NCBI GenBank assembly: GCA_034419075.1
Contig: DAOULR010000022.1
Span: 2,598 to 66,597 of the forward strand
Direction: 5' to 3'
DNA: 64,000 nt
Origin: Dehalococcoidales bacterium
Lineage (GTDB): Bacteria > Chloroflexota > Dehalococcoidia > Dehalococcoidales > BS750m-G39
Shown here: one piece after another, positions 1-64,000 of the stretch
Layout: each line of letters opens with the position of its first letter
Position numbering within the stretch: the first letter of the stretch is position 1
Notes under the pieces: generated by a model
What the model was told of the DNA's origin: nothing
Seen by the model: the letters and a program-made list of their open reading frames with translations, nothing else
Databases searched by the model: none
Position numbers and translations under genes: made by a program

Positions 1-1
1 C

Positions 2-502
2 GTATCCATGAAGCCCCATTACTGGACCGGCCTTCTTCTGGTAATTCTGGCGACTGCTACCGTATATTTTATAACCAGGTCCAGAATCGGGCTGGCTCTC
101 AGGGCTCTTGGGGAAGACGAGACGTCAGCCGCCTCACACGGAATTCATATCTTGCCGTACAAGGTCTTAGCTTTTGCCATCGGGTCTTTTATAATGGGGA
201 TTTGCGGCAGCCTGTATGTTTACTACCTGTTTTCTGTCCTACCTTGGTCCGTAATGCACCTTAACTGGCTATTTATCCCTATTCTTATATGCCTACTAGG
301 GGGCAATGGGACGATTTTTGGCCCTATCATAGGCTCTTTTATTGTAGCGGCGCTTTTTAGCTATGCAGACATTTATGTAGGGGAATACGCACCCATGCTA
401 TCAGGTGCACTTATTATCATCGTTATGAAGTACATGCCCACAGGCGTCATCGGGCTTGGGGACAGGAAACTGTTTCGTATTAGAGGTAGAGATGAAGGTT
501 AA
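2..502 (+). CDS. Branched-chain amino acid ABC transporter permease (LivM-like), C-terminal part; 5' end outside window
   Basis: Frame open from window edge to stop at 500-502. Polytopic hydrophobic sequence with LLGGNGTIFGPIIGSF segment typical of LivH/LivM permeases. Confidence 0.6.
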   Translation, partial: VSMKPHYWTGLLLVILATATVYFITRSRIGLALRALGEDETSAASHGIHILPYKVLAFAIGSFIMGICGSLYVYYLFSVLPWSVMHLNWLFIPILICLLGGNGTIFGPIIGSFIVAALFSYADIYVGEYAPMLSGALIIIVMKYMPTGVIGLGDRKLFRIRGRDEG

Positions 503-550
503 ACACTAGCCAACCAAAAACCCGTTAATAGGTTAAGGAGGTAAAGAAAC

Positions 551-1183
551 ATGGCTAAAGATCTGGTTAGCACATTAGCTGATTTAAAAGAAGAAGAGGT
601 TCTTAAGATTGTTAAACACAGGCTGGGGGCTGGTGAAGAGCCACTCAAGATCCTGGAAGACGCCAGAAAAGGTATGGAAATCGTGGGTAAGCGCTTTGCC
701 GATAGCGAATATTTCATACCCGACCTGCTCTATTCCGGGGAGATATTGAAGGCAATAACCGAGCTGGTCAAGCCCAGGTTAAACCAGGCAGCCGAGAGCA
801 AGAAACTGGGTAAGGTTGTTTTTGGTACGGTGGCTGGTGATATACACGATATCGGCAAGGACATCGTTGTCTTCATGCTAGATGTTAACGGCTTCGAGGT
901 TTACGACCTCGGCGTGGATGTGCCGGCACAGAAGTTCGTTGATAAGATAAAGGAAACCAATGCCTCTATTGTTGGCCTGAGCGGGTTCCTGTCGTTGGCC
1001 TTTGATTCGATGAAGGATACCGTAGAAGCCATAAAAGCCGCCAGCTTAAGAGACAAGGTAAAGATAATGATAGGCGGTGGTCAGATAACCGATAAGATAA
1101 ATAAGTACACCGGCGCCGATGCCCATGGCAAGGATGCCATGACCGGCGTTACCCTAGCCAAAAAATGGGTTGGGGCCAAGTAA
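551..1183 (+). CDS. Corrinoid (B12)-binding protein, methyltransferase cognate type
   Basis: 210 aa. DxHxxG B12-binding motif (GDIHDIGKDIV) after an N-terminal helical cap. aggagg SD upstream. Confidence 0.85.
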   Translation: MAKDLVSTLADLKEEEVLKIVKHRLGAGEEPLKILEDARKGMEIVGKRFADSEYFIPDLLYSGEILKAITELVKPRLNQAAESKKLGKVVFGTVAGDIHDIGKDIVVFMLDVNGFEVYDLGVDVPAQKFVDKIKETNASIVGLSGFLSLAFDSMKDTVEAIKAASLRDKVKIMIGGGQITDKINKYTGADAHGKDAMTGVTLAKKWVGAK

Positions 1184-1215
1184 TAATCCTCTAGAATTTT
1201 GCAGGAGGTAATAAA

Positions 1216-2553
1216 ATGGTAAAACAATGGGAAGAGATGACACCAGATGAAAAGCAGGAGGTGATGTTTCAAAAGTGGCTTTCGCCGGAGGGCGTGGAAT
1301 TTAAAAGCCCCGAAGCCGAGAAGGCGTACAAGGAAAGGGTAACCAGGATAAAAGATGCTGTACAACTCAAGAAAAAGCCGGATAGGGTGCCGGTCTTTCC
1401 ATTCGTTGGCTTTTTCGCCGCTTTTAATGCCGGGATGACCGCTGAAGAAGCGATGTATGACTTCGACAAGTTCTCCGAAGCAGCGAAGAGATATGTCTTG
1501 GACTTTGAACCGGATGCCCACGCCAGCTTATTTGTCCAGGGTCCGGGAAAGGTCTTTGATATTCTTGATTATAAATTATACGGCTGGCCCGGCCACGGGG
1601 TTTCCCCCAATCATGGCTACCAGTGCCTTGAAGCGGAATACATGAAGGCCGATGAATATGATGACCTCATTCAGGACCCTTCATATTTCTTTAACAGCAT
1701 CTACTTCCCGCGTATATTTGGAAAGCTGGAGCCCTTTAAGATGCTCGCTCCACTCACCGGCGTACTCGAGCTGCCATTCACCGGCCCGGTTCTCTATCCC
1801 TACGGTCTGCCCGAAGTTCAAGCCGCCTATAAGGCCCTCCTGGAAGCAGGCAGTGAATCCCTGAAATGGGTAGGATATCTCCTTGCCTACGAGAAGGGAA
1901 TGGCCGAATCAGGATTTCCCCTTTTCTACGGCTGGTTTACCAAGACACCTTTTGATGTCATTGGCGACACCCTCAGGGGCACTAGGGGGATAATGCTGGA
2001 TATGTACCGGCAACCTGATAAGCTCCTCCAAGCCTTGGAGGCAATAACCCCTTTAACGATTAAGCTGGGGGTAACCATGGCAAAGACGAACGGAAGGCCT
2101 TTAGTGTTAATACCGCTACATAAAGGTGCCGACGGCTTTATGTCCGATGAGCAGTTTAAGACCTTCTATTGGCCTACCTTTAGAAAGATGCTCATGGGCA
2201 TAATTGATGAGGGATGCGTACCATTTCTTTATGTTGAGGGGAGCTATAACTCGCGTCTGGAAATTATCAAGGATGTACCGAGAGGTAAGACGATATGGTC
2301 ATTCGACACGACAGATATGGCCAAAGCGAAGAAAATACTAGGTGATGTGGCCTGCATCGGCGGCAACATGCCAGTCTCACTATTGACCATAGGCACACCA
2401 CAAGAAGTGAAAGACTACACCAAGAAACTCATAGATACTGCTGGCAAAGACGGCGGTTATATAATGGTCAGTGGGGTGGTAATTGATGAGGCGAAGCCGG
2501 AAAACCTCAAGGCTATGATTGACGCCACCAAGGAATACGGCGTCTATAAATAG
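1216..2553 (+). CDS. Uroporphyrinogen-decarboxylase (URO-D/MtaA-CmuA) family protein, probable corrinoid-dependent methyltransferase
   Basis: 445 aa. Starts 32 nt after the corrinoid protein gene with a ggagg SD. Family call rests on overall resemblance and context only. Confidence 0.55.
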   Translation: MVKQWEEMTPDEKQEVMFQKWLSPEGVEFKSPEAEKAYKERVTRIKDAVQLKKKPDRVPVFPFVGFFAAFNAGMTAEEAMYDFDKFSEAAKRYVLDFEPDAHASLFVQGPGKVFDILDYKLYGWPGHGVSPNHGYQCLEAEYMKADEYDDLIQDPSYFFNSIYFPRIFGKLEPFKMLAPLTGVLELPFTGPVLYPYGLPEVQAAYKALLEAGSESLKWVGYLLAYEKGMAESGFPLFYGWFTKTPFDVIGDTLRGTRGIMLDMYRQPDKLLQALEAITPLTIKLGVTMAKTNGRPLVLIPLHKGADGFMSDEQFKTFYWPTFRKMLMGIIDEGCVPFLYVEGSYNSRLEIIKDVPRGKTIWSFDTTDMAKAKKILGDVACIGGNMPVSLLTIGTPQEVKDYTKKLIDTAGKDGGYIMVSGVVIDEAKPENLKAMIDATKEYGVYK

Positions 2554-2772
2554 ATGATTAATGGGCTAGTAAGAACCTGGGGATTCAGCCCGGATGTGTG
2601 GCCGACCGGTTCGGCTTCATTGAGGAAAATTCCTTGATAGTATAAGCCGTTTTTTCAATCGTAATAGTCATTTTTCAGCCTCGACTTATTTTCTTAACTA
2701 AACCTCTTGACTTAATACTCTAAGTTTTAAACTTCAATAAGGAAAATGATTCTTTAAAGGAGCCGGAGGAGA

Positions 2773-3147
2773 ATGACATTGAAAATAATCAACATGGAAA
2801 ATCTCGAAGTCGGGGATGTAACGGAGGTGCCTTTATTCACCGGGGGAAAGGTGTATACCCAGTCTGTACTTGAAGAAGATTTCGGTACAGGGAAAATTCA
2901 GATTGTTAACGTAAAATTCGCACCCGGCGCCCGCAATAAGTTCCATACACATTCCAGGGCGCAGATCCTGTACGTTACTGAAGGCAAGGGAATTATCGCC
3001 ACCAGGGATAAGCAACAAATAGTTGAACCAGGGACGACTATCTTCATCCCCGCAGGCGAGGAGCACTGGCACGGAGCATCAAACGACTCCTCTTTCGCCC
3101 ACCTTTCAATAATTGGAACGCCCCAGGAATTCAAGATAGTGGAATAA
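2773..3147 (+). CDS. Cupin domain protein
   Basis: 124 aa. Two cupin motifs (GARNKFHTH... and GTTIFIPAGEEHWHGASN). Confidence 0.75.
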   Translation: MTLKIINMENLEVGDVTEVPLFTGGKVYTQSVLEEDFGTGKIQIVNVKFAPGARNKFHTHSRAQILYVTEGKGIIATRDKQQIVEPGTTIFIPAGEEHWHGASNDSSFAHLSIIGTPQEFKIVE

Positions 3148-3280
3148 AGATCGATTCGAGCCAGTAAAACTCGAGGAGAAACAAAATCATAAAAGCGCTG
3201 GAGTTGTATCTTCCAGAGTTGATTTGTTCAAAAGAGACTAAGCATTGCATTAAAAGATTCCCACATGGAGGTAGTATAAG

Positions 3281-3400
3281 ATGGCAAACGAGATAGGCAA
3301 GAAGTACAGGTGTACCAAGTGCGGCTCAGAATTCATTGTTACCAGGGGAGGTGACGGCACCATTCACTGCTGTGGCCAACCCTTGGAAATGAGGAAGTAG
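3281..3400 (+). CDS. Desulforedoxin-like small metal-binding protein (39 aa)
   Basis: Not in ORF track (<60 aa). Translation MANEIGKKYRCTKCGSEFIVTRGGDGTIHCCGQPLEMRK has the CxxCG...CCG pattern and spacing of desulforedoxin. GGAGG 8 nt upstream. Confidence 0.7.
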   Translation: MANEIGKKYRCTKCGSEFIVTRGGDGTIHCCGQPLEMRK

Positions 3401-3431
3401 GACCAACTATTGGGCAGGAGGTGTTACTCAA

Positions 3432-3575
3432 GTGGCAAGTCAATTGGGTAAAAGGTACCGCTGCCTTAAGTGCGGTACTGAAATACTATGTACTAAAGCC
3501 GGCGAAGGCAAGCTGACCTGCTGCGGTCAGGAAATGGAAGTCCAGGAACCTAGACCTATTCCCTCTTCAGATTAA
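3432..3575 (+). CDS. Desulforedoxin-like small metal-binding protein (47 aa), tandem paralog
   Basis: Not in ORF track. GTG start after AGGAGG. Translation ..KRYRCLKCGTEILCTKAGEGKLTCCGQEMEV.. has the same CxxCG...CCG pattern. Confidence 0.65.
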   Translation: MASQLGKRYRCLKCGTEILCTKAGEGKLTCCGQEMEVQEPRPIPSSD

Positions 3576-3604
3576 AAAACGAAGATTGAAAAGGGAGTGA
3601 AAAG

Positions 3605-5173
3605 ATGGTTATAACCGAGTTTCTTGACCTTTCCGCCCTGCTCGTCCCCGAGAGGACGGTCATCGCCTTTGAGGGCAGGCGCTACAGCTACGCCCAGCTT
3701 AGGGAGAGGGTAAACCGCCTGGCCGATTCGCTAAATAAAATAGGCCTGGAAAAGGGAGACCGGGCAGCCATCCTGGAGGTCAACTGCAATGAATATGTGG
3801 AGGCCTGTTTTGGGGTGGTGAAGGCGGGTGGTATCTTTGTGCCCTTAAACTTCCGCATCAGGGAGGACGAGCTGATATATCTGGTCAATAAAGCCGAGCC
3901 CAAAATTCTCTTCGTCGGCAGCCGCTACGCTGATATGGTAAATAGCGTCTGTTCTAAACTGTCCTCGGTGGAGCATTTGGTTATCATCGGGGGCAAGCAT
4001 GAGGAAATATCAAGCTATGATGAGCTTATTGCCTCCGGTTCGGCGGAAGACAAGACCTTTGCCGAGCTAAAAGATGAGGATGTGGCCATGCTTATCTTCA
4101 CTGCCGGGACTACTGGCTTCCCCAAGGGAGTTCCCCAGGACCACAATGCCTACAGCACCTATGTACTGACCAATGTTGACCCCCCCGATATGGAGGCGCC
4201 GCCGGAAACCAACGTTCTGGTAATGCCCCTCTACCACGTGGCCGGGATGCAGGCACTGATGGCGGCTATCTATGGGGGCCGGACTATTGCTTTGATGCGG
4301 CAGTTTGACGAAAAAGAGTGGTTCGAGACAGTGCAGCGGGAGAAGGCCACCCGGGTGATGGTGGTGCCGACCATGCTCAAGCGCATCGTGGACTACCCCG
4401 ACTTGGCTAAATACGACTTCTCCAGCGTGCGGGTAATAACCTATGGCGCCGCCGCCTGTCCCTACGAGGTTTTAAAGAAGACTATTGAGCGCTTTCCGGG
4501 GCGGGCGCTGATAAACGCCTTCGGCGGGACGGAGACCTCTTCCACCATAGCCGCCCTGAGGGCCGAAGACCAGGTAATCACTGGGAAAGAGACCGAGGCG
4601 GGGAGAGAGAAGAAGCTAAAGCGTCTGGCGACTTCTATCGGCTTGCCAATGGATGACGTTGAAATCCAGGTCAGGGATGAAAAAGGCCAGGAATTGCCCC
4701 CTGAGCAGCTAGGGGAAATCGTGGTGCGGGGGCCGAGGATAATGAAGGGCTACTGGAAGGATGAGGAGAGGACGGAGAAGGCCTTTACCGCCGACGGCTG
4801 GTACCGCACCGGAGACATGGGCTATAAGGACGAGGAGGGTTATATCTACCTTGCCGGACGGGGTGACGACGTTATCGTTCGGGGTGGTGAGAACATCGGC
4901 CCCGACGAGGTGGAGAGCGTCCTCTCCACCCACCCCAAAATTGAGGAGGCGGCCGTAATCGGAGTCAAGGATGTGGAATGGGGCCAGCAAGTGCGGGCTG
5001 TGGTCCGGCTCAAAGAAGGACAGACCGCCAGTGAGCAGGAGATAATTGATTTCTGCCGTACCCACCTGGCCAGCTTCAAGCGGCCTACCTCGGTGGTTTT
5101 TATTACCGGGGAGTTGCCTAAGACTGCCACCGGCAAAACCCTGCGGCGCGAGCTGCGCGAGAAGTACGGGTAG
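3605..5173 (+). CDS. AMP-dependent acyl-CoA synthetase/ligase
   Basis: 522 aa. AMP-binding motifs FTAGTTGFPKGV, GWYRTGDMG, RGGENIGPDEVE and C-terminal GKTLRREL. Confidence 0.85.
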   Translation: MVITEFLDLSALLVPERTVIAFEGRRYSYAQLRERVNRLADSLNKIGLEKGDRAAILEVNCNEYVEACFGVVKAGGIFVPLNFRIREDELIYLVNKAEPKILFVGSRYADMVNSVCSKLSSVEHLVIIGGKHEEISSYDELIASGSAEDKTFAELKDEDVAMLIFTAGTTGFPKGVPQDHNAYSTYVLTNVDPPDMEAPPETNVLVMPLYHVAGMQALMAAIYGGRTIALMRQFDEKEWFETVQREKATRVMVVPTMLKRIVDYPDLAKYDFSSVRVITYGAAACPYEVLKKTIERFPGRALINAFGGTETSSTIAALRAEDQVITGKETEAGREKKLKRLATSIGLPMDDVEIQVRDEKGQELPPEQLGEIVVRGPRIMKGYWKDEERTEKAFTADGWYRTGDMGYKDEEGYIYLAGRGDDVIVRGGENIGPDEVESVLSTHPKIEEAAVIGVKDVEWGQQVRAVVRLKEGQTASEQEIIDFCRTHLASFKRPTSVVFITGELPKTATGKTLRRELREKYG

Positions 5174-5309
5174 GCTTAAATTTTGTTCGGGCAGGCGACG
5201 GAGCTCAAAGACCACCGGGTTTTGGGCATCGGGGTAGGCAACGGTGGTTAATTCTAGGAAGGAGCGGCTTCACCAAAGTCCAATAAATGGAAGTATGACG
5301 TCTGAATAG

Positions 5310-5543
5310 AGAACTGAAATCCGGAGCTTTGTAAGAGAGGTCAGGGTAACCGGTGACGAAGCGACCCTGACTTACTCAATGCCTCTCCTACCGGAAAAAG
5401 TGGCTATTGAAAAAGAGAGAGTTCTACCTACCGTACAGTATGGTGGGCCTTGGTTGACAGTTCCCGAACTTTTCTTCGAGAAAAAACAACTGATTCCAGC
5501 TCTACAGCAGCTGATTTTGTCCTATAGTAGACCCACTGGTTAA
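5310..5543 (+). pseudogene. 3'-terminal remnant of a serine-recombinase-type gene (no start codon, about 77 codons)
   Basis: Open frame after TAG at 5307-5309. Translation ..FVREVRVTGDEATLTYSMPLLPEK..ERVLPTVQYGGPW.. parallels the C-terminus of the intact recombinase at 52880-54391 (..LYVKEGKVTKVELNSPF..SESVLSGGRYRT). Both share the TGGTGGGC string at the GG codons. Confidence 0.45.
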
Positions 5544-5575
5544 CTTTAGTCCATCTAAAGCATTTAGTCAACAAC
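5439..5575. repeat. 137-bp direct repeat, copy A (left of Pho regulon)
   Basis: Hand alignment with 13083-13219: no indels, 19 mismatches, first 47 nt identical. Confidence 0.9.
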
Positions 5576-5675
5576 AAAAGATGGATTGTTTAAGTCACTT
5601 TGTGGCGGATTGTTATATTGCTTATCTCGACATTTGATAGACCGCGTCTTTGGCTTTATACTATCATTAGAGCTA

Positions 5676-6359
5676 ATGGCCAAAATTCTGATTGTCGAAG
5701 ACGACCGCAACCTGCTGGACACCCTCAAATACAATCTGCGTAAAGAGGGCTACAGCGTAGTCACGGCTGTTGACGGCGCCGAGGCTCTTGATGTCGCCCG
5801 CCGGGAGAAGCCCGACCTCATCGTCCTCGACGTGATGCTCCCCAAGCTGAGCGGCTTCGAGGTCTGCCGCATCCTGCGGAAGGAGATGACCGTCCCCATC
5901 CTGATGCTTACCGCCAAGGACGAGGAAGTCGACAAGATAGTCGGGCTGGAGATTGGCGCCGATGATTATATGACCAAGCCCTTCAGTATGCGGGAGCTGC
6001 TGGCCCGCTTAAGTGCCATGCTGCGCCGGGCCGACATGGCGGTCCCGCCAGCTGAGGCAGAGTCCCTTAAGGTCGGCGAGCTGGAGATTGACGTTGCCCG
6101 TCACCAGGCTTTCCTCCGGGGCCAGCCCCTGGAGCTCAGCCCCAAAGAATTCGAGCTGCTCCTCTTCCTAGCCCGAAACAAGGGGTTTGTCTTCAACCGC
6201 GAACAGCTCTTGGATAAGGTTTGGGGCTATGACTACGCTGGTGAGACGCGGACGGTGGACGTCCATATACGGTGGCTGAGACAGAAAATCGAAACCGACC
6301 CCGCCAAACCCCGGTACCTGCTTACGGTGAGGGGGGCGGGTTACAAGCTGGAAGGCTAA
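5676..6359 (+). CDS. phoB: OmpR-family response regulator, phosphate regulon (PhoB/PhoP-like)
   Basis: Start moved to ATG 5676 ([10 protein letters not shown]). Receiver domain plus winged-helix output. Abuts the kinase gene and the pst operon. Confidence 0.85.
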
Positions 6360-6360
6360 T

Positions 6361-8097
6361 ATGTTCCGTAGCATTCAATGGCGCCTTACCTTTTTCTTCG
6401 TTCTACTCATCGTGGTCAGTATGGGCGCTCTCGGCGTCTATCTGGTCAGCTCTACCCGCAACTCCCAGCTCGACAGCCTGCGCTCTCAATTGGAGAACGA
6501 AGCCAAAATCACCGCCGAGGCCAGCCTGCCTGGATTTCTCGGTCAGGATGAAGACGCCGACCTTGACGCTCTGGCTAAGAGGCTGGGAGAAGAGATTGAC
6601 GCCCGTGTCACTATCATTGCGGTGGACGGGGTGGTGTTGGGCGATTCCGAGGAGGACCCCGCTTTCATGGAAAACCACGCCAACCGCCCCGAAGTCATTG
6701 ACGCCCTGGCGACGGGCGTTGGCGAGAGCACTCGCTACAGCGTTACCCTGGGGCAAGAGATGATGTATCTGGCCGTGCCCATCTCCTACCAGGGCGAAAT
6801 CTTGGGCATAGCCCGCGTCTCGCTGGCGCTGACCACTGTGGAAAGCCTGGCCCACCGGGTGACGTTGAGCATTATCATCGCCATGGCGATAGCCGCCGTG
6901 CTGGTCATTCTGGCCGCCTGGATTATCGCCCGCATCACCACCGGGCCGATAAGGGATCTTACCGCCGCCTCAAAAAGAATCGGCTCCGGGGAGCTGGGGC
7001 GGAAGATAACCATAGCCGCCAAGGACGAGGTGGGGGAACTGGCCCACGCCTTCAACGAAATGTCGGCCAGGCTTAAGGAATCGGTGGAGGAAATCTCCAA
7101 AGACAGGGCCAGGCTGGCTACCATCCTGGACAACATGGCCGACGGCGTCATTATGACCGACACCGAGGGCAATGTCTCGCTGGCTAACCAGACGGCGGAG
7201 AAGCTTTTTAGGGTTAAGGAAGTAGAGAATAAGCCGCTCATCGAGGCGGTGCGTGACCACGAGGTCGACGAGTTACTGAGGCTTTGCCTGAAAACAGGCC
7301 AGACGCAGGCCGTTAACTACGAGTCGGGCACGTCGAAACGCTACCTGCGGGCTATCGCTATCCCCATCGCTCATAGCGGCGTCCTTCTCCTCTTCCAGGA
7401 CCTCACCGAGCTTATAAAGCTGCAGACGACCCGGCGCGAGCTTATCGGCAACATATCCCACGAGCTCAGAACGCCCCTGGCCGGTATCAAGGCCATGGTG
7501 GAAACACTGAGCGGCGGCGCTGTCGACGATAAAAAGGCAGCCCGCGACTTCCTTACCCGCATTGACGGCGAGGTGGAGCGTTTGACGCAGCTAGTGAGCG
7601 AGCTGACCGAGCTTTCCCGCATCGAGACGGGTAAAGCCGAGCTGAGGTTGGAACTGGTGAACCTGAACCAGCTAGCAGAGGAGGTTATCAGCCAGCTCAG
7701 CCCTCAGGCGGAGAGACAGAAGCTGACCCTAGGGAAAAAACTCGCCGCCAGGCTGCCCAAGGTCAACGCCGACCGGGCCCGGGTGCGTCAGGTAATCACC
7801 AACCTGGTGCACAACGCCATCAAGTTCACCCCCGAGGAAGGGAAGATAACCATTACCACCAGGGCGCTGGAAGGCACCGTCGGCGTTGACATCGCCGACA
7901 CCGGCATCGGCATCCCCGAAGCCGACCTGCCCCATGTCTTCGAGCGCTTCTATAAGGGGGACAGGGCCCGCTCGGGGGCGGGCACGGGCATGGGGCTGGC
8001 TATCGCCAAGCATGTCGTCGAGGCTCACGGCGGCAGAATTTGGGTGGAGAGCGAGGAGGGGAGGGGCTCTACCTTCAGCTTTAGCCTGCCGCTCTAA
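6361..8097 (+). CDS. phoR: Phosphate-sensing histidine kinase (PhoR-like)
   Basis: 578 aa. TM segments, HAMP/PAS-like region, H-box ISHELRTPL, HATPase G-boxes ([14 protein letters not shown]). Confidence 0.85.
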
Positions 8098-8191
8098 AAT
8101 TTTAACCAAAATTTAACAAGGCCTTAAACCGTCCTTAAAGTCCAGCCGCTAGACTGGTAATGGATGAATAGGACAACAGGTTTAAGGCTTT

Positions 8192-8659
8192 TTGTTAGTA
8201 AAGGAGGTGAAAGAAAGATTGAAGAAACTGACACTGGCACTGGTTGCCCACGACGCCAAGAAAGAGGCTATGGTGCGGCTGGTGAAGGCGCACCGGGAAG
8301 AGCTTTCGGGGCTGGAGCTTACGGCTACCCGAAGCACCGGCCGTCTCATCCAGGAGAGGACGGGGCTGAAGGTGCGGTTGCTGGAGAGCGGCTCTATGGG
8401 CGGCGACCAGCAGGTCGGCGCTCTGGTGGCTAACGAGACCATCAAGGCGGTGATTTTCCTGCGCGACCCGCTTACGGCGCACCCCCATGAACCGGACGTA
8501 TCGGCACTGTTGCGGGTCTGTGATGTGCACAACGTGCCCCTGGCCACCAACCTGACCACCGCCGAAGCCGTTCTTCACCTTATCGCCGAGCACTCCGAAG
8601 CCTTAGGCGAAAACAAAGCGGCAAGTCATATTGAAAAAATGACCGCCGCTAGAATATAG
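8192..8659 (+). CDS. mgsA: Methylglyoxal synthase
   Basis: LALVAHDAKK...GGDQQVGALV...FLRDPLTAHPHEPDVSALLRVCDVHNVPLATN matches the MGS-like domain. Start codon uncertain. Confidence 0.8.
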   Translation: MLVKEVKERLKKLTLALVAHDAKKEAMVRLVKAHREELSGLELTATRSTGRLIQERTGLKVRLLESGSMGGDQQVGALVANETIKAVIFLRDPLTAHPHEPDVSALLRVCDVHNVPLATNLTTAEAVLHLIAEHSEALGENKAASHIEKMTAARI

Positions 8660-8689
8660 ATTTCAGGATAATCAAAAGGAGGAAACAAT

Positions 8690-9598
8690 TTGTTTAGCAA
8701 GCCAGTCAAAAAGTGGTTCGTGTTACCGCTAGCGCTGGTGATGGTAGCTGCTATCGCCATGACCGGCTGCAATGGTAATAACGATTCGGGAAACGGGGAC
8801 GGGCTTTCAGGTTCGTTCAACATCGTCGGCTCCAACACGGTGGAGCCGCTGAGCGCGATCTGGGCGGAGGAATTTATGGCCATGCACCCCGGCGTGAGCA
8901 TCGCCGTCAGCGGGCCCGGCTCCGGGGTGGGCATTGCCTATCTGATTGACGGTACCACCGACATCGCTCAGGCATCGCGGCAGATAAAATCGGCCGAGAT
9001 TGAGGCGGCTCAGGCCAACGGGATAAACCCCTACGAAATCCAGGTCGCCACCGACGCCCTGTCCGTGATAGTGCACCCCTCTAATCCGGTTTCCGAGCTG
9101 ACCATAGCCCAGATTTCGGCTATCTTCACCAACCAGATAACCAACTGGAGCGAGGTCGGCGGCAACGACGCTGAAATCGTGGTCATCTCTCGCGACACCA
9201 ACTCGGGCACCCACGTCTTCTTCAAGGAGCACGTGGTGCAGATGGCGGGCCTGTCCACCGAGGATACCAGCCTTGAGTATGGCCCCGACGTGCTCTTCCT
9301 CCCCTCCACCAAGCAGGGGGTTGACGAAGTGGCTCAAAATCCCAACGCTATCTTCTATCCGGGGCTGGGCTACCTGACCGATGAGGTGAGGCCGCTGGCC
9401 ATCAAGCGGACGGCCAGTGACGCGGGCGTTCTGCCCAGCGTGCAAACTGCTTTAGACGGCACGTACCCCATCGCCCGACCATTGCTCTTCTACACCGACG
9501 GTGTACCCACTGGCGCCATCAAGGCTTTCATTGACTACTGCCTATCCGCCGAGGGTCAGGCCAAGGTAACCGAAGTCGGCTACGTACCGCTACAATAG
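8690..9598 (+). CDS. pstS: Phosphate ABC transporter substrate-binding protein
   Basis: 302 aa. Signal peptide with Cys (MTGCNG). GSGVG and RDTNSGT phosphate-binding motifs. Alternative (TTG) start. Confidence 0.85.
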   Translation: MFSKPVKKWFVLPLALVMVAAIAMTGCNGNNDSGNGDGLSGSFNIVGSNTVEPLSAIWAEEFMAMHPGVSIAVSGPGSGVGIAYLIDGTTDIAQASRQIKSAEIEAAQANGINPYEIQVATDALSVIVHPSNPVSELTIAQISAIFTNQITNWSEVGGNDAEIVVISRDTNSGTHVFFKEHVVQMAGLSTEDTSLEYGPDVLFLPSTKQGVDEVAQNPNAIFYPGLGYLTDEVRPLAIKRTASDAGVLPSVQTALDGTYPIARPLLFYTDGVPTGAIKAFIDYCLSAEGQAKVTEVGYVPLQ

Positions 9599-9641
9599 AA
9601 AACCCTATTTGAAATAAATAGGCGAAAGGAAAACTTGCCCC

Positions 9642-10574
9642 ATGCTGCAGCGGGGAACCATCGCCGAGGTTGACCTTGGAAAAGGTCTCCGGCGGCGGTG
9701 GCGTTTAGGTGAAAGGTTTATCGAGGGCTGGGTCTTTCTGACCGGCCTGCTGGCTATCGTCGTCCTCTTGGGCATCATCGCCCTCCTGCTCAAAGAGGGG
9801 CTGCCCGTTTTCTTTTACACGCCTCCCTGGGAGTTCTTCTTCGGTACCCAGTGGTACCCCGTCTCTGAGCCGCCCACCTTCGGCATCATGCCCTTCTTCG
9901 TTTCCACGCTCTGGATTACCCTAGTCGCCACCGCCATCTCGGTGCCCGTCGGCGTTGCCGTCGCCGCCTACCTGGCCGAGGTTGCTCCCGACAGAATAAG
10001 GGAGACGGTCAAGCCCATAATTGAGATACTGGCCGGCTTTCCCTCGGTGGTGATGGGCTTTTTGGGGCTAATGCTGCTCTCGCCGCTGGTGCAGAGCGCC
10101 TTTAACCTTAATACCGGCCTTTGCGGACTGACGGCGGGCATTATGCTCTCGCTGATGAGCCTGCCCATCATTATCAGCGTCTCCGAGGACGCCCTGCGGG
10201 CGGTACCCGACGAGTTCCGCCAGGCTTCCTACGCCCTGGGCGCCACCCGCTGGGAAACCATCAGGCACGTCTCCATCCCGGCGGCGCTTTCCGGAATCAC
10301 GGCGGCGGTTATGCTGGGGGTGGGGCGCGCCATCGGCGAGACGATGACGGTGCTCATGGTGGCCGGCGGCGCCCTGGCCGTACCCGTCTCTCCCACCGAG
10401 CCCATGATGCCGATGACGGCGGCTATCGCCTCCGGTATCGGTAACGCCGTGCGCGGCGGCCTGCAGTACCGGGCGCTTTTTGCCATCGGTCTGATTCTAT
10501 TCATTCTCACCCTGGGGGTTAATATCGTCGCCGACCGCGTCTTAGAGCGCCAGAAGAGGAAGTTCGCCCGATGA
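9642..10574 (+). CDS. pstC: Phosphate ABC transporter permease PstC
   Basis: 310 aa polytopic protein. EAA-type loop (ALGATRWETIRHVSIP). Confidence 0.85.
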   Translation: MLQRGTIAEVDLGKGLRRRWRLGERFIEGWVFLTGLLAIVVLLGIIALLLKEGLPVFFYTPPWEFFFGTQWYPVSEPPTFGIMPFFVSTLWITLVATAISVPVGVAVAAYLAEVAPDRIRETVKPIIEILAGFPSVVMGFLGLMLLSPLVQSAFNLNTGLCGLTAGIMLSLMSLPIIISVSEDALRAVPDEFRQASYALGATRWETIRHVSIPAALSGITAAVMLGVGRAIGETMTVLMVAGGALAVPVSPTEPMMPMTAAIASGIGNAVRGGLQYRALFAIGLILFILTLGVNIVADRVLERQKRKFAR

Positions 10575-11443
10575 GCATGAGAGCGGGAAGCATAGCCAGG
10601 CGACAGACATCACAGCGGGCCGCTTTCGGATTGCTGACGGCGGTCACGGCTATCGTGGTCATCGTCGTGCTGTCCATAATCGTAATCATGATTATCAGCG
10701 GCGGCGAAGCCATCAGCTGGGATTTCCTCACCCAGGCGCCGTCGCAGGCGGGGAAGGCGGGTGGCATCTTCCCAGCCATCGTCGGCACCTTCTACCTTAT
10801 GCTGGGCACGATAATCTTCGCCCTGCCCATAGGGGTGATGGCGGGGATATACCTCACCGAGTACGCCCGCGATAACTGGCTGACCCGTCTCATCAACCTG
10901 GCTATAGTCAACCTGGCCGGGGTGCCCAGCATCGTCTACGGCCTTTTCGGGCTGGGCATATTCGTCCTCGCCTTCAATTTCGGCATCTCGCTGCTTTCGG
11001 CTAGCCTGACCCTGGCCTGCCAGGCGCTGGCCATGACCATAACCACCTCAAGGGAAGCGATTTTATCCGTACCCAAGGAATACCGCGAGGGCAGCCTGGC
11101 CAGCGGCGCCACTAAATGGCAGACGGTCAGGCACATCGTCCTGCCTCAGGCTAGCCCTGGCATAATTACTGGGGCGGTTCTGGCCATGAGCCGCGCCGCG
11201 GGGGAAACGGCGCCGATACTGGTGGTGGGGGCGGCCTTTCTCCTGCCCGCGCTGCCTCATTCTCCCTTCGACCAGTTCATGGCGCTGCCCTATCATTTGT
11301 ACACGGTAGCGGCTCACGTCCCTGGCATTCCCGACAGCACAATGTGGGGTGTAGCCCTGGTGCTGATGGCGGTAGTCCTGTCCTTTAATATCCTGGCCAC
11401 CATCATCAGGCTGCGCGCCCGACAGCGGAGGTACAGCTCGTGA
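10571..11443 (+). CDS. pstA: Phosphate ABC transporter permease PstA
   Basis: 290 aa. [18 protein letters not shown] loop. 4-nt overlap with pstC. Confidence 0.85.
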
Positions 11444-12258
11444 ATATGAAATTAAGCACAGATTTGGTGGGCGAAGCGCCCGCATGCAAAAAGACCAGGT
11501 TGGGCGTCAGCCAGCTCAACCTCTTCTACGGCGATTTTCAGGCGCTGCGCAATATCACCCTGGATATACCCGAGTGCGCCATCACCGCCATCATCGGGCC
11601 TTCGGGGTGCGGCAAGTCTTCCTTTCTGCGCGTTTTCAACAGGATGAACGACCTCATCACTGGGGCCAGGGTGGAAGGGCGCATCGAGCTTGACGGCATC
11701 GATATCTACGCTAAAGATATTGACGTGGTCGAGCTGCGCAAGAGGGTAGGCATGGTCTTCCAGAAGCCCAACCCCTTCCCCATGTCCGTGTTCGAGAATG
11801 TGGCTTACGGCCCCCGACGGCATGGCCGCCATAACCGCGGCGAGCTTGAGGAAATCGTAGAAAAGAGTCTGCGGCAGGCAGCGCTGTGGGAGGAGGTCAA
11901 GGATAAGCTGGGGCAGTCGGCGCTGGCTCTGTCGGGAGGGCAGCAGCAAAGGCTCTGTATCGCCCGCGTATTAGCCGTTGGGCCTGAGGTCATCCTGATG
12001 GACGAGCCCTGCAGCGCCCTCGACCCTGTAGCCACCCTAAAAATCGAAGACCTGATGAGAAGCCTGGCCGATAACTACACCATCATCATCGTTACCCATA
12101 ATATGCAGCAGGCGGCACGGGTATCGGATATGGCCGCCTTCCTGATGATGAAGAAGGATAGAGCTGGCGTGCTGGTAGAATACGGCGCTACTTCCGATAT
12201 ATTTACCAACCCCAAGGATAAGCGTACCGAGGACTATATCACGGGGCGGTTCGGATAA
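11440..12258 (+). CDS. pstB: Phosphate ABC transporter ATP-binding protein PstB
   Basis: Walker [10 protein letters not shown], signature LSGGQQQRL, Walker B ILMDEP. Confidence 0.9.
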
Positions 12259-12277
12259 AAGCCAAGGAGGTGCCACA

Positions 12278-12946
12278 ATGGAGATAAGAACGACCTTCCA
12301 CAAGAAACTGAGGGAAATCCAGGACGACGTCCTGGCCATGGGGAGCATGGCCGAAAAGGCGGCGGCGGCTTCGGTCAAAGCCCTCAAGGAGAGGGACGTA
12401 GCTAAAGCCCGGCAGGTAGTTGCCGACGACCCTAAAATAAACAGGAAGCGCTTCGACATCGAGGAGAAGTGCGTCCAGCTTATCGCCACCCAGCAACCTA
12501 TGGCCAGCGACCTGCGCGCCATCATCTGCGTCCTCAATATCATCACCGACATCGAGCGCATCGGTGACCACGCCGAGGGTATCGCCAAGATTGTGGTTAT
12601 GATTGGTGACGAGCCACCGCTGAAACCGCTTATCGACATACCGCGCATGGCGGAAAAGGTAAACGACATGCTGCACCACAGCCTGGACGCCCTGATTAAC
12701 CGCGACGCCGCTGCCGCCCGCAAGATTGCCGCCGAGGACGACGAGGTCGACCAGCTCTACGACCAGGTCTTCCGCGAGCTGCTGACCTTCATGGCCGAAG
12801 ACCCGAAGACCATTACCCGCGCCACCCGCCTCATCTGGGTGGCGCACAACCTGGAGCGCAGCGCCGACCGCGTGACCAATATCTGCGAGCGGGTGGTCTA
12901 TATGGTGACGGGGAAGATGGAGGAGATAGGAGCCTCAAAGTACTAG
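12278..12946 (+). CDS. phoU: Phosphate uptake regulator PhoU
   Basis: 222 aa. Duplicated PhoU helical repeats with the E(R)IGDH / ERSADR motifs. Confidence 0.9.
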   Translation: MEIRTTFHKKLREIQDDVLAMGSMAEKAAAASVKALKERDVAKARQVVADDPKINRKRFDIEEKCVQLIATQQPMASDLRAIICVLNIITDIERIGDHAEGIAKIVVMIGDEPPLKPLIDIPRMAEKVNDMLHHSLDALINRDAAAARKIAAEDDEVDQLYDQVFRELLTFMAEDPKTITRATRLIWVAHNLERSADRVTNICERVVYMVTGKMEEIGASKY

Positions 12947-13082
12947 TCTGAAGAATGAGTTGCTCGTAAACTAGAATTAGTTTACTATCGGGTAATTAAA
13001 ATACCAACCAACAAGTAAGAATTACAGATTTTCAGACAAACAGAATACCTAATTAGCTTGGCAATTGGGTAATATTATTACC

Positions 13083-13219
13083 TATGGTGGGCCTTGGTTG
13101 ACAGTTCCCGAACTTTTCTTCGAGAAAAAGCAACTGGTTCCAGCTTTGCAGCAGCTGCTTTTGTCCTGTCAAAAACCCACTACTTAACTTTAATTCATCT
13201 GAAGAATTTCGTCAATGAC
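13083..13219. repeat. 137-bp direct repeat, copy B (right of Pho regulon)
   Basis: See copy A. Retains the same reading frame and the same TAA position as copy A. Confidence 0.9.
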
Positions 13220-13295
13220 AGGAGGAGGCGAGAGAAAACTCCTTTACCAAAGAACAGCTACTGACTTATAATGATGCCCGGAGGGATGGAGAGTA

Positions 13296-14852
13296 TTGGT
13301 GAAGCGGATAGCGGGAATCATTCTTATCCTTACTCTACTTTTATTACTAGGGGTGAGCTGTGATGGGAGTGAGTCTGAGCTCCCTTCTATTCCCGACACC
13401 ACGACCCCTGATACCACGGCTCCCGACACTACGGCACCCTCAATCACAAATGTCTCGGCAGAGAGTATTACCGAATTTACTGCCACCATCAGCTGGACAA
13501 CTGATGAGCCGGCCACCAGCCAGGTGGAGTACGGCACAACCACTGCTTATGGCCTGACTACTCCTTTAGACAGTGAATTGGTTACAAGCCATAGTATTAG
13601 CCTAACAGGGCTTGACCCGGGCAGCACTCATCACTTCATTGCGAAATCAGAAGACCTCGCTGGGAACGAAGCGATCTCAGACGACTATACCTTTATTACC
13701 ATTACAGGCGTGCTTGACCAGCTTGTGGTTCATTTCATTGATGTGGGCCAGGGCGATGCTATTCTAATCGACTACGGCACCAATGAAATGTTGATTGACG
13801 GCGGGAGATGGGGAGACTGTGCCGCCTATGTGCCGAGCTACATTGACGGCGCCCTGGAAGTGATGGTGGCCACTCACCCGGATGCGGACCATATAGGAGG
13901 TCTTGATGATATACTAGATATTTTCGACGTAGAGAATATATGGCTTAACGGAGACACAGCTTCCACTCAGACCTACACTGACTTCATGGCCAAAGTAAAT
14001 GCTGAGGGTGCACAGGTGCATCAGGCACAAAGAGGAGAGCAGATTAGCCTCGGCGACTTGACATTTGACGTTCTGTATCCCACGCTACCCTTGGGCTCCG
14101 ACAAAAATGAGAACTCTATAGTGCTGGAACTGGCCTTTGGCCAGATCGATTTCTTATTCACCGGCGATGTTGAAAGCGGTGGAGAAGCTAGTATGCTGGC
14201 AGCCGGTCTAATTGACGACATCGACATCCTGAAGGTGAGTCACCACGGCTCTAAGTACTGCTCAACCGCGAATTTTCTTGCCGCTGCACAGCCTGAAATA
14301 GCCATCTATTCTGCCGGAGCGAATAATACCTATGGGCATCCGGCTCCTGAGACGATCACGCGCTTATGCGATATTGGGGCAATCATCTATGGGACTGATG
14401 TCCATGGAACCATTGTGGTGACGACCAATGGAACAACTTACGATGTATATCCATCGAACGACGTGCCCCCGGTAGATTGCTCAATTTCGAGCGATATTAC
14501 TCATGACCCCACCATCAATGTTGGTAATAATGTGCAGATCACCAACATCTTCTATGACGGCCTCGTTTACCGCACAGAGTCCGATGAATATGTAGAGATC
14601 ACAAACCTCGGAAGCGAACCTCAGGACTTGGCTGGTTGGGTTTTAAAAGATATATCTGATGATGGTCCCTCATTTACCTTTCCCTCTTATGTCTTAGACC
14701 CGGGTGAAAAGACACGGGTTTACACGAATGAAATTCATGAAGGCTGCTTTAGTTTTGAGTATGGTCAAGCGATTTGGCAAAATGATCCCCCTCATGATGT
14801 CGCCGCACTATTTAATGAACATGGCATAGAAGTATCCAGAATGAGCTACTAG
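13296..14852 (+). CDS. Secreted FN3 / ComEC-type metallo-beta-lactamase / lamin-tail-domain protein (possible extracellular nuclease)
   Basis: 518 aa. Signal peptide, PDTT(T/A) repeat linker, FN3-like segment. MBL motifs DVGQGDAILI, HPDADHIGG, SHHGS. C-terminal LTD-like VEITNLGSEPQDLAGWVLKD. Confidence 0.7.
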   Translation: MVKRIAGIILILTLLLLLGVSCDGSESELPSIPDTTTPDTTAPDTTAPSITNVSAESITEFTATISWTTDEPATSQVEYGTTTAYGLTTPLDSELVTSHSISLTGLDPGSTHHFIAKSEDLAGNEAISDDYTFITITGVLDQLVVHFIDVGQGDAILIDYGTNEMLIDGGRWGDCAAYVPSYIDGALEVMVATHPDADHIGGLDDILDIFDVENIWLNGDTASTQTYTDFMAKVNAEGAQVHQAQRGEQISLGDLTFDVLYPTLPLGSDKNENSIVLELAFGQIDFLFTGDVESGGEASMLAAGLIDDIDILKVSHHGSKYCSTANFLAAAQPEIAIYSAGANNTYGHPAPETITRLCDIGAIIYGTDVHGTIVVTTNGTTYDVYPSNDVPPVDCSISSDITHDPTINVGNNVQITNIFYDGLVYRTESDEYVEITNLGSEPQDLAGWVLKDISDDGPSFTFPSYVLDPGEKTRVYTNEIHEGCFSFEYGQAIWQNDPPHDVAALFNEHGIEVSRMSY

Positions 14853-15054
14853 AAAACTCAATGCGGACTTTGCCTACCCGTTGACACCTCTCAGACTGCT
14901 GCCCTATTATTATCGAGAAGGCGCTGCCTTTTACAGCGGATTTTGCCTTGCCATTTGGCGAATTGTCCACTAAAGGTGGCGCCTTCGATTTCGGAAACAA
15001 AACCTGCAAAAAATGAGACTTGAAAAACCCGTGGAGGAATAATCCGTTGAGTTT

Positions 15055-15255
15055 TTAAGCTCCGAAACATTTGTCAAAGAGCGGGATAAATGTTGCCAAC
15101 CATAGAACACACGAAAAGCTAAAGAAAATCCAAGCAATAACTTTGAGACTGCTTCCAACTTCAGGAATGGTAATTAGCGTTAACCAGAAAGCAAAAAACA
15201 GAGTCCCCCATGAAAAAGGATTGAAGGTTAGTCTAGGCCTAATTGAGGTAACCAT
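15055..15255 (-). CDS. Small two-TM membrane protein (66 aa), hypothetical
   Basis: GGAGG 7 nt upstream of the ATG. Two clear hydrophobic helices. Same strand as, and downstream of, the ATP-grasp operon. Confidence 0.35.
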   Translation of the reverse strand: MVTSIRPRLTFNPFSWGTLFFAFWLTLITIPEVGSSLKVIAWIFFSFSCVLWLATFIPLFDKCFGA

Positions 15256-15324
15256 ATATAACCTCCATCTTTCTTAGTACTGAAGTCAAAATGGGGTATA
15301 AAAGACCGGCCAACATAACATACG

Positions 15325-15942
15325 CTATAAAACACTCACTGCGAATAGGACAAACATAATACCGAGTGATATTACGGCATAGAAAATACTGCGATAGGCG
15401 GAATACACATAATTATTACGAATAATATTTAGATACACATTTAATTCGGTATATAATGCTATCTTTTCGATCTTATCTTTTTCTGGTAATCGCATTTGTT
15501 TTGGAAACAACTGGTATACTTTATTTTTACTCCCCAATACTTCAAAAGACATGTAGCCCGCCATGATGAAGTAGCACAACGAGATAACACCAAAAGCAAT
15601 AACCCATGATTGTAACGGACTCACACTTAACTCTTCACTTACAAGTAAAGAACCTCCTAACCCGGTCATTAAAGAAACAGCAATTGTTAACCCGACTACA
15701 CTTATTCGTGCCTTACTTTCCAACGCTTTCATTTGTTCGACGGATTTATCATAGAATTCCTGGACTTCCCCAATTGTCAAGACATCCGATCCAGCCATAT
15801 ACCCAAATTTCATCTTTTGGTCTCCCAACAATTGCATCTTTTTCTCTACGAGATCATTCGCATGTCTGCAATTGAGAATTGGAAATAGGAAACAAGAAGT
15901 CATGAACACCATATTCCATGCCGATTTGATAAAGCTAGGCAT
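15325..15942 (-). CDS. Membrane protein (205 aa, 3-4 TM), hypothetical; translationally coupled to the ATP-grasp gene
   Basis: ATG overlaps the ATP-grasp stop by 8 nt. Hydrophobic helices at approximately residues 90-115, 120-150 and 180-205. Confidence 0.6.
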   Translation of the reverse strand: MPSFIKSAWNMVFMTSCFLFPILNCRHANDLVEKKMQLLGDQKMKFGYMAGSDVLTIGEVQEFYDKSVEQMKALESKARISVVGLTIAVSLMTGLGGSLLVSEELSVSPLQSWVIAFGVISLCYFIMAGYMSFEVLGSKNKVYQLFPKQMRLPEKDKIEKIALYTELNVYLNIIRNNYVYSAYRSIFYAVISLGIMFVLFAVSVL

Positions 15943-16915
15943 TTCCTAGCTCCAATAGATTACATAGTGTTTCGTGTAAAGGAATTCCGGCCGCATGGAC
16001 TAGCCAACCCCATTCTCCAGTAGGATTTATCTCAAGAAAATATATTTTATCGTCTGATTCTATCAAGTCGACAGCTCCGAAGGTTAATCCTAACGAATGT
16101 ACTAGGTTCACACATGCCTGAGATACTTCTTCAGGCAACGTGCATTCAATGAATTGGACCCCTTCTTTAATTCTTCTCCAGTCCCCTTCAACACCACTAC
16201 CATTTAATAGTATCTTTACAGGGAATATTGAATCTCCTATAACAGTAACCCTAATATCGGTCTTTGGGCGAAGATAATCCTGAATGATAACTGGCGCTAT
16301 CGACAATTCTGCAAGTTCCAGTTCGCTTCCTTTGACCACATTTGAATATACAAAGGCTTCCTTATCTTCAATCCTCAATACAGCTGTATCTATCGACTTG
16401 ATGATGTAAACTGAATCACTCTTGATATTCTCAGGGCATCTATTCGCTACAAGGGTCCTCGGTAATTGAAAACCAGCATTTTTGGCGTATTTTAGTTGTA
16501 GCAGCTTGTTTTCTGCTTTGAATGTAGCTATTGGATTATTGATCCATAGCGGATTTTCAAAGATTGCCAGGTTTCGGATAAAGGCAGCCCATTGTGTACG
16601 ATACAATTGTGTTTCTTCGGAAATATCAGGTTGATAAATGTCCCTCAGGTATATTGGAGCACGAAAATATATAGCTTTCAGATTCGGTTCTGAAAGGAAG
16701 AATCTCATATTGCTTTGTTCAATAAGTAGAGTTACGGAATCTATATCAAATGTCATCGAACATTCCGCAAACTTATCTCTATTAATCCTGAGGTAGTTTT
16801 GTTTTCGCTCACTGAGTTCAACGGTTATGTAGTCTGTGGTGTAATCTAGTGTGTCAGAAATAATTAATATCTCGGGCTCATTCACCTTTTCGATCTTCCC
16901 CTGTCTCAACATCAC
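15935..16915 (-). CDS. ATP-grasp peptide ligase, MdnC/MvdD (graspetide maturase)-like
   Basis: 326 aa. N-terminal ILIISDTLDYTTDY, KLLQLKYAKNAGFQLPRTL, DWRR, and C-terminal GLTFGAVDLI..IYFLEINPTGEWGWL closely follow my recollection of the microviridin ligase pattern. True start may be 16912 or GTG 16885. Confidence 0.8.
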   Translation of the reverse strand: MMLRQGKIEKVNEPEILIISDTLDYTTDYITVELSERKQNYLRINRDKFAECSMTFDIDSVTLLIEQSNMRFFLSEPNLKAIYFRAPIYLRDIYQPDISEETQLYRTQWAAFIRNLAIFENPLWINNPIATFKAENKLLQLKYAKNAGFQLPRTLVANRCPENIKSDSVYIIKSIDTAVLRIEDKEAFVYSNVVKGSELELAELSIAPVIIQDYLRPKTDIRVTVIGDSIFPVKILLNGSGVEGDWRRIKEGVQFIECTLPEEVSQACVNLVHSLGLTFGAVDLIESDDKIYFLEINPTGEWGWLVHAAGIPLHETLCNLLELGNA

Positions 16916-17084
16916 ATTTTTTCGTTTCCAGCTTAGGGTGGTCTTTTAATGTAACTAGTGGCTGTGCGTTTTTGTCAGAGACCCAAAATCCTTTATCGGT
17001 ATCGAAGGTGCATCCAAATGGAGGCGTTGGATCCTTAGGCAGAGGGTATATGTAAGCTTTCTCTAGGAGTAAATGATTATTCAT
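16878..17084 (-). CDS. 68-aa peptide, candidate ATP-grasp substrate (graspetide precursor or C-terminal-Glu carrier)
   Basis: GGGAGG SD. Sits immediately upstream of, and overlaps, the ligase gene. C-terminal KLETKKCDVETGEDRKGE is rich in Thr/Lys and Asp/Glu. Confidence 0.55.
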   Translation of the reverse strand: MNNHLLLEKAYIYPLPKDPTPPFGCTFDTDKGFWVSDKNAQPLVTLKDHPKLETKKCDVETGEDRKGE

Positions 17085-17146
17085 AATTCACCTCCCGGCA
17101 AATTTATAAAAATAATGATCGTCTCTCGTATTTTAACACTAATTCT

Positions 17147-17174
17147 ATTATAGTAGAACAAATGATAAATACAA
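17147..17174 (-). promoter_or_regulatory. Putative sigma70-type promoter of the peptide/ATP-grasp operon
   Basis: Minus strand reads TTGTAT-16 nt-TATAAT, about 60 nt upstream of ATG 17084, inside a 149-nt AT-rich gap. Confidence 0.35.
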
Positions 17175-17233
17175 CAAAGTGACGATTTGCGCACTCACAA
17201 CAGCAGTTAGCAACCATTGTAATGATAGACTTT

Positions 17234-18028
17234 CTACTCGAGTTCACTTTGACTTCGTATTTTCTTCATAATTGACCGTCGCCCCAAGTAAAAATTGGTA
17301 GCACTGCTGTCAGCATTCCGAGCTTTCTCAAGCACTTCTTGAATTTTTTGTTGGTCGGCTCCTTCCTTTTCCAGTCTATACGCCTCATGTAAGTAGGGCA
17401 GAGCCGGGCTCAATTCATCTGGAAAGGGAGTTTTAATTGAATCTTCGAATACTCTCTGCCAATCATGACGGGCGTAAGATCTGGTAACTTCACCGCCTTG
17501 TCGGTAATTAACTACGTCTCTGGAGGATTGTAGTCGCCTCCCTGCAGGTGAGCTAGGCCTATCTGAAGGTACTTCAACTGATTGTTCCAGAGTTGTGTTT
17601 TCTAGTTCCCCTTTTCCTTCAATTACCCAACCACTCGGAACATAATCGGGCGGTATTTGGTATGCCTCGTCAGAGATGCGAACCCACAACACCCTCGATA
17701 TTTTAAATGTTCTCTGCGCACTTCGATAGTGACAATAGGCATCAAAATATTCGCTCCCGAGACCGTAAATGTTGATATCCCTCACTTTTATCGCTGGTTC
17801 CCCAGGCATTGGGTTGCCAGTTTCATACTCCATCGTTACACGAAGCTTTCTTGTGTATCCTAATCGGAGTAACTCAATTGTTTTGCTCTTTGTAACCTGA
17901 GCTTTGCCGGAGAATTCGGCAGTAGTCAGGTGACGAGATGCGTTTTGAGAAGGTCTTCTTCTTTGACTAAGCCAAATCACTAGAGTTACGAGGGCAACTA
18001 ATAGAATGACAATCCAACCCATTTCCAA
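17234..18028 (-). CDS. Membrane-anchored WYL-like domain protein
   Basis: N-terminal TM helix (GWIVILLVALVTLVIWL). Core ..VRDINIYGLGSEYFDAYCHYRSAQRTFKISRVLWVRI.. resembles the WYL domain (aromatic-x-L...RxFrxxRI). Likely ATG start at 18022. Confidence 0.6.
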   Translation of the reverse strand: MEMGWIVILLVALVTLVIWLSQRRRPSQNASRHLTTAEFSGKAQVTKSKTIELLRLGYTRKLRVTMEYETGNPMPGEPAIKVRDINIYGLGSEYFDAYCHYRSAQRTFKISRVLWVRISDEAYQIPPDYVPSGWVIEGKGELENTTLEQSVEVPSDRPSSPAGRRLQSSRDVVNYRQGGEVTRSYARHDWQRVFEDSIKTPFPDELSPALPYLHEAYRLEKEGADQQKIQEVLEKARNADSSATNFYLGRRSIMKKIRSQSELE

Positions 18029-18042
18029 TTATCTCCATTGCC

Positions 18043-21000
18043 TCAAAGAGGGCGAGTGTACCGACATTGGTTCTCTGTGTCCTTGTATCCAGAGCACCCT
18101 AAAAATACTCCTCTTCGGCCCCACCTAATTTCCATCTCTCTTCCGCATTTCGGACAAATCGTAGCATCTGGAATTAGAGCTTGTTTAAGGTCTTCTCGCT
18201 TCACATTTGCAGTTGAATTACACCTTTCACACTTGTAGAATGGCCCAAATCTCCCTCGTGGTATAACCTTCATTTTATGGCCACAATTGCTGCACAATCT
18301 TGAGGGAACCTTGCTCGGATTGATAGCTGGGGATAAACTGTCACCAGCCTCCCCCGGCATTTGCAGCCCACACTCATCCATGACCTGTTTGGTGAAATCT
18401 TCATTCTCCAGACGAAACATAAGTTCCTGCGTGTTCTTGTGCGAGAGCGCGTTTAGGCTGCCGAACCAGACCAGTCGGCCATCTACGACTATCACCTTCT
18501 GGTGCATTGAGGATCGCTGAATTACTTTGGCTCCAATCTGTTCAAGGTAGTTGAGCATTTTCTGGATTTCGCCATGGTCTGCGGTCCCTTGTTGATGAGG
18601 CGGGCGTGTTACTAATTCCACATTGATGCCTTTCTCCACCTTTGCTCTGAGTAAATCAACATATGTGCTGAGGCGATTCTTTGTGATAAATGGGCTCATA
18701 ATAATGATATATCGCCCGGAATTTTCCAAATCGTATCGGAGCCCAGAATGAAAATCATCCTCTGTCCAAAACGAACTAACCGCGCTGCTCTTTTCTTTTA
18801 AAGGCCAGAGTGTTTCCCGTGCTTGCCGTACCGCTTGGTCAGCGTAACCTGGCACCAGTTGGTCAGCCGCAAATGTTGGAAGTGGGGTAGATTCATCGAA
18901 TAGCACCTTGCTTAGTGACCACTCCCTATTTAATCGGGATTGTAGAAATGACAGGTTAGCAATGATAGCCAGCTTCTTTTTAGCTCGGCTGCAAGCAACA
19001 TTGATTAGACGTGCACCTGCTGAATCATCGACGTCTTCGGAATCTATCTTACCTTTAAGGAGCTTACCTATACGAAGACCTGTGCTATCTACGAGGTCGC
19101 ATATTATTAGTTCACGTTCACTACCTTGGAAACGGTGGACATTTGAGACCGTTACTTTATCTTTCAGTAATGAATCAATTTCTACCAAGGCCTTTATTAG
19201 ACGTGTCTGGGCTTTGTAAGGCGTTATTATTCCGATATCGGTGAAATTTCGAATCGCACTTTGGCATAGTTTTACTGCCAGAACAGCGTGGTAAAGATTA
19301 AATCTCGAATAACTACTGGTCCAGCTGCACCACGGGTCTATTGCAGATGTATCATACACACCAACACATGTGCCAGGACAGGGTTGGTATGATCTTACTC
19401 TAGGTTCCCCAGAAATGCCGTCTCGTAACTTGTCATTATAGAAAACGCTACTCACTATGGCTCTTATCTCTGGCTGCATCCTATATTGAGTTCTTAGCAT
19501 TACCATCGGGGAGTTCCCCATCTGCTCAAGTTCCGATTCTTTATCTATGCCTGCAGCCACATATATATCTCTACGCAACCACTCTTTAACTCTGCTATCA
19601 TCGCTCAAGGCTATAGGTGCCAATTGGCGGAAGTCGCCAGCAATGGTGATAGACCTCGTGGCCAAACTACACACCCAGTAGAGTGCCGGTATCCCGGCCA
19701 TACTGGCCTCGTCACAAACAATGGTGTCAAATTGCCTACCATATACCTCGTTCATGGTGCATGTTCTGGCAAGCGTAGTTGCTATTAACACCGCCTCATC
19801 TATTATCTGCTGCCTCATTTCTTCGATTTGCCACTCCAACTCAGTTATTTGGGTACGCAAATCTTCAATTTTTGCCCGTATGCCGGCAATCTCGCCTTCG
19901 AGAGTATCAGGTAATAAGGATTCCTGCTTTAGCTTACCCTCAATTTCGTTTACTTCAACGCGAAGTCTATTCAGTTTGCTTGTTGATTCCTTGAGATTTC
20001 CCTCCACTTTAGATTTTTGTTCAATCAACTCATTACGTTTTACCGCTAGATTGGAAATAGAGTATTCTATTCTGCTAATCGACATTCCTCTAAGGAACCT
20101 CGCGATACCTGACATCGCCTTTGTTTTCTGAAGACGGTTTTCTTCCTGCTCAAACTTCCCCGTTACACCAGATATCTTATCTCGTAAAGCCTCTATGGAA
20201 CTTTCCAACTCAGTATGAGAAGCCTCTTCTTGAGCAATTAGCTTTTTCGATGCTTCCCATTTCTCCAGTTGGCTTCTGAGTGCCTGTAATGTCGTAAGTC
20301 TGGTCTCCGTGTCGGTCAATTGCGCACGTAACTCAGAAAGTTGCTCTCTTAAAGGCCCACTCTTTCGCTCCGTGATTTTATCAAGATTGAGATTATCATC
20401 ATCTCCAATTTCTGAGATTTGAGGCGTGCCGAGCCTTAGGATACGCCCTTCTCGATAATGTTCGGTTTCCTGCAGCGGCTTCAAACAAGCTATCAGTGCC
20501 TGATCGATGGCAACGTTGGTATTAGCAGTGAGCAAAACACTCCGTCCGCACTGTATCATGCTTGCTACAGCAACTCCTACAGTGGTAGTCTTTCCAGTGC
20601 CTGGAGGACCCCATATATAACAAATCTCGCTCCCCAGGGCTTGTCGAATGGCTTTTTGCTGGTCTTCATTTAGTTTACCCCATTGCTCTTGTAGGTTTTG
20701 CCCTGGAATGAAAGACTCATTGATTTGGTATTGGAATTGTTTGCGTCTCAAGCATTTTTCGGCGATTATACAAGAAGCATCCTGTAAGGTATCAAGGCGT
20801 TCCGACAAACGTTCGAGAAGGTAATATGGCTGTGCTAGTATACGAGCTGACGGGACATACTCTCCCAGATCACTTTCTATCGCAACTAATATCTGGTTTC
20901 CTGAAACTCCAACAATATGGCCAGATGCGTCTGAGCTCGCTGTACGTACTAATACCGGAGTTTCATCAAAGGCGCCTGATAGAGTTGGGTCATCTAAGAT

Positions 21001-21135
21001 GAAGCTATATACGTATAGCGGTCCCCTTACCTCGACAAGCCTCCCGGCACGTACATCCCACCTAGCGGCGCCCTTTTTCTTCTGTTCCTCTATTTCAACT
21101 GCAAGGGCGTTTTTAAATTCGTTGATTATGCTCAA
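18043..21135 (-). CDS. SF1 (Upf1/DNA2-like) helicase with coiled-coil insert, C-terminal PLD-family nuclease domain and two topoisomerase-type Zn ribbons
   Basis: 1030 aa. Walker A GPPGTGKTT, DEASM, ~200-aa heptad-rich insert, HQKVIVVD...GSLN (HxK-x4-D PLD motif), CxxC...CxxC ribbons at the C-terminus. Confidence 0.85.
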   Translation of the reverse strand: MSIINEFKNALAVEIEEQKKKGAARWDVRAGRLVEVRGPLYVYSFILDDPTLSGAFDETPVLVRTASSDASGHIVGVSGNQILVAIESDLGEYVPSARILAQPYYLLERLSERLDTLQDASCIIAEKCLRRKQFQYQINESFIPGQNLQEQWGKLNEDQQKAIRQALGSEICYIWGPPGTGKTTTVGVAVASMIQCGRSVLLTANTNVAIDQALIACLKPLQETEHYREGRILRLGTPQISEIGDDDNLNLDKITERKSGPLREQLSELRAQLTDTETRLTTLQALRSQLEKWEASKKLIAQEEASHTELESSIEALRDKISGVTGKFEQEENRLQKTKAMSGIARFLRGMSISRIEYSISNLAVKRNELIEQKSKVEGNLKESTSKLNRLRVEVNEIEGKLKQESLLPDTLEGEIAGIRAKIEDLRTQITELEWQIEEMRQQIIDEAVLIATTLARTCTMNEVYGRQFDTIVCDEASMAGIPALYWVCSLATRSITIAGDFRQLAPIALSDDSRVKEWLRRDIYVAAGIDKESELEQMGNSPMVMLRTQYRMQPEIRAIVSSVFYNDKLRDGISGEPRVRSYQPCPGTCVGVYDTSAIDPWCSWTSSYSRFNLYHAVLAVKLCQSAIRNFTDIGIITPYKAQTRLIKALVEIDSLLKDKVTVSNVHRFQGSERELIICDLVDSTGLRIGKLLKGKIDSEDVDDSAGARLINVACSRAKKKLAIIANLSFLQSRLNREWSLSKVLFDESTPLPTFAADQLVPGYADQAVRQARETLWPLKEKSSAVSSFWTEDDFHSGLRYDLENSGRYIIIMSPFITKNRLSTYVDLLRAKVEKGINVELVTRPPHQQGTADHGEIQKMLNYLEQIGAKVIQRSSMHQKVIVVDGRLVWFGSLNALSHKNTQELMFRLENEDFTKQVMDECGLQMPGEAGDSLSPAINPSKVPSRLCSNCGHKMKVIPRGRFGPFYKCERCNSTANVKREDLKQALIPDATICPKCGREMEIRWGRRGVFLGCSGYKDTENQCRYTRPL

Positions 21136-21141
21136 TGCTGA

Positions 21142-24100
21142 TTACTCCACCGGCCACCCCGGTATCAATTCGTCAATCTCCGTCATCAACCGGATGGTCT
21201 CCTTAAGCGCTACAATGACCTTCTGATAGTGTGCAGAGTCATCGTAGGTCAATATCCTGCCCTTGCGGTCTTTGAGCCATTTCTGAGCAACTTGGTAGCC
21301 GCCGACGTGGAAATCCCAAACTTCTGCCGGCACACCTTCGAAGTACTGTGACTTGTTGATATTGACACGCCGGTTGTTGTCATCGTAGCTTACCTTTTCA
21401 ACCTCGTCGGAGCCGGTGACAGGATAGCGCGTGATGGGCTCACCCAGCGCAGGCGATTCCATGAGGTGCAGGGCTACCAGCTCGGCGCCCTTTGCCGCCA
21501 GCGCCTTGAACAGTTTTTTATCCGAGGTGAGCGGCAAGCGCGGGAAGTCTATCTTTAGAAACTCTGCATACCGGCTGCGGTAGGTAGGCGAGTGGAAGAC
21601 GGCGTAGGCGTAGTTGAAGATATCTTCCGGGCCAAAGGTTTCCTTAAGGTCTCCCCGGCCATCTTCAACAAATTTCAACCCCAGCTTCTCTTGAACAGCC
21701 TTGATGAACTCCGGGTTTAGATTGGGACGGCGTTTACCGCCTTCAAACTGCATCTCGCCTTTGGTGGAGTAAAGGTATAGTGGAAAGAGATAATCTTGCC
21801 CCTTGTTACCGAGATAAAAGGTACCGTGACAATTAGGATGTTCAGAGACCCCGAAATACGAATATTCTCCGCCAACTGTCTGTCGCATGGTGATTAATCC
21901 AAGGTTTTCTCTATTAATAAAATGGGACATTATTTCTGAGCGTGGTCGCCCGAGAAATCCGCTGCTTTTGCCTGTAAAATACGTCCAGCGGAAATCGAAG
22001 GGTCGGTACAAAATAGGGACGACACTCTCTTGCTTAATACCAAAATTCTGGAGATCCCTTTTTGCACTATTGATAGTCCAACCTGAAGTGTCGGGACCGA
22101 GATCAAAGTGCTCACGCGCATCTTCACTATCAAGGTCTGAAAATTTCTTTACCACCTTCAGCATTGTGTCGGCATCATCTTGTATTGCTAACTTATCTTT
22201 TTTCGTTTGAATACCAGAACTATATTGGATGAATACCTTGTTGATTACCGGATAGTAATTATATTCATCGTGAGTTGTGTCATCCATAGGGCAGAAGTAG
22301 AAATATGGCGAATTAACGTTAAGAGCTTCCCATTCGGTGGATTGAATAGAATTTGACTCAAGATACTCATATTTTTCTTCTTTGGGCCCAAACAATTCAT
22401 AATATTTAACACTACAGTCTTTTTCGGATGCTCCGACACTATCGGTTTTCACCATCAATATTATTGTGACTCCCTGTTGGATTGCGAAAACATTTTCATC
22501 AGTGACGTCAGCGGGTACTGATCTAGATGCCATAGTACTTCCATGTAAATTAAGTATATAAATCGAATTAAACGTGTTATACAATGAATATCGCATAACC
22601 CTGCTTGCTATCCCGTCAAGGAAGGAATTATTAATAATAAATCCTATAATACCCTTCCCAGTTTTTTCTATACGCCAATCTGCAAATCTGAGGAATTTCC
22701 ATTCTTCTCTATTGAGGTCGAACTTCTTTTCAGTCAAACCTTCTTTATATTTTTCCAAGAGATCCATAATCCACGCGCCTTCAAAAATGGAGCTTGAATA
22801 CGGCGGGTTGCCCAGTACCACCATTATCGGCTCATCTTTCTTAATCCGGGCGGCGGCGTTGGATTCCTCGGTTATCCACTGGGCAAACAGAGTTTCGGAG
22901 TGCTTGATTGCCTCCTCTAGCGTGTTGGTAAGATAAATACCCAGGCGCTGGTCGCTCTGGAACTCGTAGCCCGTCTCCTGCAGCAAGAGCCCGAGCTTGA
23001 GGTGAGCCACGGCGTAAGGTGCCATAAGCAGCTCGAAGCCGAAGATGCGGGGCAGTAGCTTCTTGGCCACATAGTTATTCCACATCCCTTCCTGACCCGT
23101 GAAAGACTGACGAATCTCGTTAACTACCATGTACAGGAAGGTGGCCGTACCCACCGCCGGGTCAAGGATGAGCGCCTTATCATCAGCCAGCCCTTGCGGT
23201 TTGTTGAAGCGGGTCTTCAGTAGGTGGTCGATTGAGCGGACAATGTAGCTGACTACCGGCTCCGGCGTGTAGTAAACGCCGCGCATCTCCCGTACCTTGG
23301 AGTCATAAGCAGTCAGGAAGGTCTCGTAGAAATGCACCACCGGGTCTTCCTTGCCGCTGTGCTTGCCGAAGTCTTTAAGAACCGCCTCCATATTCGCCTG
23401 GTCTAATACCTGTGCTAGGTCGTCGACCAGCCAGGCGATGCGGTCATCAAGGTCAGGTCCGGCGATGTTATTGAAAAGCTTGCGCAGGAACGGGTTTGTC
23501 TTCGGCAGGAGATAGGCGGCATTCTGGCGGGTAAAGTTCTTTTCCTCCGGGTGCGTGCACCGGGCGGCAAACAGGCCGTAGACGATGGTCTGAGCATACA
23601 TGTCGGCAAACTGCCCTGCAGAGAGGTCGGGAATTAGGTTATCGCGAAATGCCGCTAGCTGCACATGGAGATTACCACTTTTCGGCTCTTTCTCAAAGGC
23701 GTTGACGATAAGCTCTCTAATCATGTGTGCCAGGCGAGCCATTCGTAGCGCCAGTTCTTTCGGTGTGCCAACAGCCTCGGCTTTGTGAGCGAGAAAATTA
23801 CCAAGCAGCTCGACAACTGACTGAGCTCCATTGCTGTCGCGCTTGACTTTGCCATCTTTAGTTAGCGTGCCCAAACGTGCCGAAAATCGACGTTTGCCGT
23901 CTACATACCAGCGGAATTCGAGGTAATCAGTCAAGATGAGGTTGGTGAGCGGAGCAAGGTAACGCTTGAATCTTTCCCCGTCCGGCCCTTTCCCGCGCTC
24001 AATATCGTCCAGGCTCTTACCAACATCCTTGGCCTCTATATAGCCAACTTTAAGAGCACCCTTGGTAACCAGAAAGTCAGGGGCACCACATGCAATTCGT

Positions 24101-24267
24101 CGAGGCTCGTTGGTGGCGGTGATTCCCTCAGCCAGACTCTCCACCAGAGCTTCCAGCGCAGAGCGGTGGGTATGCTCGGTAGAATCGCCGGTGGCGAGTT
24201 TCCTCTCAATGGAATGTATGTAGTTTTGCACTAGCTTCACGTTATTTGTTATTTCTTCTCGGTTCAT
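21142..24267 (-). CDS. Type IIG-like restriction-modification enzyme (PD-ExK nuclease + gamma-class N6-adenine methyltransferase + C-terminal specificity region)
   Basis: 1041 aa. N-terminal GAPDF..x12..GYIEAKD (PD...ExK), motif I LDPAVGTATFL, motif IV GNPPY. The C-terminal VWDFHVGGYQVAQKWLKDRKGR block is known from type ISP/YeeA-like enzymes. Confidence 0.8.
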   Translation of the reverse strand: MNREEITNNVKLVQNYIHSIERKLATGDSTEHTHRSALEALVESLAEGITATNEPRRIACGAPDFLVTKGALKVGYIEAKDVGKSLDDIERGKGPDGERFKRYLAPLTNLILTDYLEFRWYVDGKRRFSARLGTLTKDGKVKRDSNGAQSVVELLGNFLAHKAEAVGTPKELALRMARLAHMIRELIVNAFEKEPKSGNLHVQLAAFRDNLIPDLSAGQFADMYAQTIVYGLFAARCTHPEEKNFTRQNAAYLLPKTNPFLRKLFNNIAGPDLDDRIAWLVDDLAQVLDQANMEAVLKDFGKHSGKEDPVVHFYETFLTAYDSKVREMRGVYYTPEPVVSYIVRSIDHLLKTRFNKPQGLADDKALILDPAVGTATFLYMVVNEIRQSFTGQEGMWNNYVAKKLLPRIFGFELLMAPYAVAHLKLGLLLQETGYEFQSDQRLGIYLTNTLEEAIKHSETLFAQWITEESNAAARIKKDEPIMVVLGNPPYSSSIFEGAWIMDLLEKYKEGLTEKKFDLNREEWKFLRFADWRIEKTGKGIIGFIINNSFLDGIASRVMRYSLYNTFNSIYILNLHGSTMASRSVPADVTDENVFAIQQGVTIILMVKTDSVGASEKDCSVKYYELFGPKEEKYEYLESNSIQSTEWEALNVNSPYFYFCPMDDTTHDEYNYYPVINKVFIQYSSGIQTKKDKLAIQDDADTMLKVVKKFSDLDSEDAREHFDLGPDTSGWTINSAKRDLQNFGIKQESVVPILYRPFDFRWTYFTGKSSGFLGRPRSEIMSHFINRENLGLITMRQTVGGEYSYFGVSEHPNCHGTFYLGNKGQDYLFPLYLYSTKGEMQFEGGKRRPNLNPEFIKAVQEKLGLKFVEDGRGDLKETFGPEDIFNYAYAVFHSPTYRSRYAEFLKIDFPRLPLTSDKKLFKALAAKGAELVALHLMESPALGEPITRYPVTGSDEVEKVSYDDNNRRVNINKSQYFEGVPAEVWDFHVGGYQVAQKWLKDRKGRILTYDDSAHYQKVIVALKETIRLMTEIDELIPGWPVE

Positions 24268-24272
24268 ATAGA

Positions 24273-24713
24273 CTACTCACTAATACCTAAAATAGCGGCC
24301 GCTTTTTCTATGAACCTCTCCGCTGAAGCAATAACCGCCTTCGCTCCAGATTGAGAAAAATTAGCTTCGTAATCGGCCGCTTCACGAAGATTCATGGCAT
24401 TTAGGAAGTCACGAACTGACTGGGCTTCCATTGTGCCCTCGTCTACAAATAGCGCTCCCAAAGCTACCGCCAGACAGTAATGGCTCTTCTCGCGGTATCC
24501 CTGAGAATAAACAAGTGCTCTGGCGGCATGGAACATGGCATAGTAGGCTTGTATAGTCGACCACTTATAGCGTCCATTTTCATAGCCTGCTTTTGCATCC
24601 GACAGGTCACTTCTGGCTACTGACAACTCCTTCTTAACCAGGTTTTTACCCCTGGCGAAGGAAACTATCTTCTTATTCTCAAGACACTGCTTAAACTCTC
24701 GATTCACTGGCAA
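24273..24713 (-). CDS. HEPN domain protein (toxin-like partner of MNT)
   Basis: 146 aa helical protein. Overlaps the upstream nucleotidyltransferase gene by 23 nt, the classic MNT-HEPN arrangement. Confidence 0.7.
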   Translation of the reverse strand: MPVNREFKQCLENKKIVSFARGKNLVKKELSVARSDLSDAKAGYENGRYKWSTIQAYYAMFHAARALVYSQGYREKSHYCLAVALGALFVDEGTMEAQSVRDFLNAMNLREAADYEANFSQSGAKAVIASAERFIEKAAAILGISE

Positions 24714-25257
24714 CTCTTTCCCATAGCACGATGCCGCGTTCGACTTCTTCCATGAAAGCCCGTTCTGATTCCTCCCCCTCTAACAGCTCGACAGGCGTCT
24801 TAATTACTGATTGAATATGAATATCCTCGTATCCCCTCGGGAATTTGAACTTACTAATAGTATTTGACACGCTTTCCCTGTGGTTCGATACCACGAATAA
24901 ATCGAGATCACTCTCAGAGGTATCTGTCCCTAAGGCACAGCTGCCGTATAACACTATGCGGTTTGATATCTTCTTTAGCTCTTCTACCAATGGTTCAATA
25001 AGCATGAGGTTTATCATTTTCTTTAACTCGATGACAGCAGAAGCCGAGGAATCAATCGAATAGAAAAACATCTTGCCTTCCCGGCGGCGGGTGACAGCAC
25101 CGGTCGAATAAAGCTCATTCAGCGTCCGGTTTGCTGATCCTGAAGATATTCCAAGCTTACGAACCAATTCTCGTTCATAGAATTCTTGGTCTGAGAATTT
25201 CGCCAGCAGGCCCAGCACTTTCTGGTTGCTTGTAGCGATTAGATGTGGTTTCAACAT
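24691..25257 (-). CDS. Minimal nucleotidyltransferase (MNT) with N-terminal winged-helix domain
   Basis: 188 aa. LYGSCALGTDTSESDLDLFVV matches GSxxxGxxxxxSDxDL. Confidence 0.8.
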   Translation of the reverse strand: MLKPHLIATSNQKVLGLLAKFSDQEFYERELVRKLGISSGSANRTLNELYSTGAVTRRREGKMFFYSIDSSASAVIELKKMINLMLIEPLVEELKKISNRIVLYGSCALGTDTSESDLDLFVVSNHRESVSNTISKFKFPRGYEDIHIQSVIKTPVELLEGEESERAFMEEVERGIVLWERVASESRV

Positions 25258-25543
25258 GTGCCATTTGCTCCAAATATTGAGTATATGCTCATTGTAGTGA
25301 GCAATAGAAGGAAAGTCAAGACCCTGTATAGGATTATGGCAATGGCTTACTTATTGCACAAAACTGACTTTTGTTCAATCTCGCCGCGTTCAATAGAAAA
25401 TCATAAAATGGTATATCAAGAACGCACTAAATTATCGAACCTTTAACCTAGGGGAAATGAATCATAAAAGCTATAGTAGAGCCTACCCCCCGAGAGGTTT
25501 TACACTATCTGGAATCGCGTCGAGTTACTCTTGGAAGTGCCGT

Positions 25544-25600
25544 AATTCTTGATACTTTCTTGACCATCCCAACCAATTTCTTGACACCTCTTTGACTTCC
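25544..25600 (-). promoter_or_regulatory. Operator copy 1 (four TCAAGRA half-sites, spacing 11/21/11) upstream of usp
   Basis: Reverse complement GGAAGTCAAAGAGGTGTCAAGAAATTGGTTGGGATGGTCAAGAAAGTATCAAGAATT aligns with copies 2 and 3. Sits 130 nt from ATG 25730. Confidence 0.7.
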
Positions 25601-25729
25601 ATGAAGATAAAATCAGAAGGTGATATTCATAAATCCCCTGAACTGTCTGACCATACGGCTAGGCTGTTCCTAGGAGAACTGACTGGAGAAGAAAGGTCTA
25701 TGGCCGTAAATCTGTAGAAAGCGAGTAGA

Positions 25730-26200
25730 ATGCTAGAGAAAATTCTTGTATGTTTGGACGGTTCCGAGTTAGCCGAGGCGATTCTACCCCTAGTGACAGA
25801 TTTAGCTAAACGGCTCGGTAGCGAGATTGTGCTCCTTAGGGTGCTTGTTAAGCCGACTTGGCTTTCTGGTTTGGGAGAGACTGTAATTGAGCCTAAGCAA
25901 TCTACCGACATGTCAGAACAAGAGGTCAATATAGATGCATACTTGGAACGCGTGGCCAGGCTATTATGGGAAAAAGGATTGGATGTTGAATGCGAGACTA
26001 TAGAAGGCCCAATCGGTGAGTCCATCGTTACCTATGCCAAAACGAACGAAGTAAGCCTGATTGCTCTCGCAACTCACGGTCACGGTAGACTTAAAAAACT
26101 CGCCCTAGGTAGTATAACTGATTTTGTACTTAGAAAGTCCGGGATCCCTGTCATTTCGATTAGTCCGGTTAGTACGTCAGTCAGACATCCAACAGTCTAA
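25730..26200 (+). CDS. Universal stress protein (UspA family)
   Basis: 156 aa. ILVCLDGSELAE...ALATHGHGRLKKLALGSITDFVLRKSGIPV. Confidence 0.85.
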   Translation: MLEKILVCLDGSELAEAILPLVTDLAKRLGSEIVLLRVLVKPTWLSGLGETVIEPKQSTDMSEQEVNIDAYLERVARLLWEKGLDVECETIEGPIGESIVTYAKTNEVSLIALATHGHGRLKKLALGSITDFVLRKSGIPVISISPVSTSVRHPTV

Positions 26201-26212
26201 AGTGTCAAAGAA

Positions 26213-27697
26213 TTATTGCTTAACACTCCTCTCTCGGACTTTTTTCGGTAAGTGGGTTAGTGGCAAATTCCTCCAGCGCCGATAGGCAAAATATACTACT
26301 ATTCCTATGGCCATCCAGACGATCCCGACCCAACGGCTAAAAGGCTGAGTGAACACTACTACTACCCATATTCCAGATGTAGCAAGCAGACCAAGGATAG
26401 CAGTCAGCGGTAGCTCTCGGCCTTTGATAGCAATATTTAAGCCGAGTTTAAATGGGCGGGATAGCTCTGGTTTTTTGACTCTTAGCCCTAAGATTGAAGC
26501 ATGCGCCAAGGCGAAACATAGTAAAGAGCCGAAGACGTAGAGTGCACCCAGATCAGTGAAAAAGTCGGGGTTAAAGAAACCAGGCGATAACATGAATATA
26601 GCTACGAGGCAAAACAGGATAATAGCCACGTAAGGGGTTCTAAACCGATGGTGGATACGCCCGAAAGTTTCTGGCAGTTGACCATGCCTAGACAAGTTGA
26701 ACGCGAGTCGGGATATGCCCAGAAGCCCGGCATTCGTAGCTGTTAGCAGGATAGTCGCCGCGAGAATTGCAACCAGAGGGGAAAATATTGATTGTAACAT
26801 TGGGGATGGCAGATTAGCGGCTATACCAGCTACCGGGTCTCTTGCCCATCCATTGACCGGGTCGCCCAAGACCTGAGGAGTCATCGCTGACAGGGCGACA
26901 ATGGAAATGCCGGCAAATAAGACAAGAACCGCCACAATCATGAATATATAAGCCCTCGGTATTCTTTTGGCTGGCCGTCGGGTTTCTTCAGCCAACTGAG
27001 ATACGGTTTCCACACCGGTGAAACATAACGCGGCAATAGCGATGCCAAAAACCAAGTTCTCAGTGGTCGGCCAGTTGCCCTGACCGAACATATGCTCAAA
27101 TAGGATCGCCGGGTTTGGTCTCAGTATTAACAGAACGCCCAGAGTTACCAGCGTAAGTTGCGTAAGGATATCCACGGCAATGAAGAATATGTTCATCCCA
27201 GAAGATTCCCTCACTCCAATGACATTAATGAACATGAGAAACAAGATGATTCCCATGGAAACAGCGGCGTTGACGACGGGTTCGCTCATGATGGGCCAGA
27301 AGTAGGCAAGATATGGGGGGATGGTATAAGCCGATATTGCCATTGTGACAATGTAGCTCAGCATTAGTCCCCAACCAGCGATAAAGCCAGCTAGGTCATT
27401 AAGTCCATGCCGGGCGAAGCTGGCCGAACCACCGGCCTCCGGTATCATAGCACCTCCCTCAGCATAGGTAAGGGCATTGAAGATGTATATAATACCAGCC
27501 AGTGCCAGTACAATGGGCGTTGCGCCGAGGGCCACTATGGCTACGATACCCAGTGCATAGTAAATAGACGAGCCGACGTCTCCATATCCGGCACTGAACA
27601 GGGCAGGGATGCCGAGCACACGCTTGAGGTGGAATGTTTTTATTCGGCGTGGTCTAAATATTCTATCGCCTGGTTTTGGTTTCCAGTTGTCCTGCAT
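26213..27697 (-). CDS. APC-family amino acid/polyamine permease
   Basis: 494 aa, ~12 TM. N-terminal GYGDVGSSIYYALG-type motif. Confidence 0.8.
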   Translation of the reverse strand: MQDNWKPKPGDRIFRPRRIKTFHLKRVLGIPALFSAGYGDVGSSIYYALGIVAIVALGATPIVLALAGIIYIFNALTYAEGGAMIPEAGGSASFARHGLNDLAGFIAGWGLMLSYIVTMAISAYTIPPYLAYFWPIMSEPVVNAAVSMGIILFLMFINVIGVRESSGMNIFFIAVDILTQLTLVTLGVLLILRPNPAILFEHMFGQGNWPTTENLVFGIAIAALCFTGVETVSQLAEETRRPAKRIPRAYIFMIVAVLVLFAGISIVALSAMTPQVLGDPVNGWARDPVAGIAANLPSPMLQSIFSPLVAILAATILLTATNAGLLGISRLAFNLSRHGQLPETFGRIHHRFRTPYVAIILFCLVAIFMLSPGFFNPDFFTDLGALYVFGSLLCFALAHASILGLRVKKPELSRPFKLGLNIAIKGRELPLTAILGLLATSGIWVVVVFTQPFSRWVGIVWMAIGIVVYFAYRRWRNLPLTHLPKKVRERSVKQ

Positions 27698-27802
27698 GTC
27701 TCTTATTTGGTGCAGCGGATGGTTCTGTCGCAGACGCTATCATATCTAGTCAATCCTCTAGCGACAGTCTGCTCCTATGAGCATCTCTATGCTAGCTTCA
27801 TA

Positions 27803-27858
27803 AAGGTCAAGGAGGTGTCAAGAAAGAGGTTTTGTCTGTCAAGAAGTTATCAAGAACC
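27803..27858 (+). promoter_or_regulatory. Operator copy 2 upstream of the permease gene
   Basis: AAGGTCAAGGAGGTGTCAAGAAAGAGGTTTTGTCTGTCAAGAAGTTATCAAGAACC. Sits 106 nt from ATG 27697. Confidence 0.7.
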
Positions 27859-27920
27859 ATGAATGAGATCGTGAGTTATTGGAGTGATGCTTCTTATATG
27901 AGGGATTATGGGCGATCACA

Positions 27921-28628
27921 CTATTCGCTGATCTTCAGCCGATATCCCACCCCGGGCTCGGTAATGATTAAACGTGGGCGAGCTGGGTCCGGTTCAATCT
28001 TGCGACGTAAGTTGCTGATGTTTACGTGCAGCATATGAAGTTCATCACCATACTCAGCTCCCCAAACTTCACGTAGCAGGTAACGGTGAGTCAGTACCTT
28101 TCCGGCGTGAGTTACCAGCACCCGAAGTAGCCCATACTCATTGGGTGTTAGTTGCACCTCGTTATCTGAGACAGTAACCAGCCTTCGTGATAGGTCAACT
28201 TTCAGGCTTCCGATGGTGAAGATTGGCTCAGGGGTTAGTTGAGCAGCACGGCGTAACGCGGCACGAAGACGGGCTAGTAGCTCGCCCACGCTGAAGGGCT
28301 TGGTCAGGTAATCATCTGCCCCAGCATCAAGCGCCGCTATTTTATTGTTTTCTGCGCCTCGGACCGATAGTATGATTATTGGTATTTGTGTCCACTCTCG
28401 GAGTAGTCGTGTCACCTCAACCCCATCAATGTCGGGCAGCCCCAGGTCCAGAATTACAATATCCGGTTTGTCTTCGACAACACTTGACAGCGCATCCTTG
28501 CCCGAGGCTGCCTCTAGTACCATGTATGCCTGAGATATGAGCGTAACACGCAAGAATCGCCGGATAGAGTCTTCATCATCAACAACTAAGACCTTCATAT
28601 TACTCATCGCGTTTCTCCGTAGTGTCAA
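27921..28628 (-). CDS. OmpR-family response regulator, KdpE-like
   Basis: 235 aa. Receiver domain plus winged-helix output. Overlaps the kinase stop. Alternative start at 28607. Confidence 0.85.
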   Translation of the reverse strand: MTLRRNAMSNMKVLVVDDEDSIRRFLRVTLISQAYMVLEAASGKDALSSVVEDKPDIVILDLGLPDIDGVEVTRLLREWTQIPIIILSVRGAENNKIAALDAGADDYLTKPFSVGELLARLRAALRRAAQLTPEPIFTIGSLKVDLSRRLVTVSDNEVQLTPNEYGLLRVLVTHAGKVLTHRYLLREVWGAEYGDELHMLHVNISNLRRKIEPDPARPRLIITEPGVGYRLKISE

Positions 28629-30189
28629 GACCAGACTCGCCTATCGGTAACGTGAGCCTGATGATAGTACCACCGCTCGGATTATTCTCGGCTTCGATGT
28701 GACCGCCATGAGTTTCGACGATGCCCTTGCTGATGGATAATCCTAGTCCTGTCCCTGCTACGTTATCCGGACGCTTTATGCGATAGAACTTGTCAAAAAC
28801 GTGTGGTAAATCGTGCGGGGGAATACCAATTCCGTGATCAGCTATTTCGATATGCACTTCCTGGGCAACCTGTCGTCCTTTAATCTCAATCGGTGAGTCT
28901 AGTGGTGAGTATTTCATCGCGTTGTCCAGAATGTTGGCCAATGTCTGTACGATAAGGCCAAAATCTACCGAAATAAAGGATATCTCTGTGGGTATGTCCA
29001 TTTTAATTGAACGGGCACTAGCGCGAGTTCCAAGCTGCTCTAAAGCTGCTCCCACCAGGTCCTGTACTTCGGATGGTTGTCTGGATAGCGATAGAGCCCC
29101 AGCTGTAATTCTGGACTCGTCAAGCAGGTTGGTAATAAGATGGCTCAATCTGTCGGCTTCCTCCCGGGCAACCTGTATCAGGTTTTTCTTGGCGGTGTCA
29201 TCTAGACCCATCCCCTCTTCCTGTAGACTGCTCAGGGTACCGATAATGGACACTAAAGGTGTACGTAGGTCATGGGAAATCGCATTGAGAAGGGCGGTCT
29301 GCAGTTTCTCGGTAGCCTTTAACACCTGTGCCTCATGCAACTCGTCAGCCAACTGGATGCCTTCGATAGCCACTGCAACCAAATCAGAATAGGCTCTTAA
29401 GAGCCGCTGTTGCTCTATGGTCAAATCACCTGCGTTGCTAGTCGCTCTCAGTGCCATTACTCCTACGGCTCCCCTCACTGTAATCAGAGGCAGATAGCAT
29501 ACTTTTATATCGGACTTTGTATCAATTCCATACCCCGTTTTTTCTTGGTGCTGAAAAGACCAGATTGCTAAGGCGTATTCATTATCATCAATTGTAACGT
29601 CGCTATCGGTGCTATGTACTTCAAGTTTCCCTGGATTTTTAGTATTGGGAAGGAAGATTATGACTTCGCGTCCCAGTGCTTCTTTTATTCTCTTAGCTAT
29701 AGCCTTGATATAAGACTCAAGGTCACCAGAGATAGCCAGATCTCGCCCCAAAGCATAGAGGGTAGCCGTTTCTCGTTCGCGGAGCCTTGCTGCCTCAGTC
29801 TGCTGACGGATCCGTGAAGTTAAGTAGCTGATGGTTATGCCAACTAATAGTAATGCTATAAAGGTGAGAAAATACTGCGTGTCATCCACGGCAAAGGTAA
29901 AATAAGGGGTAATAAAGAAAAAATCAAAAGCCAGTACCCCCAGAATGGATACCAGAATGGATGGGCCTAGACCTCCGATAACAGCCGAGACCGTAACACA
30001 TAGTAGATAGATCATAATTATATTGGTCGGAGCGAAGAACGTATGAACCAATTGACCTAGAGCGGTGGCCAGTAATACCAGTCCCAAGCCTATAAGATAA
30101 CCCCGCCACTTAGAGGCCTCTCTAAGCAATATTCCCCCTTGATCCGCAAGTTTTTTATCAGGCTTGGGGCGGGTTTCTTGTAATGCCAT
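28600..30189 (-). CDS. Sensor histidine kinase, KdpD C-terminal-half type (DUF4118 membrane domain-GAF-like-HisKA-HATPase); lacks the KdpD N-terminal and Usp domains
   Basis: 529 aa. DUF4118-like 4-TM block (..AFDFFFITPYFTF..), H-box ISHDLRTPL, G-boxes DHGIGI and GTGLGLSI. Confidence 0.8.
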   Translation of the reverse strand: MALQETRPKPDKKLADQGGILLREASKWRGYLIGLGLVLLATALGQLVHTFFAPTNIIMIYLLCVTVSAVIGGLGPSILVSILGVLAFDFFFITPYFTFAVDDTQYFLTFIALLLVGITISYLTSRIRQQTEAARLRERETATLYALGRDLAISGDLESYIKAIAKRIKEALGREVIIFLPNTKNPGKLEVHSTDSDVTIDDNEYALAIWSFQHQEKTGYGIDTKSDIKVCYLPLITVRGAVGVMALRATSNAGDLTIEQQRLLRAYSDLVAVAIEGIQLADELHEAQVLKATEKLQTALLNAISHDLRTPLVSIIGTLSSLQEEGMGLDDTAKKNLIQVAREEADRLSHLITNLLDESRITAGALSLSRQPSEVQDLVGAALEQLGTRASARSIKMDIPTEISFISVDFGLIVQTLANILDNAMKYSPLDSPIEIKGRQVAQEVHIEIADHGIGIPPHDLPHVFDKFYRIKRPDNVAGTGLGLSISKGIVETHGGHIEAENNPSGGTIIRLTLPIGESGLDTTEKRDE

Positions 30190-30329
30190 GTAATTAATCT
30201 CCGAATCACATTCTATACTTTGTTTTATACTAAGTCTATTTCGGGCGGCAGGTAAGGTTGAAGATATAGAAGCTCGTATTAAAATCTCTCGTACAATAGA
30301 CTTTAACTATTTACTAATGTAGCAAGAGG

Positions 30330-30385
30330 AAGGTCAAGGAGGTATCAAGAAAGTCTTCTTGTCGGTCAAGAAAGTATCAAGAATT
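30330..30385 (+). promoter_or_regulatory. Operator copy 3 upstream of the kinase-regulator operon
   Basis: AAGGTCAAGGAGGTATCAAGAAAGTCTTCTTGTCGGTCAAGAAAGTATCAAGAATT. Sits 141 nt from ATG 30189. Confidence 0.7.
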
Positions 30386-30486
30386 AATACTTGATTCTAG
30401 CTACAAGTGGAGGCTAAGATAATTTAACAAAAACTCAGATTGTTGAGCCCGACTGCACAAGATAATGGTTCGTGCAGCACCGGAGA

Positions 30487-30524
30487 TTAAAAAAGAGGGC
30501 CGAGAATTCTCTCGACCCTCTTTA
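30487..30524 (-). terminator. Hairpin terminator after the last gene of the element (possibly bidirectional)
   Basis: AGAGGGCCGAGA-attc-TCTCGACCCTCT stem flanked by an A-run (T-run on the minus strand). Confidence 0.6.
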
Positions 30525-30536
30525 GCTTTAACGATG

Positions 30537-31022
30537 TTAGAACTCGAACAACGCCGGCTGCTCCGCTTTTCTCTTAGTTGCCTCCTCCTCTTTCTCCTGC
30601 CTTCTCTCGGCCTTCTCCCTCTCCAGCCTGGCCTGGGTTCTCTTACGATAGAGCCATTCCTTCAGCCGATTCAGTTCTGCCAGCTGGTAATCATTGATTG
30701 AGTCCACGACGATATCGCCGGGCATCTCACTCTTACCCCACCGGCGACAGGTCTTGGTGGCGATGTGGAGGTAGATTTGGGTCCAGTCGCTGTCTATTGG
30801 CTGTGCCAGAGAGACAGTCATAAGGTAGGCGCAGACTTCGGCGTCGGTGCCGGCAATCTCCTCACCCCTGATTGCCCTGATGTTTATCTCCAGCCTCTCC
30901 AAGGTGACGGCCGTTTTAAGCCACTCGGGCAGAGTGTCTCCCCAACCCCCGGGGAAAACGATGATGGGATCGGTCAGGCACCCCACCAGCTCGGAGATGC
31001 CCTGTTCCATAGTCTTATTCAA
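30537..31022 (-). CDS. Hypothetical protein (161 aa) with charged C-terminal helix
   Basis: ORF track. Last gene of the minus-strand block. No family recognised. Confidence 0.5.
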   Translation of the reverse strand: MNKTMEQGISELVGCLTDPIIVFPGGWGDTLPEWLKTAVTLERLEINIRAIRGEEIAGTDAEVCAYLMTVSLAQPIDSDWTQIYLHIATKTCRRWGKSEMPGDIVVDSINDYQLAELNRLKEWLYRKRTQARLEREKAERRQEKEEEATKRKAEQPALFEF

Positions 31023-31087
31023 TTGTCCTTCTCACCTCCCTTTTAGTCTGATTTTGGGCATAGTAACCCTTTCAATCCTTTGCAGCC

Positions 31088-31384
31088 TTAAATCATCGAC
31101 TGCTGGCTGCCGTACTCCATGACCTTGCGCTCCTCCTCCAACGCTTCCTTGGGTATGAGGTTGCGGATGCGCTCGACGTAGCCCTTCATGTAGGTGTTGA
31201 AGCTATCCACTTTGGAGGCCATAGTGGCCGCGGGCTGGTCGATATACCCCGGCAGATGGGGTATTCGCTTAAGCTCCTCGGCTTTCTCACGGATTAGCCA
31301 CAGAGTCGGCCTGATGGAACTCATAAGCTCCTCGACCTCATCGGCATTACGGCTCACGCTGACCGTGCTCCACTTTATAGGCAC
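31088..31384 (-). CDS. Hypothetical protein (98 aa)
   Basis: ORF track. Co-directional. No family recognised. Confidence 0.45.
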   Translation of the reverse strand: MPIKWSTVSVSRNADEVEELMSSIRPTLWLIREKAEELKRIPHLPGYIDQPAATMASKVDSFNTYMKGYVERIRNLIPKEALEEERKVMEYGSQQSMI

Positions 31385-31433
31385 AAAATCACCTCCTTTC
31401 TGGGCATAGTTGCCCGTCCGATTCCGTCCTTGT

Positions 31434-31643
31434 TTAGTTAGCCGAGGGCGACATCATCCGTTTCATCATGGCGTCGAGAGCCTGCTTGACCAGCCACTCG
31501 CCCAGGCACTTCTCGTCGCACCAGGCTCCCAGCGTTAGCGGGACTTGCTGGCGCTCGTCGGTCAGCACCATAGCATCACGCTTCATGAAGTTGTCCTCAG
31601 GCAGCTCCTGGTTACAGTTGAGACAGTGAAGCTCCTCCATCAC
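31434..31643 (-). CDS. Hypothetical small protein (69 aa) with CxxC
   Basis: ORF track. GGAGG upstream. CLNC...C..C cysteines. Confidence 0.4.
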   Translation of the reverse strand: MMEELHCLNCNQELPEDNFMKRDAMVLTDERQQVPLTLGAWCDEKCLGEWLVKQALDAMMKRMMSPSAN

Positions 31644-31811
31644 TCGACCTCCTTTCCAGGTATTTCTTGGCTCTGGCCACAGAGAGGTAATCAGGGCACT
31701 TCTGGGAGCACCGGTGGCTGTGCCCCTTAAGACACCCCCTACAGAGCCAGTAGCACTTTCGCCTGTTGGGGCGACGGTAATTCAAATTCACCCCCTTCCA
31801 GCCACAAAAGA

Positions 31812-31882
31812 GGGGGTATCACTCCCACGCTTGGGGAGCGATACCCCCTTAAAAAAGCAAAAAAGCGGGGTCTCCCCCGCCT
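31812..31882 (-). terminator. Two tandem hairpin terminators downstream of the clamp gene
   Basis: Minus strand has GCGGGGGAGACCCCGC followed by TTTTTTGCTTTTTT. It then has the GGGGGTATCGCTCCCC/GGGAGTGATACCCCC hairpin followed by TCTTTTG. Confidence 0.55.
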
Positions 31883-31917
31883 TTCTGCGTGGCTCTTTTG
31901 TTTGGGCTGTAAGCGTT

Positions 31918-33126
31918 CTATTTGGCTTTAACTGGCTGTTTGGCTCGTCTAGGCTTTGCTTTAGGCTTCTCGGCTACTGGCTCGGTAGCCTCTGGCTGAC
32001 TCTCGGCTGGCTCGGTGGCAACCTCGGCTTTGGCTTGTTCGGCTTTAGCCTTTACCTCTGCCTGCGCCTCTGGCGTCAGCATCGGCATTACCACCAGTTG
32101 ATAGCCGTCAACGGTAAAGAGCAGTGGCGATACGCCGTTGGTGAGCTTAAGCTCCACCATACCCCCACAAGCCTTGAGGGCGTCGGCAAGATACTTGCCG
32201 TCCACCCTTATTCTGACCGTCTCACCGAGGGTGTCGGCTGCTAGCTCGGCTTGACCCTTATCATCGGGGTTAGCCATCACCAGCCTGCCTTCGCCAGCGG
32301 TGAGGTCAATCGGGTAGGCTTTGCTGTCGGATATGGCTTTGAGCGAGCTAACCGCCTTGATTGCCTCTACCGTGTCAAAGTGAACGAAGGTGCTAAACTC
32401 GGTAGGTATCAGCTTCTCATAGTCGGGGAAGTTACCCTCAAGGCTAGCCCACTTGTAGCGGATTAGCTCGGTGTCTATGGTGAGCGTCTTGATGTCCTCA
32501 CCGTCAAAGCTAACCCTCGCCCGCTTGGCTCTCCGCAGGGCATTGGCTATGCCCTGAAGCTCGTCACGGCTTATCAGAGCTTGCCCCTCTCCATCCTCGT
32601 AGTCAAGGCTTGTTACCGCCAGCCTGAAGCCGTCGGCACTGACCAGAGTCAATTTACCGTCTTTAGCCACCAAGCTGACACAAGCTAAAACAGGTCTATC
32701 GTCATCGGTGGCGGTAAACGGCAATACCCTTGACAGCGCCTCTGATAGCTCTAGGCTGCCGATGTTGGGCTTGACCGAGTTGTTGGGGCTGACCCTGACC
32801 TCGCAGAGGCTCATCGGCGTCTTATCGCCAATCCATTCGCTATCGGCAAGTTGGCTGGTATTAGCTCCGCAGATTACCTTAAGCCTCTTGTGTCCGTTAG
32901 CCTGCGACCCGCTAGCACTACCGTTAGACGGTATCACCTTGACGATGTTACTACCGCCCAAAGCCTTAAGGTATCCGAGTAAGCCTTTGCGCCCTATGGT
33001 CAAGTCCATAAGCATTACCCTTTCGGCTAACGCTCTGGACAGAGCGCCTACCAGCACAGCCTTGTGAGCGACAAAGCCGTCGCCTGAACGCTTGCCCACG
33101 ATATTAAGTTGTTCTATTTTAATCAC
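31918..33126 (-). CDS. DNA polymerase III beta (DnaN)-like sliding clamp with Ala/Glu/Lys-rich C-terminal tail
   Basis: 402 aa. TDDDRPVLACVSLVAKDGKLTLVSADGFRLAV, GNFPDYEKLIP and YQLVVMPM match clamp domain II/III landmarks. The last ~50 aa are low-complexity. Confidence 0.7.
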   Translation of the reverse strand: MIKIEQLNIVGKRSGDGFVAHKAVLVGALSRALAERVMLMDLTIGRKGLLGYLKALGGSNIVKVIPSNGSASGSQANGHKRLKVICGANTSQLADSEWIGDKTPMSLCEVRVSPNNSVKPNIGSLELSEALSRVLPFTATDDDRPVLACVSLVAKDGKLTLVSADGFRLAVTSLDYEDGEGQALISRDELQGIANALRRAKRARVSFDGEDIKTLTIDTELIRYKWASLEGNFPDYEKLIPTEFSTFVHFDTVEAIKAVSSLKAISDSKAYPIDLTAGEGRLVMANPDDKGQAELAADTLGETVRIRVDGKYLADALKACGGMVELKLTNGVSPLLFTVDGYQLVVMPMLTPEAQAEVKAKAEQAKAEVATEPAESQPEATEPVAEKPKAKPRRAKQPVKAK

Positions 33127-33257
33127 CCCTTTGGCTATCCGATAGTGGGCAAGGCTATCGGCTTCGCCTAGTAGTAAGCTACCGTCTAGCTGCGACTCGC
33201 TAGCCTAAACGGTGCTTCCACTATATACAGGGCATCGGGAAGGTCAAAACCTTTCAC

Positions 33258-33716
33258 TTAAAATAACTCTTTTTGCTCTCTTTGCCTAAATCGGCAAAGG
33301 TAAATCATATCGGCATTGGTTAGCGGTATCCCCTTGAGCCTCTTACCCGCTATGACTATCAGCCTCATCGGGCAACCGAGTAAAAAGGTTCTGGCATCCA
33401 GCCAAGCGTCAAGGTCAATCGCCTTATCATCGGATAGAGTGTCTATCAGTTCAACGCCATCCCCATCGTTTAGCTCGGTATTTAGGCTCAAGATGGTCAA
33501 CAGCCTCTTTTGCTGTCGCCAATACTTCTGGCACTCGTAAGAGGCTACCCGCAGCATAGCTACATCGGACAATTGACCGCCACCGTTGTTATCTTTGGCT
33601 GTTTGGGCTTGGGCAAGGCTCAATACAATGGTATGATTTAAGTCCTCCGTGTCCTGCGCCTTCGCCTTGTATTGAAACCTGTCGGCTACTGCTATATACT
33701 TGCTCCAGTCTAGCAT
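33258..33716 (-). CDS. Hypothetical protein (152 aa), possible HTH at C-terminus
   Basis: ORF track. No confident family. Confidence 0.45.
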   Translation of the reverse strand: MLDWSKYIAVADRFQYKAKAQDTEDLNHTIVLSLAQAQTAKDNNGGGQLSDVAMLRVASYECQKYWRQQKRLLTILSLNTELNDGDGVELIDTLSDDKAIDLDAWLDARTFLLGCPMRLIVIAGKRLKGIPLTNADMIYLCRFRQREQKELF

Positions 33717-33999
33717 TGTGGTTCACCCCGCTTTGTTAGACTTGCCCTAGCTCGGCTAATCACTGGCTAGGGCATTTTGTTTGGGGCAAGCGTTCAGGTT
33801 GGGCTTTATTCGGTTGTTAAGGTTCAATTGCTTTAGCTTGATTATTGAACAAAAAGGTATAAAGTGAAATCAGTAAAAGCAATTGCATTATTCCCTCCCC
33901 CGAGGCGGAACCAGGGTTTTAGAGAAAAAGTAACTCTAAAGGCGGTTAAGGGGAAGACGAAGAGATATTGCTTGGAGGACTGGGCAGAAAGTCTCCCGG

Positions 34000-34566
34000 C
34001 TACCGTTTGCTGTAGTACTGGTGATGCCGGTTTTTCTCTTTGAAATATTCCTTGTCGAACTTGGGGTACAGCGTGCGGACAGGGTTGGATATCTCGGCCG
34101 GAGTCGCCTTCCAGCCGGCTTCGGTGAGGCGGTAGAACACCCGGGACGGGGCCGGCGGGTAATCGTCCTGGAGCCCCGAAGGCTCGGTTTTGCCGGTTTC
34201 CTCGAGCCAGCCGAGGCGCTTAAGGTGGCCGACGTAGCGGGTAAAGCTGGAATACCTCATGCGGGTGAACTTGTAGGGAATCCGACTGAAGTAATACTCC
34301 AGGCGCTCGGCGTATTCCTCCTCGGTGAATGAGCCGCGGCCTTTCTTAATGCGCTTTTCCTCTTCTCTCTCCACGGCGTCCCGGGCAAAGGCGCGTAATA
34401 AAGCAGACTTATATTCCGCCAGGATATCCACCATCGGCGCTCCCTCTTCGGGGTCTATGCGTTTGCGGCCCTCGGGGGCATTTCCCTTGAGGAACTCGAT
34501 GATAAACCAGGCGCAGCCAAACGGCCGAAGGAAACCGCCTTGCTCCGGTTTGATTGCTACTGCCAT
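34000..34566 (-). CDS. Hypothetical protein (188 aa) with winged-helix-like segment
   Basis: VFYRLTEAGWKA resembles the wing of PadR/MarR-type wHTH domains. Confidence 0.5.
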   Translation of the reverse strand: MAVAIKPEQGGFLRPFGCAWFIIEFLKGNAPEGRKRIDPEEGAPMVDILAEYKSALLRAFARDAVEREEEKRIKKGRGSFTEEEYAERLEYYFSRIPYKFTRMRYSSFTRYVGHLKRLGWLEETGKTEPSGLQDDYPPAPSRVFYRLTEAGWKATPAEISNPVRTLYPKFDKEYFKEKNRHHQYYSKR

Positions 34567-34721
34567 TCCACTACCTCATCGAACACGACCAGCGTAAAGG
34601 CTATCAGCATGGCGCCCATCACCGTGCCGGTGAGTTGCTGGGCGTACCATACGAGCTCCTCACCGGTGACCTTCCTGTCCTCTAAAACTTTTAGAGTAGG
34701 TAGGACAAAACCTGTAACCAC
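34557..34721 (-). CDS. Small membrane protein (54 aa), hypothetical
   Basis: Not in ORF track. GTG start overlaps the upstream stop by 1 nt. Its stop lies 8 nt inside the next gene. Has a TM helix (GAMLIAFTLVVF). Confidence 0.4.
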   Translation of the reverse strand: MVTGFVLPTLKVLEDRKVTGEELVWYAQQLTGTVMGAMLIAFTLVVFDEVVEWQ

Positions 34722-35242
34722 TATTCTGCCGTTCCTTTTCCGGTATCTTTGGCAGGAGCTTTTTCGCCTCCAGCTAATGCGGCAAGACCGCCGGCAACCC
34801 CTGCCACAACGGGGACTATTATCCCCGCCGTTACTAAAGCATTTACTACCGTCGGGCTTAGGGCTGATGGCATCTCGCCCTGTATTAGCACGTCGTCTCC
34901 GTCCTCTATCCCTTCTGCCTCGCCGGCGGTAACCTCGAGGAAGTATCGGGCTCCGGGGCTCGAAGTGTGGTCGAATATTACCTCCCTCTCGTTGGGCTGC
35001 ACCTGGTGCATCACGCCGACGACGCCCGCGGAGCTGCTGATGAAGATGATATCCAGGGCAAAGAGCATGCGGGACATATTGATTTGAACATGCCCCTGGT
35101 CGACGCCCATATCAAAGAGAATCCCGGTGCCGCTGGGAATACCAGATATCCCGCTGAGCCCCTGCGCCAGCTCGGCGTAGGTACTAGCCACCCCTACAAA
35201 CCATTGTCTATCTTTTACGGTTACGACTGCTTGTCCCGGCAT
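34721..35242 (-). CDS. DUF192-like protein with C-terminal hydrophobic/Gly-Ala tail
   Basis: GILFDM...MLFALDIIFISS...ARYFLEVTAGEAEGIEDGDDV follows the DUF192 pattern. Confidence 0.55.
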   Translation of the reverse strand: MPGQAVVTVKDRQWFVGVASTYAELAQGLSGISGIPSGTGILFDMGVDQGHVQINMSRMLFALDIIFISSSAGVVGVMHQVQPNEREVIFDHTSSPGARYFLEVTAGEAEGIEDGDDVLIQGEMPSALSPTVVNALVTAGIIVPVVAGVAGGLAALAGGEKAPAKDTGKGTAE

Positions 35243-35260
35243 ATTCTTTCCACACCTTGC

Positions 35261-35944
35261 TCATTCTTCCAGTATTTTCTGGAGCCACTCTCTGTGCTCC
35301 TTGCCGGATATTTTCCTGTATTTAGCCGTGGTGTTGAAGGAAGCGTGCCCCAGGTGCTCCTGCAGGAGCCTCAGGCCGTCACCGGAGTCGTCCTTCTTGA
35401 CCGCCATAATGGCGAAGGCGTCTCTCAACTTGTGAGGGCTGACATTATGGGCTCTGCCGGTTTCGGGGTTTACCAGCTTCCCCAAGCCCGCCCTCCGAGC
35501 GCATTCCTTCACTATCTGCCAAGCCCTGTGTCTATTGATGCCGAAGATGAGCCGTTTGCCGTTATGGGACACGGGCCCGCCACGGTCGATGTAGCTCTTG
35601 AACATATCCAGGGTGCCGTCGTCCACAGGCAGGGTTCTGACTCTGCGGTGCTGCCCCTCCGTAGCCACCGTTTTCTCCACCTTCACGCCGCAAGCTGGGC
35701 AGAACCGGGCCGTCTTGCTCAACCTGGCGCCGCAGTCGGGACAGGAAAGGTTAAGCCTCACCTTGAGGTGCTCGATGGTTACCGTGCCCTGCTCAAAGTC
35801 GATATCGCCCACGGCAATGCCGAGGGCCTCCGATATACGACAGCCCAGGTGGGCCAGCAGCCTGATAAGCAGCTTGTCGCGGAGGTATTCCCCTGCCTCT
35901 TCAAGCCGCTCCACTTCCTCCGGCTCAAGATACGTCTTGATCAC
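35261..35944 (-). CDS. Compact tyrosine recombinase (catalytic domain only) with an inserted Zn ribbon
   Basis: 227 aa. Catalytic landmarks GCRISE (R), HKLRDAF (HxxR), HLGHAS (H), TAKY (Y). Insert is CPDCGARLSKTARFCPACG. Confidence 0.8.
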   Translation of the reverse strand: MIKTYLEPEEVERLEEAGEYLRDKLLIRLLAHLGCRISEALGIAVGDIDFEQGTVTIEHLKVRLNLSCPDCGARLSKTARFCPACGVKVEKTVATEGQHRRVRTLPVDDGTLDMFKSYIDRGGPVSHNGKRLIFGINRHRAWQIVKECARRAGLGKLVNPETGRAHNVSPHKLRDAFAIMAVKKDDSGDGLRLLQEHLGHASFNTTAKYRKISGKEHREWLQKILEE

Positions 35945-36768
35945 TCTCTCACCCCGTAGTCGGTTATGGCGAAACTGCTCAACGTCGGCAGCACGGTAAA
36001 GCTTCCCATTATGCCGTCAACCTCCACCTGGTAGTTCCCGGCTTGCTGGGGAGTGAAGTAGAGGTAATAGCCTTCATATTGGCCAGGCATCCGGGTTACC
36101 GTCCTCGCGTCGATTATCTCTCCGTTGACAGTACACGTTACCGCCATAGATCCGGTTATTTCCCCCCTGTTGGCGACGATGATTAATATTTCGACGGGTT
36201 GGCCGACTCTGACCTCGGCGGGTTGAATCTGAACGCCGCTTATAAATAGATCCGGTGCCGGCGGCGGTGCCTCAACGACGTCTATGGTCAATCCTATATC
36301 CAAACCCTGCCACAGCCAGCGCAGTTCCCACTGTCCAGTACCCGGCATCGTCGGGTCCGGCACCCACTCTATGAGAACGCAGGAAGTTCTGATGGCGTAG
36401 GTTCCGAGAGGCAGATAAATATAGTGTGGCGGGGGACCGGTTACGCCGAAAGTGCGTATCGATGCCCCCACTTCGTAGAAGCCAGCCGGCTGGTCCCTGA
36501 CGCTGACGGCGTCGGCATAGGCGTCGCTGCCGATCCAGCTGTGGAACTGGTAGTACCTGCTGTCGGGGACGTATCCCCTGGCATCGAAGGGAGCGGCGTT
36601 ATGGCTGGACGACCGGCTTTGAAGCACGTAGGATTGGGGCAGGTAAGCCGAAACCAGGTAAGGCTTCCCGGGGTGCCTCGATTCCATATGAGCGATAAGC
36701 GACTCCTCCGTACCAAAGGTAGCACCGCAGTACGCGCAGGGGACTAGGATAGCTCCGTCCGACACCAT
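35941..36768 (-). CDS. C2H2 zinc-finger protein with C-terminal CARDB/Ig-like domain (275 aa)
   Basis: ATG overlaps the protease stop (TGATG). CAYCGATFGTEESLIAHMESRH is C-x2-C-x12-H-x4-H. C-terminal GQPVEILIIVANRGEITGSMAVTCTV. Upstream part of the 684-aa track ORF rejected. Confidence 0.65.
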   Translation of the reverse strand: MVSDGAILVPCAYCGATFGTEESLIAHMESRHPGKPYLVSAYLPQSYVLQSRSSSHNAAPFDARGYVPDSRYYQFHSWIGSDAYADAVSVRDQPAGFYEVGASIRTFGVTGPPPHYIYLPLGTYAIRTSCVLIEWVPDPTMPGTGQWELRWLWQGLDIGLTIDVVEAPPPAPDLFISGVQIQPAEVRVGQPVEILIIVANRGEITGSMAVTCTVNGEIIDARTVTRMPGQYEGYYLYFTPQQAGNYQVEVDGIMGSFTVLPTLSSFAITDYGVRE

Positions 36769-38048
36769 CAAACCCCCTTTATCATCATGCCCATCATCCC
36801 CACCACCATCACCATGGGCACCATAGTCTCCATCATCCCGGTGATTGGCGTCGTCGTCTTGACCAGCCTGTTCACCATTACTCCCACTGCCGGCAGCCCG
36901 TACCCGTAACTGTTGTCCTTGGCCACCTGAACCCCTTCCGGTTTCACGCAGTAGGCATAGGCGTACGGCATCCAGTCGTAATATGTAATCCTGACCTCCT
37001 GGCCGTAGACCCTCCTCGCCAGGTCCCAGAGCAGGCCGTCGACGCCGACAAGTATCGGCGCGGAGAAGGATGTACCCGACTTGACTTCGTAGTCGCTGTC
37101 GCCCTTGTGGCTGGCGAGCTCGATGGACTCGGCCCAGCAGACGAAATCGGGCTTGGTAGCTCCCTCGACGGTAGGGCCGCGGGAACTCTCCTCCCAGACC
37201 GTGAACTCCCAGGTCTTGATGCCGCCCACCGCCACCACCTTGGGCTCGCACGCCGGACACATCAGCGTGGTAAGCTTCGGCCCCTGGTTTCCCGCGGCGG
37301 CGATGATCTGGAGTCCGTATTGCTCGACCGCGGTTCGGCAGGCCACTCTCATCGGGTTGTCGAGGTCTCCGTCGTCCTCGCCGCCTACGCTGACGTTTAT
37401 GGTGTTGGGGTACATGGGGTCGGTGGCGGGAAGCCCCTGCTGGTTCGCCTGCTCGACCAGGCTGCACACCCGGTCGATGGCCTCCACCAGCATCTCGTCG
37501 GTGCCCTCGCCGCTGTCGTTGATGACCTTGAGGTTCATCAGGGATGCGCCGGGGGCTACTCCCGACCTCTGGCCGAACTCTCCGGCTATGACGTAGGCTA
37601 CACCCGTCCCGTGACCGAACACGTCGGTCGTGCTCTCCGATTCGGAGAAGTTGGCCCGGTAAACCACCTTGCCCTCCAGCGCCTCGTGAGTCTCCCTGAT
37701 GCCGCTGTCGCAGACCGCTACCGTGAGTCCTGTGCCGATAAGAGGCGGGGAATATGCCTGGCGCAACTCGTTGAATGTGTCGTAGAGGTTGAGACTGCTT
37801 ACGATGTCTTCGAGCTGCAGCGGCAGAGCGGGATTGGGGGCAGGGGCGAGCCTCTCCGTCGCCACCCTTTGAACCGGCTTCAGCTTGAGACCGGCGACGG
37901 AGGACAGCCTTTTCGCCTGCTCCTCGTCGAGGTCGCAGAATAGCTGCTTCGCCGCAGGCAGCGGTTTGATGTTCTTGGCCCCCACCCCCCTGCATTCCCG
38001 CTCCACCTGGTCTAAGGCAAGTTCCTTGGGGATTATTGCGTATCTCAT
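36768..38048 (-). CDS. Subtilisin-like (S8) serine protease with Met-rich hydrophobic C-terminal tail
   Basis: Catalytic triad contexts VAVCDSGI, HGTGVAYV, SGTSFSAP. Tail is GMMETMVPMVMVVGMMGMMIKGV. Confidence 0.85.
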   Translation of the reverse strand: MRYAIIPKELALDQVERECRGVGAKNIKPLPAAKQLFCDLDEEQAKRLSSVAGLKLKPVQRVATERLAPAPNPALPLQLEDIVSSLNLYDTFNELRQAYSPPLIGTGLTVAVCDSGIRETHEALEGKVVYRANFSESESTTDVFGHGTGVAYVIAGEFGQRSGVAPGASLMNLKVINDSGEGTDEMLVEAIDRVCSLVEQANQQGLPATDPMYPNTINVSVGGEDDGDLDNPMRVACRTAVEQYGLQIIAAAGNQGPKLTTLMCPACEPKVVAVGGIKTWEFTVWEESSRGPTVEGATKPDFVCWAESIELASHKGDSDYEVKSGTSFSAPILVGVDGLLWDLARRVYGQEVRITYYDWMPYAYAYCVKPEGVQVAKDNSYGYGLPAVGVMVNRLVKTTTPITGMMETMVPMVMVVGMMGMMIKGV

Positions 38049-38099
38049 TGGCCTTCTCCTCGCTCTCTTATCCCGGCCCAGGTTCTCCTGACACGCCCT

Positions 38100-38816
38100 T
38101 TACGCCGGATAGGTCAGCTGAACAGTGTAGGTTACCTTGAGCTGGCCGGTGTTGGGGACGGTTACAGTCGAAGACAGCTTGTCTCTAGCCATCAGAATAT
38201 ACATGGACGTGCTGTGAACAGTATTTCTAGCGGTTAAGCCAACTTCGTTAACATCTATGCTTCCCCCGCTGTTGTTGTTGAAATAACGAACCAGCTCGTC
38301 TTTCATAACCCTTGTTGCTGCTGTCCAAGTTACCTTATGTGTTTCGGCTGTAGCGTAGTTTAGTTCTCCTGCACCTGCTCCGTCGTTAATCAGCGTCTCC
38401 ATAACATAGTCGTCAAGGCTTTCCACGGTTGTTCCGCTACCGACTTGAATTCCTCTGGCATCGTCGCCACCACCGGCGATGTAACCATAAGTGGTGGGAA
38501 TGTCGTCCAAATCAGAGTCGCATATTCCAATACAGTGGTCATATCCGTAGATATTACCGTTTGTTTGCCTTAGGTTTAGATAACCATCGCCCCAATTTGG
38601 AGAGGGATCGTCTCCATTTTTAGTGGCTAGTTGACAAAACAATATGTTGTAAGCGTTTCTAACCCAGCTATGGCTTCTTTGTATATGAGTTTTAATTATC
38701 CCTCCGTCTTTATCCAGGACTTCCAGTTTCCAAAGAGCTTCTGGTATCGGGATATGCAAACGCTTTCCCATTTCTCTCAATCTGGCATATTCTCTTTCTT
38801 CGGCTGGGTTTAACAT
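38100..38816 (-). CDS. Hypothetical structural-module protein (238 aa)
   Basis: ORF track. GGAGG SD. No family recognised. Confidence 0.5.
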   Translation of the reverse strand: MLNPAEEREYARLREMGKRLHIPIPEALWKLEVLDKDGGIIKTHIQRSHSWVRNAYNILFCQLATKNGDDPSPNWGDGYLNLRQTNGNIYGYDHCIGICDSDLDDIPTTYGYIAGGGDDARGIQVGSGTTVESLDDYVMETLINDGAGAGELNYATAETHKVTWTAATRVMKDELVRYFNNNSGGSIDVNEVGLTARNTVHSTSMYILMARDKLSSTVTVPNTGQLKVTYTVQLTYPA

Positions 38817-38829
38817 TTTTACCTCCTTT

Positions 38830-39702
38830 TCACCATTTCCCTATCCAAGCCTGTGTTCCCAATGGTTGGGTGGTTACCGAGCTATAACTTGTTACCCTAC
38901 CTCTAATCCAATACAGCGTTGCGCCATCAACATCATGGTTTGCCCAATCATCGGGCCGGTTAAATTTGACGCTGTTCATGCCGGATGCCCTAAATCCGTT
39001 GCTGGTATCATGCACCCCTGGTAAAGCCGCCCAGGAGCTTCCATTCCAGTACTCCCAGGTTATAGTCCATGTACCGGCTCCGGCGGTGCCAATATTTAGG
39101 TTCAACCAATCCCACACCGAGGCATAGCCGAAGTAATAGGCGTCGTTTACCGCCGGCGTAGCCGGCAGCAGGGTCACATCGTTCGCATCAGCGTTGTTAA
39201 CCTCGGTGGTTTCATCGGTATACGTAGGTCCGCTGTGGTCATAAGCCCTGGCTCCGGCGACGGCATTCCCTCCGACCTGAGCGACTAATGCTTGGCTCAC
39301 GGCAGGCATGGGAACACTGAGCGTGTTCCCGGCTGCATGACCGCCGCCGGAGTGGTCTTCGACAACGGCCACGCCTACAGTTGGCGTGGGGATCTGCAGG
39401 GTTGGCAGGGCGATCATCCTGTTAACGGCGCCGGTTAAATAGGCGACTATGTCCTGGATGTCCATCCATTCCGGCATCAGAGCGCCCGTGTTTCGCATGT
39501 GGAGGAAGTTGTAGCCGACGCCGTACTCCCCTGCCAGCTTCTCCAGAACGTCCAGCCCCCGGTAGGCGATGTCGCCCTCGACCATACCGGCCACTATCGC
39601 CTTAAGGTTACGGATCTCCCTGGCCTGCCAGTTCTTGTCGGCGTCTATCTCGATTTCCGACAGCTTCGATATTCCTATTCCCGCCTTGGTCAGCCAGCTC
39701 AT
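38830..39702 (-). CDS. Hypothetical structural-module protein (290 aa)
   Basis: ORF track. Beta-rich C-terminal domain (..WTITWEYWNGSSWAALPG..). Confidence 0.5.
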   Translation of the reverse strand: MSWLTKAGIGISKLSEIEIDADKNWQAREIRNLKAIVAGMVEGDIAYRGLDVLEKLAGEYGVGYNFLHMRNTGALMPEWMDIQDIVAYLTGAVNRMIALPTLQIPTPTVGVAVVEDHSGGGHAAGNTLSVPMPAVSQALVAQVGGNAVAGARAYDHSGPTYTDETTEVNNADANDVTLLPATPAVNDAYYFGYASVWDWLNLNIGTAGAGTWTITWEYWNGSSWAALPGVHDTSNGFRASGMNSVKFNRPDDWANHDVDGATLYWIRGRVTSYSSVTTQPLGTQAWIGKW

Positions 39703-40178
39703 TCAAGCCTCCTCCATATGGCCTTATAGGGCACATCCACATTGGTATCAACTCCGTTGTCGGAGTGCATCTCCAGCCGTACCGGCTCATTGGCGCCGAA
39801 GTTCCCGTTGACCACCATCACCCCGTCGGGGTCGGCTCCCTTGGTAAACGCCTGGTTGTAAATCTCCTCCTCCGCGCCGGTCACATTCGTATAGGCTCTA
39901 ATGGTTACACCGGCACCGCCGGCGCAGTTCCTGATAGAGATAATGACGCACAGTACCTCTATTCTCCCCTCGGCCGGGATGGTCAGCACGTCAGCCCCCG
40001 GCTTGCCGCTGGACGCCGTTCCGCCGTTGAGATTCAGCCCTACAGCGGCGCCCTCGTCCTCTTCGGCTTCGACAAAGCGCAACAGCTTCTCGAAGAAGCC
40101 CGGGTAGTGCTCATCCAGGTAGATCGCTATCTCGGGCTTTATCTTCTGCTTGTATAGTTGGCCTGCGCTTCCGCTCAT
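39699..40178 (-). CDS. Hypothetical protein (159 aa)
   Basis: ORF track. 4-nt overlaps on both sides. Confidence 0.5.
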   Translation of the reverse strand: MSGSAGQLYKQKIKPEIAIYLDEHYPGFFEKLLRFVEAEEDEGAAVGLNLNGGTASSGKPGADVLTIPAEGRIEVLCVIISIRNCAGGAGVTIRAYTNVTGAEEEIYNQAFTKGADPDGVMVVNGNFGANEPVRLEMHSDNGVDTNVDVPYKAIWRRLE

Positions 40179-40666
40179 TCGGCTGCCCTCGTCATCATCG
40201 TTCCGATCATCATTACCATCATGAACATCATCAGCACGTTCATGATGTCACCCGTGTCGGAGGAGGTGGTCGGTATGCCCGGCAGCACGGGCAGGTTGGC
40301 GGTGCCAGCGCTTGTCAGTGCGGTGGAGACCGAGTCGGTAATTTCGTTCGTCTCCCTCTCGTAGAGGCTGATGGTCAAGGCGGCATCGGTATAGTCGAGC
40401 ACCAGAGCGCCGGGCAGGCTGACCACGTTGTTGGCCTCGACGGAAAACCAGGCCGCCTCGTCGACCTTTATCGGAAACTCGCTGACCACCTCGTCGTTCC
40501 TGGTGAGACGGGCCATCATCATGTACTCGCGGTCGACGCCGGTGGGGTTGGCCACGTAGATGCGACAGTGTATCTCGCTCCCGGCGACATAGGTCATCGA
40601 CGGAGACAGGTTCCAGAAGATGTCGCCGTATTCGCCGACCAGTTCCGCTTGCTGCGCTTCGATCAC
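40175..40666 (-). CDS. Ig/CARDB-like protein with Met-rich C-terminal module (163 aa)
   Basis: Tail is DIMNVLMMFMMVMMIGTMMTRAAE. Beta-rich body. Confidence 0.6.
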   Translation of the reverse strand: MIEAQQAELVGEYGDIFWNLSPSMTYVAGSEIHCRIYVANPTGVDREYMMMARLTRNDEVVSEFPIKVDEAAWFSVEANNVVSLPGALVLDYTDAALTISLYERETNEITDSVSTALTSAGTANLPVLPGIPTTSSDTGDIMNVLMMFMMVMMIGTMMTRAAE

Positions 40667-40671
40667 GCCCC

Positions 40672-41091
40672 CTAGACCTCCTCCATCATCGGCATCATCA
40701 TTCCCATCATCATTACCATCATGAGCATGGGTAGCATGTCCATAATGCCGGCCGACATACCGCTAATCACCACCGCATCGGGTATGGTCACCTCGTTGCC
40801 GTCGACCTCGACCTTCATCCAGTATGTGCCGTCGCTTTTACCGGACGCGGGTATGACTATCTCGGTAGTTCCCGACCAGGTTTTGGGGGTGAGGGTAGCC
40901 TCCAGACTGATTTCTTTGAAGCTCTCTATATCGCGGCCCACCCCCAGGCCGAGAGACGCCCAGAGAGTTACCGTGGCGCCCTGCGAGACGGTGTATTTGA
41001 AACTGACCTCAATCACCAGGGTATCGCCCGGTGCTAAAGGTATCAGCTTGCCGGCCGCCAGCACTGTCAGGTCGGTTATATTAGCCCCCAT
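40672..41091 (-). CDS. Ig/CARDB-like protein with Met-rich C-terminal module (139 aa)
   Basis: LAPGDTLVIEVSFKYTV core. Tail is GIMDMLPMLMMVMMMGMMMPMMEEV (13 Met in the last 25 residues). Confidence 0.6.
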   Translation of the reverse strand: MGANITDLTVLAAGKLIPLAPGDTLVIEVSFKYTVSQGATVTLWASLGLGVGRDIESFKEISLEATLTPKTWSGTTEIVIPASGKSDGTYWMKVEVDGNEVTIPDAVVISGMSAGIMDMLPMLMMVMMMGMMMPMMEEV

Positions 41092-41094
41092 TAG

Positions 41095-41640
41095 CTACTC
41101 CTTCTTGTAGTAGTCGACCACGGTAAACTCCGAGAAATCTACCTCCAGGCCGACGATATTCAGAGCCCCCAGGTACCTCAGGCCAAGCTCCTCGCCCCCG
41201 CCGGACACCTTGCACTCGATATCGTCCCAATCGCTCACCGTATTTGTCGGGAGGACGATGTCGAGGTTGCCCGTGTATAGCGTGGGAGTGGTGGTCTGGG
41301 GAAGGCTCCGGCTCCTGCTCTTGCTGACCTTCTCGTCGTAAATGTGGGTGACCGAGCCGTAGACGCCTACCGAGGCGTACTCGATAACGGTTACCGCCGG
41401 CCCGCTGTATCTGTAGCTGTACTCAATCCTCAGAGTATCGCCCGGCGCGATATCCACCGTCTTGGGCGCGGTCTCGCTGGCTATTGATAGCGGAACGAGC
41501 AGGCCAGCGGTGTGTATGTACCACTGCTTGACCGAGGCGTCGTAATAGTAGTACTCCCCGGTGTTGGGATCGCGATACCATCCCGTCTGGTACTGCGACG
41601 GGGTGATAACCCCCAGGTCCAGCTGCAATGTTTTCACCAT
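41095..41640 (-). CDS. Ig/CARDB-like paralog (181 aa)
   Basis: IAPGDTLRIEYSYRYSG core parallels the 40672-41091 product. Confidence 0.55.
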   Translation of the reverse strand: MVKTLQLDLGVITPSQYQTGWYRDPNTGEYYYYDASVKQWYIHTAGLLVPLSIASETAPKTVDIAPGDTLRIEYSYRYSGPAVTVIEYASVGVYGSVTHIYDEKVSKSRSRSLPQTTTPTLYTGNLDIVLPTNTVSDWDDIECKVSGGGEELGLRYLGALNIVGLEVDFSEFTVVDYYKKE

Positions 41641-41643
41641 CTC

Positions 41644-42030
41644 CTACCTCCTGCTGTAGTTTGATATTTCGAACTGGCTGAACTCCGGCACCAGTTCAGC
41701 CACGTCGATGTCCTTCGTTTTCTCGTCGTCAAAATGCCAGGCGCCGTCGCTGCCGTACCAGTAGCTGTAGGCGTGTATGGTCACGTCGCTGTCCGGCATG
41801 GTGAAGTGCCCGTAAAAGGTATGGGTCGCCCCGGCGGCAACATTGGCCTGATAGCTCGGGTAGTCGATGGTCGGCCAGGGCGTAACCCCGTACTCGAGAG
41901 CCCCTCCCGCCATGATGCCGATGGAGGCTGAGTAGGTGTTTTTTATCCTGACCTCTATGTCGACCCTCTGGCCGGCAACAGCGCCGCTCGGAGCGACTAT
42001 TCCCACAATTTCGGTATACTTGCCCGCCAT
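41644..42030 (-). CDS. Ig/CARDB-like paralog (128 aa)
   Basis: AVAGQRVDIEVRIKNTYS core. Confidence 0.55.
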   Translation of the reverse strand: MAGKYTEIVGIVAPSGAVAGQRVDIEVRIKNTYSASIGIMAGGALEYGVTPWPTIDYPSYQANVAAGATHTFYGHFTMPDSDVTIHAYSYWYGSDGAWHFDDEKTKDIDVAELVPEFSQFEISNYSRR

Positions 42031-42218
42031 CAGCTGCCTCCTATCAGCGGTATCTCGACCTTCTCTCCCTTCCAGGCCTTCTTGGCTACCGAGAACGCCC
42101 AGGACAGGAGGGCTATCAGGATAGCGATGTCGATCATCACCGCGACAAGTTCTGGCCAGAACACGGGCTGGACCTGACCCGCCGCCACCGAAGTCTGGGG
42201 TTGAACGCCGCTTGTCAT
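42030..42218 (-). CDS. Small single-TM protein (62 aa)
   Basis: ORF track. TM helix LVAVMIDIAILIALLSWAF. Overlaps both neighbouring genes. Confidence 0.45.
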   Translation of the reverse strand: MTSGVQPQTSVAAGQVQPVFWPELVAVMIDIAILIALLSWAFSVAKKAWKGEKVEIPLIGGS

Positions 42219-42673
42219 TTCTTCTCCGTAGCTCCGGACATGAACTTCATCATGAGCACCATCACGCCCACCATGACCATCATGTTAATCATGGCTTTAA
42301 TATCCTCGGGGAGAATCCACCAGACAAAGGCCCCGATCAGCACCGGCAAGACTATGAGGACCAGCATGCCGATTATTACCGACATCCAGGCGAACCCCTT
42401 GACCCAGCAAAGGTAAACCGTGGGCTGGCTGGAATCGGCGTAGGCGACCTGACTGTAGCCCGGCCAGGGCGGCACGCCCGCCTGATCGAGCTTCTGGTTG
42501 AGCTCGGCAATTACCTCGGCCGAGGGGAAGTCCGCAAAGTTGAGCTGCATCAGCATCAGCGTCCCCTCGGCTGCGCCCTCTTCGAGCGGGCTGATACTAT
42601 GCAGCCCGTCCAGGGTATCGGATGTACCCAGGAGATACGCCTTGTAACCGTATGGCACCATTTTCCCCTCCAT
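42215..42673 (-). CDS. Membrane protein with Met-rich C-terminal module (152 aa)
   Basis: TM helix plus tail AMINMMVMVGVMVLMMKFMSGATEKK. Confidence 0.55.
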   Translation of the reverse strand: MEGKMVPYGYKAYLLGTSDTLDGLHSISPLEEGAAEGTLMLMQLNFADFPSAEVIAELNQKLDQAGVPPWPGYSQVAYADSSQPTVYLCWVKGFAWMSVIIGMLVLIVLPVLIGAFVWWILPEDIKAMINMMVMVGVMVLMMKFMSGATEKK

Positions 42674-42874
42674 AGCGATGAAGGGCTTGCCAGCTGGTAT
42701 TCCCGCATGGCAAGCCCTTCTCTATAGCTACCGTCTGATTGATAGCCGTTTCAGGCAGCAATCCGCCTGCACGAGATGCTGTATCGCTTCCCGGTCCCTA
42801 GCATGACCGGGCCTTATTCCGGCCCTCCGCATCGGCGGGTTGCCCCCTGGCTATCGAGCCCCGATGCGGGAACC

Positions 42875-43669
42875 TTAGCTGACGAGTAGCTTGCCCGCGC
42901 GGCCCCAGACGCGAAGGTAGGCATCGACCGCAGCGCCGGCTACGGCGGCGGTGGCCACGGTTACCACCAGGGTAAGCTTGTCGCCGCCGACCAATCTCAG
43001 CTCGTTGTTGAGCTCATCGGCCTCTCTGAAGTCCCGCATGACCTCCTGAAGCTGCTGCTCTACGGTGGAGGTGACGTCGCCGCTGGTCTGGTCTATGTTG
43101 GTGATCTTCTGATACAGACCGGCCACAAGCAGCTTGTGGTCATAGATGGCGCCGGCCGCAATCTCGGCCTGGGTGGCGGCCAGCCCTCCCCCGGATACCT
43201 TCGCCCCCCCGGTGGTGAGATACTGCTTGGCGCTGCCGTCGTAGTAGAGCTTGTCGGCATCATCGACCTTGGGGAACGAGGATACCCTGAAGTTGACGGA
43301 GATGTCGCCGGCGGTCAGGCCGCTCGCCTGGGGAATCTGGATCTTGTGGCCGCAGAGATACCAGACCTCGCCAGCCGGTACCTCGATCTCGCCGCTTTTG
43401 GACTGGCCGACGGCCGTGCCGATGGGAACCGTAACCTTGACCTCGCCGTTCCTGGTGTCGACTATGTCGTTAGTCCACTGCTTCTCGGCCAGGATCAGGG
43501 GCTGGACGACGGCCAGGTCCAGGTTCCAGAACCTCGCCTCGCCCTTGTAGTAGCCGATGGGCAGGATGCCGAGTGAGCCGCGGTATCTGCGTTCGGTAGC
43601 CAGCAGCGGCGTAATCGAGGCGAGCTGCTGCGGGGTAATGCTCTTGTCTTTTATCCTTCTCTGGCTCAT
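42875..43669 (-). CDS. Hypothetical protein (264 aa), candidate major structural protein
   Basis: ORF track. Largest soluble beta-rich protein at the head of the module. No fold recognised by eye. Confidence 0.5.
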   Translation of the reverse strand: MSQRRIKDKSITPQQLASITPLLATERRYRGSLGILPIGYYKGEARFWNLDLAVVQPLILAEKQWTNDIVDTRNGEVKVTVPIGTAVGQSKSGEIEVPAGEVWYLCGHKIQIPQASGLTAGDISVNFRVSSFPKVDDADKLYYDGSAKQYLTTGGAKVSGGGLAATQAEIAAGAIYDHKLLVAGLYQKITNIDQTSGDVTSTVEQQLQEVMRDFREADELNNELRLVGGDKLTLVVTVATAAVAGAAVDAYLRVWGRAGKLLVS

Positions 43670-43687
43670 TCCATACCTTCCTTTCGA

Positions 43688-43816
43688 TTAAACCTTCTCG
43701 GTTGCTTTACCCATCATCTTCATCATCATGACCACTATCATCACCATGATGAGCATGTTCATGATGGAGTTGATGTCGAGGCCGTTTTGTTGTCCGGTAA
43801 TAAGCCCTGTAGTCAT
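43688..43816 (-). CDS. 42-aa Met-rich mini-protein
   Basis: Not in ORF track. GAGGAGG SD. Translation MTTGLITGQQNGLDINSIMNMLIMVMIVVMMMKMMGKATEKV. Confidence 0.55.
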   Translation of the reverse strand: MTTGLITGQQNGLDINSIMNMLIMVMIVVMMMKMMGKATEKV

Positions 43817-43849
43817 CTGCTATACCTCCTCTAGTTTTGTCGCCCCGGC

Positions 43850-44047
43850 CTAGATTTTCTCGGTCGCCGACGTCATCATCTTCATCATCATGACGACCAC
43901 CATCAGCATGATCATCATGTTCATGATTGAGTTGATGTCGAGCTGGGTCGTTGTGGTGGTGGCCGGGAGCGTTCCCGCCTGCAACGCGACGGTAGGTGCC
44001 TGTTGACCCGTGACCGGCACCGAGCCTGCTTGCTGTACTCTAGTCAT
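43850..44047 (-). CDS. 65-aa Met-rich mini-protein (paralog of the 42-aa ORF)
   Basis: Internal ATG 44047 preceded by AGGAGGGA and overlapping the upstream stop (ATGA). Ends ..QLDINSIMNMMIMLMVVVMMMKMMTSATEKI. Confidence 0.55.
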   Translation of the reverse strand: MTRVQQAGSVPVTGQQAPTVALQAGTLPATTTTTQLDINSIMNMMIMLMVVVMMMKMMTSATEKI

Positions 44048-44301
44048 AGTTCCCTCCTGTGTCTGTAGACTTCTACCAGTCTCTTTGCCTCCCTCTCCAC
44101 GCAGGCTACGTCGTTCTCCGGACAGAAAGCCTCCGCCCGGTTCACCGCCCATAGCCCGTACCTCTCGATCAGCGGTTGCTTCGCCTCCCAGGGAATAGAG
44201 TGGTGACCGATTGCCCTGCTTGCCACAACTGCCACCCCAGTTATCATGAAGGCCGATAGCGCCAGGTTAACGACATACTCAAGCTGCTGAGAGACAGGCA
44301 T
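44044..44301 (-). CDS. Small membrane protein (85 aa), hypothetical
   Basis: ORF track. One TM helix (LALSAFMITGVAVVA). Confidence 0.45.
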   Translation of the reverse strand: MPVSQQLEYVVNLALSAFMITGVAVVASRAIGHHSIPWEAKQPLIERYGLWAVNRAEAFCPENDVACVEREAKRLVEVYRHRREL

Positions 44302-44316
44302 AGAAACAGAGGCGGC

Positions 44317-44529
44317 CTATTTATAGGCTGCCTTCATGTTTTCGTAGCACTTTTCGAACAGGTCACTGGCCGCCTTGGTCATCAGGTCCTTCCAGGCCTT
44401 GACCGGCGCCGAGCCCTCGTCTACCTTGACACCGAGGTACTCTGAGAGCTTGCCGGTCATCTTGGTGACGGCTAGCGGGCTGGTGACGCTGTTGATGAAC
44501 TTCTCCTTGGCTGATGCCTTTGTCGCCAT
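44317..44529 (-). CDS. 70-aa Lys-rich helical protein, first gene of the late module
   Basis: Internal ATG 44529 preceded by GGGAGG. The upstream extension in the ORF track covers hairpin sequence. Confidence 0.5.
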   Translation of the reverse strand: MATKASAKEKFINSVTSPLAVTKMTGKLSEYLGVKVDEGSAPVKAWKDLMTKAASDLFEKCYENMKAAYK

Positions 44530-44613
44530 GTTGCAAACCTCCCAATTTCGTTTTCTCGGGCTTTGGCCGGGCAGGGTGGCGCCCGGCTTCTGTCCCCTGG
44601 GAGTTGCAACCCC

Positions 44614-44672
44614 GGCCGAAAGGAAAAGGGACGTTGCCTCCAACCTTACCGCCGAAGGTTGCAACGTCCCTT
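44614..44672 (-). other. Long compound hairpin in the leader of the late module (terminator or attenuator)
   Basis: AAGGGACGTTGC..AACCTT..AAGGTT..GCAACGTCCCTT (12-bp outer and 6-bp inner stems), followed on the minus strand by TTTTCCTTTC. Confidence 0.5.
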
Positions 44673-44690
44673 TGGTTAGCCTCGGAGCTG

Positions 44691-44746
44691 CCGATAAAAG
44701 AAAGTAAGCCCTGTGAGCCGACTTTCATCGGCAAACTCACAGGGCT
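44691..44746 (-). terminator. Rho-independent terminator
   Basis: AGCCCTGTGAG...CTCACAGGGCT stem followed on the minus strand by TTACTTTCTTTTAT. Confidence 0.6.
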
Positions 44747-44779
44747 ACATATTTAGGCTACATCAGGCATCGGCCTTTG

Positions 44780-44992
44780 TCAAGACTTGTAGGCTGCCTG
44801 AATGTGCTCGCCGTAGCGCAAAATCCCTTCCTGGAGTCGCACCGGCAGCGCCAGGAACCTCCTCACCCGGGCCGCCTCGGCCCGTCTCTCCTCGCCGGGT
44901 GCATCGCTCGCGGGAACGGCCGGCGGCACGCCGGTCAAGGCCTCGATAACCCTGGCGGCTTCGGCCACGCGGGACGCGCCTGCAGCCGCCAC
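44780..44992 (-). CDS. Hypothetical protein (70 aa)
   Basis: ORF track. Abuts the upstream gene. Confidence 0.4.
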   Translation of the reverse strand: MAAAGASRVAEAARVIEALTGVPPAVPASDAPGEERRAEAARVRRFLALPVRLQEGILRYGEHIQAAYKS

Positions 44993-45234
44993 TAGGTCCT
45001 CTCGCCTTCCATGTTGAATAGCTGGTAGAGCATCTGCGTTACGCTGGTCACGATCCCCTCCTGCAACTGGGGTACGAGCTTGGCTGCCTCCGGGTCGTCC
45101 GTCTTGAGGGTGACTTCCACGAGGTTATCTCCGGTGTGGATTACGTAGCCGATCTTTTTCGTCAGCGCCTGCATGCTCGCCAGCTGCTCCCGCTGCTGCG
45201 GGGTGGCAAACGCCATTGGATTGAATACCATCAT
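44992..45234 (-). CDS. Hypothetical protein (80 aa)
   Basis: ORF track. 4-nt overlap with the upstream gene. Confidence 0.45.
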   Translation of the reverse strand: MMVFNPMAFATPQQREQLASMQALTKKIGYVIHTGDNLVEVTLKTDDPEAAKLVPQLQEGIVTSVTQMLYQLFNMEGERT

Positions 45235-45971
45235 TCACCTCCTTGTTCTCGTTTATCAACTAAACCCGGTGTGGGGCCGACCTTTCCGCCGAACAGTTGC
45301 CCGGTAATCTGGTTGATAACCGTCTCCATCGTCCTGGCGATAAGGCCCTTCATCGGGTCTTTAGCCTGGGCGATGTCCGGCTTCTGCTGCTGCATCTGGT
45401 TGAATTTCTCCTCCATCCAGCCTACGGCCTGCCCGCCGACCTCGGCGGCCGCCCGGGTGGCTATCTCTACGTTCGACTCCTTGGCCCGCTGCGCCGCGGC
45501 GTCCATGTCTTCCCTGGCCTTCTCCATGATATCGAGGATGGGCTTCATCGCCTTCGCCTGGGCCTCGGCCTGGCCTTTCATTATCTCGACGTCGCTCATT
45601 ACCGCCATCTGGGCTGCCCGGTAGAGCATGAAGCCTTTCAGCATCCAGGTGCCGGCATCGCCGTCGGAGAGCAGGTAGCCCTCCAGTATCGCCTCGGGGG
45701 AGATGACCTCCTGCCCGCCGCCAGCCTTGAGCACCATCGGCAGCTTCGGCATTTCCACCCCCTCATCCCCCGGCTTGCCCTTGGGGGCTATCCTTTTTTT
45801 CGCTACCTGTCTTACCGTGGAGTGGGCGTATCCCCACTCCTTCTCTATCTGCACCGGGGTGTAGCCCTCGTCGAGCAGCTTCTCTATCCTCTTTCGCTGG
45901 GTGTCCTCGCCCACCGGCTCGACGTCAGCCTTAGTGGTCGGTTTCTCCTGTCCCTTTTTCCTGGCTGCCAT
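45231..45971 (-). CDS. HTH-containing protein (246 aa), function unknown
   Basis: N-terminal LLDEGYTPVQIEKEWGYAHSTVRQV helix-turn-helix. Helical C-terminal region. Confidence 0.5.
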   Translation of the reverse strand: MAARKKGQEKPTTKADVEPVGEDTQRKRIEKLLDEGYTPVQIEKEWGYAHSTVRQVAKKRIAPKGKPGDEGVEMPKLPMVLKAGGGQEVISPEAILEGYLLSDGDAGTWMLKGFMLYRAAQMAVMSDVEIMKGQAEAQAKAMKPILDIMEKAREDMDAAAQRAKESNVEIATRAAAEVGGQAVGWMEEKFNQMQQQKPDIAQAKDPMKGLIARTMETVINQITGQLFGGKVGPTPGLVDKREQGGE

Positions 45972-45983
45972 AATCTCACTCTG

Positions 45984-46036
45984 CCCAAATAAATAAGCCC
46001 TGCGAGCCGACTTTCGTCGGCGGGCTCGCAGGGCTT
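45984..46036 (-). terminator. Rho-independent terminator (sequence-related to 44691-44746)
   Basis: AAGCCCTGCGAGCC...GGCTCGCAGGGCTT stem followed on the minus strand by ATTTATTT. Confidence 0.6.
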
Positions 46037-46165
46037 TTCTTCAAAATACCACCCCGCGTCGTAGCTGTCAATAGAAAAGGTCGTATCTCACCCCAAACTC
46101 GGGTCGCACCTGTAGCTACGATCCGCCCAGCTACGACCTCCCGCCGACCAAACCCAACTATAGCG

Positions 46166-47092
46166 TCAAGGGATACCCCCTCCCCCCTCCGGCAACAACA
46201 GCTCAATCGCCCTCTGGACGCCCAGGTCGGGGGCGAGCCGGGCTACCCTCACGGCGTCCCTGACATCCTGTGACCGGCCGTCGAGCCGCTCGGCTATCTC
46301 CTCGGCGACCGGAGGCGGGAGCCCTTCCCGGCGAACCAGCACGCCCCTCACCACGGTCCTGAACTCGTCCCTGCCGTAGGCGCCGAGCCTCCGGATGGCG
46401 AAGCGCGACCTGAGCTCCGGGGAGAGCCTGTCCTCGACGTTGGTGGCGGCCACGACCTTCAGCTCCAGGCTGGTATTGAGTTCCCGCCCCTTCTTCGCCC
46501 TGACCATGCGCCCGCCCTCCATGATGCTGAGGAGGGCCGCGGTATCGGCGGCGTTCACCTTGTCCAGCTCGTCCACCAGCAGTACCTCCGGCCGCCTCTC
46601 CGCTACCAGGTCCCACAGCCCCGCCTTCGATATCGCCGAGCCGACCAGCCAGACCGTCTTCTCCCCGCCGGCTCTCTCGATATCCCATAGGAACAGGGTC
46701 TTGGCCAGCGCCGGCGGGCCGGTCAGCAGCACGTGAACCGCCTTTTCCGCCAGCAGGCAGGCCCTGAGCAGCTCCTTTACGTCGTCATGGCCGATAATAT
46801 CCTGGAAGATGTCCTCGGGAACCCCTAGTTTTCGATTCTGCTTCGTCTCAGCACGGTTGGGCGCGCCGTCGAGGAGCACGGCCCGGGCCTCGGGTGTCAG
46901 CCTGTAACCGTGGTACGAGTTGGACTCGTAGACGTCCTCGACGAGCCCCTCCATCCGCAGCTTCGTCAAGGCGCCCGGCCACACCCCGACGTCGCGGGAG
47001 CGCCAGCCCAGCTTGGCGGGCAGGCTCTCCGGGTCGAAGCCGTCCTCGGCCTCGGCTATGCGGCGGAGCAGCTCGACGTCGGTTTCTTTCAC
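46166..47092 (-). CDS. AAA+ ATPase with N-terminal winged-helix-like domain and deviant Walker A
   Basis: 308 aa. Walker A GPPALAKT (Ala where Gly is canonical), Walker B LLVDELD, sensor-1 VVAATN. Confidence 0.75.
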   Translation of the reverse strand: MKETDVELLRRIAEAEDGFDPESLPAKLGWRSRDVGVWPGALTKLRMEGLVEDVYESNSYHGYRLTPEARAVLLDGAPNRAETKQNRKLGVPEDIFQDIIGHDDVKELLRACLLAEKAVHVLLTGPPALAKTLFLWDIERAGGEKTVWLVGSAISKAGLWDLVAERRPEVLLVDELDKVNAADTAALLSIMEGGRMVRAKKGRELNTSLELKVVAATNVEDRLSPELRSRFAIRRLGAYGRDEFRTVVRGVLVRREGLPPPVAEEIAERLDGRSQDVRDAVRVARLAPDLGVQRAIELLLPEGGGGIP

Positions 47093-47463
47093 TGTAATCC
47101 CCTTTGCCTCTTGATCATCTCGTAGGCGGCCAGCACTATCTGCAGCAGGAAGCCGGTACCCGGCGTGCCCGACTTGTCCGGGTGGAGCCTGTTCACCAGC
47201 TCCCGGTACCGCTCCTTCAGCTCATCGTCGGAGGCGGACTTGTCCAGCCCCAGAATCTGATAGGGGTCGAATAACGGTTGCTGCCCCGCCAGCCCGGGCA
47301 GACGGGAAAAATCCACCCCCATCTGCCTCATAAGATCCATGAGCTTCGCCGGGTCCAGGGCGCCTCTCAGGAAGCCGTCCGTCCAGCCACGTATCTCTTC
47401 CTGGAAGACCCTCATCCACCGGCGGCAGATCCTTGCCAGGAGTTCCCTGCTGTTGGCTGTCAT
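47089..47463 (-). CDS. J-domain (DnaJ-like) protein
   Basis: DPYQILGLDKSASDDELKERYRELVNRLHPDK, with the HPD tripeptide. Confidence 0.75.
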   Translation of the reverse strand: MTANSRELLARICRRWMRVFQEEIRGWTDGFLRGALDPAKLMDLMRQMGVDFSRLPGLAGQQPLFDPYQILGLDKSASDDELKERYRELVNRLHPDKSGTPGTGFLLQIVLAAYEMIKRQRGLQ

Positions 47464-47466
47464 GCC

Positions 47467-47730
47467 TTACCTCCAATCGTTGTCGAAGTCCTTGCAGCCG
47501 CGGCACGGCGCCACCAGCCGGGCCACCCGCACCACCCCGTTGTAGGTGAGCCGGCGCCTGTGCCGGTCATATTCGGCCGTCATCGGGTGTCCCTTCCGGC
47601 AGCGCACGTATATTCCCTCGTCGGGCGCCAGGCAGTGGCGGCAGTTCCTGGTGCTCACCTCGCCGGTGGGCCACGGCTTAACGACCGCGAACCGCTTCGG
47701 CGGCTTTCTCAACTTGGTTTCTACTGTCAT
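47467..47730 (-). CDS. Small Cys-rich (Zn-ribbon-like) protein (87 aa)
   Basis: CRHC...CRKGH...CRGC. Confidence 0.45.
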   Translation of the reverse strand: MTVETKLRKPPKRFAVVKPWPTGEVSTRNCRHCLAPDEGIYVRCRKGHPMTAEYDRHRRRLTYNGVVRVARLVAPCRGCKDFDNDWR

Positions 47731-48128
47731 CCCGTTGCTCCTTCTCTTTCCCGCTTCTCAACGCCGGTGACCGTGGCCCCGGCCAGCTTCTTGGCCTCGT
47801 GAATCAGCTTCAAGGTGCTGTCGTCAACCTCGAGGAGATACTCCAGCTCCTGCTCGAGATACGTGGGATAGCCGGCGGGAAAGCCGCCGACGAGCTCGTC
47901 TCTCAGGACGACTACCACCTCGTCGCCCAGGGCGCGGCAACGCCAGAGGCACCAGCCCCTTGTTGCCAGCAGCTCGCTTGTGCTAGCCTTCTCCTGCGCC
48001 CGGCGCAGCTCCTCCTCAAGCCCGGCCAGCTCCTCTTCCCACGAGTCAGTAGCCATCCCCTTCGCCCTGGCCAGGGCTATGGCCCTCCTGCCCCTCTCTA
48101 TGCGCGAGTTAATGTCCCGACTCTTCAC
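47727..48128 (-). CDS. Hypothetical protein (~133 aa)
   Basis: GTG 48128 chosen. The longer track ORF (to 48419) overlaps the primase-helicase gene in another frame. Confidence 0.4.
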   Translation of the reverse strand: MKSRDINSRIERGRRAIALARAKGMATDSWEEELAGLEEELRRAQEKASTSELLATRGWCLWRCRALGDEVVVVLRDELVGGFPAGYPTYLEQELEYLLEVDDSTLKLIHEAKKLAGATVTGVEKREREGATG

Positions 48129-50325
48129 TTGCCACCTCGTCGAGAAAGTCGTCCCAGGGGTCTTTTGCTTCCCTATCCCCGGGAAGTCCGTCATTACCGT
48201 CACAACCGCCACCGCCAGATATGGAGCCAGCTTGTGACGGTTTTTCCGGGCTCTCCAAACCGTCACCCTCTTCCCTGTCTGGCAGTGACAGTAATGACGG
48301 TTGTGACGGTTTCTCCTGGGATAGAGGGGTTTGCGCCAGCCCGTAAAGAGAGGCCAGCTGCCTGACCCGGTTCTCGTCCCAGCGGATAAACCTCGACTTC
48401 GAGGTCCGCTCCTTTCCAAAACCCAGCTTCTTGGTCATCCAGCCCACCTTCTCCGAGGTCAGCGCCGGGGCGTCGTTATCCATCTCATTGACCTTGTCGG
48501 TTATATTCCTTATGGTGAGCTCGGCGCCCTCGCCGTGCAGCTCGATAATGGCCGCCAGCACCCTGCCCAAGGCGCTCTCGCGGCGCCTTGAGAAAAGCGT
48601 CTCCTGGAGCCGGTGGATGAAGGCGCTGAGGCTCTCGGCCATGGCCCGGTCGCCGTTGACCATCGCCTTGAGCGGAATCAGGATCTCCTGCAGCCTGGGC
48701 TGGAGGTTCGGCTCGAGAAGGTCGTTGCCGAAGGTCCTGCCCTTGAGCTTGAGCAGGTTGGCCAGCCTGAAGGTGAGCAGCTTCGAGCGCAGCTGTTTGA
48801 CCTCGGTGTCAAACGACGGCGGCAGCACCCTGGGGATGTCCGGCCTGGTCAAGGGCATCATCTCGGCGGTGAGGCACCGGCTCTCCAGGGCTTCGTCCTT
48901 GAAGGTGGAGCGCGTGGCGATGAGCTTGGGGCCGAAGACCTGGTAGCCGTGGGGGTACCACTTGCCGTCCTCCTTGTCCGACCTTAGCACGGGGAAGTTG
49001 GGGCGGTAGCCGTTGTTCAGTATCTTGACCATCTCTACCCAGGCCGAGGAGTCCTTGAAGTCGGCCTCGTCGAGGACCAGCGTCCCCTGGAACTTGTCCA
49101 GGATGCGGAAGATGGGAGACGGGGTAGTTGCCCCCGAGGCGAAGATGGGTCGAAAGCAAACTCTTCCCACGACGTCCAGAAACCTGGTCTTGCCGGAGCC
49201 CCAGTCGCCGATGACCCTCAGGTAGGGAATGGAGGGGGCAAACTCGTAGACCCAGGTCAGCAGCACGTACAGGGCGGCGATGTCCTCGAAATCGGCAGGG
49301 AGCTCAATATACTGGTGGATGAAAGCCTTGGCCTCACCGAACAGGGTGGCCTGGGAGTCGTAGGGCGCGGCGGTGGCGGCGAAATGCACCACCTGGCCCA
49401 CCAGGGGGTCGCCTGTTGGTATATAGGTAACCCTGCCGGTCTGGTACTGAAGCACCTTCCTCACCGACCCGCCCACCAGCACGATGAATGACCGTTCCCC
49501 GGCGTCGCTCACTATCATCTCGCCCACAGTTCCGTCAGGAAGAATAAAGCCCGATACGCTCCGCTCAATGGTCCGGCTCTCCTCGCCGTCAAGCTCCCCC
49601 GCCAGCTGCCGGGCGTCCTCCAAGGAATGCTCCAGGAGGTAATCGTCGATGCCCACCTTCCGGTCGCCCGGCTGGGGAAGACGAATCGCCAGGACGTTCG
49701 CCTCTCTGCGCCGGAGGTGCTCTGCAATGCGTCCGAGAGCTTTCCTGACCGGCTCCTTGGTGACGACATCCGAGTCGAAGGAAAGGTAAACGACGCGCTC
49801 CTTGAGGGCGATGTAGTCCCAGTCGGCAAGCAGGGTAACGCCGCCGAGCTCGTTTTTACCCTTGAACCCCCAGACGCCGGTGAGAGAAACGGAGCAGGCC
49901 CCGTGCGACGCCAGAGAGTCTGCCTTCTTGCTGCCCTCGGTCACCCACAGCGGAACTCTCGGGTCGCTGAGCATCTTCCGGCAGCGTGGAGGGCAGTCAA
50001 GCCTGTTGGCCGAACCCCTGGGAGACTCGTATTTCACCGGCCTGCCCCTGGCGTCAACCCGGGGATTATCGGGCCGGTATTGATAGCCAGCCTCCTTGCC
50101 GTCAACTCCCCAGAGAGGAATGAGGATGCCCGGGGTGCGCTGCTGCGCCGGGGTAAAGCCCAGCTCCTTGATCTCAGCTTTGCCCAGGAGACTCCGGTAA
50201 CCCCGCTCCCTGATCGCGTCGGCGCTTACGCCGCTTCCCTCCTGAAGGTGCCTCATGTGGCTTTCCAGGAGCTCAGGGATATCCTTTGAGAAAACATGGC
50301 CGGCTTCCTTTGACTCGGTGCTCAT
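48109..50325 (-). CDS. Primase-helicase-like replication protein (Toprim/DUF3854-like N-terminus + P-loop NTPase)
   Basis: 738 aa. PLWVTEGSKKADSL acidic Toprim-like segment, Walker A GDWGSGKT, Walker B LVLDEAD. Confidence 0.7.
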   Translation of the reverse strand: MSTESKEAGHVFSKDIPELLESHMRHLQEGSGVSADAIRERGYRSLLGKAEIKELGFTPAQQRTPGILIPLWGVDGKEAGYQYRPDNPRVDARGRPVKYESPRGSANRLDCPPRCRKMLSDPRVPLWVTEGSKKADSLASHGACSVSLTGVWGFKGKNELGGVTLLADWDYIALKERVVYLSFDSDVVTKEPVRKALGRIAEHLRRREANVLAIRLPQPGDRKVGIDDYLLEHSLEDARQLAGELDGEESRTIERSVSGFILPDGTVGEMIVSDAGERSFIVLVGGSVRKVLQYQTGRVTYIPTGDPLVGQVVHFAATAAPYDSQATLFGEAKAFIHQYIELPADFEDIAALYVLLTWVYEFAPSIPYLRVIGDWGSGKTRFLDVVGRVCFRPIFASGATTPSPIFRILDKFQGTLVLDEADFKDSSAWVEMVKILNNGYRPNFPVLRSDKEDGKWYPHGYQVFGPKLIATRSTFKDEALESRCLTAEMMPLTRPDIPRVLPPSFDTEVKQLRSKLLTFRLANLLKLKGRTFGNDLLEPNLQPRLQEILIPLKAMVNGDRAMAESLSAFIHRLQETLFSRRRESALGRVLAAIIELHGEGAELTIRNITDKVNEMDNDAPALTSEKVGWMTKKLGFGKERTSKSRFIRWDENRVRQLASLYGLAQTPLSQEKPSQPSLLSLPDREEGDGLESPEKPSQAGSISGGGGCDGNDGLPGDREAKDPWDDFLDEVASEESGH

Positions 50326-50357
50326 TGCTCTCCTGATGTCGTCGAATCAGGGACGGC

Positions 50358-51338
50358 CTACGTGCTCGAGGAGTAGCGCTCCACAGCCCTCAGAAAATGA
50401 GCCAGCTGCTCGGCAGTCAGGTTGGCCGGCGGCGATACCGACTCAAAGTCCTTGAGCCTGACGCTGATGCGATAGTTTCTCTCGAACCAGTCGGATATCT
50501 GCCAGTCCTGAACGTTGAGATGCCAGACCCTGGTCTTCGCCGTGTCCCACAGTCGGGCCAGCTCCTCGTCCTGGGGCGAAGACTGGCCTGTTTCGCCCTC
50601 CGCCAGTGTCTCCTCGGGGAAAAGGTCGTCCGGCGCCTCGCTGTCGGGCGGCGGCAGGATTAAGGCTTTCGCCGGCGGTATCTGGGCGTACCTCTGTATT
50701 TCAGACAGGGAATAGGGACAGGTCAGGCTGAGGACGTAAACCTTTTTCCTTCTGCCGTCGGGCTGAACTTCCTTCTCGACCAGCTTCAGCGAAAGCGGTA
50801 TCATTGATACCCGCTGGCAAATGCTCTTTATCAGCGCCAGCTCCGAGTTAACGCTCAACATCGAGTGGTAAGAGGTCGTGTCGAGCTGGTAAACGCCAAA
50901 GCCCGGGCAGTCGGGTATGAGAAACTGCAGGTTCATCACCCTCCGGCACTGCCCCCGCCGGTGGTAAGCGCAGCTATCCGGGCTGCAAACGATCTCTCTT
51001 AACTCGGTCGCCGCCGCATCCATGGCGGCTATCTCGCCCGTCTTGACGTCGACCCTGGCCACCGCCGTCTCGCCGTCGCCGCGGCAAATCAGGACCCGCG
51101 TTGCCGAGTAGCACCGGAGATACTGGCTGGCCCATTGCTCGCTGTCCTCGGTAGGAAACATGATCCGCAGCTCTTTCGGCTTTTCCCCGAAGACCTTCCT
51201 GACCTCCTGGGGGCAGACAAAATAGTCGGTCGGCGTGGGGTAGCTCACCCCGCCGTCGGCGCTTTTCTTCACTCCCAACCTTATCCTGCCCAGCCGAGGC
51301 AGCCTGACAATTTCAGATATTCCCTTTATCGGCGACAT
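50358..51338 (-). CDS. Hypothetical early protein (326 aa)
   Basis: ATG 51338 preceded by AAGGAGG. No family recognised. Confidence 0.5.
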   Translation of the reverse strand: MSPIKGISEIVRLPRLGRIRLGVKKSADGGVSYPTPTDYFVCPQEVRKVFGEKPKELRIMFPTEDSEQWASQYLRCYSATRVLICRGDGETAVARVDVKTGEIAAMDAAATELREIVCSPDSCAYHRRGQCRRVMNLQFLIPDCPGFGVYQLDTTSYHSMLSVNSELALIKSICQRVSMIPLSLKLVEKEVQPDGRRKKVYVLSLTCPYSLSEIQRYAQIPPAKALILPPPDSEAPDDLFPEETLAEGETGQSSPQDEELARLWDTAKTRVWHLNVQDWQISDWFERNYRISVRLKDFESVSPPANLTAEQLAHFLRAVERYSSST

Positions 51339-51542
51339 GCGAACCTCCTTCTGTATCCACCATGCACGGGCTTTTATGGTCGCCCAGCAACCCTTCCCTA
51401 CGACCGATGGTGACCGCCAGATCAAGGAGAGTGCGGAGCCTCTGCTCCACTACCCTCGGCTTACGCTCCGATGACGTATGAATCTCAACCTGATCCGCCT
51501 GACTTATCACCATGACCATAAAGATCCCCTATCGTATTCCTG

Positions 51543-51755
51543 TTACTGCTGATGCTGAACGGTATGGTTGTTATCGGATATGAAATAATGCCGGGCCACC
51601 GCTCTCCTCACCAGGGTGCTGATGTCGGTCCTCTCCAGCTCGGCTATCCTCTCCAGTTCGTCATAGTCCTCCTGGGAAAAGAGCACCCGGAGGGACACCT
51701 TGTTCTTGCCAACCACGCTCGGTCTACCTTTGCTCATCTCATCCTCCAGCGGCAT
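51543..51755 (-). CDS. Ribbon-helix-helix (CopG/Arc-like) protein, Cro-position regulator
   Basis: KVSLRVLFSQEDYDELERIAELERTDISTLVRRAVARHY. Divergent from the repressor gene. Confidence 0.7.
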   Translation of the reverse strand: MPLEDEMSKGRPSVVGKNKVSLRVLFSQEDYDELERIAELERTDISTLVRRAVARHYFISDNNHTVQHQQ

Positions 51756-51766
51756 AAATCGTAATA

Positions 51767-51795
51767 ATATTACTATGGTTATATAATGCTGTCAA
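51767..51795 (-). promoter_or_regulatory. Leftward consensus promoter (TTGACA-17-TAATAT) with overlapping GTAATAATATTAC operator
   Basis: The minus strand reads cTTGACAgcattatataaccatagTAATATtattac. Confidence 0.6.
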
Positions 51796-51888
51796 GAGGC
51801 TTTTGTCGTCATTATATTACCTAAATACCCGCTGTTTTATGCCTGATATTGCTCTAAACGACGGCTGTGACACGGCGACAGGAGGGGC

Positions 51889-51920
51889 TTGACAACCTGC
51901 AATAATGGTAGTAATATTAC
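51889..51920 (+). promoter_or_regulatory. Rightward consensus promoter (TTGACA-17-TAATAT) with overlapping palindromic GTAATATTAC operator
   Basis: TTGACA at 51889-51894, TAATAT at 51912-51917, palindrome at 51911-51920. Confidence 0.6.
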
Positions 51921-51953
51921 CATATATTACTAATTTCATATGGGAGAAAAATC

Positions 51954-52370
51954 ATGCCTATTGCTTTGGCACAACTGATCAGGGAGGCGCGAGCACGTCT
52001 CGGCCCCATGACTCAAGGAGAGCTGGGCAAGCTGGCCGGGACCAGCCTCGAGAACATCACCGCCATAGAGAACGGGCGTAACCGGCAGCCAAAACCGGAG
52101 CTCATCGCCGGCCTGTCACGCGCCCTGAACCTGAGGATTGAAGACATATACGCGTCCATCACCGGTAACCTGAACCGGTTCCCCTGGGACAGGGTGAGCG
52201 ACCTCGACCTGAAAGACGCCGAGCTGGAGCTCATGTTTCGCCAGGTCGATAGCCTGCTGGAAGGCGAGGCCAGGGATCGGGTTAAAGCGTTCATACGTTT
52301 CACCCTTGATGAAGAGAGGCGGAAACTGGCAAAGGAGAAGGAAGCGCAGGAACGAGACAAACCGACGTGA
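51954..52370 (+). CDS. XRE/cI-like HTH repressor
   Basis: MTQGELGKLAGTSLENITAIENGRNRQP helix-turn-helix. First gene of the lysogeny module. Confidence 0.8.
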   Translation: MPIALAQLIREARARLGPMTQGELGKLAGTSLENITAIENGRNRQPKPELIAGLSRALNLRIEDIYASITGNLNRFPWDRVSDLDLKDAELELMFRQVDSLLEGEARDRVKAFIRFTLDEERRKLAKEKEAQERDKPT

Positions 52371-52392
52371 CTTTGTTTATGAGGAGCGAGCT

Positions 52393-52878
52393 ATGGTCAG
52401 TATGGCGGTTAAGAAGGCGGAGGAGCTGCACCGCAGGCATCCGGGAATCACCTTCCCCCTGGACATGGAATCGGTAGCTACCACCGAGGGTTGCGAGTTG
52501 GTGACCTGGCCCTTCCTCAGGCCGGTCAAAGAGGTAAAGCGGGGGCGCTGGATCGGCCTGGCCGAGGGACTGGAAGATAGAGAGCGCCGCCATCTGATCG
52601 CCCACGCCCTCGCGCATCACCTCTTGCACCGCGGGAACCAGCTCGCCTTCCACGAGCTGCAAAGGATAAACCTTTACAAGCAGGAAAGAGAGGCCGAGGA
52701 GTGCGCCGCCCACATCCTGATGCCGGAGTCAGAGCTGGCTAGGCTCGGCCGTATAACTACCTGGGAAATGTCGGATTACTTCGGGATCCCCGAGGAGCTG
52801 GCGAGGAAAAGGGTAAGCGATTTCGCTACCGACGAAGAGCGGGTACGCTGGGAAAAGTTGAGTCTTTGGGAGGACTAA
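52393..52878 (+). CDS. ImmA/IrrE-like protein with altered metal motif (HALAH instead of HExxH)
   Basis: ATG 52393 after GAGGAG. RRHLIAHALAHHLLH aligns to the M78 peptidase xxAHElgHxxlH. Confidence 0.65.
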   Translation: MVSMAVKKAEELHRRHPGITFPLDMESVATTEGCELVTWPFLRPVKEVKRGRWIGLAEGLEDRERRHLIAHALAHHLLHRGNQLAFHELQRINLYKQEREAEECAAHILMPESELARLGRITTWEMSDYFGIPEELARKRVSDFATDEERVRWEKLSLWED

Positions 52879-52879
52879 G

Positions 52880-54391
52880 ATGGTCAAGGAACTAGAAAAC
52901 AGACCGGCAAGGTGCTGCATCTACGCCCGGGTCTCAACCGATGAACAGGCCGAGCGGGACCTCTCAATCCCCTTTCAGCTGGAGAGGTGCCGCTACCATG
53001 CCCAGGGCAACAGCTGGGAAATCGTTGCCGAGTTCGTCGACGCCGGCGAAAGCGCCCGCACCGACAAGCGCCCCGAGTTTCAGAAGATGATCGCCTCGGC
53101 CAGGGCCAAAGACTTCGACGTTATTCTGGTGCACAAGTTCGACCGATTCGCCAGAAACGACTACGACTTCGTCGTCTACGAGAAAGAGCTGGAAGACTTG
53201 GGCATAACGGTGGAGAGCGTGAGCGAGCCCGGCGACGCTTCTACTCCAGCCGGCTATATCGGCCGACGGATGATGCAGGTCATCAGCACCTGGTACTCCA
53301 AGAACCTGGCCATCGAAGTGAAGAAGGGAATGCAGAAGGCCGTTGAAAACGGCGGCTGGCCCAAGAAAGCACCCTTCGGTTATTTGAACAAGCACGACAA
53401 GAACTCGGCGTGGGTCGAGGTCGACCCGAAGAACGGGCCGTTCGTCACCCAGGCTTTCCAAGAGATGGCTACCGGCCGCTGGACGCTCGAGGAGTGGGCG
53501 GACCAGGCCTATTCTTTAGGCTATACCAGCCGAAACGGTAACCGAGTAGTCAAACAGGCATGGAGCGCCATATTTCACAACCGGTTTTACCTTGGTGAGA
53601 CCTGGCTTAAAGACGGGGATACGCCCATCAAGGGGAAACACCAACCGCTGGTGGATGAAAATGTCTTTTTCCAGGTGCAGGACGTCCTGAGGCAGCACGA
53701 CAAGTATAAGCAACGCACCCAGCGCCACAAGTACCTGCTGCGCGGGCTGCTCTACTCCCTCGACGCCGACAGCTCGTGCTGGGCCGAGACGCACGTCAGA
53801 AAACGGATAAGCTACTACCGCACCCGCGCTAAAGCGGATGAGGGCCATGTGTTCTACAATACCAAGGACATTGAGGCACAGCTTCCCGACATCTTCAGAA
53901 GCGTGACCATTAGCCAGGATACCCGACAGCAATTGAGGCAGGAGCTGGCGGACTGGTTCGGGACTGAGGCTGGCAGTAACGAAGACCTGAAAAAAGCGGA
54001 GGCCCGGCTGACCAAGTTGGAAAAAATGGAGAAAAACCTCCAGCGGCTGGTTATCGAGGAGGAGATATCCTTTAAGGACTTCAAGGAACACCGGTCACGC
54101 ATCGAAGCGGAGAGGAGCCGACTGAGGAATACCGTAGACGCAATAAGGCAACGCCAGCATCTTGTCAAAGCTGATTTTGAGATAGCCCTTCAATTGGCCA
54201 CTGAGCTGGATTTCCTTTTTGACAAGGGTAACTTCGATGAGAGACGATTGCTCTGCGAAACGGTGCTCAAACGCCTGTATGTAAAAGAAGGCAAGGTTAC
54301 TAAGGTGGAGCTTAACTCGCCGTTCGCCCTTATCGCATCAAGGGCGGATGGTTCGGAATCTGTCTTGAGTGGTGGGCGGTACAGGACTTGA
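52880..54391 (+). CDS. Large serine recombinase (integrase)
   Basis: 503 aa. Resolvase catalytic N-terminus (CCIYARVSTDEQ), recombinase domain, coiled-coil C-terminal region. Its last codons contain a copy of the tRNA-Val 3' end. Confidence 0.9.
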   Translation: MVKELENRPARCCIYARVSTDEQAERDLSIPFQLERCRYHAQGNSWEIVAEFVDAGESARTDKRPEFQKMIASARAKDFDVILVHKFDRFARNDYDFVVYEKELEDLGITVESVSEPGDASTPAGYIGRRMMQVISTWYSKNLAIEVKKGMQKAVENGGWPKKAPFGYLNKHDKNSAWVEVDPKNGPFVTQAFQEMATGRWTLEEWADQAYSLGYTSRNGNRVVKQAWSAIFHNRFYLGETWLKDGDTPIKGKHQPLVDENVFFQVQDVLRQHDKYKQRTQRHKYLLRGLLYSLDADSSCWAETHVRKRISYYRTRAKADEGHVFYNTKDIEAQLPDIFRSVTISQDTRQQLRQELADWFGTEAGSNEDLKKAEARLTKLEKMEKNLQRLVIEEEISFKDFKEHRSRIEAERSRLRNTVDAIRQRQHLVKADFEIALQLATELDFLFDKGNFDERRLLCETVLKRLYVKEGKVTKVELNSPFALIASRADGSESVLSGGRYRT

Positions 54392-54393
54392 AC
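54369..54393. repeat. 25-nt duplicate of the tRNA-Val 3' end (att-like direct repeat) inside the integrase 3' end
   Basis: GTGGTGGGCGGTACAGGACTTGAAC recurs at 54446-54470 within the tRNA. Confidence 0.9.
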
Positions 54394-54446
54394 TTCTGGA
54401 GGTGCGGAGGGAGTAGGTGGTAGAAGTCAAGGCCGGGGAGGGGCGG

Positions 54447-54522
54447 TGGTGGGCGGTACAGGACTTGAACCTGTCACCTCTTGCGTGTGAAGCAAGCGCT
54501 CTAACCACTGAGCTAACCGCCC
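54447..54522 (-). tRNA. tRNA-Val (anticodon CAC), CCA encoded
   Basis: Hand-folded cloverleaf. Acceptor GGGCGGT/ACCGCCC, D arm GCTC-AGTGGTTA-GAGC, anticodon arm CTTGC-TTCACAC-GCAAG, variable AGGTG, T arm ACAGG-TTCAAGT-CCTGT, then A-CCA. 76 nt. Confidence 0.9.
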
Positions 54523-54610
54523 CGAACCTGTCTATTTTAACCCCAAAAATCGGCTTTGTAAACTTCAAATCCCAGCAGCCATCAGCTACGTGCGGCAAAT
54601 CCAAGTCTTC

Positions 54611-54670
54611 TGCATTCATATGCATAATTAGTGCATAGCTATTGCATACTTAATGCATTAATGGTATAAT
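54611..54670 (+). promoter_or_regulatory. Five phased TGCAT repeats followed by an extended -10 promoter (TGGTATAAT)
   Basis: TGCAT starts at 54611, 54621, 54632, 54643 and 54654 (spacing 10/11/11/11). TGGTATAAT at 54662-54670, 19 nt before ATG 54689. Confidence 0.5.
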
Positions 54671-54688
54671 ACCGAAACATATCTCTAT

Positions 54689-54901
54689 ATGAAGATGAAC
54701 GGAAACCTAGAGCAGCTCAGGAGAACGCGGGTCCTATCCCGCAAGGAGCTGTCGCGGCGCTCTGACGTTGACGAAAGCACCATCTATCGGGCGGAGCGCG
54801 GCCAGACCAAGCTCAGGCCGAGCACAGTCAGGAAACTGGCTCAGGCGCTCGGCGTACCCCCCGATCAGCTAATCAGTGAACAAGGGAGGTTCAGCCTGTG
54901 A
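54689..54901 (+). CDS. XRE-family HTH regulator (70 aa)
   Basis: LSRKELSRRSDVDESTIYRAERGQTKLRPSTVRKLAQALG. Confidence 0.75.
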   Translation: MKMNGNLEQLRRTRVLSRKELSRRSDVDESTIYRAERGQTKLRPSTVRKLAQALGVPPDQLISEQGRFSL

Positions 54902-55683
54902 CCATTACCTCGGAGATAAAACAAAGCACCCACCACCCCAAAGGGGCCGAAGTGAAGCTCTGCGTTATCTTTCCCGCCCGCAACGAGGCCGAAACTGTGG
55001 CCCGTTGCGTCAAAACCGCCCAGAAAAGCAGATACGAACCGGACATCCTGGTCATCGACGGCAACTCCTCGGACAAGACCAAGGCCAAGGCCAAGAGTGC
55101 CGGCGCCACCGTGGTCAAGCAGAGCCGTAACCTCTTCCCGGCTAAAGGCGTGGCCATGAAGGACGGGGTCAGGGAGGCATTAAGTCGGGGGGCGGACTAC
55201 ATCATGTTTCTCGACGCCGACATCGCCAACCTCACCACCAAATGGGTCGACCTTCTGGCCGAGTCGGTGATAGAAAAAGCCTGTGATATGTCCCGCGGCT
55301 ACTACCAGCGAGCCGACTATGATGGCGCCGTCACCAAGCTGGTGGCCAAACCGCTTTCCGGGGTCTTCTTCCCTGAGATTGCCCACTTCAACCAGCCCCT
55401 CTCCGGCGAAATATGCGCCACCGCCGAACTCTTCCAAGAACTCTCCAAAAGCCGGGATTGGCCCGATGGCTGGGGAGTAGACATATGGTTGCTCATCGAA
55501 TCGGCCATGAACGACTATCGTATCACCGAGGTCTACCTGGGAAACAAGGTACATACCTCCCGAAACGGCTACGAGAAAGACGTCAGCAGTCTGAGCAAGA
55601 TGGCGGAACAGGTCTCACTGACCACCTTCAAGGAGGCCATAAAATTCAAGCGAGTCGATAACCTCAAGAGGGTACACCTCTAA
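54898..55683 (+). CDS. Family 2 glycosyltransferase (glucosyl-3-phosphoglycerate synthase-like)
   Basis: 261 aa. VIFPARNEAETV and FLDADI (DxD) motifs. GTG start overlaps the XRE stop. Confidence 0.7.
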   Translation: MTITSEIKQSTHHPKGAEVKLCVIFPARNEAETVARCVKTAQKSRYEPDILVIDGNSSDKTKAKAKSAGATVVKQSRNLFPAKGVAMKDGVREALSRGADYIMFLDADIANLTTKWVDLLAESVIEKACDMSRGYYQRADYDGAVTKLVAKPLSGVFFPEIAHFNQPLSGEICATAELFQELSKSRDWPDGWGVDIWLLIESAMNDYRITEVYLGNKVHTSRNGYEKDVSSLSKMAEQVSLTTFKEAIKFKRVDNLKRVHL

Positions 55684-55771
55684 CCCGGGCTATACCCCCC
55701 GAACAGGCGATTGACAGTCAGTATAGCGAAGCCTATTATTAAAAAACTGGGTAAAGCCCCGGTTACTAAAA

Positions 55772-57424
55772 ATGAAAGTCAGCAGAATCAGCCGCATTCT
55801 GGCGTTGAGCGTTATCCTCGCCCTGCTCATACCCCTTCTCCCCACCCCAGTTCACGCCGCCGAATACCTTTTCGTTTCCCCCCGGGAAGGCAGAATCGGT
55901 GACCGTATTGAAATCAACGGCGCCGGTTTCAAAGAAGATGACAGCGTCTTTATCTATTTCTCCAGCCAGAAAGCCGAACTAGGCGATTTAATCGATACCG
56001 ATGTCACCGCCTACGAGCACCTATTTGTAGTCACTACCGATGAAGGCGGCAGTTTCGAGCGCGTTTACGCCTTCTTTCTACCCGATGCCCTCACCGACGG
56101 CGAAGACGTAGAAGACGTCCATGACGGTATTTACTACATCTACGCCGTTTACTTCCGCAGCTATCAGATAGTCGCCAGTGCCGTCTTGTTCGTTCTCGAC
56201 GGTGAAATCAGCCTAGACATCGAAGAGGGCGTCGTCGGCACCGAGGTCGAAATCAGCGGCGTAGGGCTCCGTCCCGAACAGTCAATCACCATCCAGTACG
56301 ATGAGGCCGACATCACTACATCGGGCGGCGACAGCCAGAGCGATAAAAACGGCGACTTCACCTGCACCATTGTCATTCCCGAAAGCTCGGCGGGCCGTCA
56401 TGTCATAACCGCCGTCGACGAAACAGGCAACACTCCTGATACCGAATTCACGGTAACACCCATGATAACCGTTGACCCCACCGAACAGCTAACCGGTAGC
56501 GAGGTACAGGTCATAGGCACGGGCTTTGCCGCGAGGGGAGATATAACCATCACTCTCGACGGCGAGGAGGTTACCACCACCCCCCTCCCCTTAAGTGCCA
56601 ACCACTACGGCAGCTTCGAGGGCAGCTTCCTGGTGCCTACCAGCGGTAGCTTCGGTGATAGGACAGTGGAAGCCCGTGATGATAGTTCTAACAAAGCCCA
56701 GGCGCAGCTGGCCATCCAGGGCGGTATAATGGTAAGTCCCACCACCAGCCTTACCTCCCCTGGCTACGCGGGAATGGAGCTTATCATCCGAGGTTCCGGT
56801 TTCAACATCGGCTCTACGGTCACCATAACCTACAGCGATAACGGCGAGGATACTCCGGTAACTACCGTCACCACCGATGACGGAGACTTTCGGGTGGAAT
56901 TCATCGTCCCTCCCAGCGCCGCCGGCAGCCATAATATAACCGCCGACGATGGCACCAGCACGGTAACCGCTATTTTTATTATGGAGGCAAAATCCCCACC
57001 CACCCCCATCCCGCTGTTACCGGAAGTCGCCGCCACCACGGGGGCAAGGGCACACTTCGACTGGACTGACGTTAGCGATGACAGTGGTATCAGCTATACC
57101 CTACAGGTCGCTGTTGATACCAACTTCAACGCCATCCTGCTGAACAGGGCAGGTCTGGAAACTTCAGAATACACGCTTACCGAGGAGGAAAAGCTGGCCT
57201 CATCTCAAGAAGACGCCCCCTACTATTGGAGGGTAAAAGCGGTCGACGGCGCCCTTAATGACAGCGGGTGGACATATCCACGGCTATTCTATATCGGCTT
57301 TTCTTGGTCAGCACTACCGGTCTGGGCGTGGTATGTCCTGGGGATTATCGTCGCCGCGGTGCTCGGCATACTCGGATATTGGCTATGGACAAAGAGGGCT
57401 AGAGGCAAAGCCAGGACCATCTGA
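55772..57424 (+). CDS. Cell-surface protein with four IPT/TIG-like repeats, FN3-like domain and C-terminal TM anchor
   Basis: Signal peptide. Repeated G(D/T/S)x(I/V)xIxGxGF blocks. C-terminal helix VLGIIVAAVLGILGYWLW followed by KRARGKAR. Confidence 0.7.
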   Translation: MKVSRISRILALSVILALLIPLLPTPVHAAEYLFVSPREGRIGDRIEINGAGFKEDDSVFIYFSSQKAELGDLIDTDVTAYEHLFVVTTDEGGSFERVYAFFLPDALTDGEDVEDVHDGIYYIYAVYFRSYQIVASAVLFVLDGEISLDIEEGVVGTEVEISGVGLRPEQSITIQYDEADITTSGGDSQSDKNGDFTCTIVIPESSAGRHVITAVDETGNTPDTEFTVTPMITVDPTEQLTGSEVQVIGTGFAARGDITITLDGEEVTTTPLPLSANHYGSFEGSFLVPTSGSFGDRTVEARDDSSNKAQAQLAIQGGIMVSPTTSLTSPGYAGMELIIRGSGFNIGSTVTITYSDNGEDTPVTTVTTDDGDFRVEFIVPPSAAGSHNITADDGTSTVTAIFIMEAKSPPTPIPLLPEVAATTGARAHFDWTDVSDDSGISYTLQVAVDTNFNAILLNRAGLETSEYTLTEEEKLASSQEDAPYYWRVKAVDGALNDSGWTYPRLFYIGFSWSALPVWAWYVLGIIVAAVLGILGYWLWTKRARGKARTI

Positions 57425-57433
57425 AGCGGGCGT

Positions 57434-57850
57434 CTACCCCGCCTTCAGTCTGACCTCGATCTGATCACCCTTTCCCGTCACCTCTTCGACAACAGGGATT
57501 CCTCTGAGGATATTAATCAAAGGTAGCGGCTCTTCAGCGGAGATGAAAACTCGGCTGCCCTCGCCCACCGCCCCACTCACCATCACCACCCTCAGGTCTT
57601 CGACCTTGAACAAAGCCTGCTTCAGGATATCCAGCTGAGCAAAACCCACCGGTGACGCTATATTCAGCACCACCATTCCCCGGTAAAGCCCGACGCCCTC
57701 CGCCGATTCAGTCGCCTTCTTCGCCTCAACCTTAGCCGGTTTGGCTTTCTCGGCCTTCTTCGGCTTCTCCTTGGTCGGTTTGGCTTTCTTCGCTTCTTTG
57801 GTCTTCAGCTTGGCACGCTTTTCGGCTTCCTTAGCCTTCTTCTCCTCCAT
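57434..57850 (-). CDS. Hypothetical protein with Lys/Ala/Glu-rich N-terminal tail (138 aa)
   Basis: ORF track. Histone-H1-like KAKEAEKRAKLK.. low-complexity region plus a small globular domain. Confidence 0.5.
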   Translation of the reverse strand: MEEKKAKEAEKRAKLKTKEAKKAKPTKEKPKKAEKAKPAKVEAKKATESAEGVGLYRGMVVLNIASPVGFAQLDILKQALFKVEDLRVVMVSGAVGEGSRVFISAEEPLPLINILRGIPVVEEVTGKGDQIEVRLKAG

Positions 57851-58079
57851 AGCCTGCCTCCTCGCCTCAAAATCATGGCTTTAGCCAGCGTCGATATCCC
57901 AATATAAGAGACGATTAAAAAACTTGTCAATCTAGGACTTTTTTCCTATGACTATTCGCTCCCCTAATTAACCCATTTGGGTGATTGTGGTATGTGGTAT
58001 GATAAGATATAGTAGTTGGTGTAAGGTTAAGGTAGTCTAGGAGAGGAAGAGGATATAACCTAAGGGAGGAGGCGAAATT

Positions 58080-58343
58080 ATGGCTAACTCTAGACGAATA
58101 GAGCCTATGCTGACGACAAGCGACGTTGCTCGTCTGCTCAACGTACACATAAACACCGTGAGACGCTGGAGCAACCAGGGAACGCTAAAGACCTACCGCA
58201 TCGGTGCCAGGGGTGACCGCCGGTTCCGACGGGAGGATATTGCTAGCTTTCTCTCACCAGAAGCGAGCGCCGCTGGAGGCAATGGGGAGAACACCGGAAA
58301 AGAGAGCCCCATAAATGGCAACAAAGTACTAGCTAACTACTAA
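58080..58343 (+). CDS. Excisionase/MerR-type HTH DNA-binding protein
   Basis: MLTTSDVARLLNVHINTVRRWSNQGTLKTYRIG..RRFRREDI. Confidence 0.75.
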   Translation: MANSRRIEPMLTTSDVARLLNVHINTVRRWSNQGTLKTYRIGARGDRRFRREDIASFLSPEASAAGGNGENTGKESPINGNKVLANY

Positions 58344-58374
58344 ATTCTAAGGCTTAAGAAGAGGAGGCGAGCGA

Positions 58375-59055
58375 GTGGATAAAACCAAGGTAATGGTCAT
58401 CGACGAGCAGGAGTTCTTTCGGGCTGGCGTGCGCCAGTTGCTTTCTCAGCAACCCGACCTGGATGTAGTTGAATACGACCCTTCCAAAGACCCGTTCGAG
58501 GCAATTGAGACCAGTCTCCCCGATGTCGCCCTACTGGGCTCCGACTTAGCCACCTTAAGCGGGCTGGAACTGGGCCGGAAAATCACCCGGCTTTACCCCA
58601 ATACCAAGGTAATAATGTTGAGCCCCAACCCCAATGACGAGGAGCTCTTCGAGATTATCAAGACCGCCGCCGTGGCCTGCCTCAACAAAAAGGCTTCGGC
58701 CGAAGAGCTGGTGAGCACCATACGCCGGGCCAAGAACGGTGAATACCCTATTAATGAGAGCCTGGGGCGTCCCACGGTGGCTAAACAGGTGCTAAAGCAG
58801 TTCCAGGACATAGCCTCGATAGGCAAGGCGATGGAAGCTGTAGCCGCACCCCTCACCAAAAGAGAGGCACAGATTCTGAACTACATTGCCCAGGGCAACT
58901 CCAACAAGCAAATCGCTTACATACTCGACATCAGCGAGCAGACCATCAAGAACCACGTCAGCTCCATACTGCGCAAACTGAACGCCAACGACCGTGCCCA
59001 TGCGGTTGCCCTGGCCATGCGCAACGGCTGGCTAATGGCCGAGGATAAATCGTAA
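58375..59055 (+). CDS. NarL/LuxR-family response regulator
   Basis: Receiver domain plus C-terminal LuxR HTH (LTKREAQILNYIAQGNSNKQIAYILDISEQTIKNHVSSILRKL). Confidence 0.8.
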   Translation: MDKTKVMVIDEQEFFRAGVRQLLSQQPDLDVVEYDPSKDPFEAIETSLPDVALLGSDLATLSGLELGRKITRLYPNTKVIMLSPNPNDEELFEIIKTAAVACLNKKASAEELVSTIRRAKNGEYPINESLGRPTVAKQVLKQFQDIASIGKAMEAVAAPLTKREAQILNYIAQGNSNKQIAYILDISEQTIKNHVSSILRKLNANDRAHAVALAMRNGWLMAEDKS

Positions 59056-59092
59056 ACTCCCCAGCCGTTCCTTTAGTTCAAGGGGGAACAAA

Positions 59093-60988
59093 ATGCGCCA
59101 ATCAACTATAAGCCCAACATTGAAGTCCCAGCTCAAAGCGTATCTGGAAAAGCAGGGATACGAAATAAACGAAGGAGCTAAACTCCCGGGAAAATCAGGG
59201 ATAGAACATGCCTTTGATATACTGGCCTACACCGAAACCAACGGGGCCAAGCGCTCCCTGGGCATAGACTTTATGGCAGGCGAAAAAGAGATAAGCCTGG
59301 AACAGGTTGTCGTCTTCGACAGCAAAGCCTACGAAACCGGCATTGACGATAAGGTCATCGTGGTATCGCCGGGAATCAGCGGCAAAGCGCAGAAATTCGC
59401 CCAGCAGCAGGGAATAAAGGTCGTCGATGGCACTCAAAAAGACTCGGTTAAGGCTGTGCTGACCAAGGAAGAGCCCGAGGCTACCCAAGCCAAGTCCGAT
59501 AAAAAAGCGCTGAGCCAGAACATTCAACCCGAAGCCATGCAGTTGATACCCGAGGTGATGGCGCGAAGGTATAACGCCATGCCCATGGCTATATCGGGCA
59601 AAACGCTGGAAGTAGCCATGGCCGACCCCACCGACATCTTTGCCCTCGAAGCCTTCACCGCCCTCTGCAAGATGAGGATTAAACCCGTAGCCGCCGACGC
59701 CACCGAAATCAGGGAAGCCATCGACTTCAACTACAAAGGCTACAGCGAGATTGAAAAACAGATTTCCCTGGTCACCATACCCAGTGATGTTACTGAGGAG
59801 AGGCTGGCCATTACCGCCGATACCGACGCCCCTCTGGCACAAGCCCTCAACCTCATCGTCGAAGAGGCGGTCAAAGCCCGCGCCTCCGATATTCACATCG
59901 AACCCGAAGAAGACAGACTAAGGGTGCGCTACCGCATCGACGGCACCCTTCAAGATATGATGTCCCTACCGCTTAACATACACCTGGCCCTCGTTTCCCG
60001 AATTAAAATCCTCTCCGAGCTGAATATTGCCGACCGCCACCGCCCCCAGGACGGACAGTTCACCGCCAAGGCCAAAGGGCGGGACATAGACATCAGGGTA
60101 GCCACCGCCCCCACCGTTCACGGCGAGATGGCCGAACTGCGACTCCTGGACAAATCGGTGGCCACGCTGGGACTATCCGAGCTCGGCATGCTACCCGACA
60201 GCCTAGAAAGGTACGAGAATATGCTCAAGGTTCCCTACGGCATGATTATAACCAGCGGCCCCACCGGCGCTGGTAAAACCACCACCATGTATGCTTCAAT
60301 CAACTCCCTTGACTGCCTGGAAAGGAACATTATTACTATTGAAGACCCCGCGGAATACCGCTTTAAGGATATCAACCAGATTCAGGTCAATCCCCAGGCC
60401 GGCATTACCTTTGCCACGGGACTACGGAGCATACTCCGTTTAGACCCCGACGTAATCATGGTCGGCGAGATACGCGATTCCGAAACCGCCAACATAGCCG
60501 TCCAGGCGGCGCTGACTGGCCACCTGATGCTATCATCACTCCATGCCAGCGACTCCACCGGTGTTCTCTCCCGGCTCACCGACCTGGGCATAGAGCCCTT
60601 CCTCATTGCCTCAGCCGTTATCGGCGTCGTCGCCCAGCGGATGGTGCGTCGCATCTGCCCCGACTGCGCCCACCATATCGAGGCTCCGGTGGTGGAACAG
60701 ATAGCCTACGCCAAAGAAACCGGCGAGAAAAAGACCGAGTTCCTCTACGGCACGGGCTGCAAGTCATGCGCCTACACCGGTTATCGGGGCCGAATCGGCA
60801 TCTTTGAGATTCTAACCATGAGCGATGAAATCAGGATGATGGTAGTCAACCGCGCCAGCAGCAGCCAGATTCGGGCTCAGGCGCTTAAAGAAGGCATGGT
60901 GACTATGATGAACGATGGCATGCGCAAAGTGAAGGCGGGAGTCACCACTCCCTCCGAGGTGCTGCGCAATGCTTACTCTACAGGCTAG
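59093..60988 (+). CDS. pilB: Type IV pilus/T2SS assembly ATPase (PilB/GspE) with an extra N-terminal domain
   Basis: 631 aa. GspE_N-like region, Walker A GPTGAGKTT, Asp/His boxes, tetracysteine CPDC...CKSC. The first ~110 aa look like a restriction-endonuclease-like fold. Confidence 0.85.
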   Translation: MRQSTISPTLKSQLKAYLEKQGYEINEGAKLPGKSGIEHAFDILAYTETNGAKRSLGIDFMAGEKEISLEQVVVFDSKAYETGIDDKVIVVSPGISGKAQKFAQQQGIKVVDGTQKDSVKAVLTKEEPEATQAKSDKKALSQNIQPEAMQLIPEVMARRYNAMPMAISGKTLEVAMADPTDIFALEAFTALCKMRIKPVAADATEIREAIDFNYKGYSEIEKQISLVTIPSDVTEERLAITADTDAPLAQALNLIVEEAVKARASDIHIEPEEDRLRVRYRIDGTLQDMMSLPLNIHLALVSRIKILSELNIADRHRPQDGQFTAKAKGRDIDIRVATAPTVHGEMAELRLLDKSVATLGLSELGMLPDSLERYENMLKVPYGMIITSGPTGAGKTTTMYASINSLDCLERNIITIEDPAEYRFKDINQIQVNPQAGITFATGLRSILRLDPDVIMVGEIRDSETANIAVQAALTGHLMLSSLHASDSTGVLSRLTDLGIEPFLIASAVIGVVAQRMVRRICPDCAHHIEAPVVEQIAYAKETGEKKTEFLYGTGCKSCAYTGYRGRIGIFEILTMSDEIRMMVVNRASSSQIRAQALKEGMVTMMNDGMRKVKAGVTTPSEVLRNAYSTG

Positions 60989-61002
60989 TGGGGAGATAAA
61001 AA

Positions 61003-62214
61003 ATGGAGTTTCAATATGTAGCCTATACTGAAGATAAAAGGCTGGTCAAAGGCAAAGTTTCGGCTAACAATGAAGAAGCCGCGCTCAACCTGCTCGGCTA
61101 CGGCGGCTACCAGACGGTCAGTCTCAAGGAAATAGTCCCCTTCTTCAACCTGCAGAAGATAATGGCCCGCTTCAGCCGGGTAAAGCCGAGAGAGATAATA
61201 ATGTTCTCCCGCCAGCTGGCCCTGCTCCTGGAATCGGGCACCGACATCGTCACCTCCCTGGAACTCCTACAAAGCCAGGTAACCAACCGCACCCTGCAGG
61301 TAACGCTGGGTGATGTCGCCGCCGATATCCGCGGGGGCAGCTCGCTATCAGCCGCCTTAAGCAAACACCCGCGGGCTTTCCCCGAACTATATGCCCGCAC
61401 CCTGGCCGCGGGCGAACAGGCGGGCAACCTGGAGATAGTGCTCCGGCAGATGGCCGACTACCTGGAGAGAAGCGCGACGACAGAGAAGAAGATTAAGAAC
61501 GCCCTCACCTACCCCGTCATCGTGGCTATTGTCGCTTTTATCGTCATCGCCGTGCTTGTTACCTTTGTCCTTCCCGCCTTTACCGGCCTCTACCGCACCC
61601 TTGGCGCCGACCTGCCGGCAACAACGCAAATGCTCATCTCTTTATCAGATTGGCTTATAGACTACGGCGTCTTTCTCCTGCTGGGGATAGTAGCCGTGGC
61701 TATCATCGGCTTCTTATATATAAGAACGCCCACCGGCAAATACCAGTTCGATAAGCTGATGTTAAGCGTGCCCGTAATCGGGCGGATTAACCTCTTAAGC
61801 CAGCTCGCGCGCTGTTGCCGCACCATAGCCCTGCTTTTTAAGGTCGGCTTACCTCTACCCGAGGTAATGTCGCAGGCTATCCACGGAACCAACAACAAGG
61901 TTCTCATTCAAGCTCTAACCGAGGTCCAGCAGGAACTTATCAGAGGCGAAGGCCTATCCAAACCGATGGCCAAGAGAAGCGTATTCCTACCCCTCATGGT
62001 ACAGATGACCAGCGTCGGCGAGGAAACCGGTCACCTTGACACCACGCTATCCACGGTGGCCCAGACCTATGAAGTTGAAGCCGACGACAGGACCAGCTCG
62101 GCGGTGGGGCTCATCCAGCCCGCCATAACCATTATCATCGGCGTCGTCATTGCCTTCATCGCCATATCAATGGTCTCAGCCATGTATTCCATCTACGGGC
62201 AGGTAGGTGCATAA
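61003..62214 (+). CDS. pilC: Type IV pilus/T2SS platform protein (PilC/GspF)
   Basis: 403 aa. Duplicated GspF domains with three TM segments. Confidence 0.85.
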   Translation: MEFQYVAYTEDKRLVKGKVSANNEEAALNLLGYGGYQTVSLKEIVPFFNLQKIMARFSRVKPREIIMFSRQLALLLESGTDIVTSLELLQSQVTNRTLQVTLGDVAADIRGGSSLSAALSKHPRAFPELYARTLAAGEQAGNLEIVLRQMADYLERSATTEKKIKNALTYPVIVAIVAFIVIAVLVTFVLPAFTGLYRTLGADLPATTQMLISLSDWLIDYGVFLLLGIVAVAIIGFLYIRTPTGKYQFDKLMLSVPVIGRINLLSQLARCCRTIALLFKVGLPLPEVMSQAIHGTNNKVLIQALTEVQQELIRGEGLSKPMAKRSVFLPLMVQMTSVGEETGHLDTTLSTVAQTYEVEADDRTSSAVGLIQPAITIIIGVVIAFIAISMVSAMYSIYGQVGA

Positions 62215-62679
62215 ATGAGAAGACTGAGAAAATTGCAAGGAAGCCAAAGAGGCTTCGGCCTAATCGAGGTCATAATAGCCCTAGCCTTGCTGGGCGTAGT
62301 CGGCATCGCCTTCCTGGGCGCACTGGCGACGGCATCCAGCGGCATTGCCGTATCCGACAAGAGGGCAACCGCCGAAAGTCTGGCCAGGAGCGAAATGGAA
62401 TACGCCAAGAGCCACTACTACAGCAGCGCCCCCTGGTCTTACGAAGTGCCCCTGCCTCCCGGCTGGCCCGAAGAGTCCCTGCCCGACTGGTGGGATACAG
62501 AAAACCCCCACACCCTCCCCGATGGCTATGAAAACTATACCGCCACCGTCGTGGCCAGCCGTCTCGACCCCGAGGGTGACGGCCTCGGCAACGACGATGG
62601 ACTGCAAAAGATAACCATAACCATAACCTTCCTTGAAGAGGGTACGGTAACCGTACTGGAGGGATATAAGACAGGCTGA
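62215..62679 (+). CDS. Prepilin-type N-terminal cleavage/methylation domain protein (pilin-like)
   Basis: QRG|FGLIEVIIALALLG class III signal with Glu at +5. Confidence 0.7.
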   Translation: MRRLRKLQGSQRGFGLIEVIIALALLGVVGIAFLGALATASSGIAVSDKRATAESLARSEMEYAKSHYYSSAPWSYEVPLPPGWPEESLPDWWDTENPHTLPDGYENYTATVVASRLDPEGDGLGNDDGLQKITITITFLEEGTVTVLEGYKTG

Positions 62680-63224
62680 TGATACAACGGCTGAAGAAAA
62701 TAATCAGAAACCAGGTGGGGCTAACCCTCATCGAGTTGATAATAGCTCTGGCTATCACCGGTATCGTCACGGGCGCCACCACCTATATTGTCTTCCAGGT
62801 GTTTGACGGAGAAGCCCGTTCCAACAATCATATGGACGCCATAAGCCGGGTGCAAAACGTGGGACGTGAGGTCAGCCGCGATGCGGGCATGGCTCAAATC
62901 GTGTCGCTCACCGATGATGAGGACGGCTTCCCCCTCACCCTAGTCTGGAGCGAGTGGGAGGACAATGATACCCACCAGGTCGTTTACACAATAGAAGACA
63001 ACAACCTCAAGCGAGTACACACCATTAACGGCAGTCCGAGTGAAACCTATACCTTCGAATACATTATCGGCAACGACCCCGATAGCGGGGCGCTGGTCAC
63101 CTATTGTGAACGCGATCCCGCCACCAACCAGCTTGTCTTCACCCTGACCGCCACCGCTGGATTCGGCTCGCAACGGATAAGCGAAACCAGGGTATACCAA
63201 ACTGCGCCCCGGCCCAGTATGTAA
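62679..63224 (+). CDS. Prepilin-type N-terminal cleavage/methylation domain protein (minor pilin-like)
   Basis: QVG|LTLIELIIALAITG class III signal with Glu at +5. Confidence 0.7.
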   Translation: MIQRLKKIIRNQVGLTLIELIIALAITGIVTGATTYIVFQVFDGEARSNNHMDAISRVQNVGREVSRDAGMAQIVSLTDDEDGFPLTLVWSEWEDNDTHQVVYTIEDNNLKRVHTINGSPSETYTFEYIIGNDPDSGALVTYCERDPATNQLVFTLTATAGFGSQRISETRVYQTAPRPSM

Positions 63225-63246
63225 TAGATAAACGGTAATGACCAAG

Positions 63247-64000
63247 ATGATTAAGAAACTGCTAAGAAAGCTAATAAGAACCGAGATAGGGCAGTCACTG
63301 CCGATGGTCCTTATCCTGATGGCGGTGGGCGGCCTTATCGTCGCCCCCCTCCTCTCCTATACCAGCTCGGGTCTTAAAGTCGGCAAAGCCTACGAGAAGA
63401 TGGCTGACGAATTCTATGCCGCCGACGCTGGCATTGAAGACGGCCTGTGGCAGATAAAATACAACAACCTCGACGAGCTGTTCACTAACTACGAACGCTA
63501 TAACTACAGCGCCGAATACGTATATCCCGTATCCTATCCCGTGGAGGTAAACGGCCTTGATGTCGACGTTACTATTGAGAACGTCTGGATTCCCAAGGAT
63601 ATATCCGCCCCCACCTCCGCCGCAGCTGAAGCCCTCATCGGGGCGGGCAAACTGATAATTGCCGGCGGCGTCTCCGCCGAGCTGACCCAGCAGGTCAAGA
63701 TATACTATTACAAAGAAGCGGGCGACCCTGACCTCTATGTCAACAAAATCGGAATATGGATGCCGCCCGGCATTAGCTATAATACGGAGGGCGAATGCAC
63801 CCTGGAAACCCACCTCGATGACGAGCTTGGCGTAACCTACACACGGCAGATCACCCCCCACCAGGGCGGTGAAGCCGTTGTCTGGACTCTCACCGAACCC
63901 GTCCTCTTTACCGACCTCCCTGGGGTCAGCATCGTGGACACCCCGATGACGTCTACCTTCACCTTCCTCTTTACTCTTGATGACCCCGAATCGGAGCGAG
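63247..64000 (+). CDS. Pilus-associated protein with N-terminal membrane anchor (PilX/TadG-like), 3' end outside window
   Basis: Not in ORF track because no stop is reached. I read the frame from ATG 63247 to the window end without a stop. N-terminal GQSLPMVLILMAVGGLIVAPLL. Confidence 0.5.
   Translation, partial: MIKKLLRKLIRTEIGQSLPMVLILMAVGGLIVAPLLSYTSSGLKVGKAYEKMADEFYAADAGIEDGLWQIKYNNLDELFTNYERYNYSAEYVYPVSYPVEVNGLDVDVTIENVWIPKDISAPTSAAAEALIGAGKLIIAGGVSAELTQQVKIYYYKEAGDPDLYVNKIGIWMPPGISYNTEGECTLETHLDDELGVTYTRQITPHQGGEAVVWTLTEPVLFTDLPGVSIVDTPMTSTFTFLFTLDDPESER

Follow-up and report, generated by a model that had tools for sequence, protein, structure and literature searches.

The window, that is, the whole 64,000-nucleotide stretch of Dehalococcoidales DNA that was analysed, carries two small tandem genes on the minus strand, coding for proteins of 65 and 42 amino acids (aa; 6.98 and 4.65 kDa) that we call mini-proteins. 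In the order of transcription, their surroundings are as follows:

44615..44790, minus strand: promoter-like TTGACA and two leader hairpins with T-runs, upstream of the mini-gene sub-operon
44317..44529, minus strand: gene for a 70-aa soluble Lys-rich protein, the first gene after this second promoter and its leader hairpins
44044..44301, minus strand: gene for an 85-aa protein with an ordinary N-terminal transmembrane (TM) segment and a soluble Cys-containing domain
44052..44058, minus strand: Shine-Dalgarno sequence AGGAGGG of the 65-aa gene, within the end of the 85-aa gene
43850..44047, minus strand: 65-aa mini-protein gene (ATG at 44047-44045)
43825..43831, minus strand: Shine-Dalgarno sequence GAGGAGG of the 42-aa gene
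43688..43816, minus strand: 42-aa mini-protein gene, a short-form paralog of the 65-aa gene
42875..43669, minus strand: gene for a 264-aa protein, a candidate capsid or matrix protein

The original prediction, made from the sequence alone, had assigned strong Shine-Dalgarno sequences to both mini-genes, and GGAGG-type sites were indeed located at the positions listed above. The site of the 65-aa gene is spaced 4 nt from the ATG, and this start codon shares bases with the TGA that ends the preceding 85-aa gene (ATGA); this stop/start overlap implies translational coupling. The predicted position of the pair, directly upstream of the 264-aa candidate structural protein, was likewise correct, with the 264-aa gene starting 18 nt downstream of the 42-aa gene. 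So was the remark that the 42-aa gene is missing from the ORF track: this ORF falls below usual ORF-calling cut-offs, yet it is annotated as a gene on other contigs, as is the 65-aa ORF. An in-frame 100-aa ORF, which extends the 65-aa frame to 44152, was rejected as a real gene because every homolog (30+) begins at the 65-aa Met. The antisense ORF at 43728-43853 and the His-rich plus-strand ORFs (e.g. 42212-42727) were rejected as mirror images of ATG runs. All related loci spanning this position carried the tandem pair with its GGAGG Shine-Dalgarno sequences. For the two mini-genes, dN/dS was 0.17 and 0.15 in the window's clade and, among the Dehalococcoides-type relatives, 0.17 and 0.12. Judged by their homologs, by dN/dS of 0.12-0.17, by Shine-Dalgarno sequences at every copy and by gene calls elsewhere, both mini-ORFs are confirmed, far beyond chance, as real and conserved genes, which are probably translated.

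That the two are paralogs, as originally proposed, is borne out by 80% identity (24/30) over the last 30 residues of the proteins (BLASTP E=9e-6) and 84% nucleotide identity over 86 nt of the genes. In the AF2 model of the 65-aa protein, a disordered, polar, Q/P/T-rich N-terminus (residues 1-37) is followed by a single Met-rich helix (residues 38-64). This prediction of one helix, together with the Met counts (10 Met in the 19-residue hydrophobic core of the 65-aa protein, 9 in that of the 42-aa protein), agrees with the claimed polar N-terminus and Met-rich hydrophobic helix. The claimed basic end stood only in part: the proteins terminate in KMMTSATEKI (65 aa) and KMMGKATEKV (42 aa), and since the core is followed by only two Lys and one Glu (K+R 3 and D+E 2 in the protein as a whole; pI about 8.3), the end is slightly but weakly basic. 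Flank charge over 168 family members was -1.1 on the N side and +1.0 on the C side, from which an N-out/C-in topology is predicted, as for Pf3-type coat protein. The helix is 42-58% Met. The corresponding share in 30 TM segments of host proteins from the window is 3.3%, and the remaining TM segments of the element (see below) have 1 Met in 19; Met-richness as a general trait of host or element was rejected on these counts.

We found 36 close homologs of the mini-proteins, and an exhaustive profile search gave 194 clusters at 50% identity, nearly all of 38-80 aa, which fall into two length classes, one peaking near 40 aa and the other near 60-69 aa. Every clade keeps a long and a short form as a pair, which points to a hetero-oligomer. 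The helix is under strong purifying selection, and on its face residues I41, N43, I46, V52, M53, K56 and M58 are nearly invariant. The mini-proteins had no Pfam match at E<=0.01 and no NCBIfam match at E<=10, CTERM sorting-domain models included, and their profile matched no PDB sequence. In PHROGs there was only a weak match of the 42-aa protein to the unannotated phrog_25692 (E=5.6e-4), and a Foldseek search of BFVD with the 65-aa AF2 model gave one match at E=9, the single-helix model being a weak probe. The specific likeness that had been drawn to filamentous-phage or pleomorphic-virus proteins thus found no counterpart in Pfam, PHROGs, NCBIfam, PDB sequences or BFVD. No description of the family was found in the literature.

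The most telling feature of the locus, overlooked in the original prediction, is that the Met-rich helix is reused as a C-terminal tail. Four larger proteins encoded in the module terminate in a similar helix:

42215..42673, minus strand: 152-aa protein with a soluble N domain, an ordinary TM1 and then a mini-type Met-rich helix, ..EDIKAMINMMVMVGVMVLMMKFMSGATEKK
40672..41091, minus strand: 139-aa protein with a CARDB-like pattern (by eye) and Met-rich C-terminal tail ..GIMDMLPMLMMVMMMGMMMPMMEEV
40175..40666, minus strand: 163-aa protein with a CARDB-like pattern (by eye) and Met-rich C-terminal tail ..GDIMNVLMMFMMVMMIGTMMTRAAE
36768..38048, minus strand: 426-aa subtilase (Peptidase_S8) with Met-rich C-terminal tail ..GMMETMVPMVMVVGMMGMMIKGV

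Aligned with the mini-protein profile, the tail of the 152-aa protein gave an hhalign probability of 94% at 55% identity and is, on this profile evidence, homologous to the mini-protein helix; the matches of the 163-aa (66%) and 139-aa (58%) tails were weaker. The best NCBIfam match of the S8 protein was a membrane-anchored mycosin, well under the cut-off. Six Met-rich tails occur in the element and none in the real genes of the ~45 kb flanks, and the same set of tails was found in all clades, D. mccartyi included. Among relatives the motif is also carried by DUF192 proteins and by fusions with the soluble domain of the 85-aa protein (itself 68-76% conserved), which in some relatives (P0310) stands behind a mini-type helix. 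Signal peptides were looked for in the module proteins and none was found; on the 139-aa, 163-aa and S8 tail carriers none was found in any clade. Lacking one, these three proteins must be N-in tail-anchored, whereas the 152-aa protein, like the mini-proteins, is predicted to be N-out/C-in. This disagreement of topologies was counted against the reading favoured below, as was the absence of signal peptides where the outer decoration of an enveloped particle is concerned.

The mini-genes lie within an integrated element (about 34-52.4 kb of the window, possibly larger; at least 17 kb of dsDNA) with integrase, primase, DnaJ and AAA+ genes, a repressor, an RDF, a late operon and a receptor-type variable region, plus a module without database matches. 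Its further features are:

46166..47463, minus strand: genes for a DnaJ-domain protein (124 aa) and a wHTH + AAA+ (RuvB/MCM-like) ATPase (308 aa)
45990..46071, minus strand: promoter-like TTGACA-17-TATTTT (with TG), before the gene for a 246-aa HTH protein
42030..42218, minus strand: gene for a conserved 62-aa single-pass membrane protein with an ordinary, non-Met-rich TM segment
41095..42030, minus strand: genes for 128-aa and 181-aa proteins with a CARDB-like pattern and no TM segment
35261..35944, minus strand: tyrosine integrase gene with a zinc-ribbon insertion, lying where the module ends downstream

The promoter-like region at 45990..46071 contains a homologous leader hairpin (13-bp stem, then a T-run), and another hairpin lies 3' of the stop codon of the 70-aa gene. 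A second C-terminal tag, (E/D)FSxFx(I/V)x(D/N)Y, is common to the 128- and 181-aa proteins. The gene order of the module is kept among relatives, and the replication and integration genes are swapped; the DnaJ-domain and AAA+ core genes accompany the module without exception. A DUF192 gene also goes with it in all clades: the window's 173-aa protein consists of the DUF192 domain alone, and some relatives (L010, P0288) have an ArdcN fusion.

By sequence, the element has no recognised capsid, portal or terminase. It has no secretin and no lysin gene, and searches of it for relaxase, coupling-protein and type IV secretion genes were negative. Nor was an FtsK/HerA- or Zot-type packaging ATPase found (PF05707 was absent from the large ORFs), the sole ATPase of the element being the RuvB/MCM/clamp-loader-like AAA+ protein. 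The only RNA element returned by an Rfam search was tRNA. No att repeats join tRNA-Val to the opposite end of the element. The sole repeat duplicates 25 nt of the 3' end of the tRNA and lies 77 nt away inside the end of a serine recombinase gene, so that the borders given for the element are approximate. Terminal repeats (circular contigs) were seen in 0/34 loci.

The AF2 model of the 264-aa protein (pLDDT 78, pTM 0.68, about nine strands) shows an N-terminal arm, one helix and a jelly-roll beta sandwich, in this order. Confidence is low over the first ~49 residues, with pLDDT <50 at 1-13 and 19-37, and the arm is basic in the window's copy. The arrangement expected of a single-jelly-roll viral capsid protein, a flexible arm followed by an eight-stranded jelly roll, can be recognised in the model. 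Most of its 20 best matches in BFVD (E 7e-6 to 1e-4) carry an annotation as capsid proteins of CRESS-DNA or circovirus-like viruses. TM-scores of the jelly-roll matches are low, at 0.2-0.35, and the PDB matches (E>=2e-3) mix capsid proteins with cellular CBM, TNF and MAM jelly rolls. The protein models as a jelly roll best matching small viral capsid proteins; a role as receptor-binding head is the alternative. Two others, of 238 and 290 aa, were rejected as a second capsid gene, profile similarity to the 264-aa protein being absent.

Named relatives of the element are nearly all Dehalococcoidia. The family occurs in many genomes of this class and in one complete D. mccartyi genome, CP177166.1, in which the element lies at about 1.085-1.105 Mb. 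The D. mccartyi locus (L010) has a GC content of 52.3%, and its jelly-roll protein (P0101) forms a single-member cluster at 90% identity. IMG/VR returned no relatives when scanned with the 264-aa protein, with an alignment of it or with an alignment of the mini-proteins. INPHARED phages and PLSDB plasmids (tblastn) similarly gave no relatives.

The general part of the original prediction, a resemblance to small viral coat or membrane proteins, is kept alive by the layout of the mini-proteins, by their virus-like operon and by the predicted Pf3-type N-out/C-in topology. The gene content supports placing the mini-genes in a morphogenesis-like operon of an integrated, non-tailed, virus-like element, and, as far as sequence can tell, the element is an undescribed, tail-less, virus-like element of Dehalococcoidia. 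On balance, we lean towards the reading that a Met-rich membrane tag is shared within the module, that the mini-proteins represent it in free form, and that they serve a non-tailed virion as its major small membrane proteins; we infer their membrane insertion, abundance, co-sorting with other proteins and incorporation into virions. Weighing against this reading are the absence of circular contigs and of relatives in IMG/VR, the negative searches for an FtsK/HerA- or Zot-type packaging ATPase and for a second capsid protein, and the low TM-scores of the jelly-roll matches. The mini-proteins would be made abundantly from the late operon under leader-terminator control, would insert into the host cytoplasmic membrane N-out/C-in without a signal peptide and would associate side by side through the near-invariant helix face into a virus-specific membrane patch. 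Proteins with a like helix would partition into this patch, the mini-proteins being the presumed anchor-only version of the helix that also ends the two-TM 152-aa protein. The adjacent 264-aa jelly-roll protein may assemble on the patch, which would become the internal or envelope membrane of a non-tailed particle with roughly 20 kb of dsDNA. In a more ambitious version, which we put forward only tentatively, the element stands for a new viral lineage, that of non-tailed jelly-roll dsDNA viruses with a membrane which infect the wall-less Dehalococcoidia, D. mccartyi included, and have the Met-rich TM helix as a common address tag; the mini-proteins would polymerise and recruit the spike-type CARDB-like proteins and a maturation protease, possibly via antiparallel Met-Met helix packing.

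Small single-TM proteins with a charged C-terminus, encoded in a late operon as two tandem forms that differ N-terminally (cf. holin/antiholin pairs), might be taken as lysis or superinfection-exclusion peptides, holin/antiholin-like or membrane-depolarising, rather than structural proteins. The host class, Dehalococcoidia, lacks a murein wall, so no endolysin would be needed. However, Pfam and PHROGs gave no holin family match, the helix is common to structural-type proteins and the module protease, and its residues are much more strictly conserved than is usual in holins. Combined with the position of the mini-genes among conserved morphogenesis genes, just before the jelly-roll gene in all clades, this makes a lysis role unlikely.

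We hold it just as unlikely that the element is a plasmid-like or vesicle-forming integrative element whose Met-rich proteins build a membrane transfer or vesicle apparatus. The lack, by sequence, of a recognised capsid, portal, terminase or packaging ATPase would fit such an element, as would the empty IMG/VR and INPHARED searches, the DUF192 gene that goes with the module in all clades (sometimes ArdcN-fused) and the plentiful vesicles of Dehalococcoides cultures (bioRxiv 10.64898/2026.09.15.751708). A transfer element is, however, hard to reconcile with the missing relaxase, coupling protein and type IV secretion genes and with the absence of relatives from PLSDB. Moreover, the best matches of the jelly-roll protein are viral capsid proteins, and repressor, RDF, primase, late operon, variable receptor-type region and integrase together make a temperate-virus design.

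A true filamentous-type major coat (Pf3/pVIII-like), sheathing DNA during extrusion of a filamentous virion, appears slightly less probable still. Size (42-65 aa), lack of a signal peptide, a helix flanked by an acidic residue on its N side and Lys on its C side, and the predicted N-out/C-in topology, which is that of Pf3 coat, all suit this role. Filaments are also abundant in Dehalococcoides virome fractions, though they were linked to the element IME1 (bioRxiv 10.64898/2026.09.15.751708). The pI/Zot ATPase and secretin are nevertheless absent from the element, coat-family matches in Pfam/PHROGs and a fold match in BFVD are lacking, and the C-terminal net charge is only about +1. With at least 17 kb of dsDNA, and with jelly-roll and CARDB-like proteins and a protease that a filament would not need, the kinship to filamentous phages implied by the original prediction is not upheld. 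Least probable is that the Met-rich helix is a sorting signal cut by the co-encoded S8 protease, with the mini-proteins as free signals, substrates, decoys or regulators: a motif, TM helix and short charged end do recur beside a dedicated, tail-bearing protease with a sub-threshold mycosin match, but CTERM sorting-domain models are unmatched, exosortase, archaeosortase, rhombosortase and sortase genes are absent, the tail carriers lack the N-terminal signal peptide required by all known sorting systems, and the mini-protein helix is under strong purifying selection in a large family of its own.

The preferred reading, a shared membrane tag with the mini-proteins as its free form, concerns key dechlorinating and subsurface bacteria whose non-tailed viruses are almost undescribed; the first such proposal for Dehalococcoidia, IME1, dates from September 2026. 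Since a complete D. mccartyi genome carries the family, experiment may be possible, if the strain is in culture. A strictly conserved helix, about half Met, that is reused as free peptide and as protein tails is an unusual design, and it offers a testable model of how a virus sorts proteins into its own membrane. The 30-residue motif provides a practical metagenome marker for such elements where gene callers skip 40-codon ORFs.

In a comparison with known systems, the mini-proteins were placed in none of the inovirus coat, IME1, pleolipovirus, holin and sorting-signal families. Pf3 coat protein has no signal peptide and inserts N-out/C-in. The mini-proteins resemble the Pf3/Ff coat (Inoviridae g8p) in having 40-50 aa, one helix, and acid before and Lys after the core. 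They differ in the absence of sequence or profile similarity, in their Met-rich core (Ala/Val/Ile/Gly in inoviruses) and in a C-terminal net charge of about +1, and their element lacks pI, pIV and a rolling-circle Rep and has at least 17 kb of dsDNA as opposed to a 4-11 kb genome. PEP-CTERM, PGF-CTERM, LPXTG and other sorting signals likewise recur on several proteins of a locus and are made up of a short motif, a TM helix and charged terminal residues. Here, however, no model matches, a cognate sortase-type enzyme is missing, signal peptides are absent from the carriers, and the tag is also a free, conserved mini-protein. Pleolipoviridae (VP3-type) and Plasmaviridae (L2) are temperate viruses with small integral membrane proteins; their hosts lack a murein wall and their genomes are 7-17 kb. 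They have a signal-peptide-bearing spike, in contrast to the module here, and the mini-proteins show no PHROG similarity to their proteins.

Tail-less icosahedral membrane viruses with single-jelly-roll capsid proteins (also PRD1 and PM2) have many small TM proteins encoded beside jelly-roll capsid genes, and because they assemble on the cytoplasmic face, signal peptides are not needed. A shared Met-rich tail is not known from these viruses. For Simuloviridae, Sphaerolipoviridae and Matshushitaviridae, the ICTV profile gives temperate dsDNA genomes of 16-19 kb (PMC12642351). Helvetiavirae have two adjacent jelly-roll capsid genes and an FtsK/HerA-type ATPase, whereas one jelly-roll protein and a RuvB/MCM-like AAA+ protein are encoded here, and there were no PHROG matches to their proteins.

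The nearest parallel in the host is IME1 of Dehalococcoides, proposed to represent budding/filamentous dsDNA viruses; it dominates DNase-protected virome DNA and encodes several small TM proteins that match SSV1 VP1 / phrog_11172 by fold (bioRxiv 10.64898/2026.09.15.751708). Both occur in the same host class as integrated elements of ~20 kb that encode recombinases, a primase and a CARDB protein; both have a run of small TM proteins in a module without tailed-phage hallmarks, and both are missed by standard virus classifiers. IME1 is, however, defined by a pI-like (Zot domain) ATPase (HOG04), a type absent here, and has a GC content of 44-45% and about 20 near-identical copies in D. mccartyi (bioRxiv 10.64898/2026.09.15.751708), whereas the D. 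mccartyi relative of the present element has 52% GC and a jelly-roll protein in a cluster of one. The 65-aa protein has neither an SSV1 VP1-type fold match (BFVD E=9) nor a PHROG hit, and the IME1 paper makes no mention of methionine, subtilase, DnaJ or DUF3854. Judged by the published description of IME1, the element described here is probably a second lineage, distinct from IME1.

The two mini-genes lie inside an integrated mobile element, transcribed from ~52.4 to ~34 kb and flanked by bacterial genes (WalK-type kinase, PstC, ComEC, PilB). The tandem mini-proteins of the original prediction were confirmed and the observation was extended:

43850–44047, minus: 65-aa mini-protein, SD AGGAGGG 4 nt before the ATG
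43688–43816, minus: 42-aa mini-protein, SD GAGGAGG 8 nt before the ATG

The ATG of the 65-aa gene shares ATGA with the stop codon of the upstream 85-aa gene. Both mini-genes were called by gene callers on other contigs, and in all related loci covering the position the tandem pair, with GGAGG before each gene, was found immediately 5' of the 264-aa-gene homolog. A word-indexed search returned 36 homologs in two length classes (62–66 and 40–43 aa), and HMMER, run exhaustively over 1.84 billion representatives, gave 194 clusters (E ≤ 1e-3), almost all of them 38–80 aa long, with length modes at ~40 and 60–69 aa. One homolog carries the label Deltaproteobacteria and may stem from a mis-binned contig. 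Pairwise Nei-Gojobori dN/dS for the two mini-genes was 0.165 and 0.153 in the window clade, and 0.174 and 0.121 in the Dehalococcoides-type clade. The C-terminal 30 residues of the two proteins (6,976 and 4,650 Da, pI ~8.3) are 80% identical, their genes are 84% identical across 86 nt, and seven residues are invariant in both length classes (I41, N43, I46, V52, M53, K56, M58). An AlphaFold2 model (24-sequence alignment) had residues 1–37 disordered and one helix at 38–64. The polar N-terminus and Met-rich helix described originally were upheld; the supposedly basic end is weakly basic. We are highly confident that both are genuine membrane proteins and belong to a mobile element, and both the family and the element lineage appear to be undescribed.

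Methionine makes up 42–58% of the mini-protein helix (8–11 Met per 19 residues), compared with 3.3% (19/570) in TM segments of host proteins from this window and 1 Met in 19 in other TM segments of the element. A feature missed originally is that a similar helix forms the C-terminal end of four larger module proteins (the 152-, 163- and 139-aa proteins and an S8 protease). Against the mini-protein profile, the 152-aa tail showed clear homology (hhalign probability 94%, identity 55%), the 163- and 139-aa tails scored 66% and 58% probability, and the S8 tail was judged by composition only. A six-frame scan of the whole 64 kb window found six Met-rich tails inside the element; the remaining matches were two non-genic ORFs, one beyond the element at ~62.1 kb. 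The same set was present in every clade. The D. mccartyi mini-proteins (..MFSAMMPMIMMVMMMAILMPMMKGVTGSSKS) closely resemble the window's 139-aa tail, the motif is C-terminal on DUF192 proteins elsewhere, and in a relative's protein (P0310) it is N-terminal, preceding the soluble domain of the 85-aa protein. Because the helix recurs on other proteins at either end, the sequences indicate that it is a portable module of these elements, with the mini-proteins as its free form.

The His- or Met-rich plus-strand ORFs 42212–42727 and 43728–43853 were rejected as genes, being antisense mirrors of ATG-rich tail-coding runs; they could mislead ORF tracks. CARDB-like proteins without a Met tail carry a second C-terminal tag (..PEFSQFEISNYSRR, ..VDFSEFTVVDYYKKE, ..LSSFAITDYGVRE), possibly a docking strand. 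In the 64 kb window it occurred in the element alone; it was kept in the related loci L001 and L004 and had no match in the Dehalococcoides-type clade. Its carriers are:

41644–42030, minus: second-tag carrier
41095–41640, minus: second-tag carrier
35941–36770, minus: second-tag carrier

The S8 subtilase (36768–38048, minus) has a C-terminal Met-rich anchor and an N-terminal region without signal peptide; its best NCBIfam match, far under cut-off, was the membrane-anchored mycosin of type VII secretion. A possible role of the subtilase is removal of the N-terminal extension by which the 65-aa form differs from the 42-aa form. The first late protein (45231–45971, minus; 7883–8689 in L001 and 7319–8203 in L018, another related locus) has an N-terminal HTH. 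In relatives it also carries, close to the C-terminus, an amphipathic segment rich in Met (..NPMQRMIGMMQSIPQMMTAASGLMGMFGM) that could bind Met-rich helices, tying DNA to membrane proteins.

Across 168 family members, mean charge was −1.1 over the 8 residues before the helix and +1.0 over the 8 after. Given these flank charges and the positive-inside rule, the mini-proteins should be N-out/C-in, as is the Pf3 coat protein. The predicted layout of the 152-aa protein (cytoplasmic N domain, TM1 outward, Met helix inward) and natural fusions with soluble domains after the helix agree with this prediction. The 139-aa, 163-aa and S8 proteins are at odds with it: since they have large N-terminal domains, a helix at the very end and no signal peptide in any clade, on these sequence features their orientation has to be N-in, with a tail anchor. 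Antiparallel packing would fit the acidic ends of the 139-aa tails and the basic ends of the mini-proteins; the flanks of the 163-aa and S8 proteins do not agree with it. Because no signal peptide was found on any protein of the whole module, we infer that assembly at the cytoplasmic face, as in internal-membrane viruses, is favoured over a budding envelope with exported spikes.

Genes of the element, in transcription order, and of the stretch beyond it.
First, on the opposite strand: HTH repressor
Minus: Gp3-like recombination directionality factor
Minus: 738-aa DUF3854 primase-type protein
Minus: DnaJ-domain protein
Minus: wHTH and AAA+ ATPase, RuvB/MCM/clamp-loader-like
Minus: first promoter-like site and leader hairpin
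Minus: 246-aa HTH protein, then 80-aa protein
Minus: second promoter-like site and two leader hairpins
Minus: 70-aa, 85-aa, two mini-proteins, 264-aa
Minus: 152-aa protein (two TM), 62-aa protein (one TM)
Minus: four CARDB-like paralogs (128, 181, 139, 163 aa; likeness by eye)
Minus: variable region (159, 290, 238 aa)
Minus: S8 subtilase, then zinc-finger/CARDB protein
Minus, far end toward ~34 kb: tyrosine integrase, then DUF192 protein
52.9–54.5 kb, beyond the ~52.4 kb end: large serine recombinase and tRNA-Val

The same regulatory design occurs twice on the minus strand, before the 246-aa gene (45990–46071) and before the 70-aa gene (44615–44790). Each site has a TTGACA-type promoter-like site followed by a conserved hairpin (stem ~11–13 bp, AGCCCTG[C/T]GAG..CTC[G/A]CAGGGCT) and T-run; the second adds a GC-rich hairpin plus TTTTCCTTT. 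The leader hairpin is kept at both positions in the close relatives L005–L009. By analogy with lambda PR'-tR', the hairpins look like leader terminators requiring antitermination, and from its sequence the mini-protein operon appears to be late, under terminator/antiterminator control.

The morphogenesis-like module, DnaJ and the AAA+ ATPase were kept across clades, and relatives have exchanged their primase (DUF3854 or PrimPol/D5) and their recombinase (tyrosine or serine), a mosaicism like that of temperate viruses and plasmids. Searches of IMG/VR, INPHARED and PLSDB found no relatives. A perfect 25-nt direct repeat of the tRNA-Val 3' end (54369–54393 and 54446–54470, spaced 77 nt from the tRNA), with one copy in the final codons of the gene for the 503-aa serine recombinase (52880–54391), is probably an att remnant. 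No matching repeat was found at the element's far end, so the borders given here are provisional, and the stretch may hold one element or two. Between the DUF192/188-aa genes and the host kinase lies a divergent 402-aa protein (31918–33126, minus) that resembles the DNA polymerase III beta clamp and ends in a low-complexity tail rich in Lys, Ala, Glu and Pro; it may be part of this element or of another. Farther away, 14000–30000 is a low-GC stretch (41–48%, compared with 52–65% over the element and 54–58% on its right flank) that looks like a defence island; it encodes a 1030-aa IGHMBP2/PLuB-like helicase (18043–21135) and a 1041-aa protein with no family match (21142–24267).

The neighbouring 264-aa protein has 190 homologs, the named ones from Dehalococcoidia, Dehalococcoidales, Chloroflexota and one complete D. 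mccartyi genome (CP177166.1); all 11 matching GTDB species representatives are Dehalococcoidia. Its model (38-sequence alignment; pLDDT 78, pTM 0.68) begins with an N-terminal arm of low confidence (basic in the copy from the window), followed by a helix and a ~9-stranded beta sandwich. Among the best 20 Foldseek matches in BFVD, most named ones were CRESS-DNA/circovirus-like capsid proteins (E 7e-6 to 1e-4), at TM-scores of only 0.2–0.35. PDB matches were weaker, mixing single-jelly-roll capsids (nanovirus, geminivirus, sobemovirus, P23-77 VP16) with cellular jelly rolls. As modelled, the protein is a jelly roll and a plausible candidate capsid protein.

We lean slightly towards the mini-proteins being structural membrane or coat proteins of a virion. 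Produced from the late operon, they would insert in the cytoplasmic membrane and self-associate via the face of the helix that is conserved and rich in Met. Methionine has a flexible side chain able to pack against varied surfaces, the SRP54 M domain being an example. The resulting patch would draw in every protein carrying the helix, and the particle would be finished by the jelly-roll and CARDB-like proteins. Every clade keeps a long and a short paralog (or two long ones), which suggests that the mini-proteins form a hetero-oligomer.

In concept, the nearest known system is IME1 of Dehalococcoides. A preprint proposes that IME1 is a dsDNA virus, either budding or filamentous, that encodes several small TM proteins, and IME1 DNA dominated DNase-protected virome DNA (bioRxiv 10.64898/2026.09.15.751708, September 2026). 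The present family is not IME1 as defined in that preprint, and the published description sets the two apart. IME1 is defined with a Zot/pI ATPase, which the present family lacks; GC is 44–45% in IME1 and 52% in the D. mccartyi relative found here; the jelly-roll protein of that relative is a singleton cluster, whereas IME1 has ~20 near-identical copies; and the paper mentions no subtilase, DnaJ, DUF3854 or methionine, whereas subtilase, DnaJ, DUF3854 and Met-rich helices are present here. Single-jelly-roll membrane viruses of the Simuloviridae type (16–19 kb and temperate; ICTV profile, PMC12642351) share genome size, lifestyle and fold with the element, but their signature of two capsid genes plus an FtsK-type ATPase is absent from it. 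Inovirus coat proteins resemble the mini-proteins in layout, although the C-terminal end of the latter is only slightly basic; the mini-proteins matched no coat family in Pfam or PHROGs, and no pI/Zot ATPase was found in the element. Readings as holins or as C-terminal sorting signals failed the membership tests for those classes. Kinship with filamentous or pleomorphic coat families, to which the original prediction had likened the mini-proteins, was not borne out, and the likeness that stands is to viral-type small membrane proteins.
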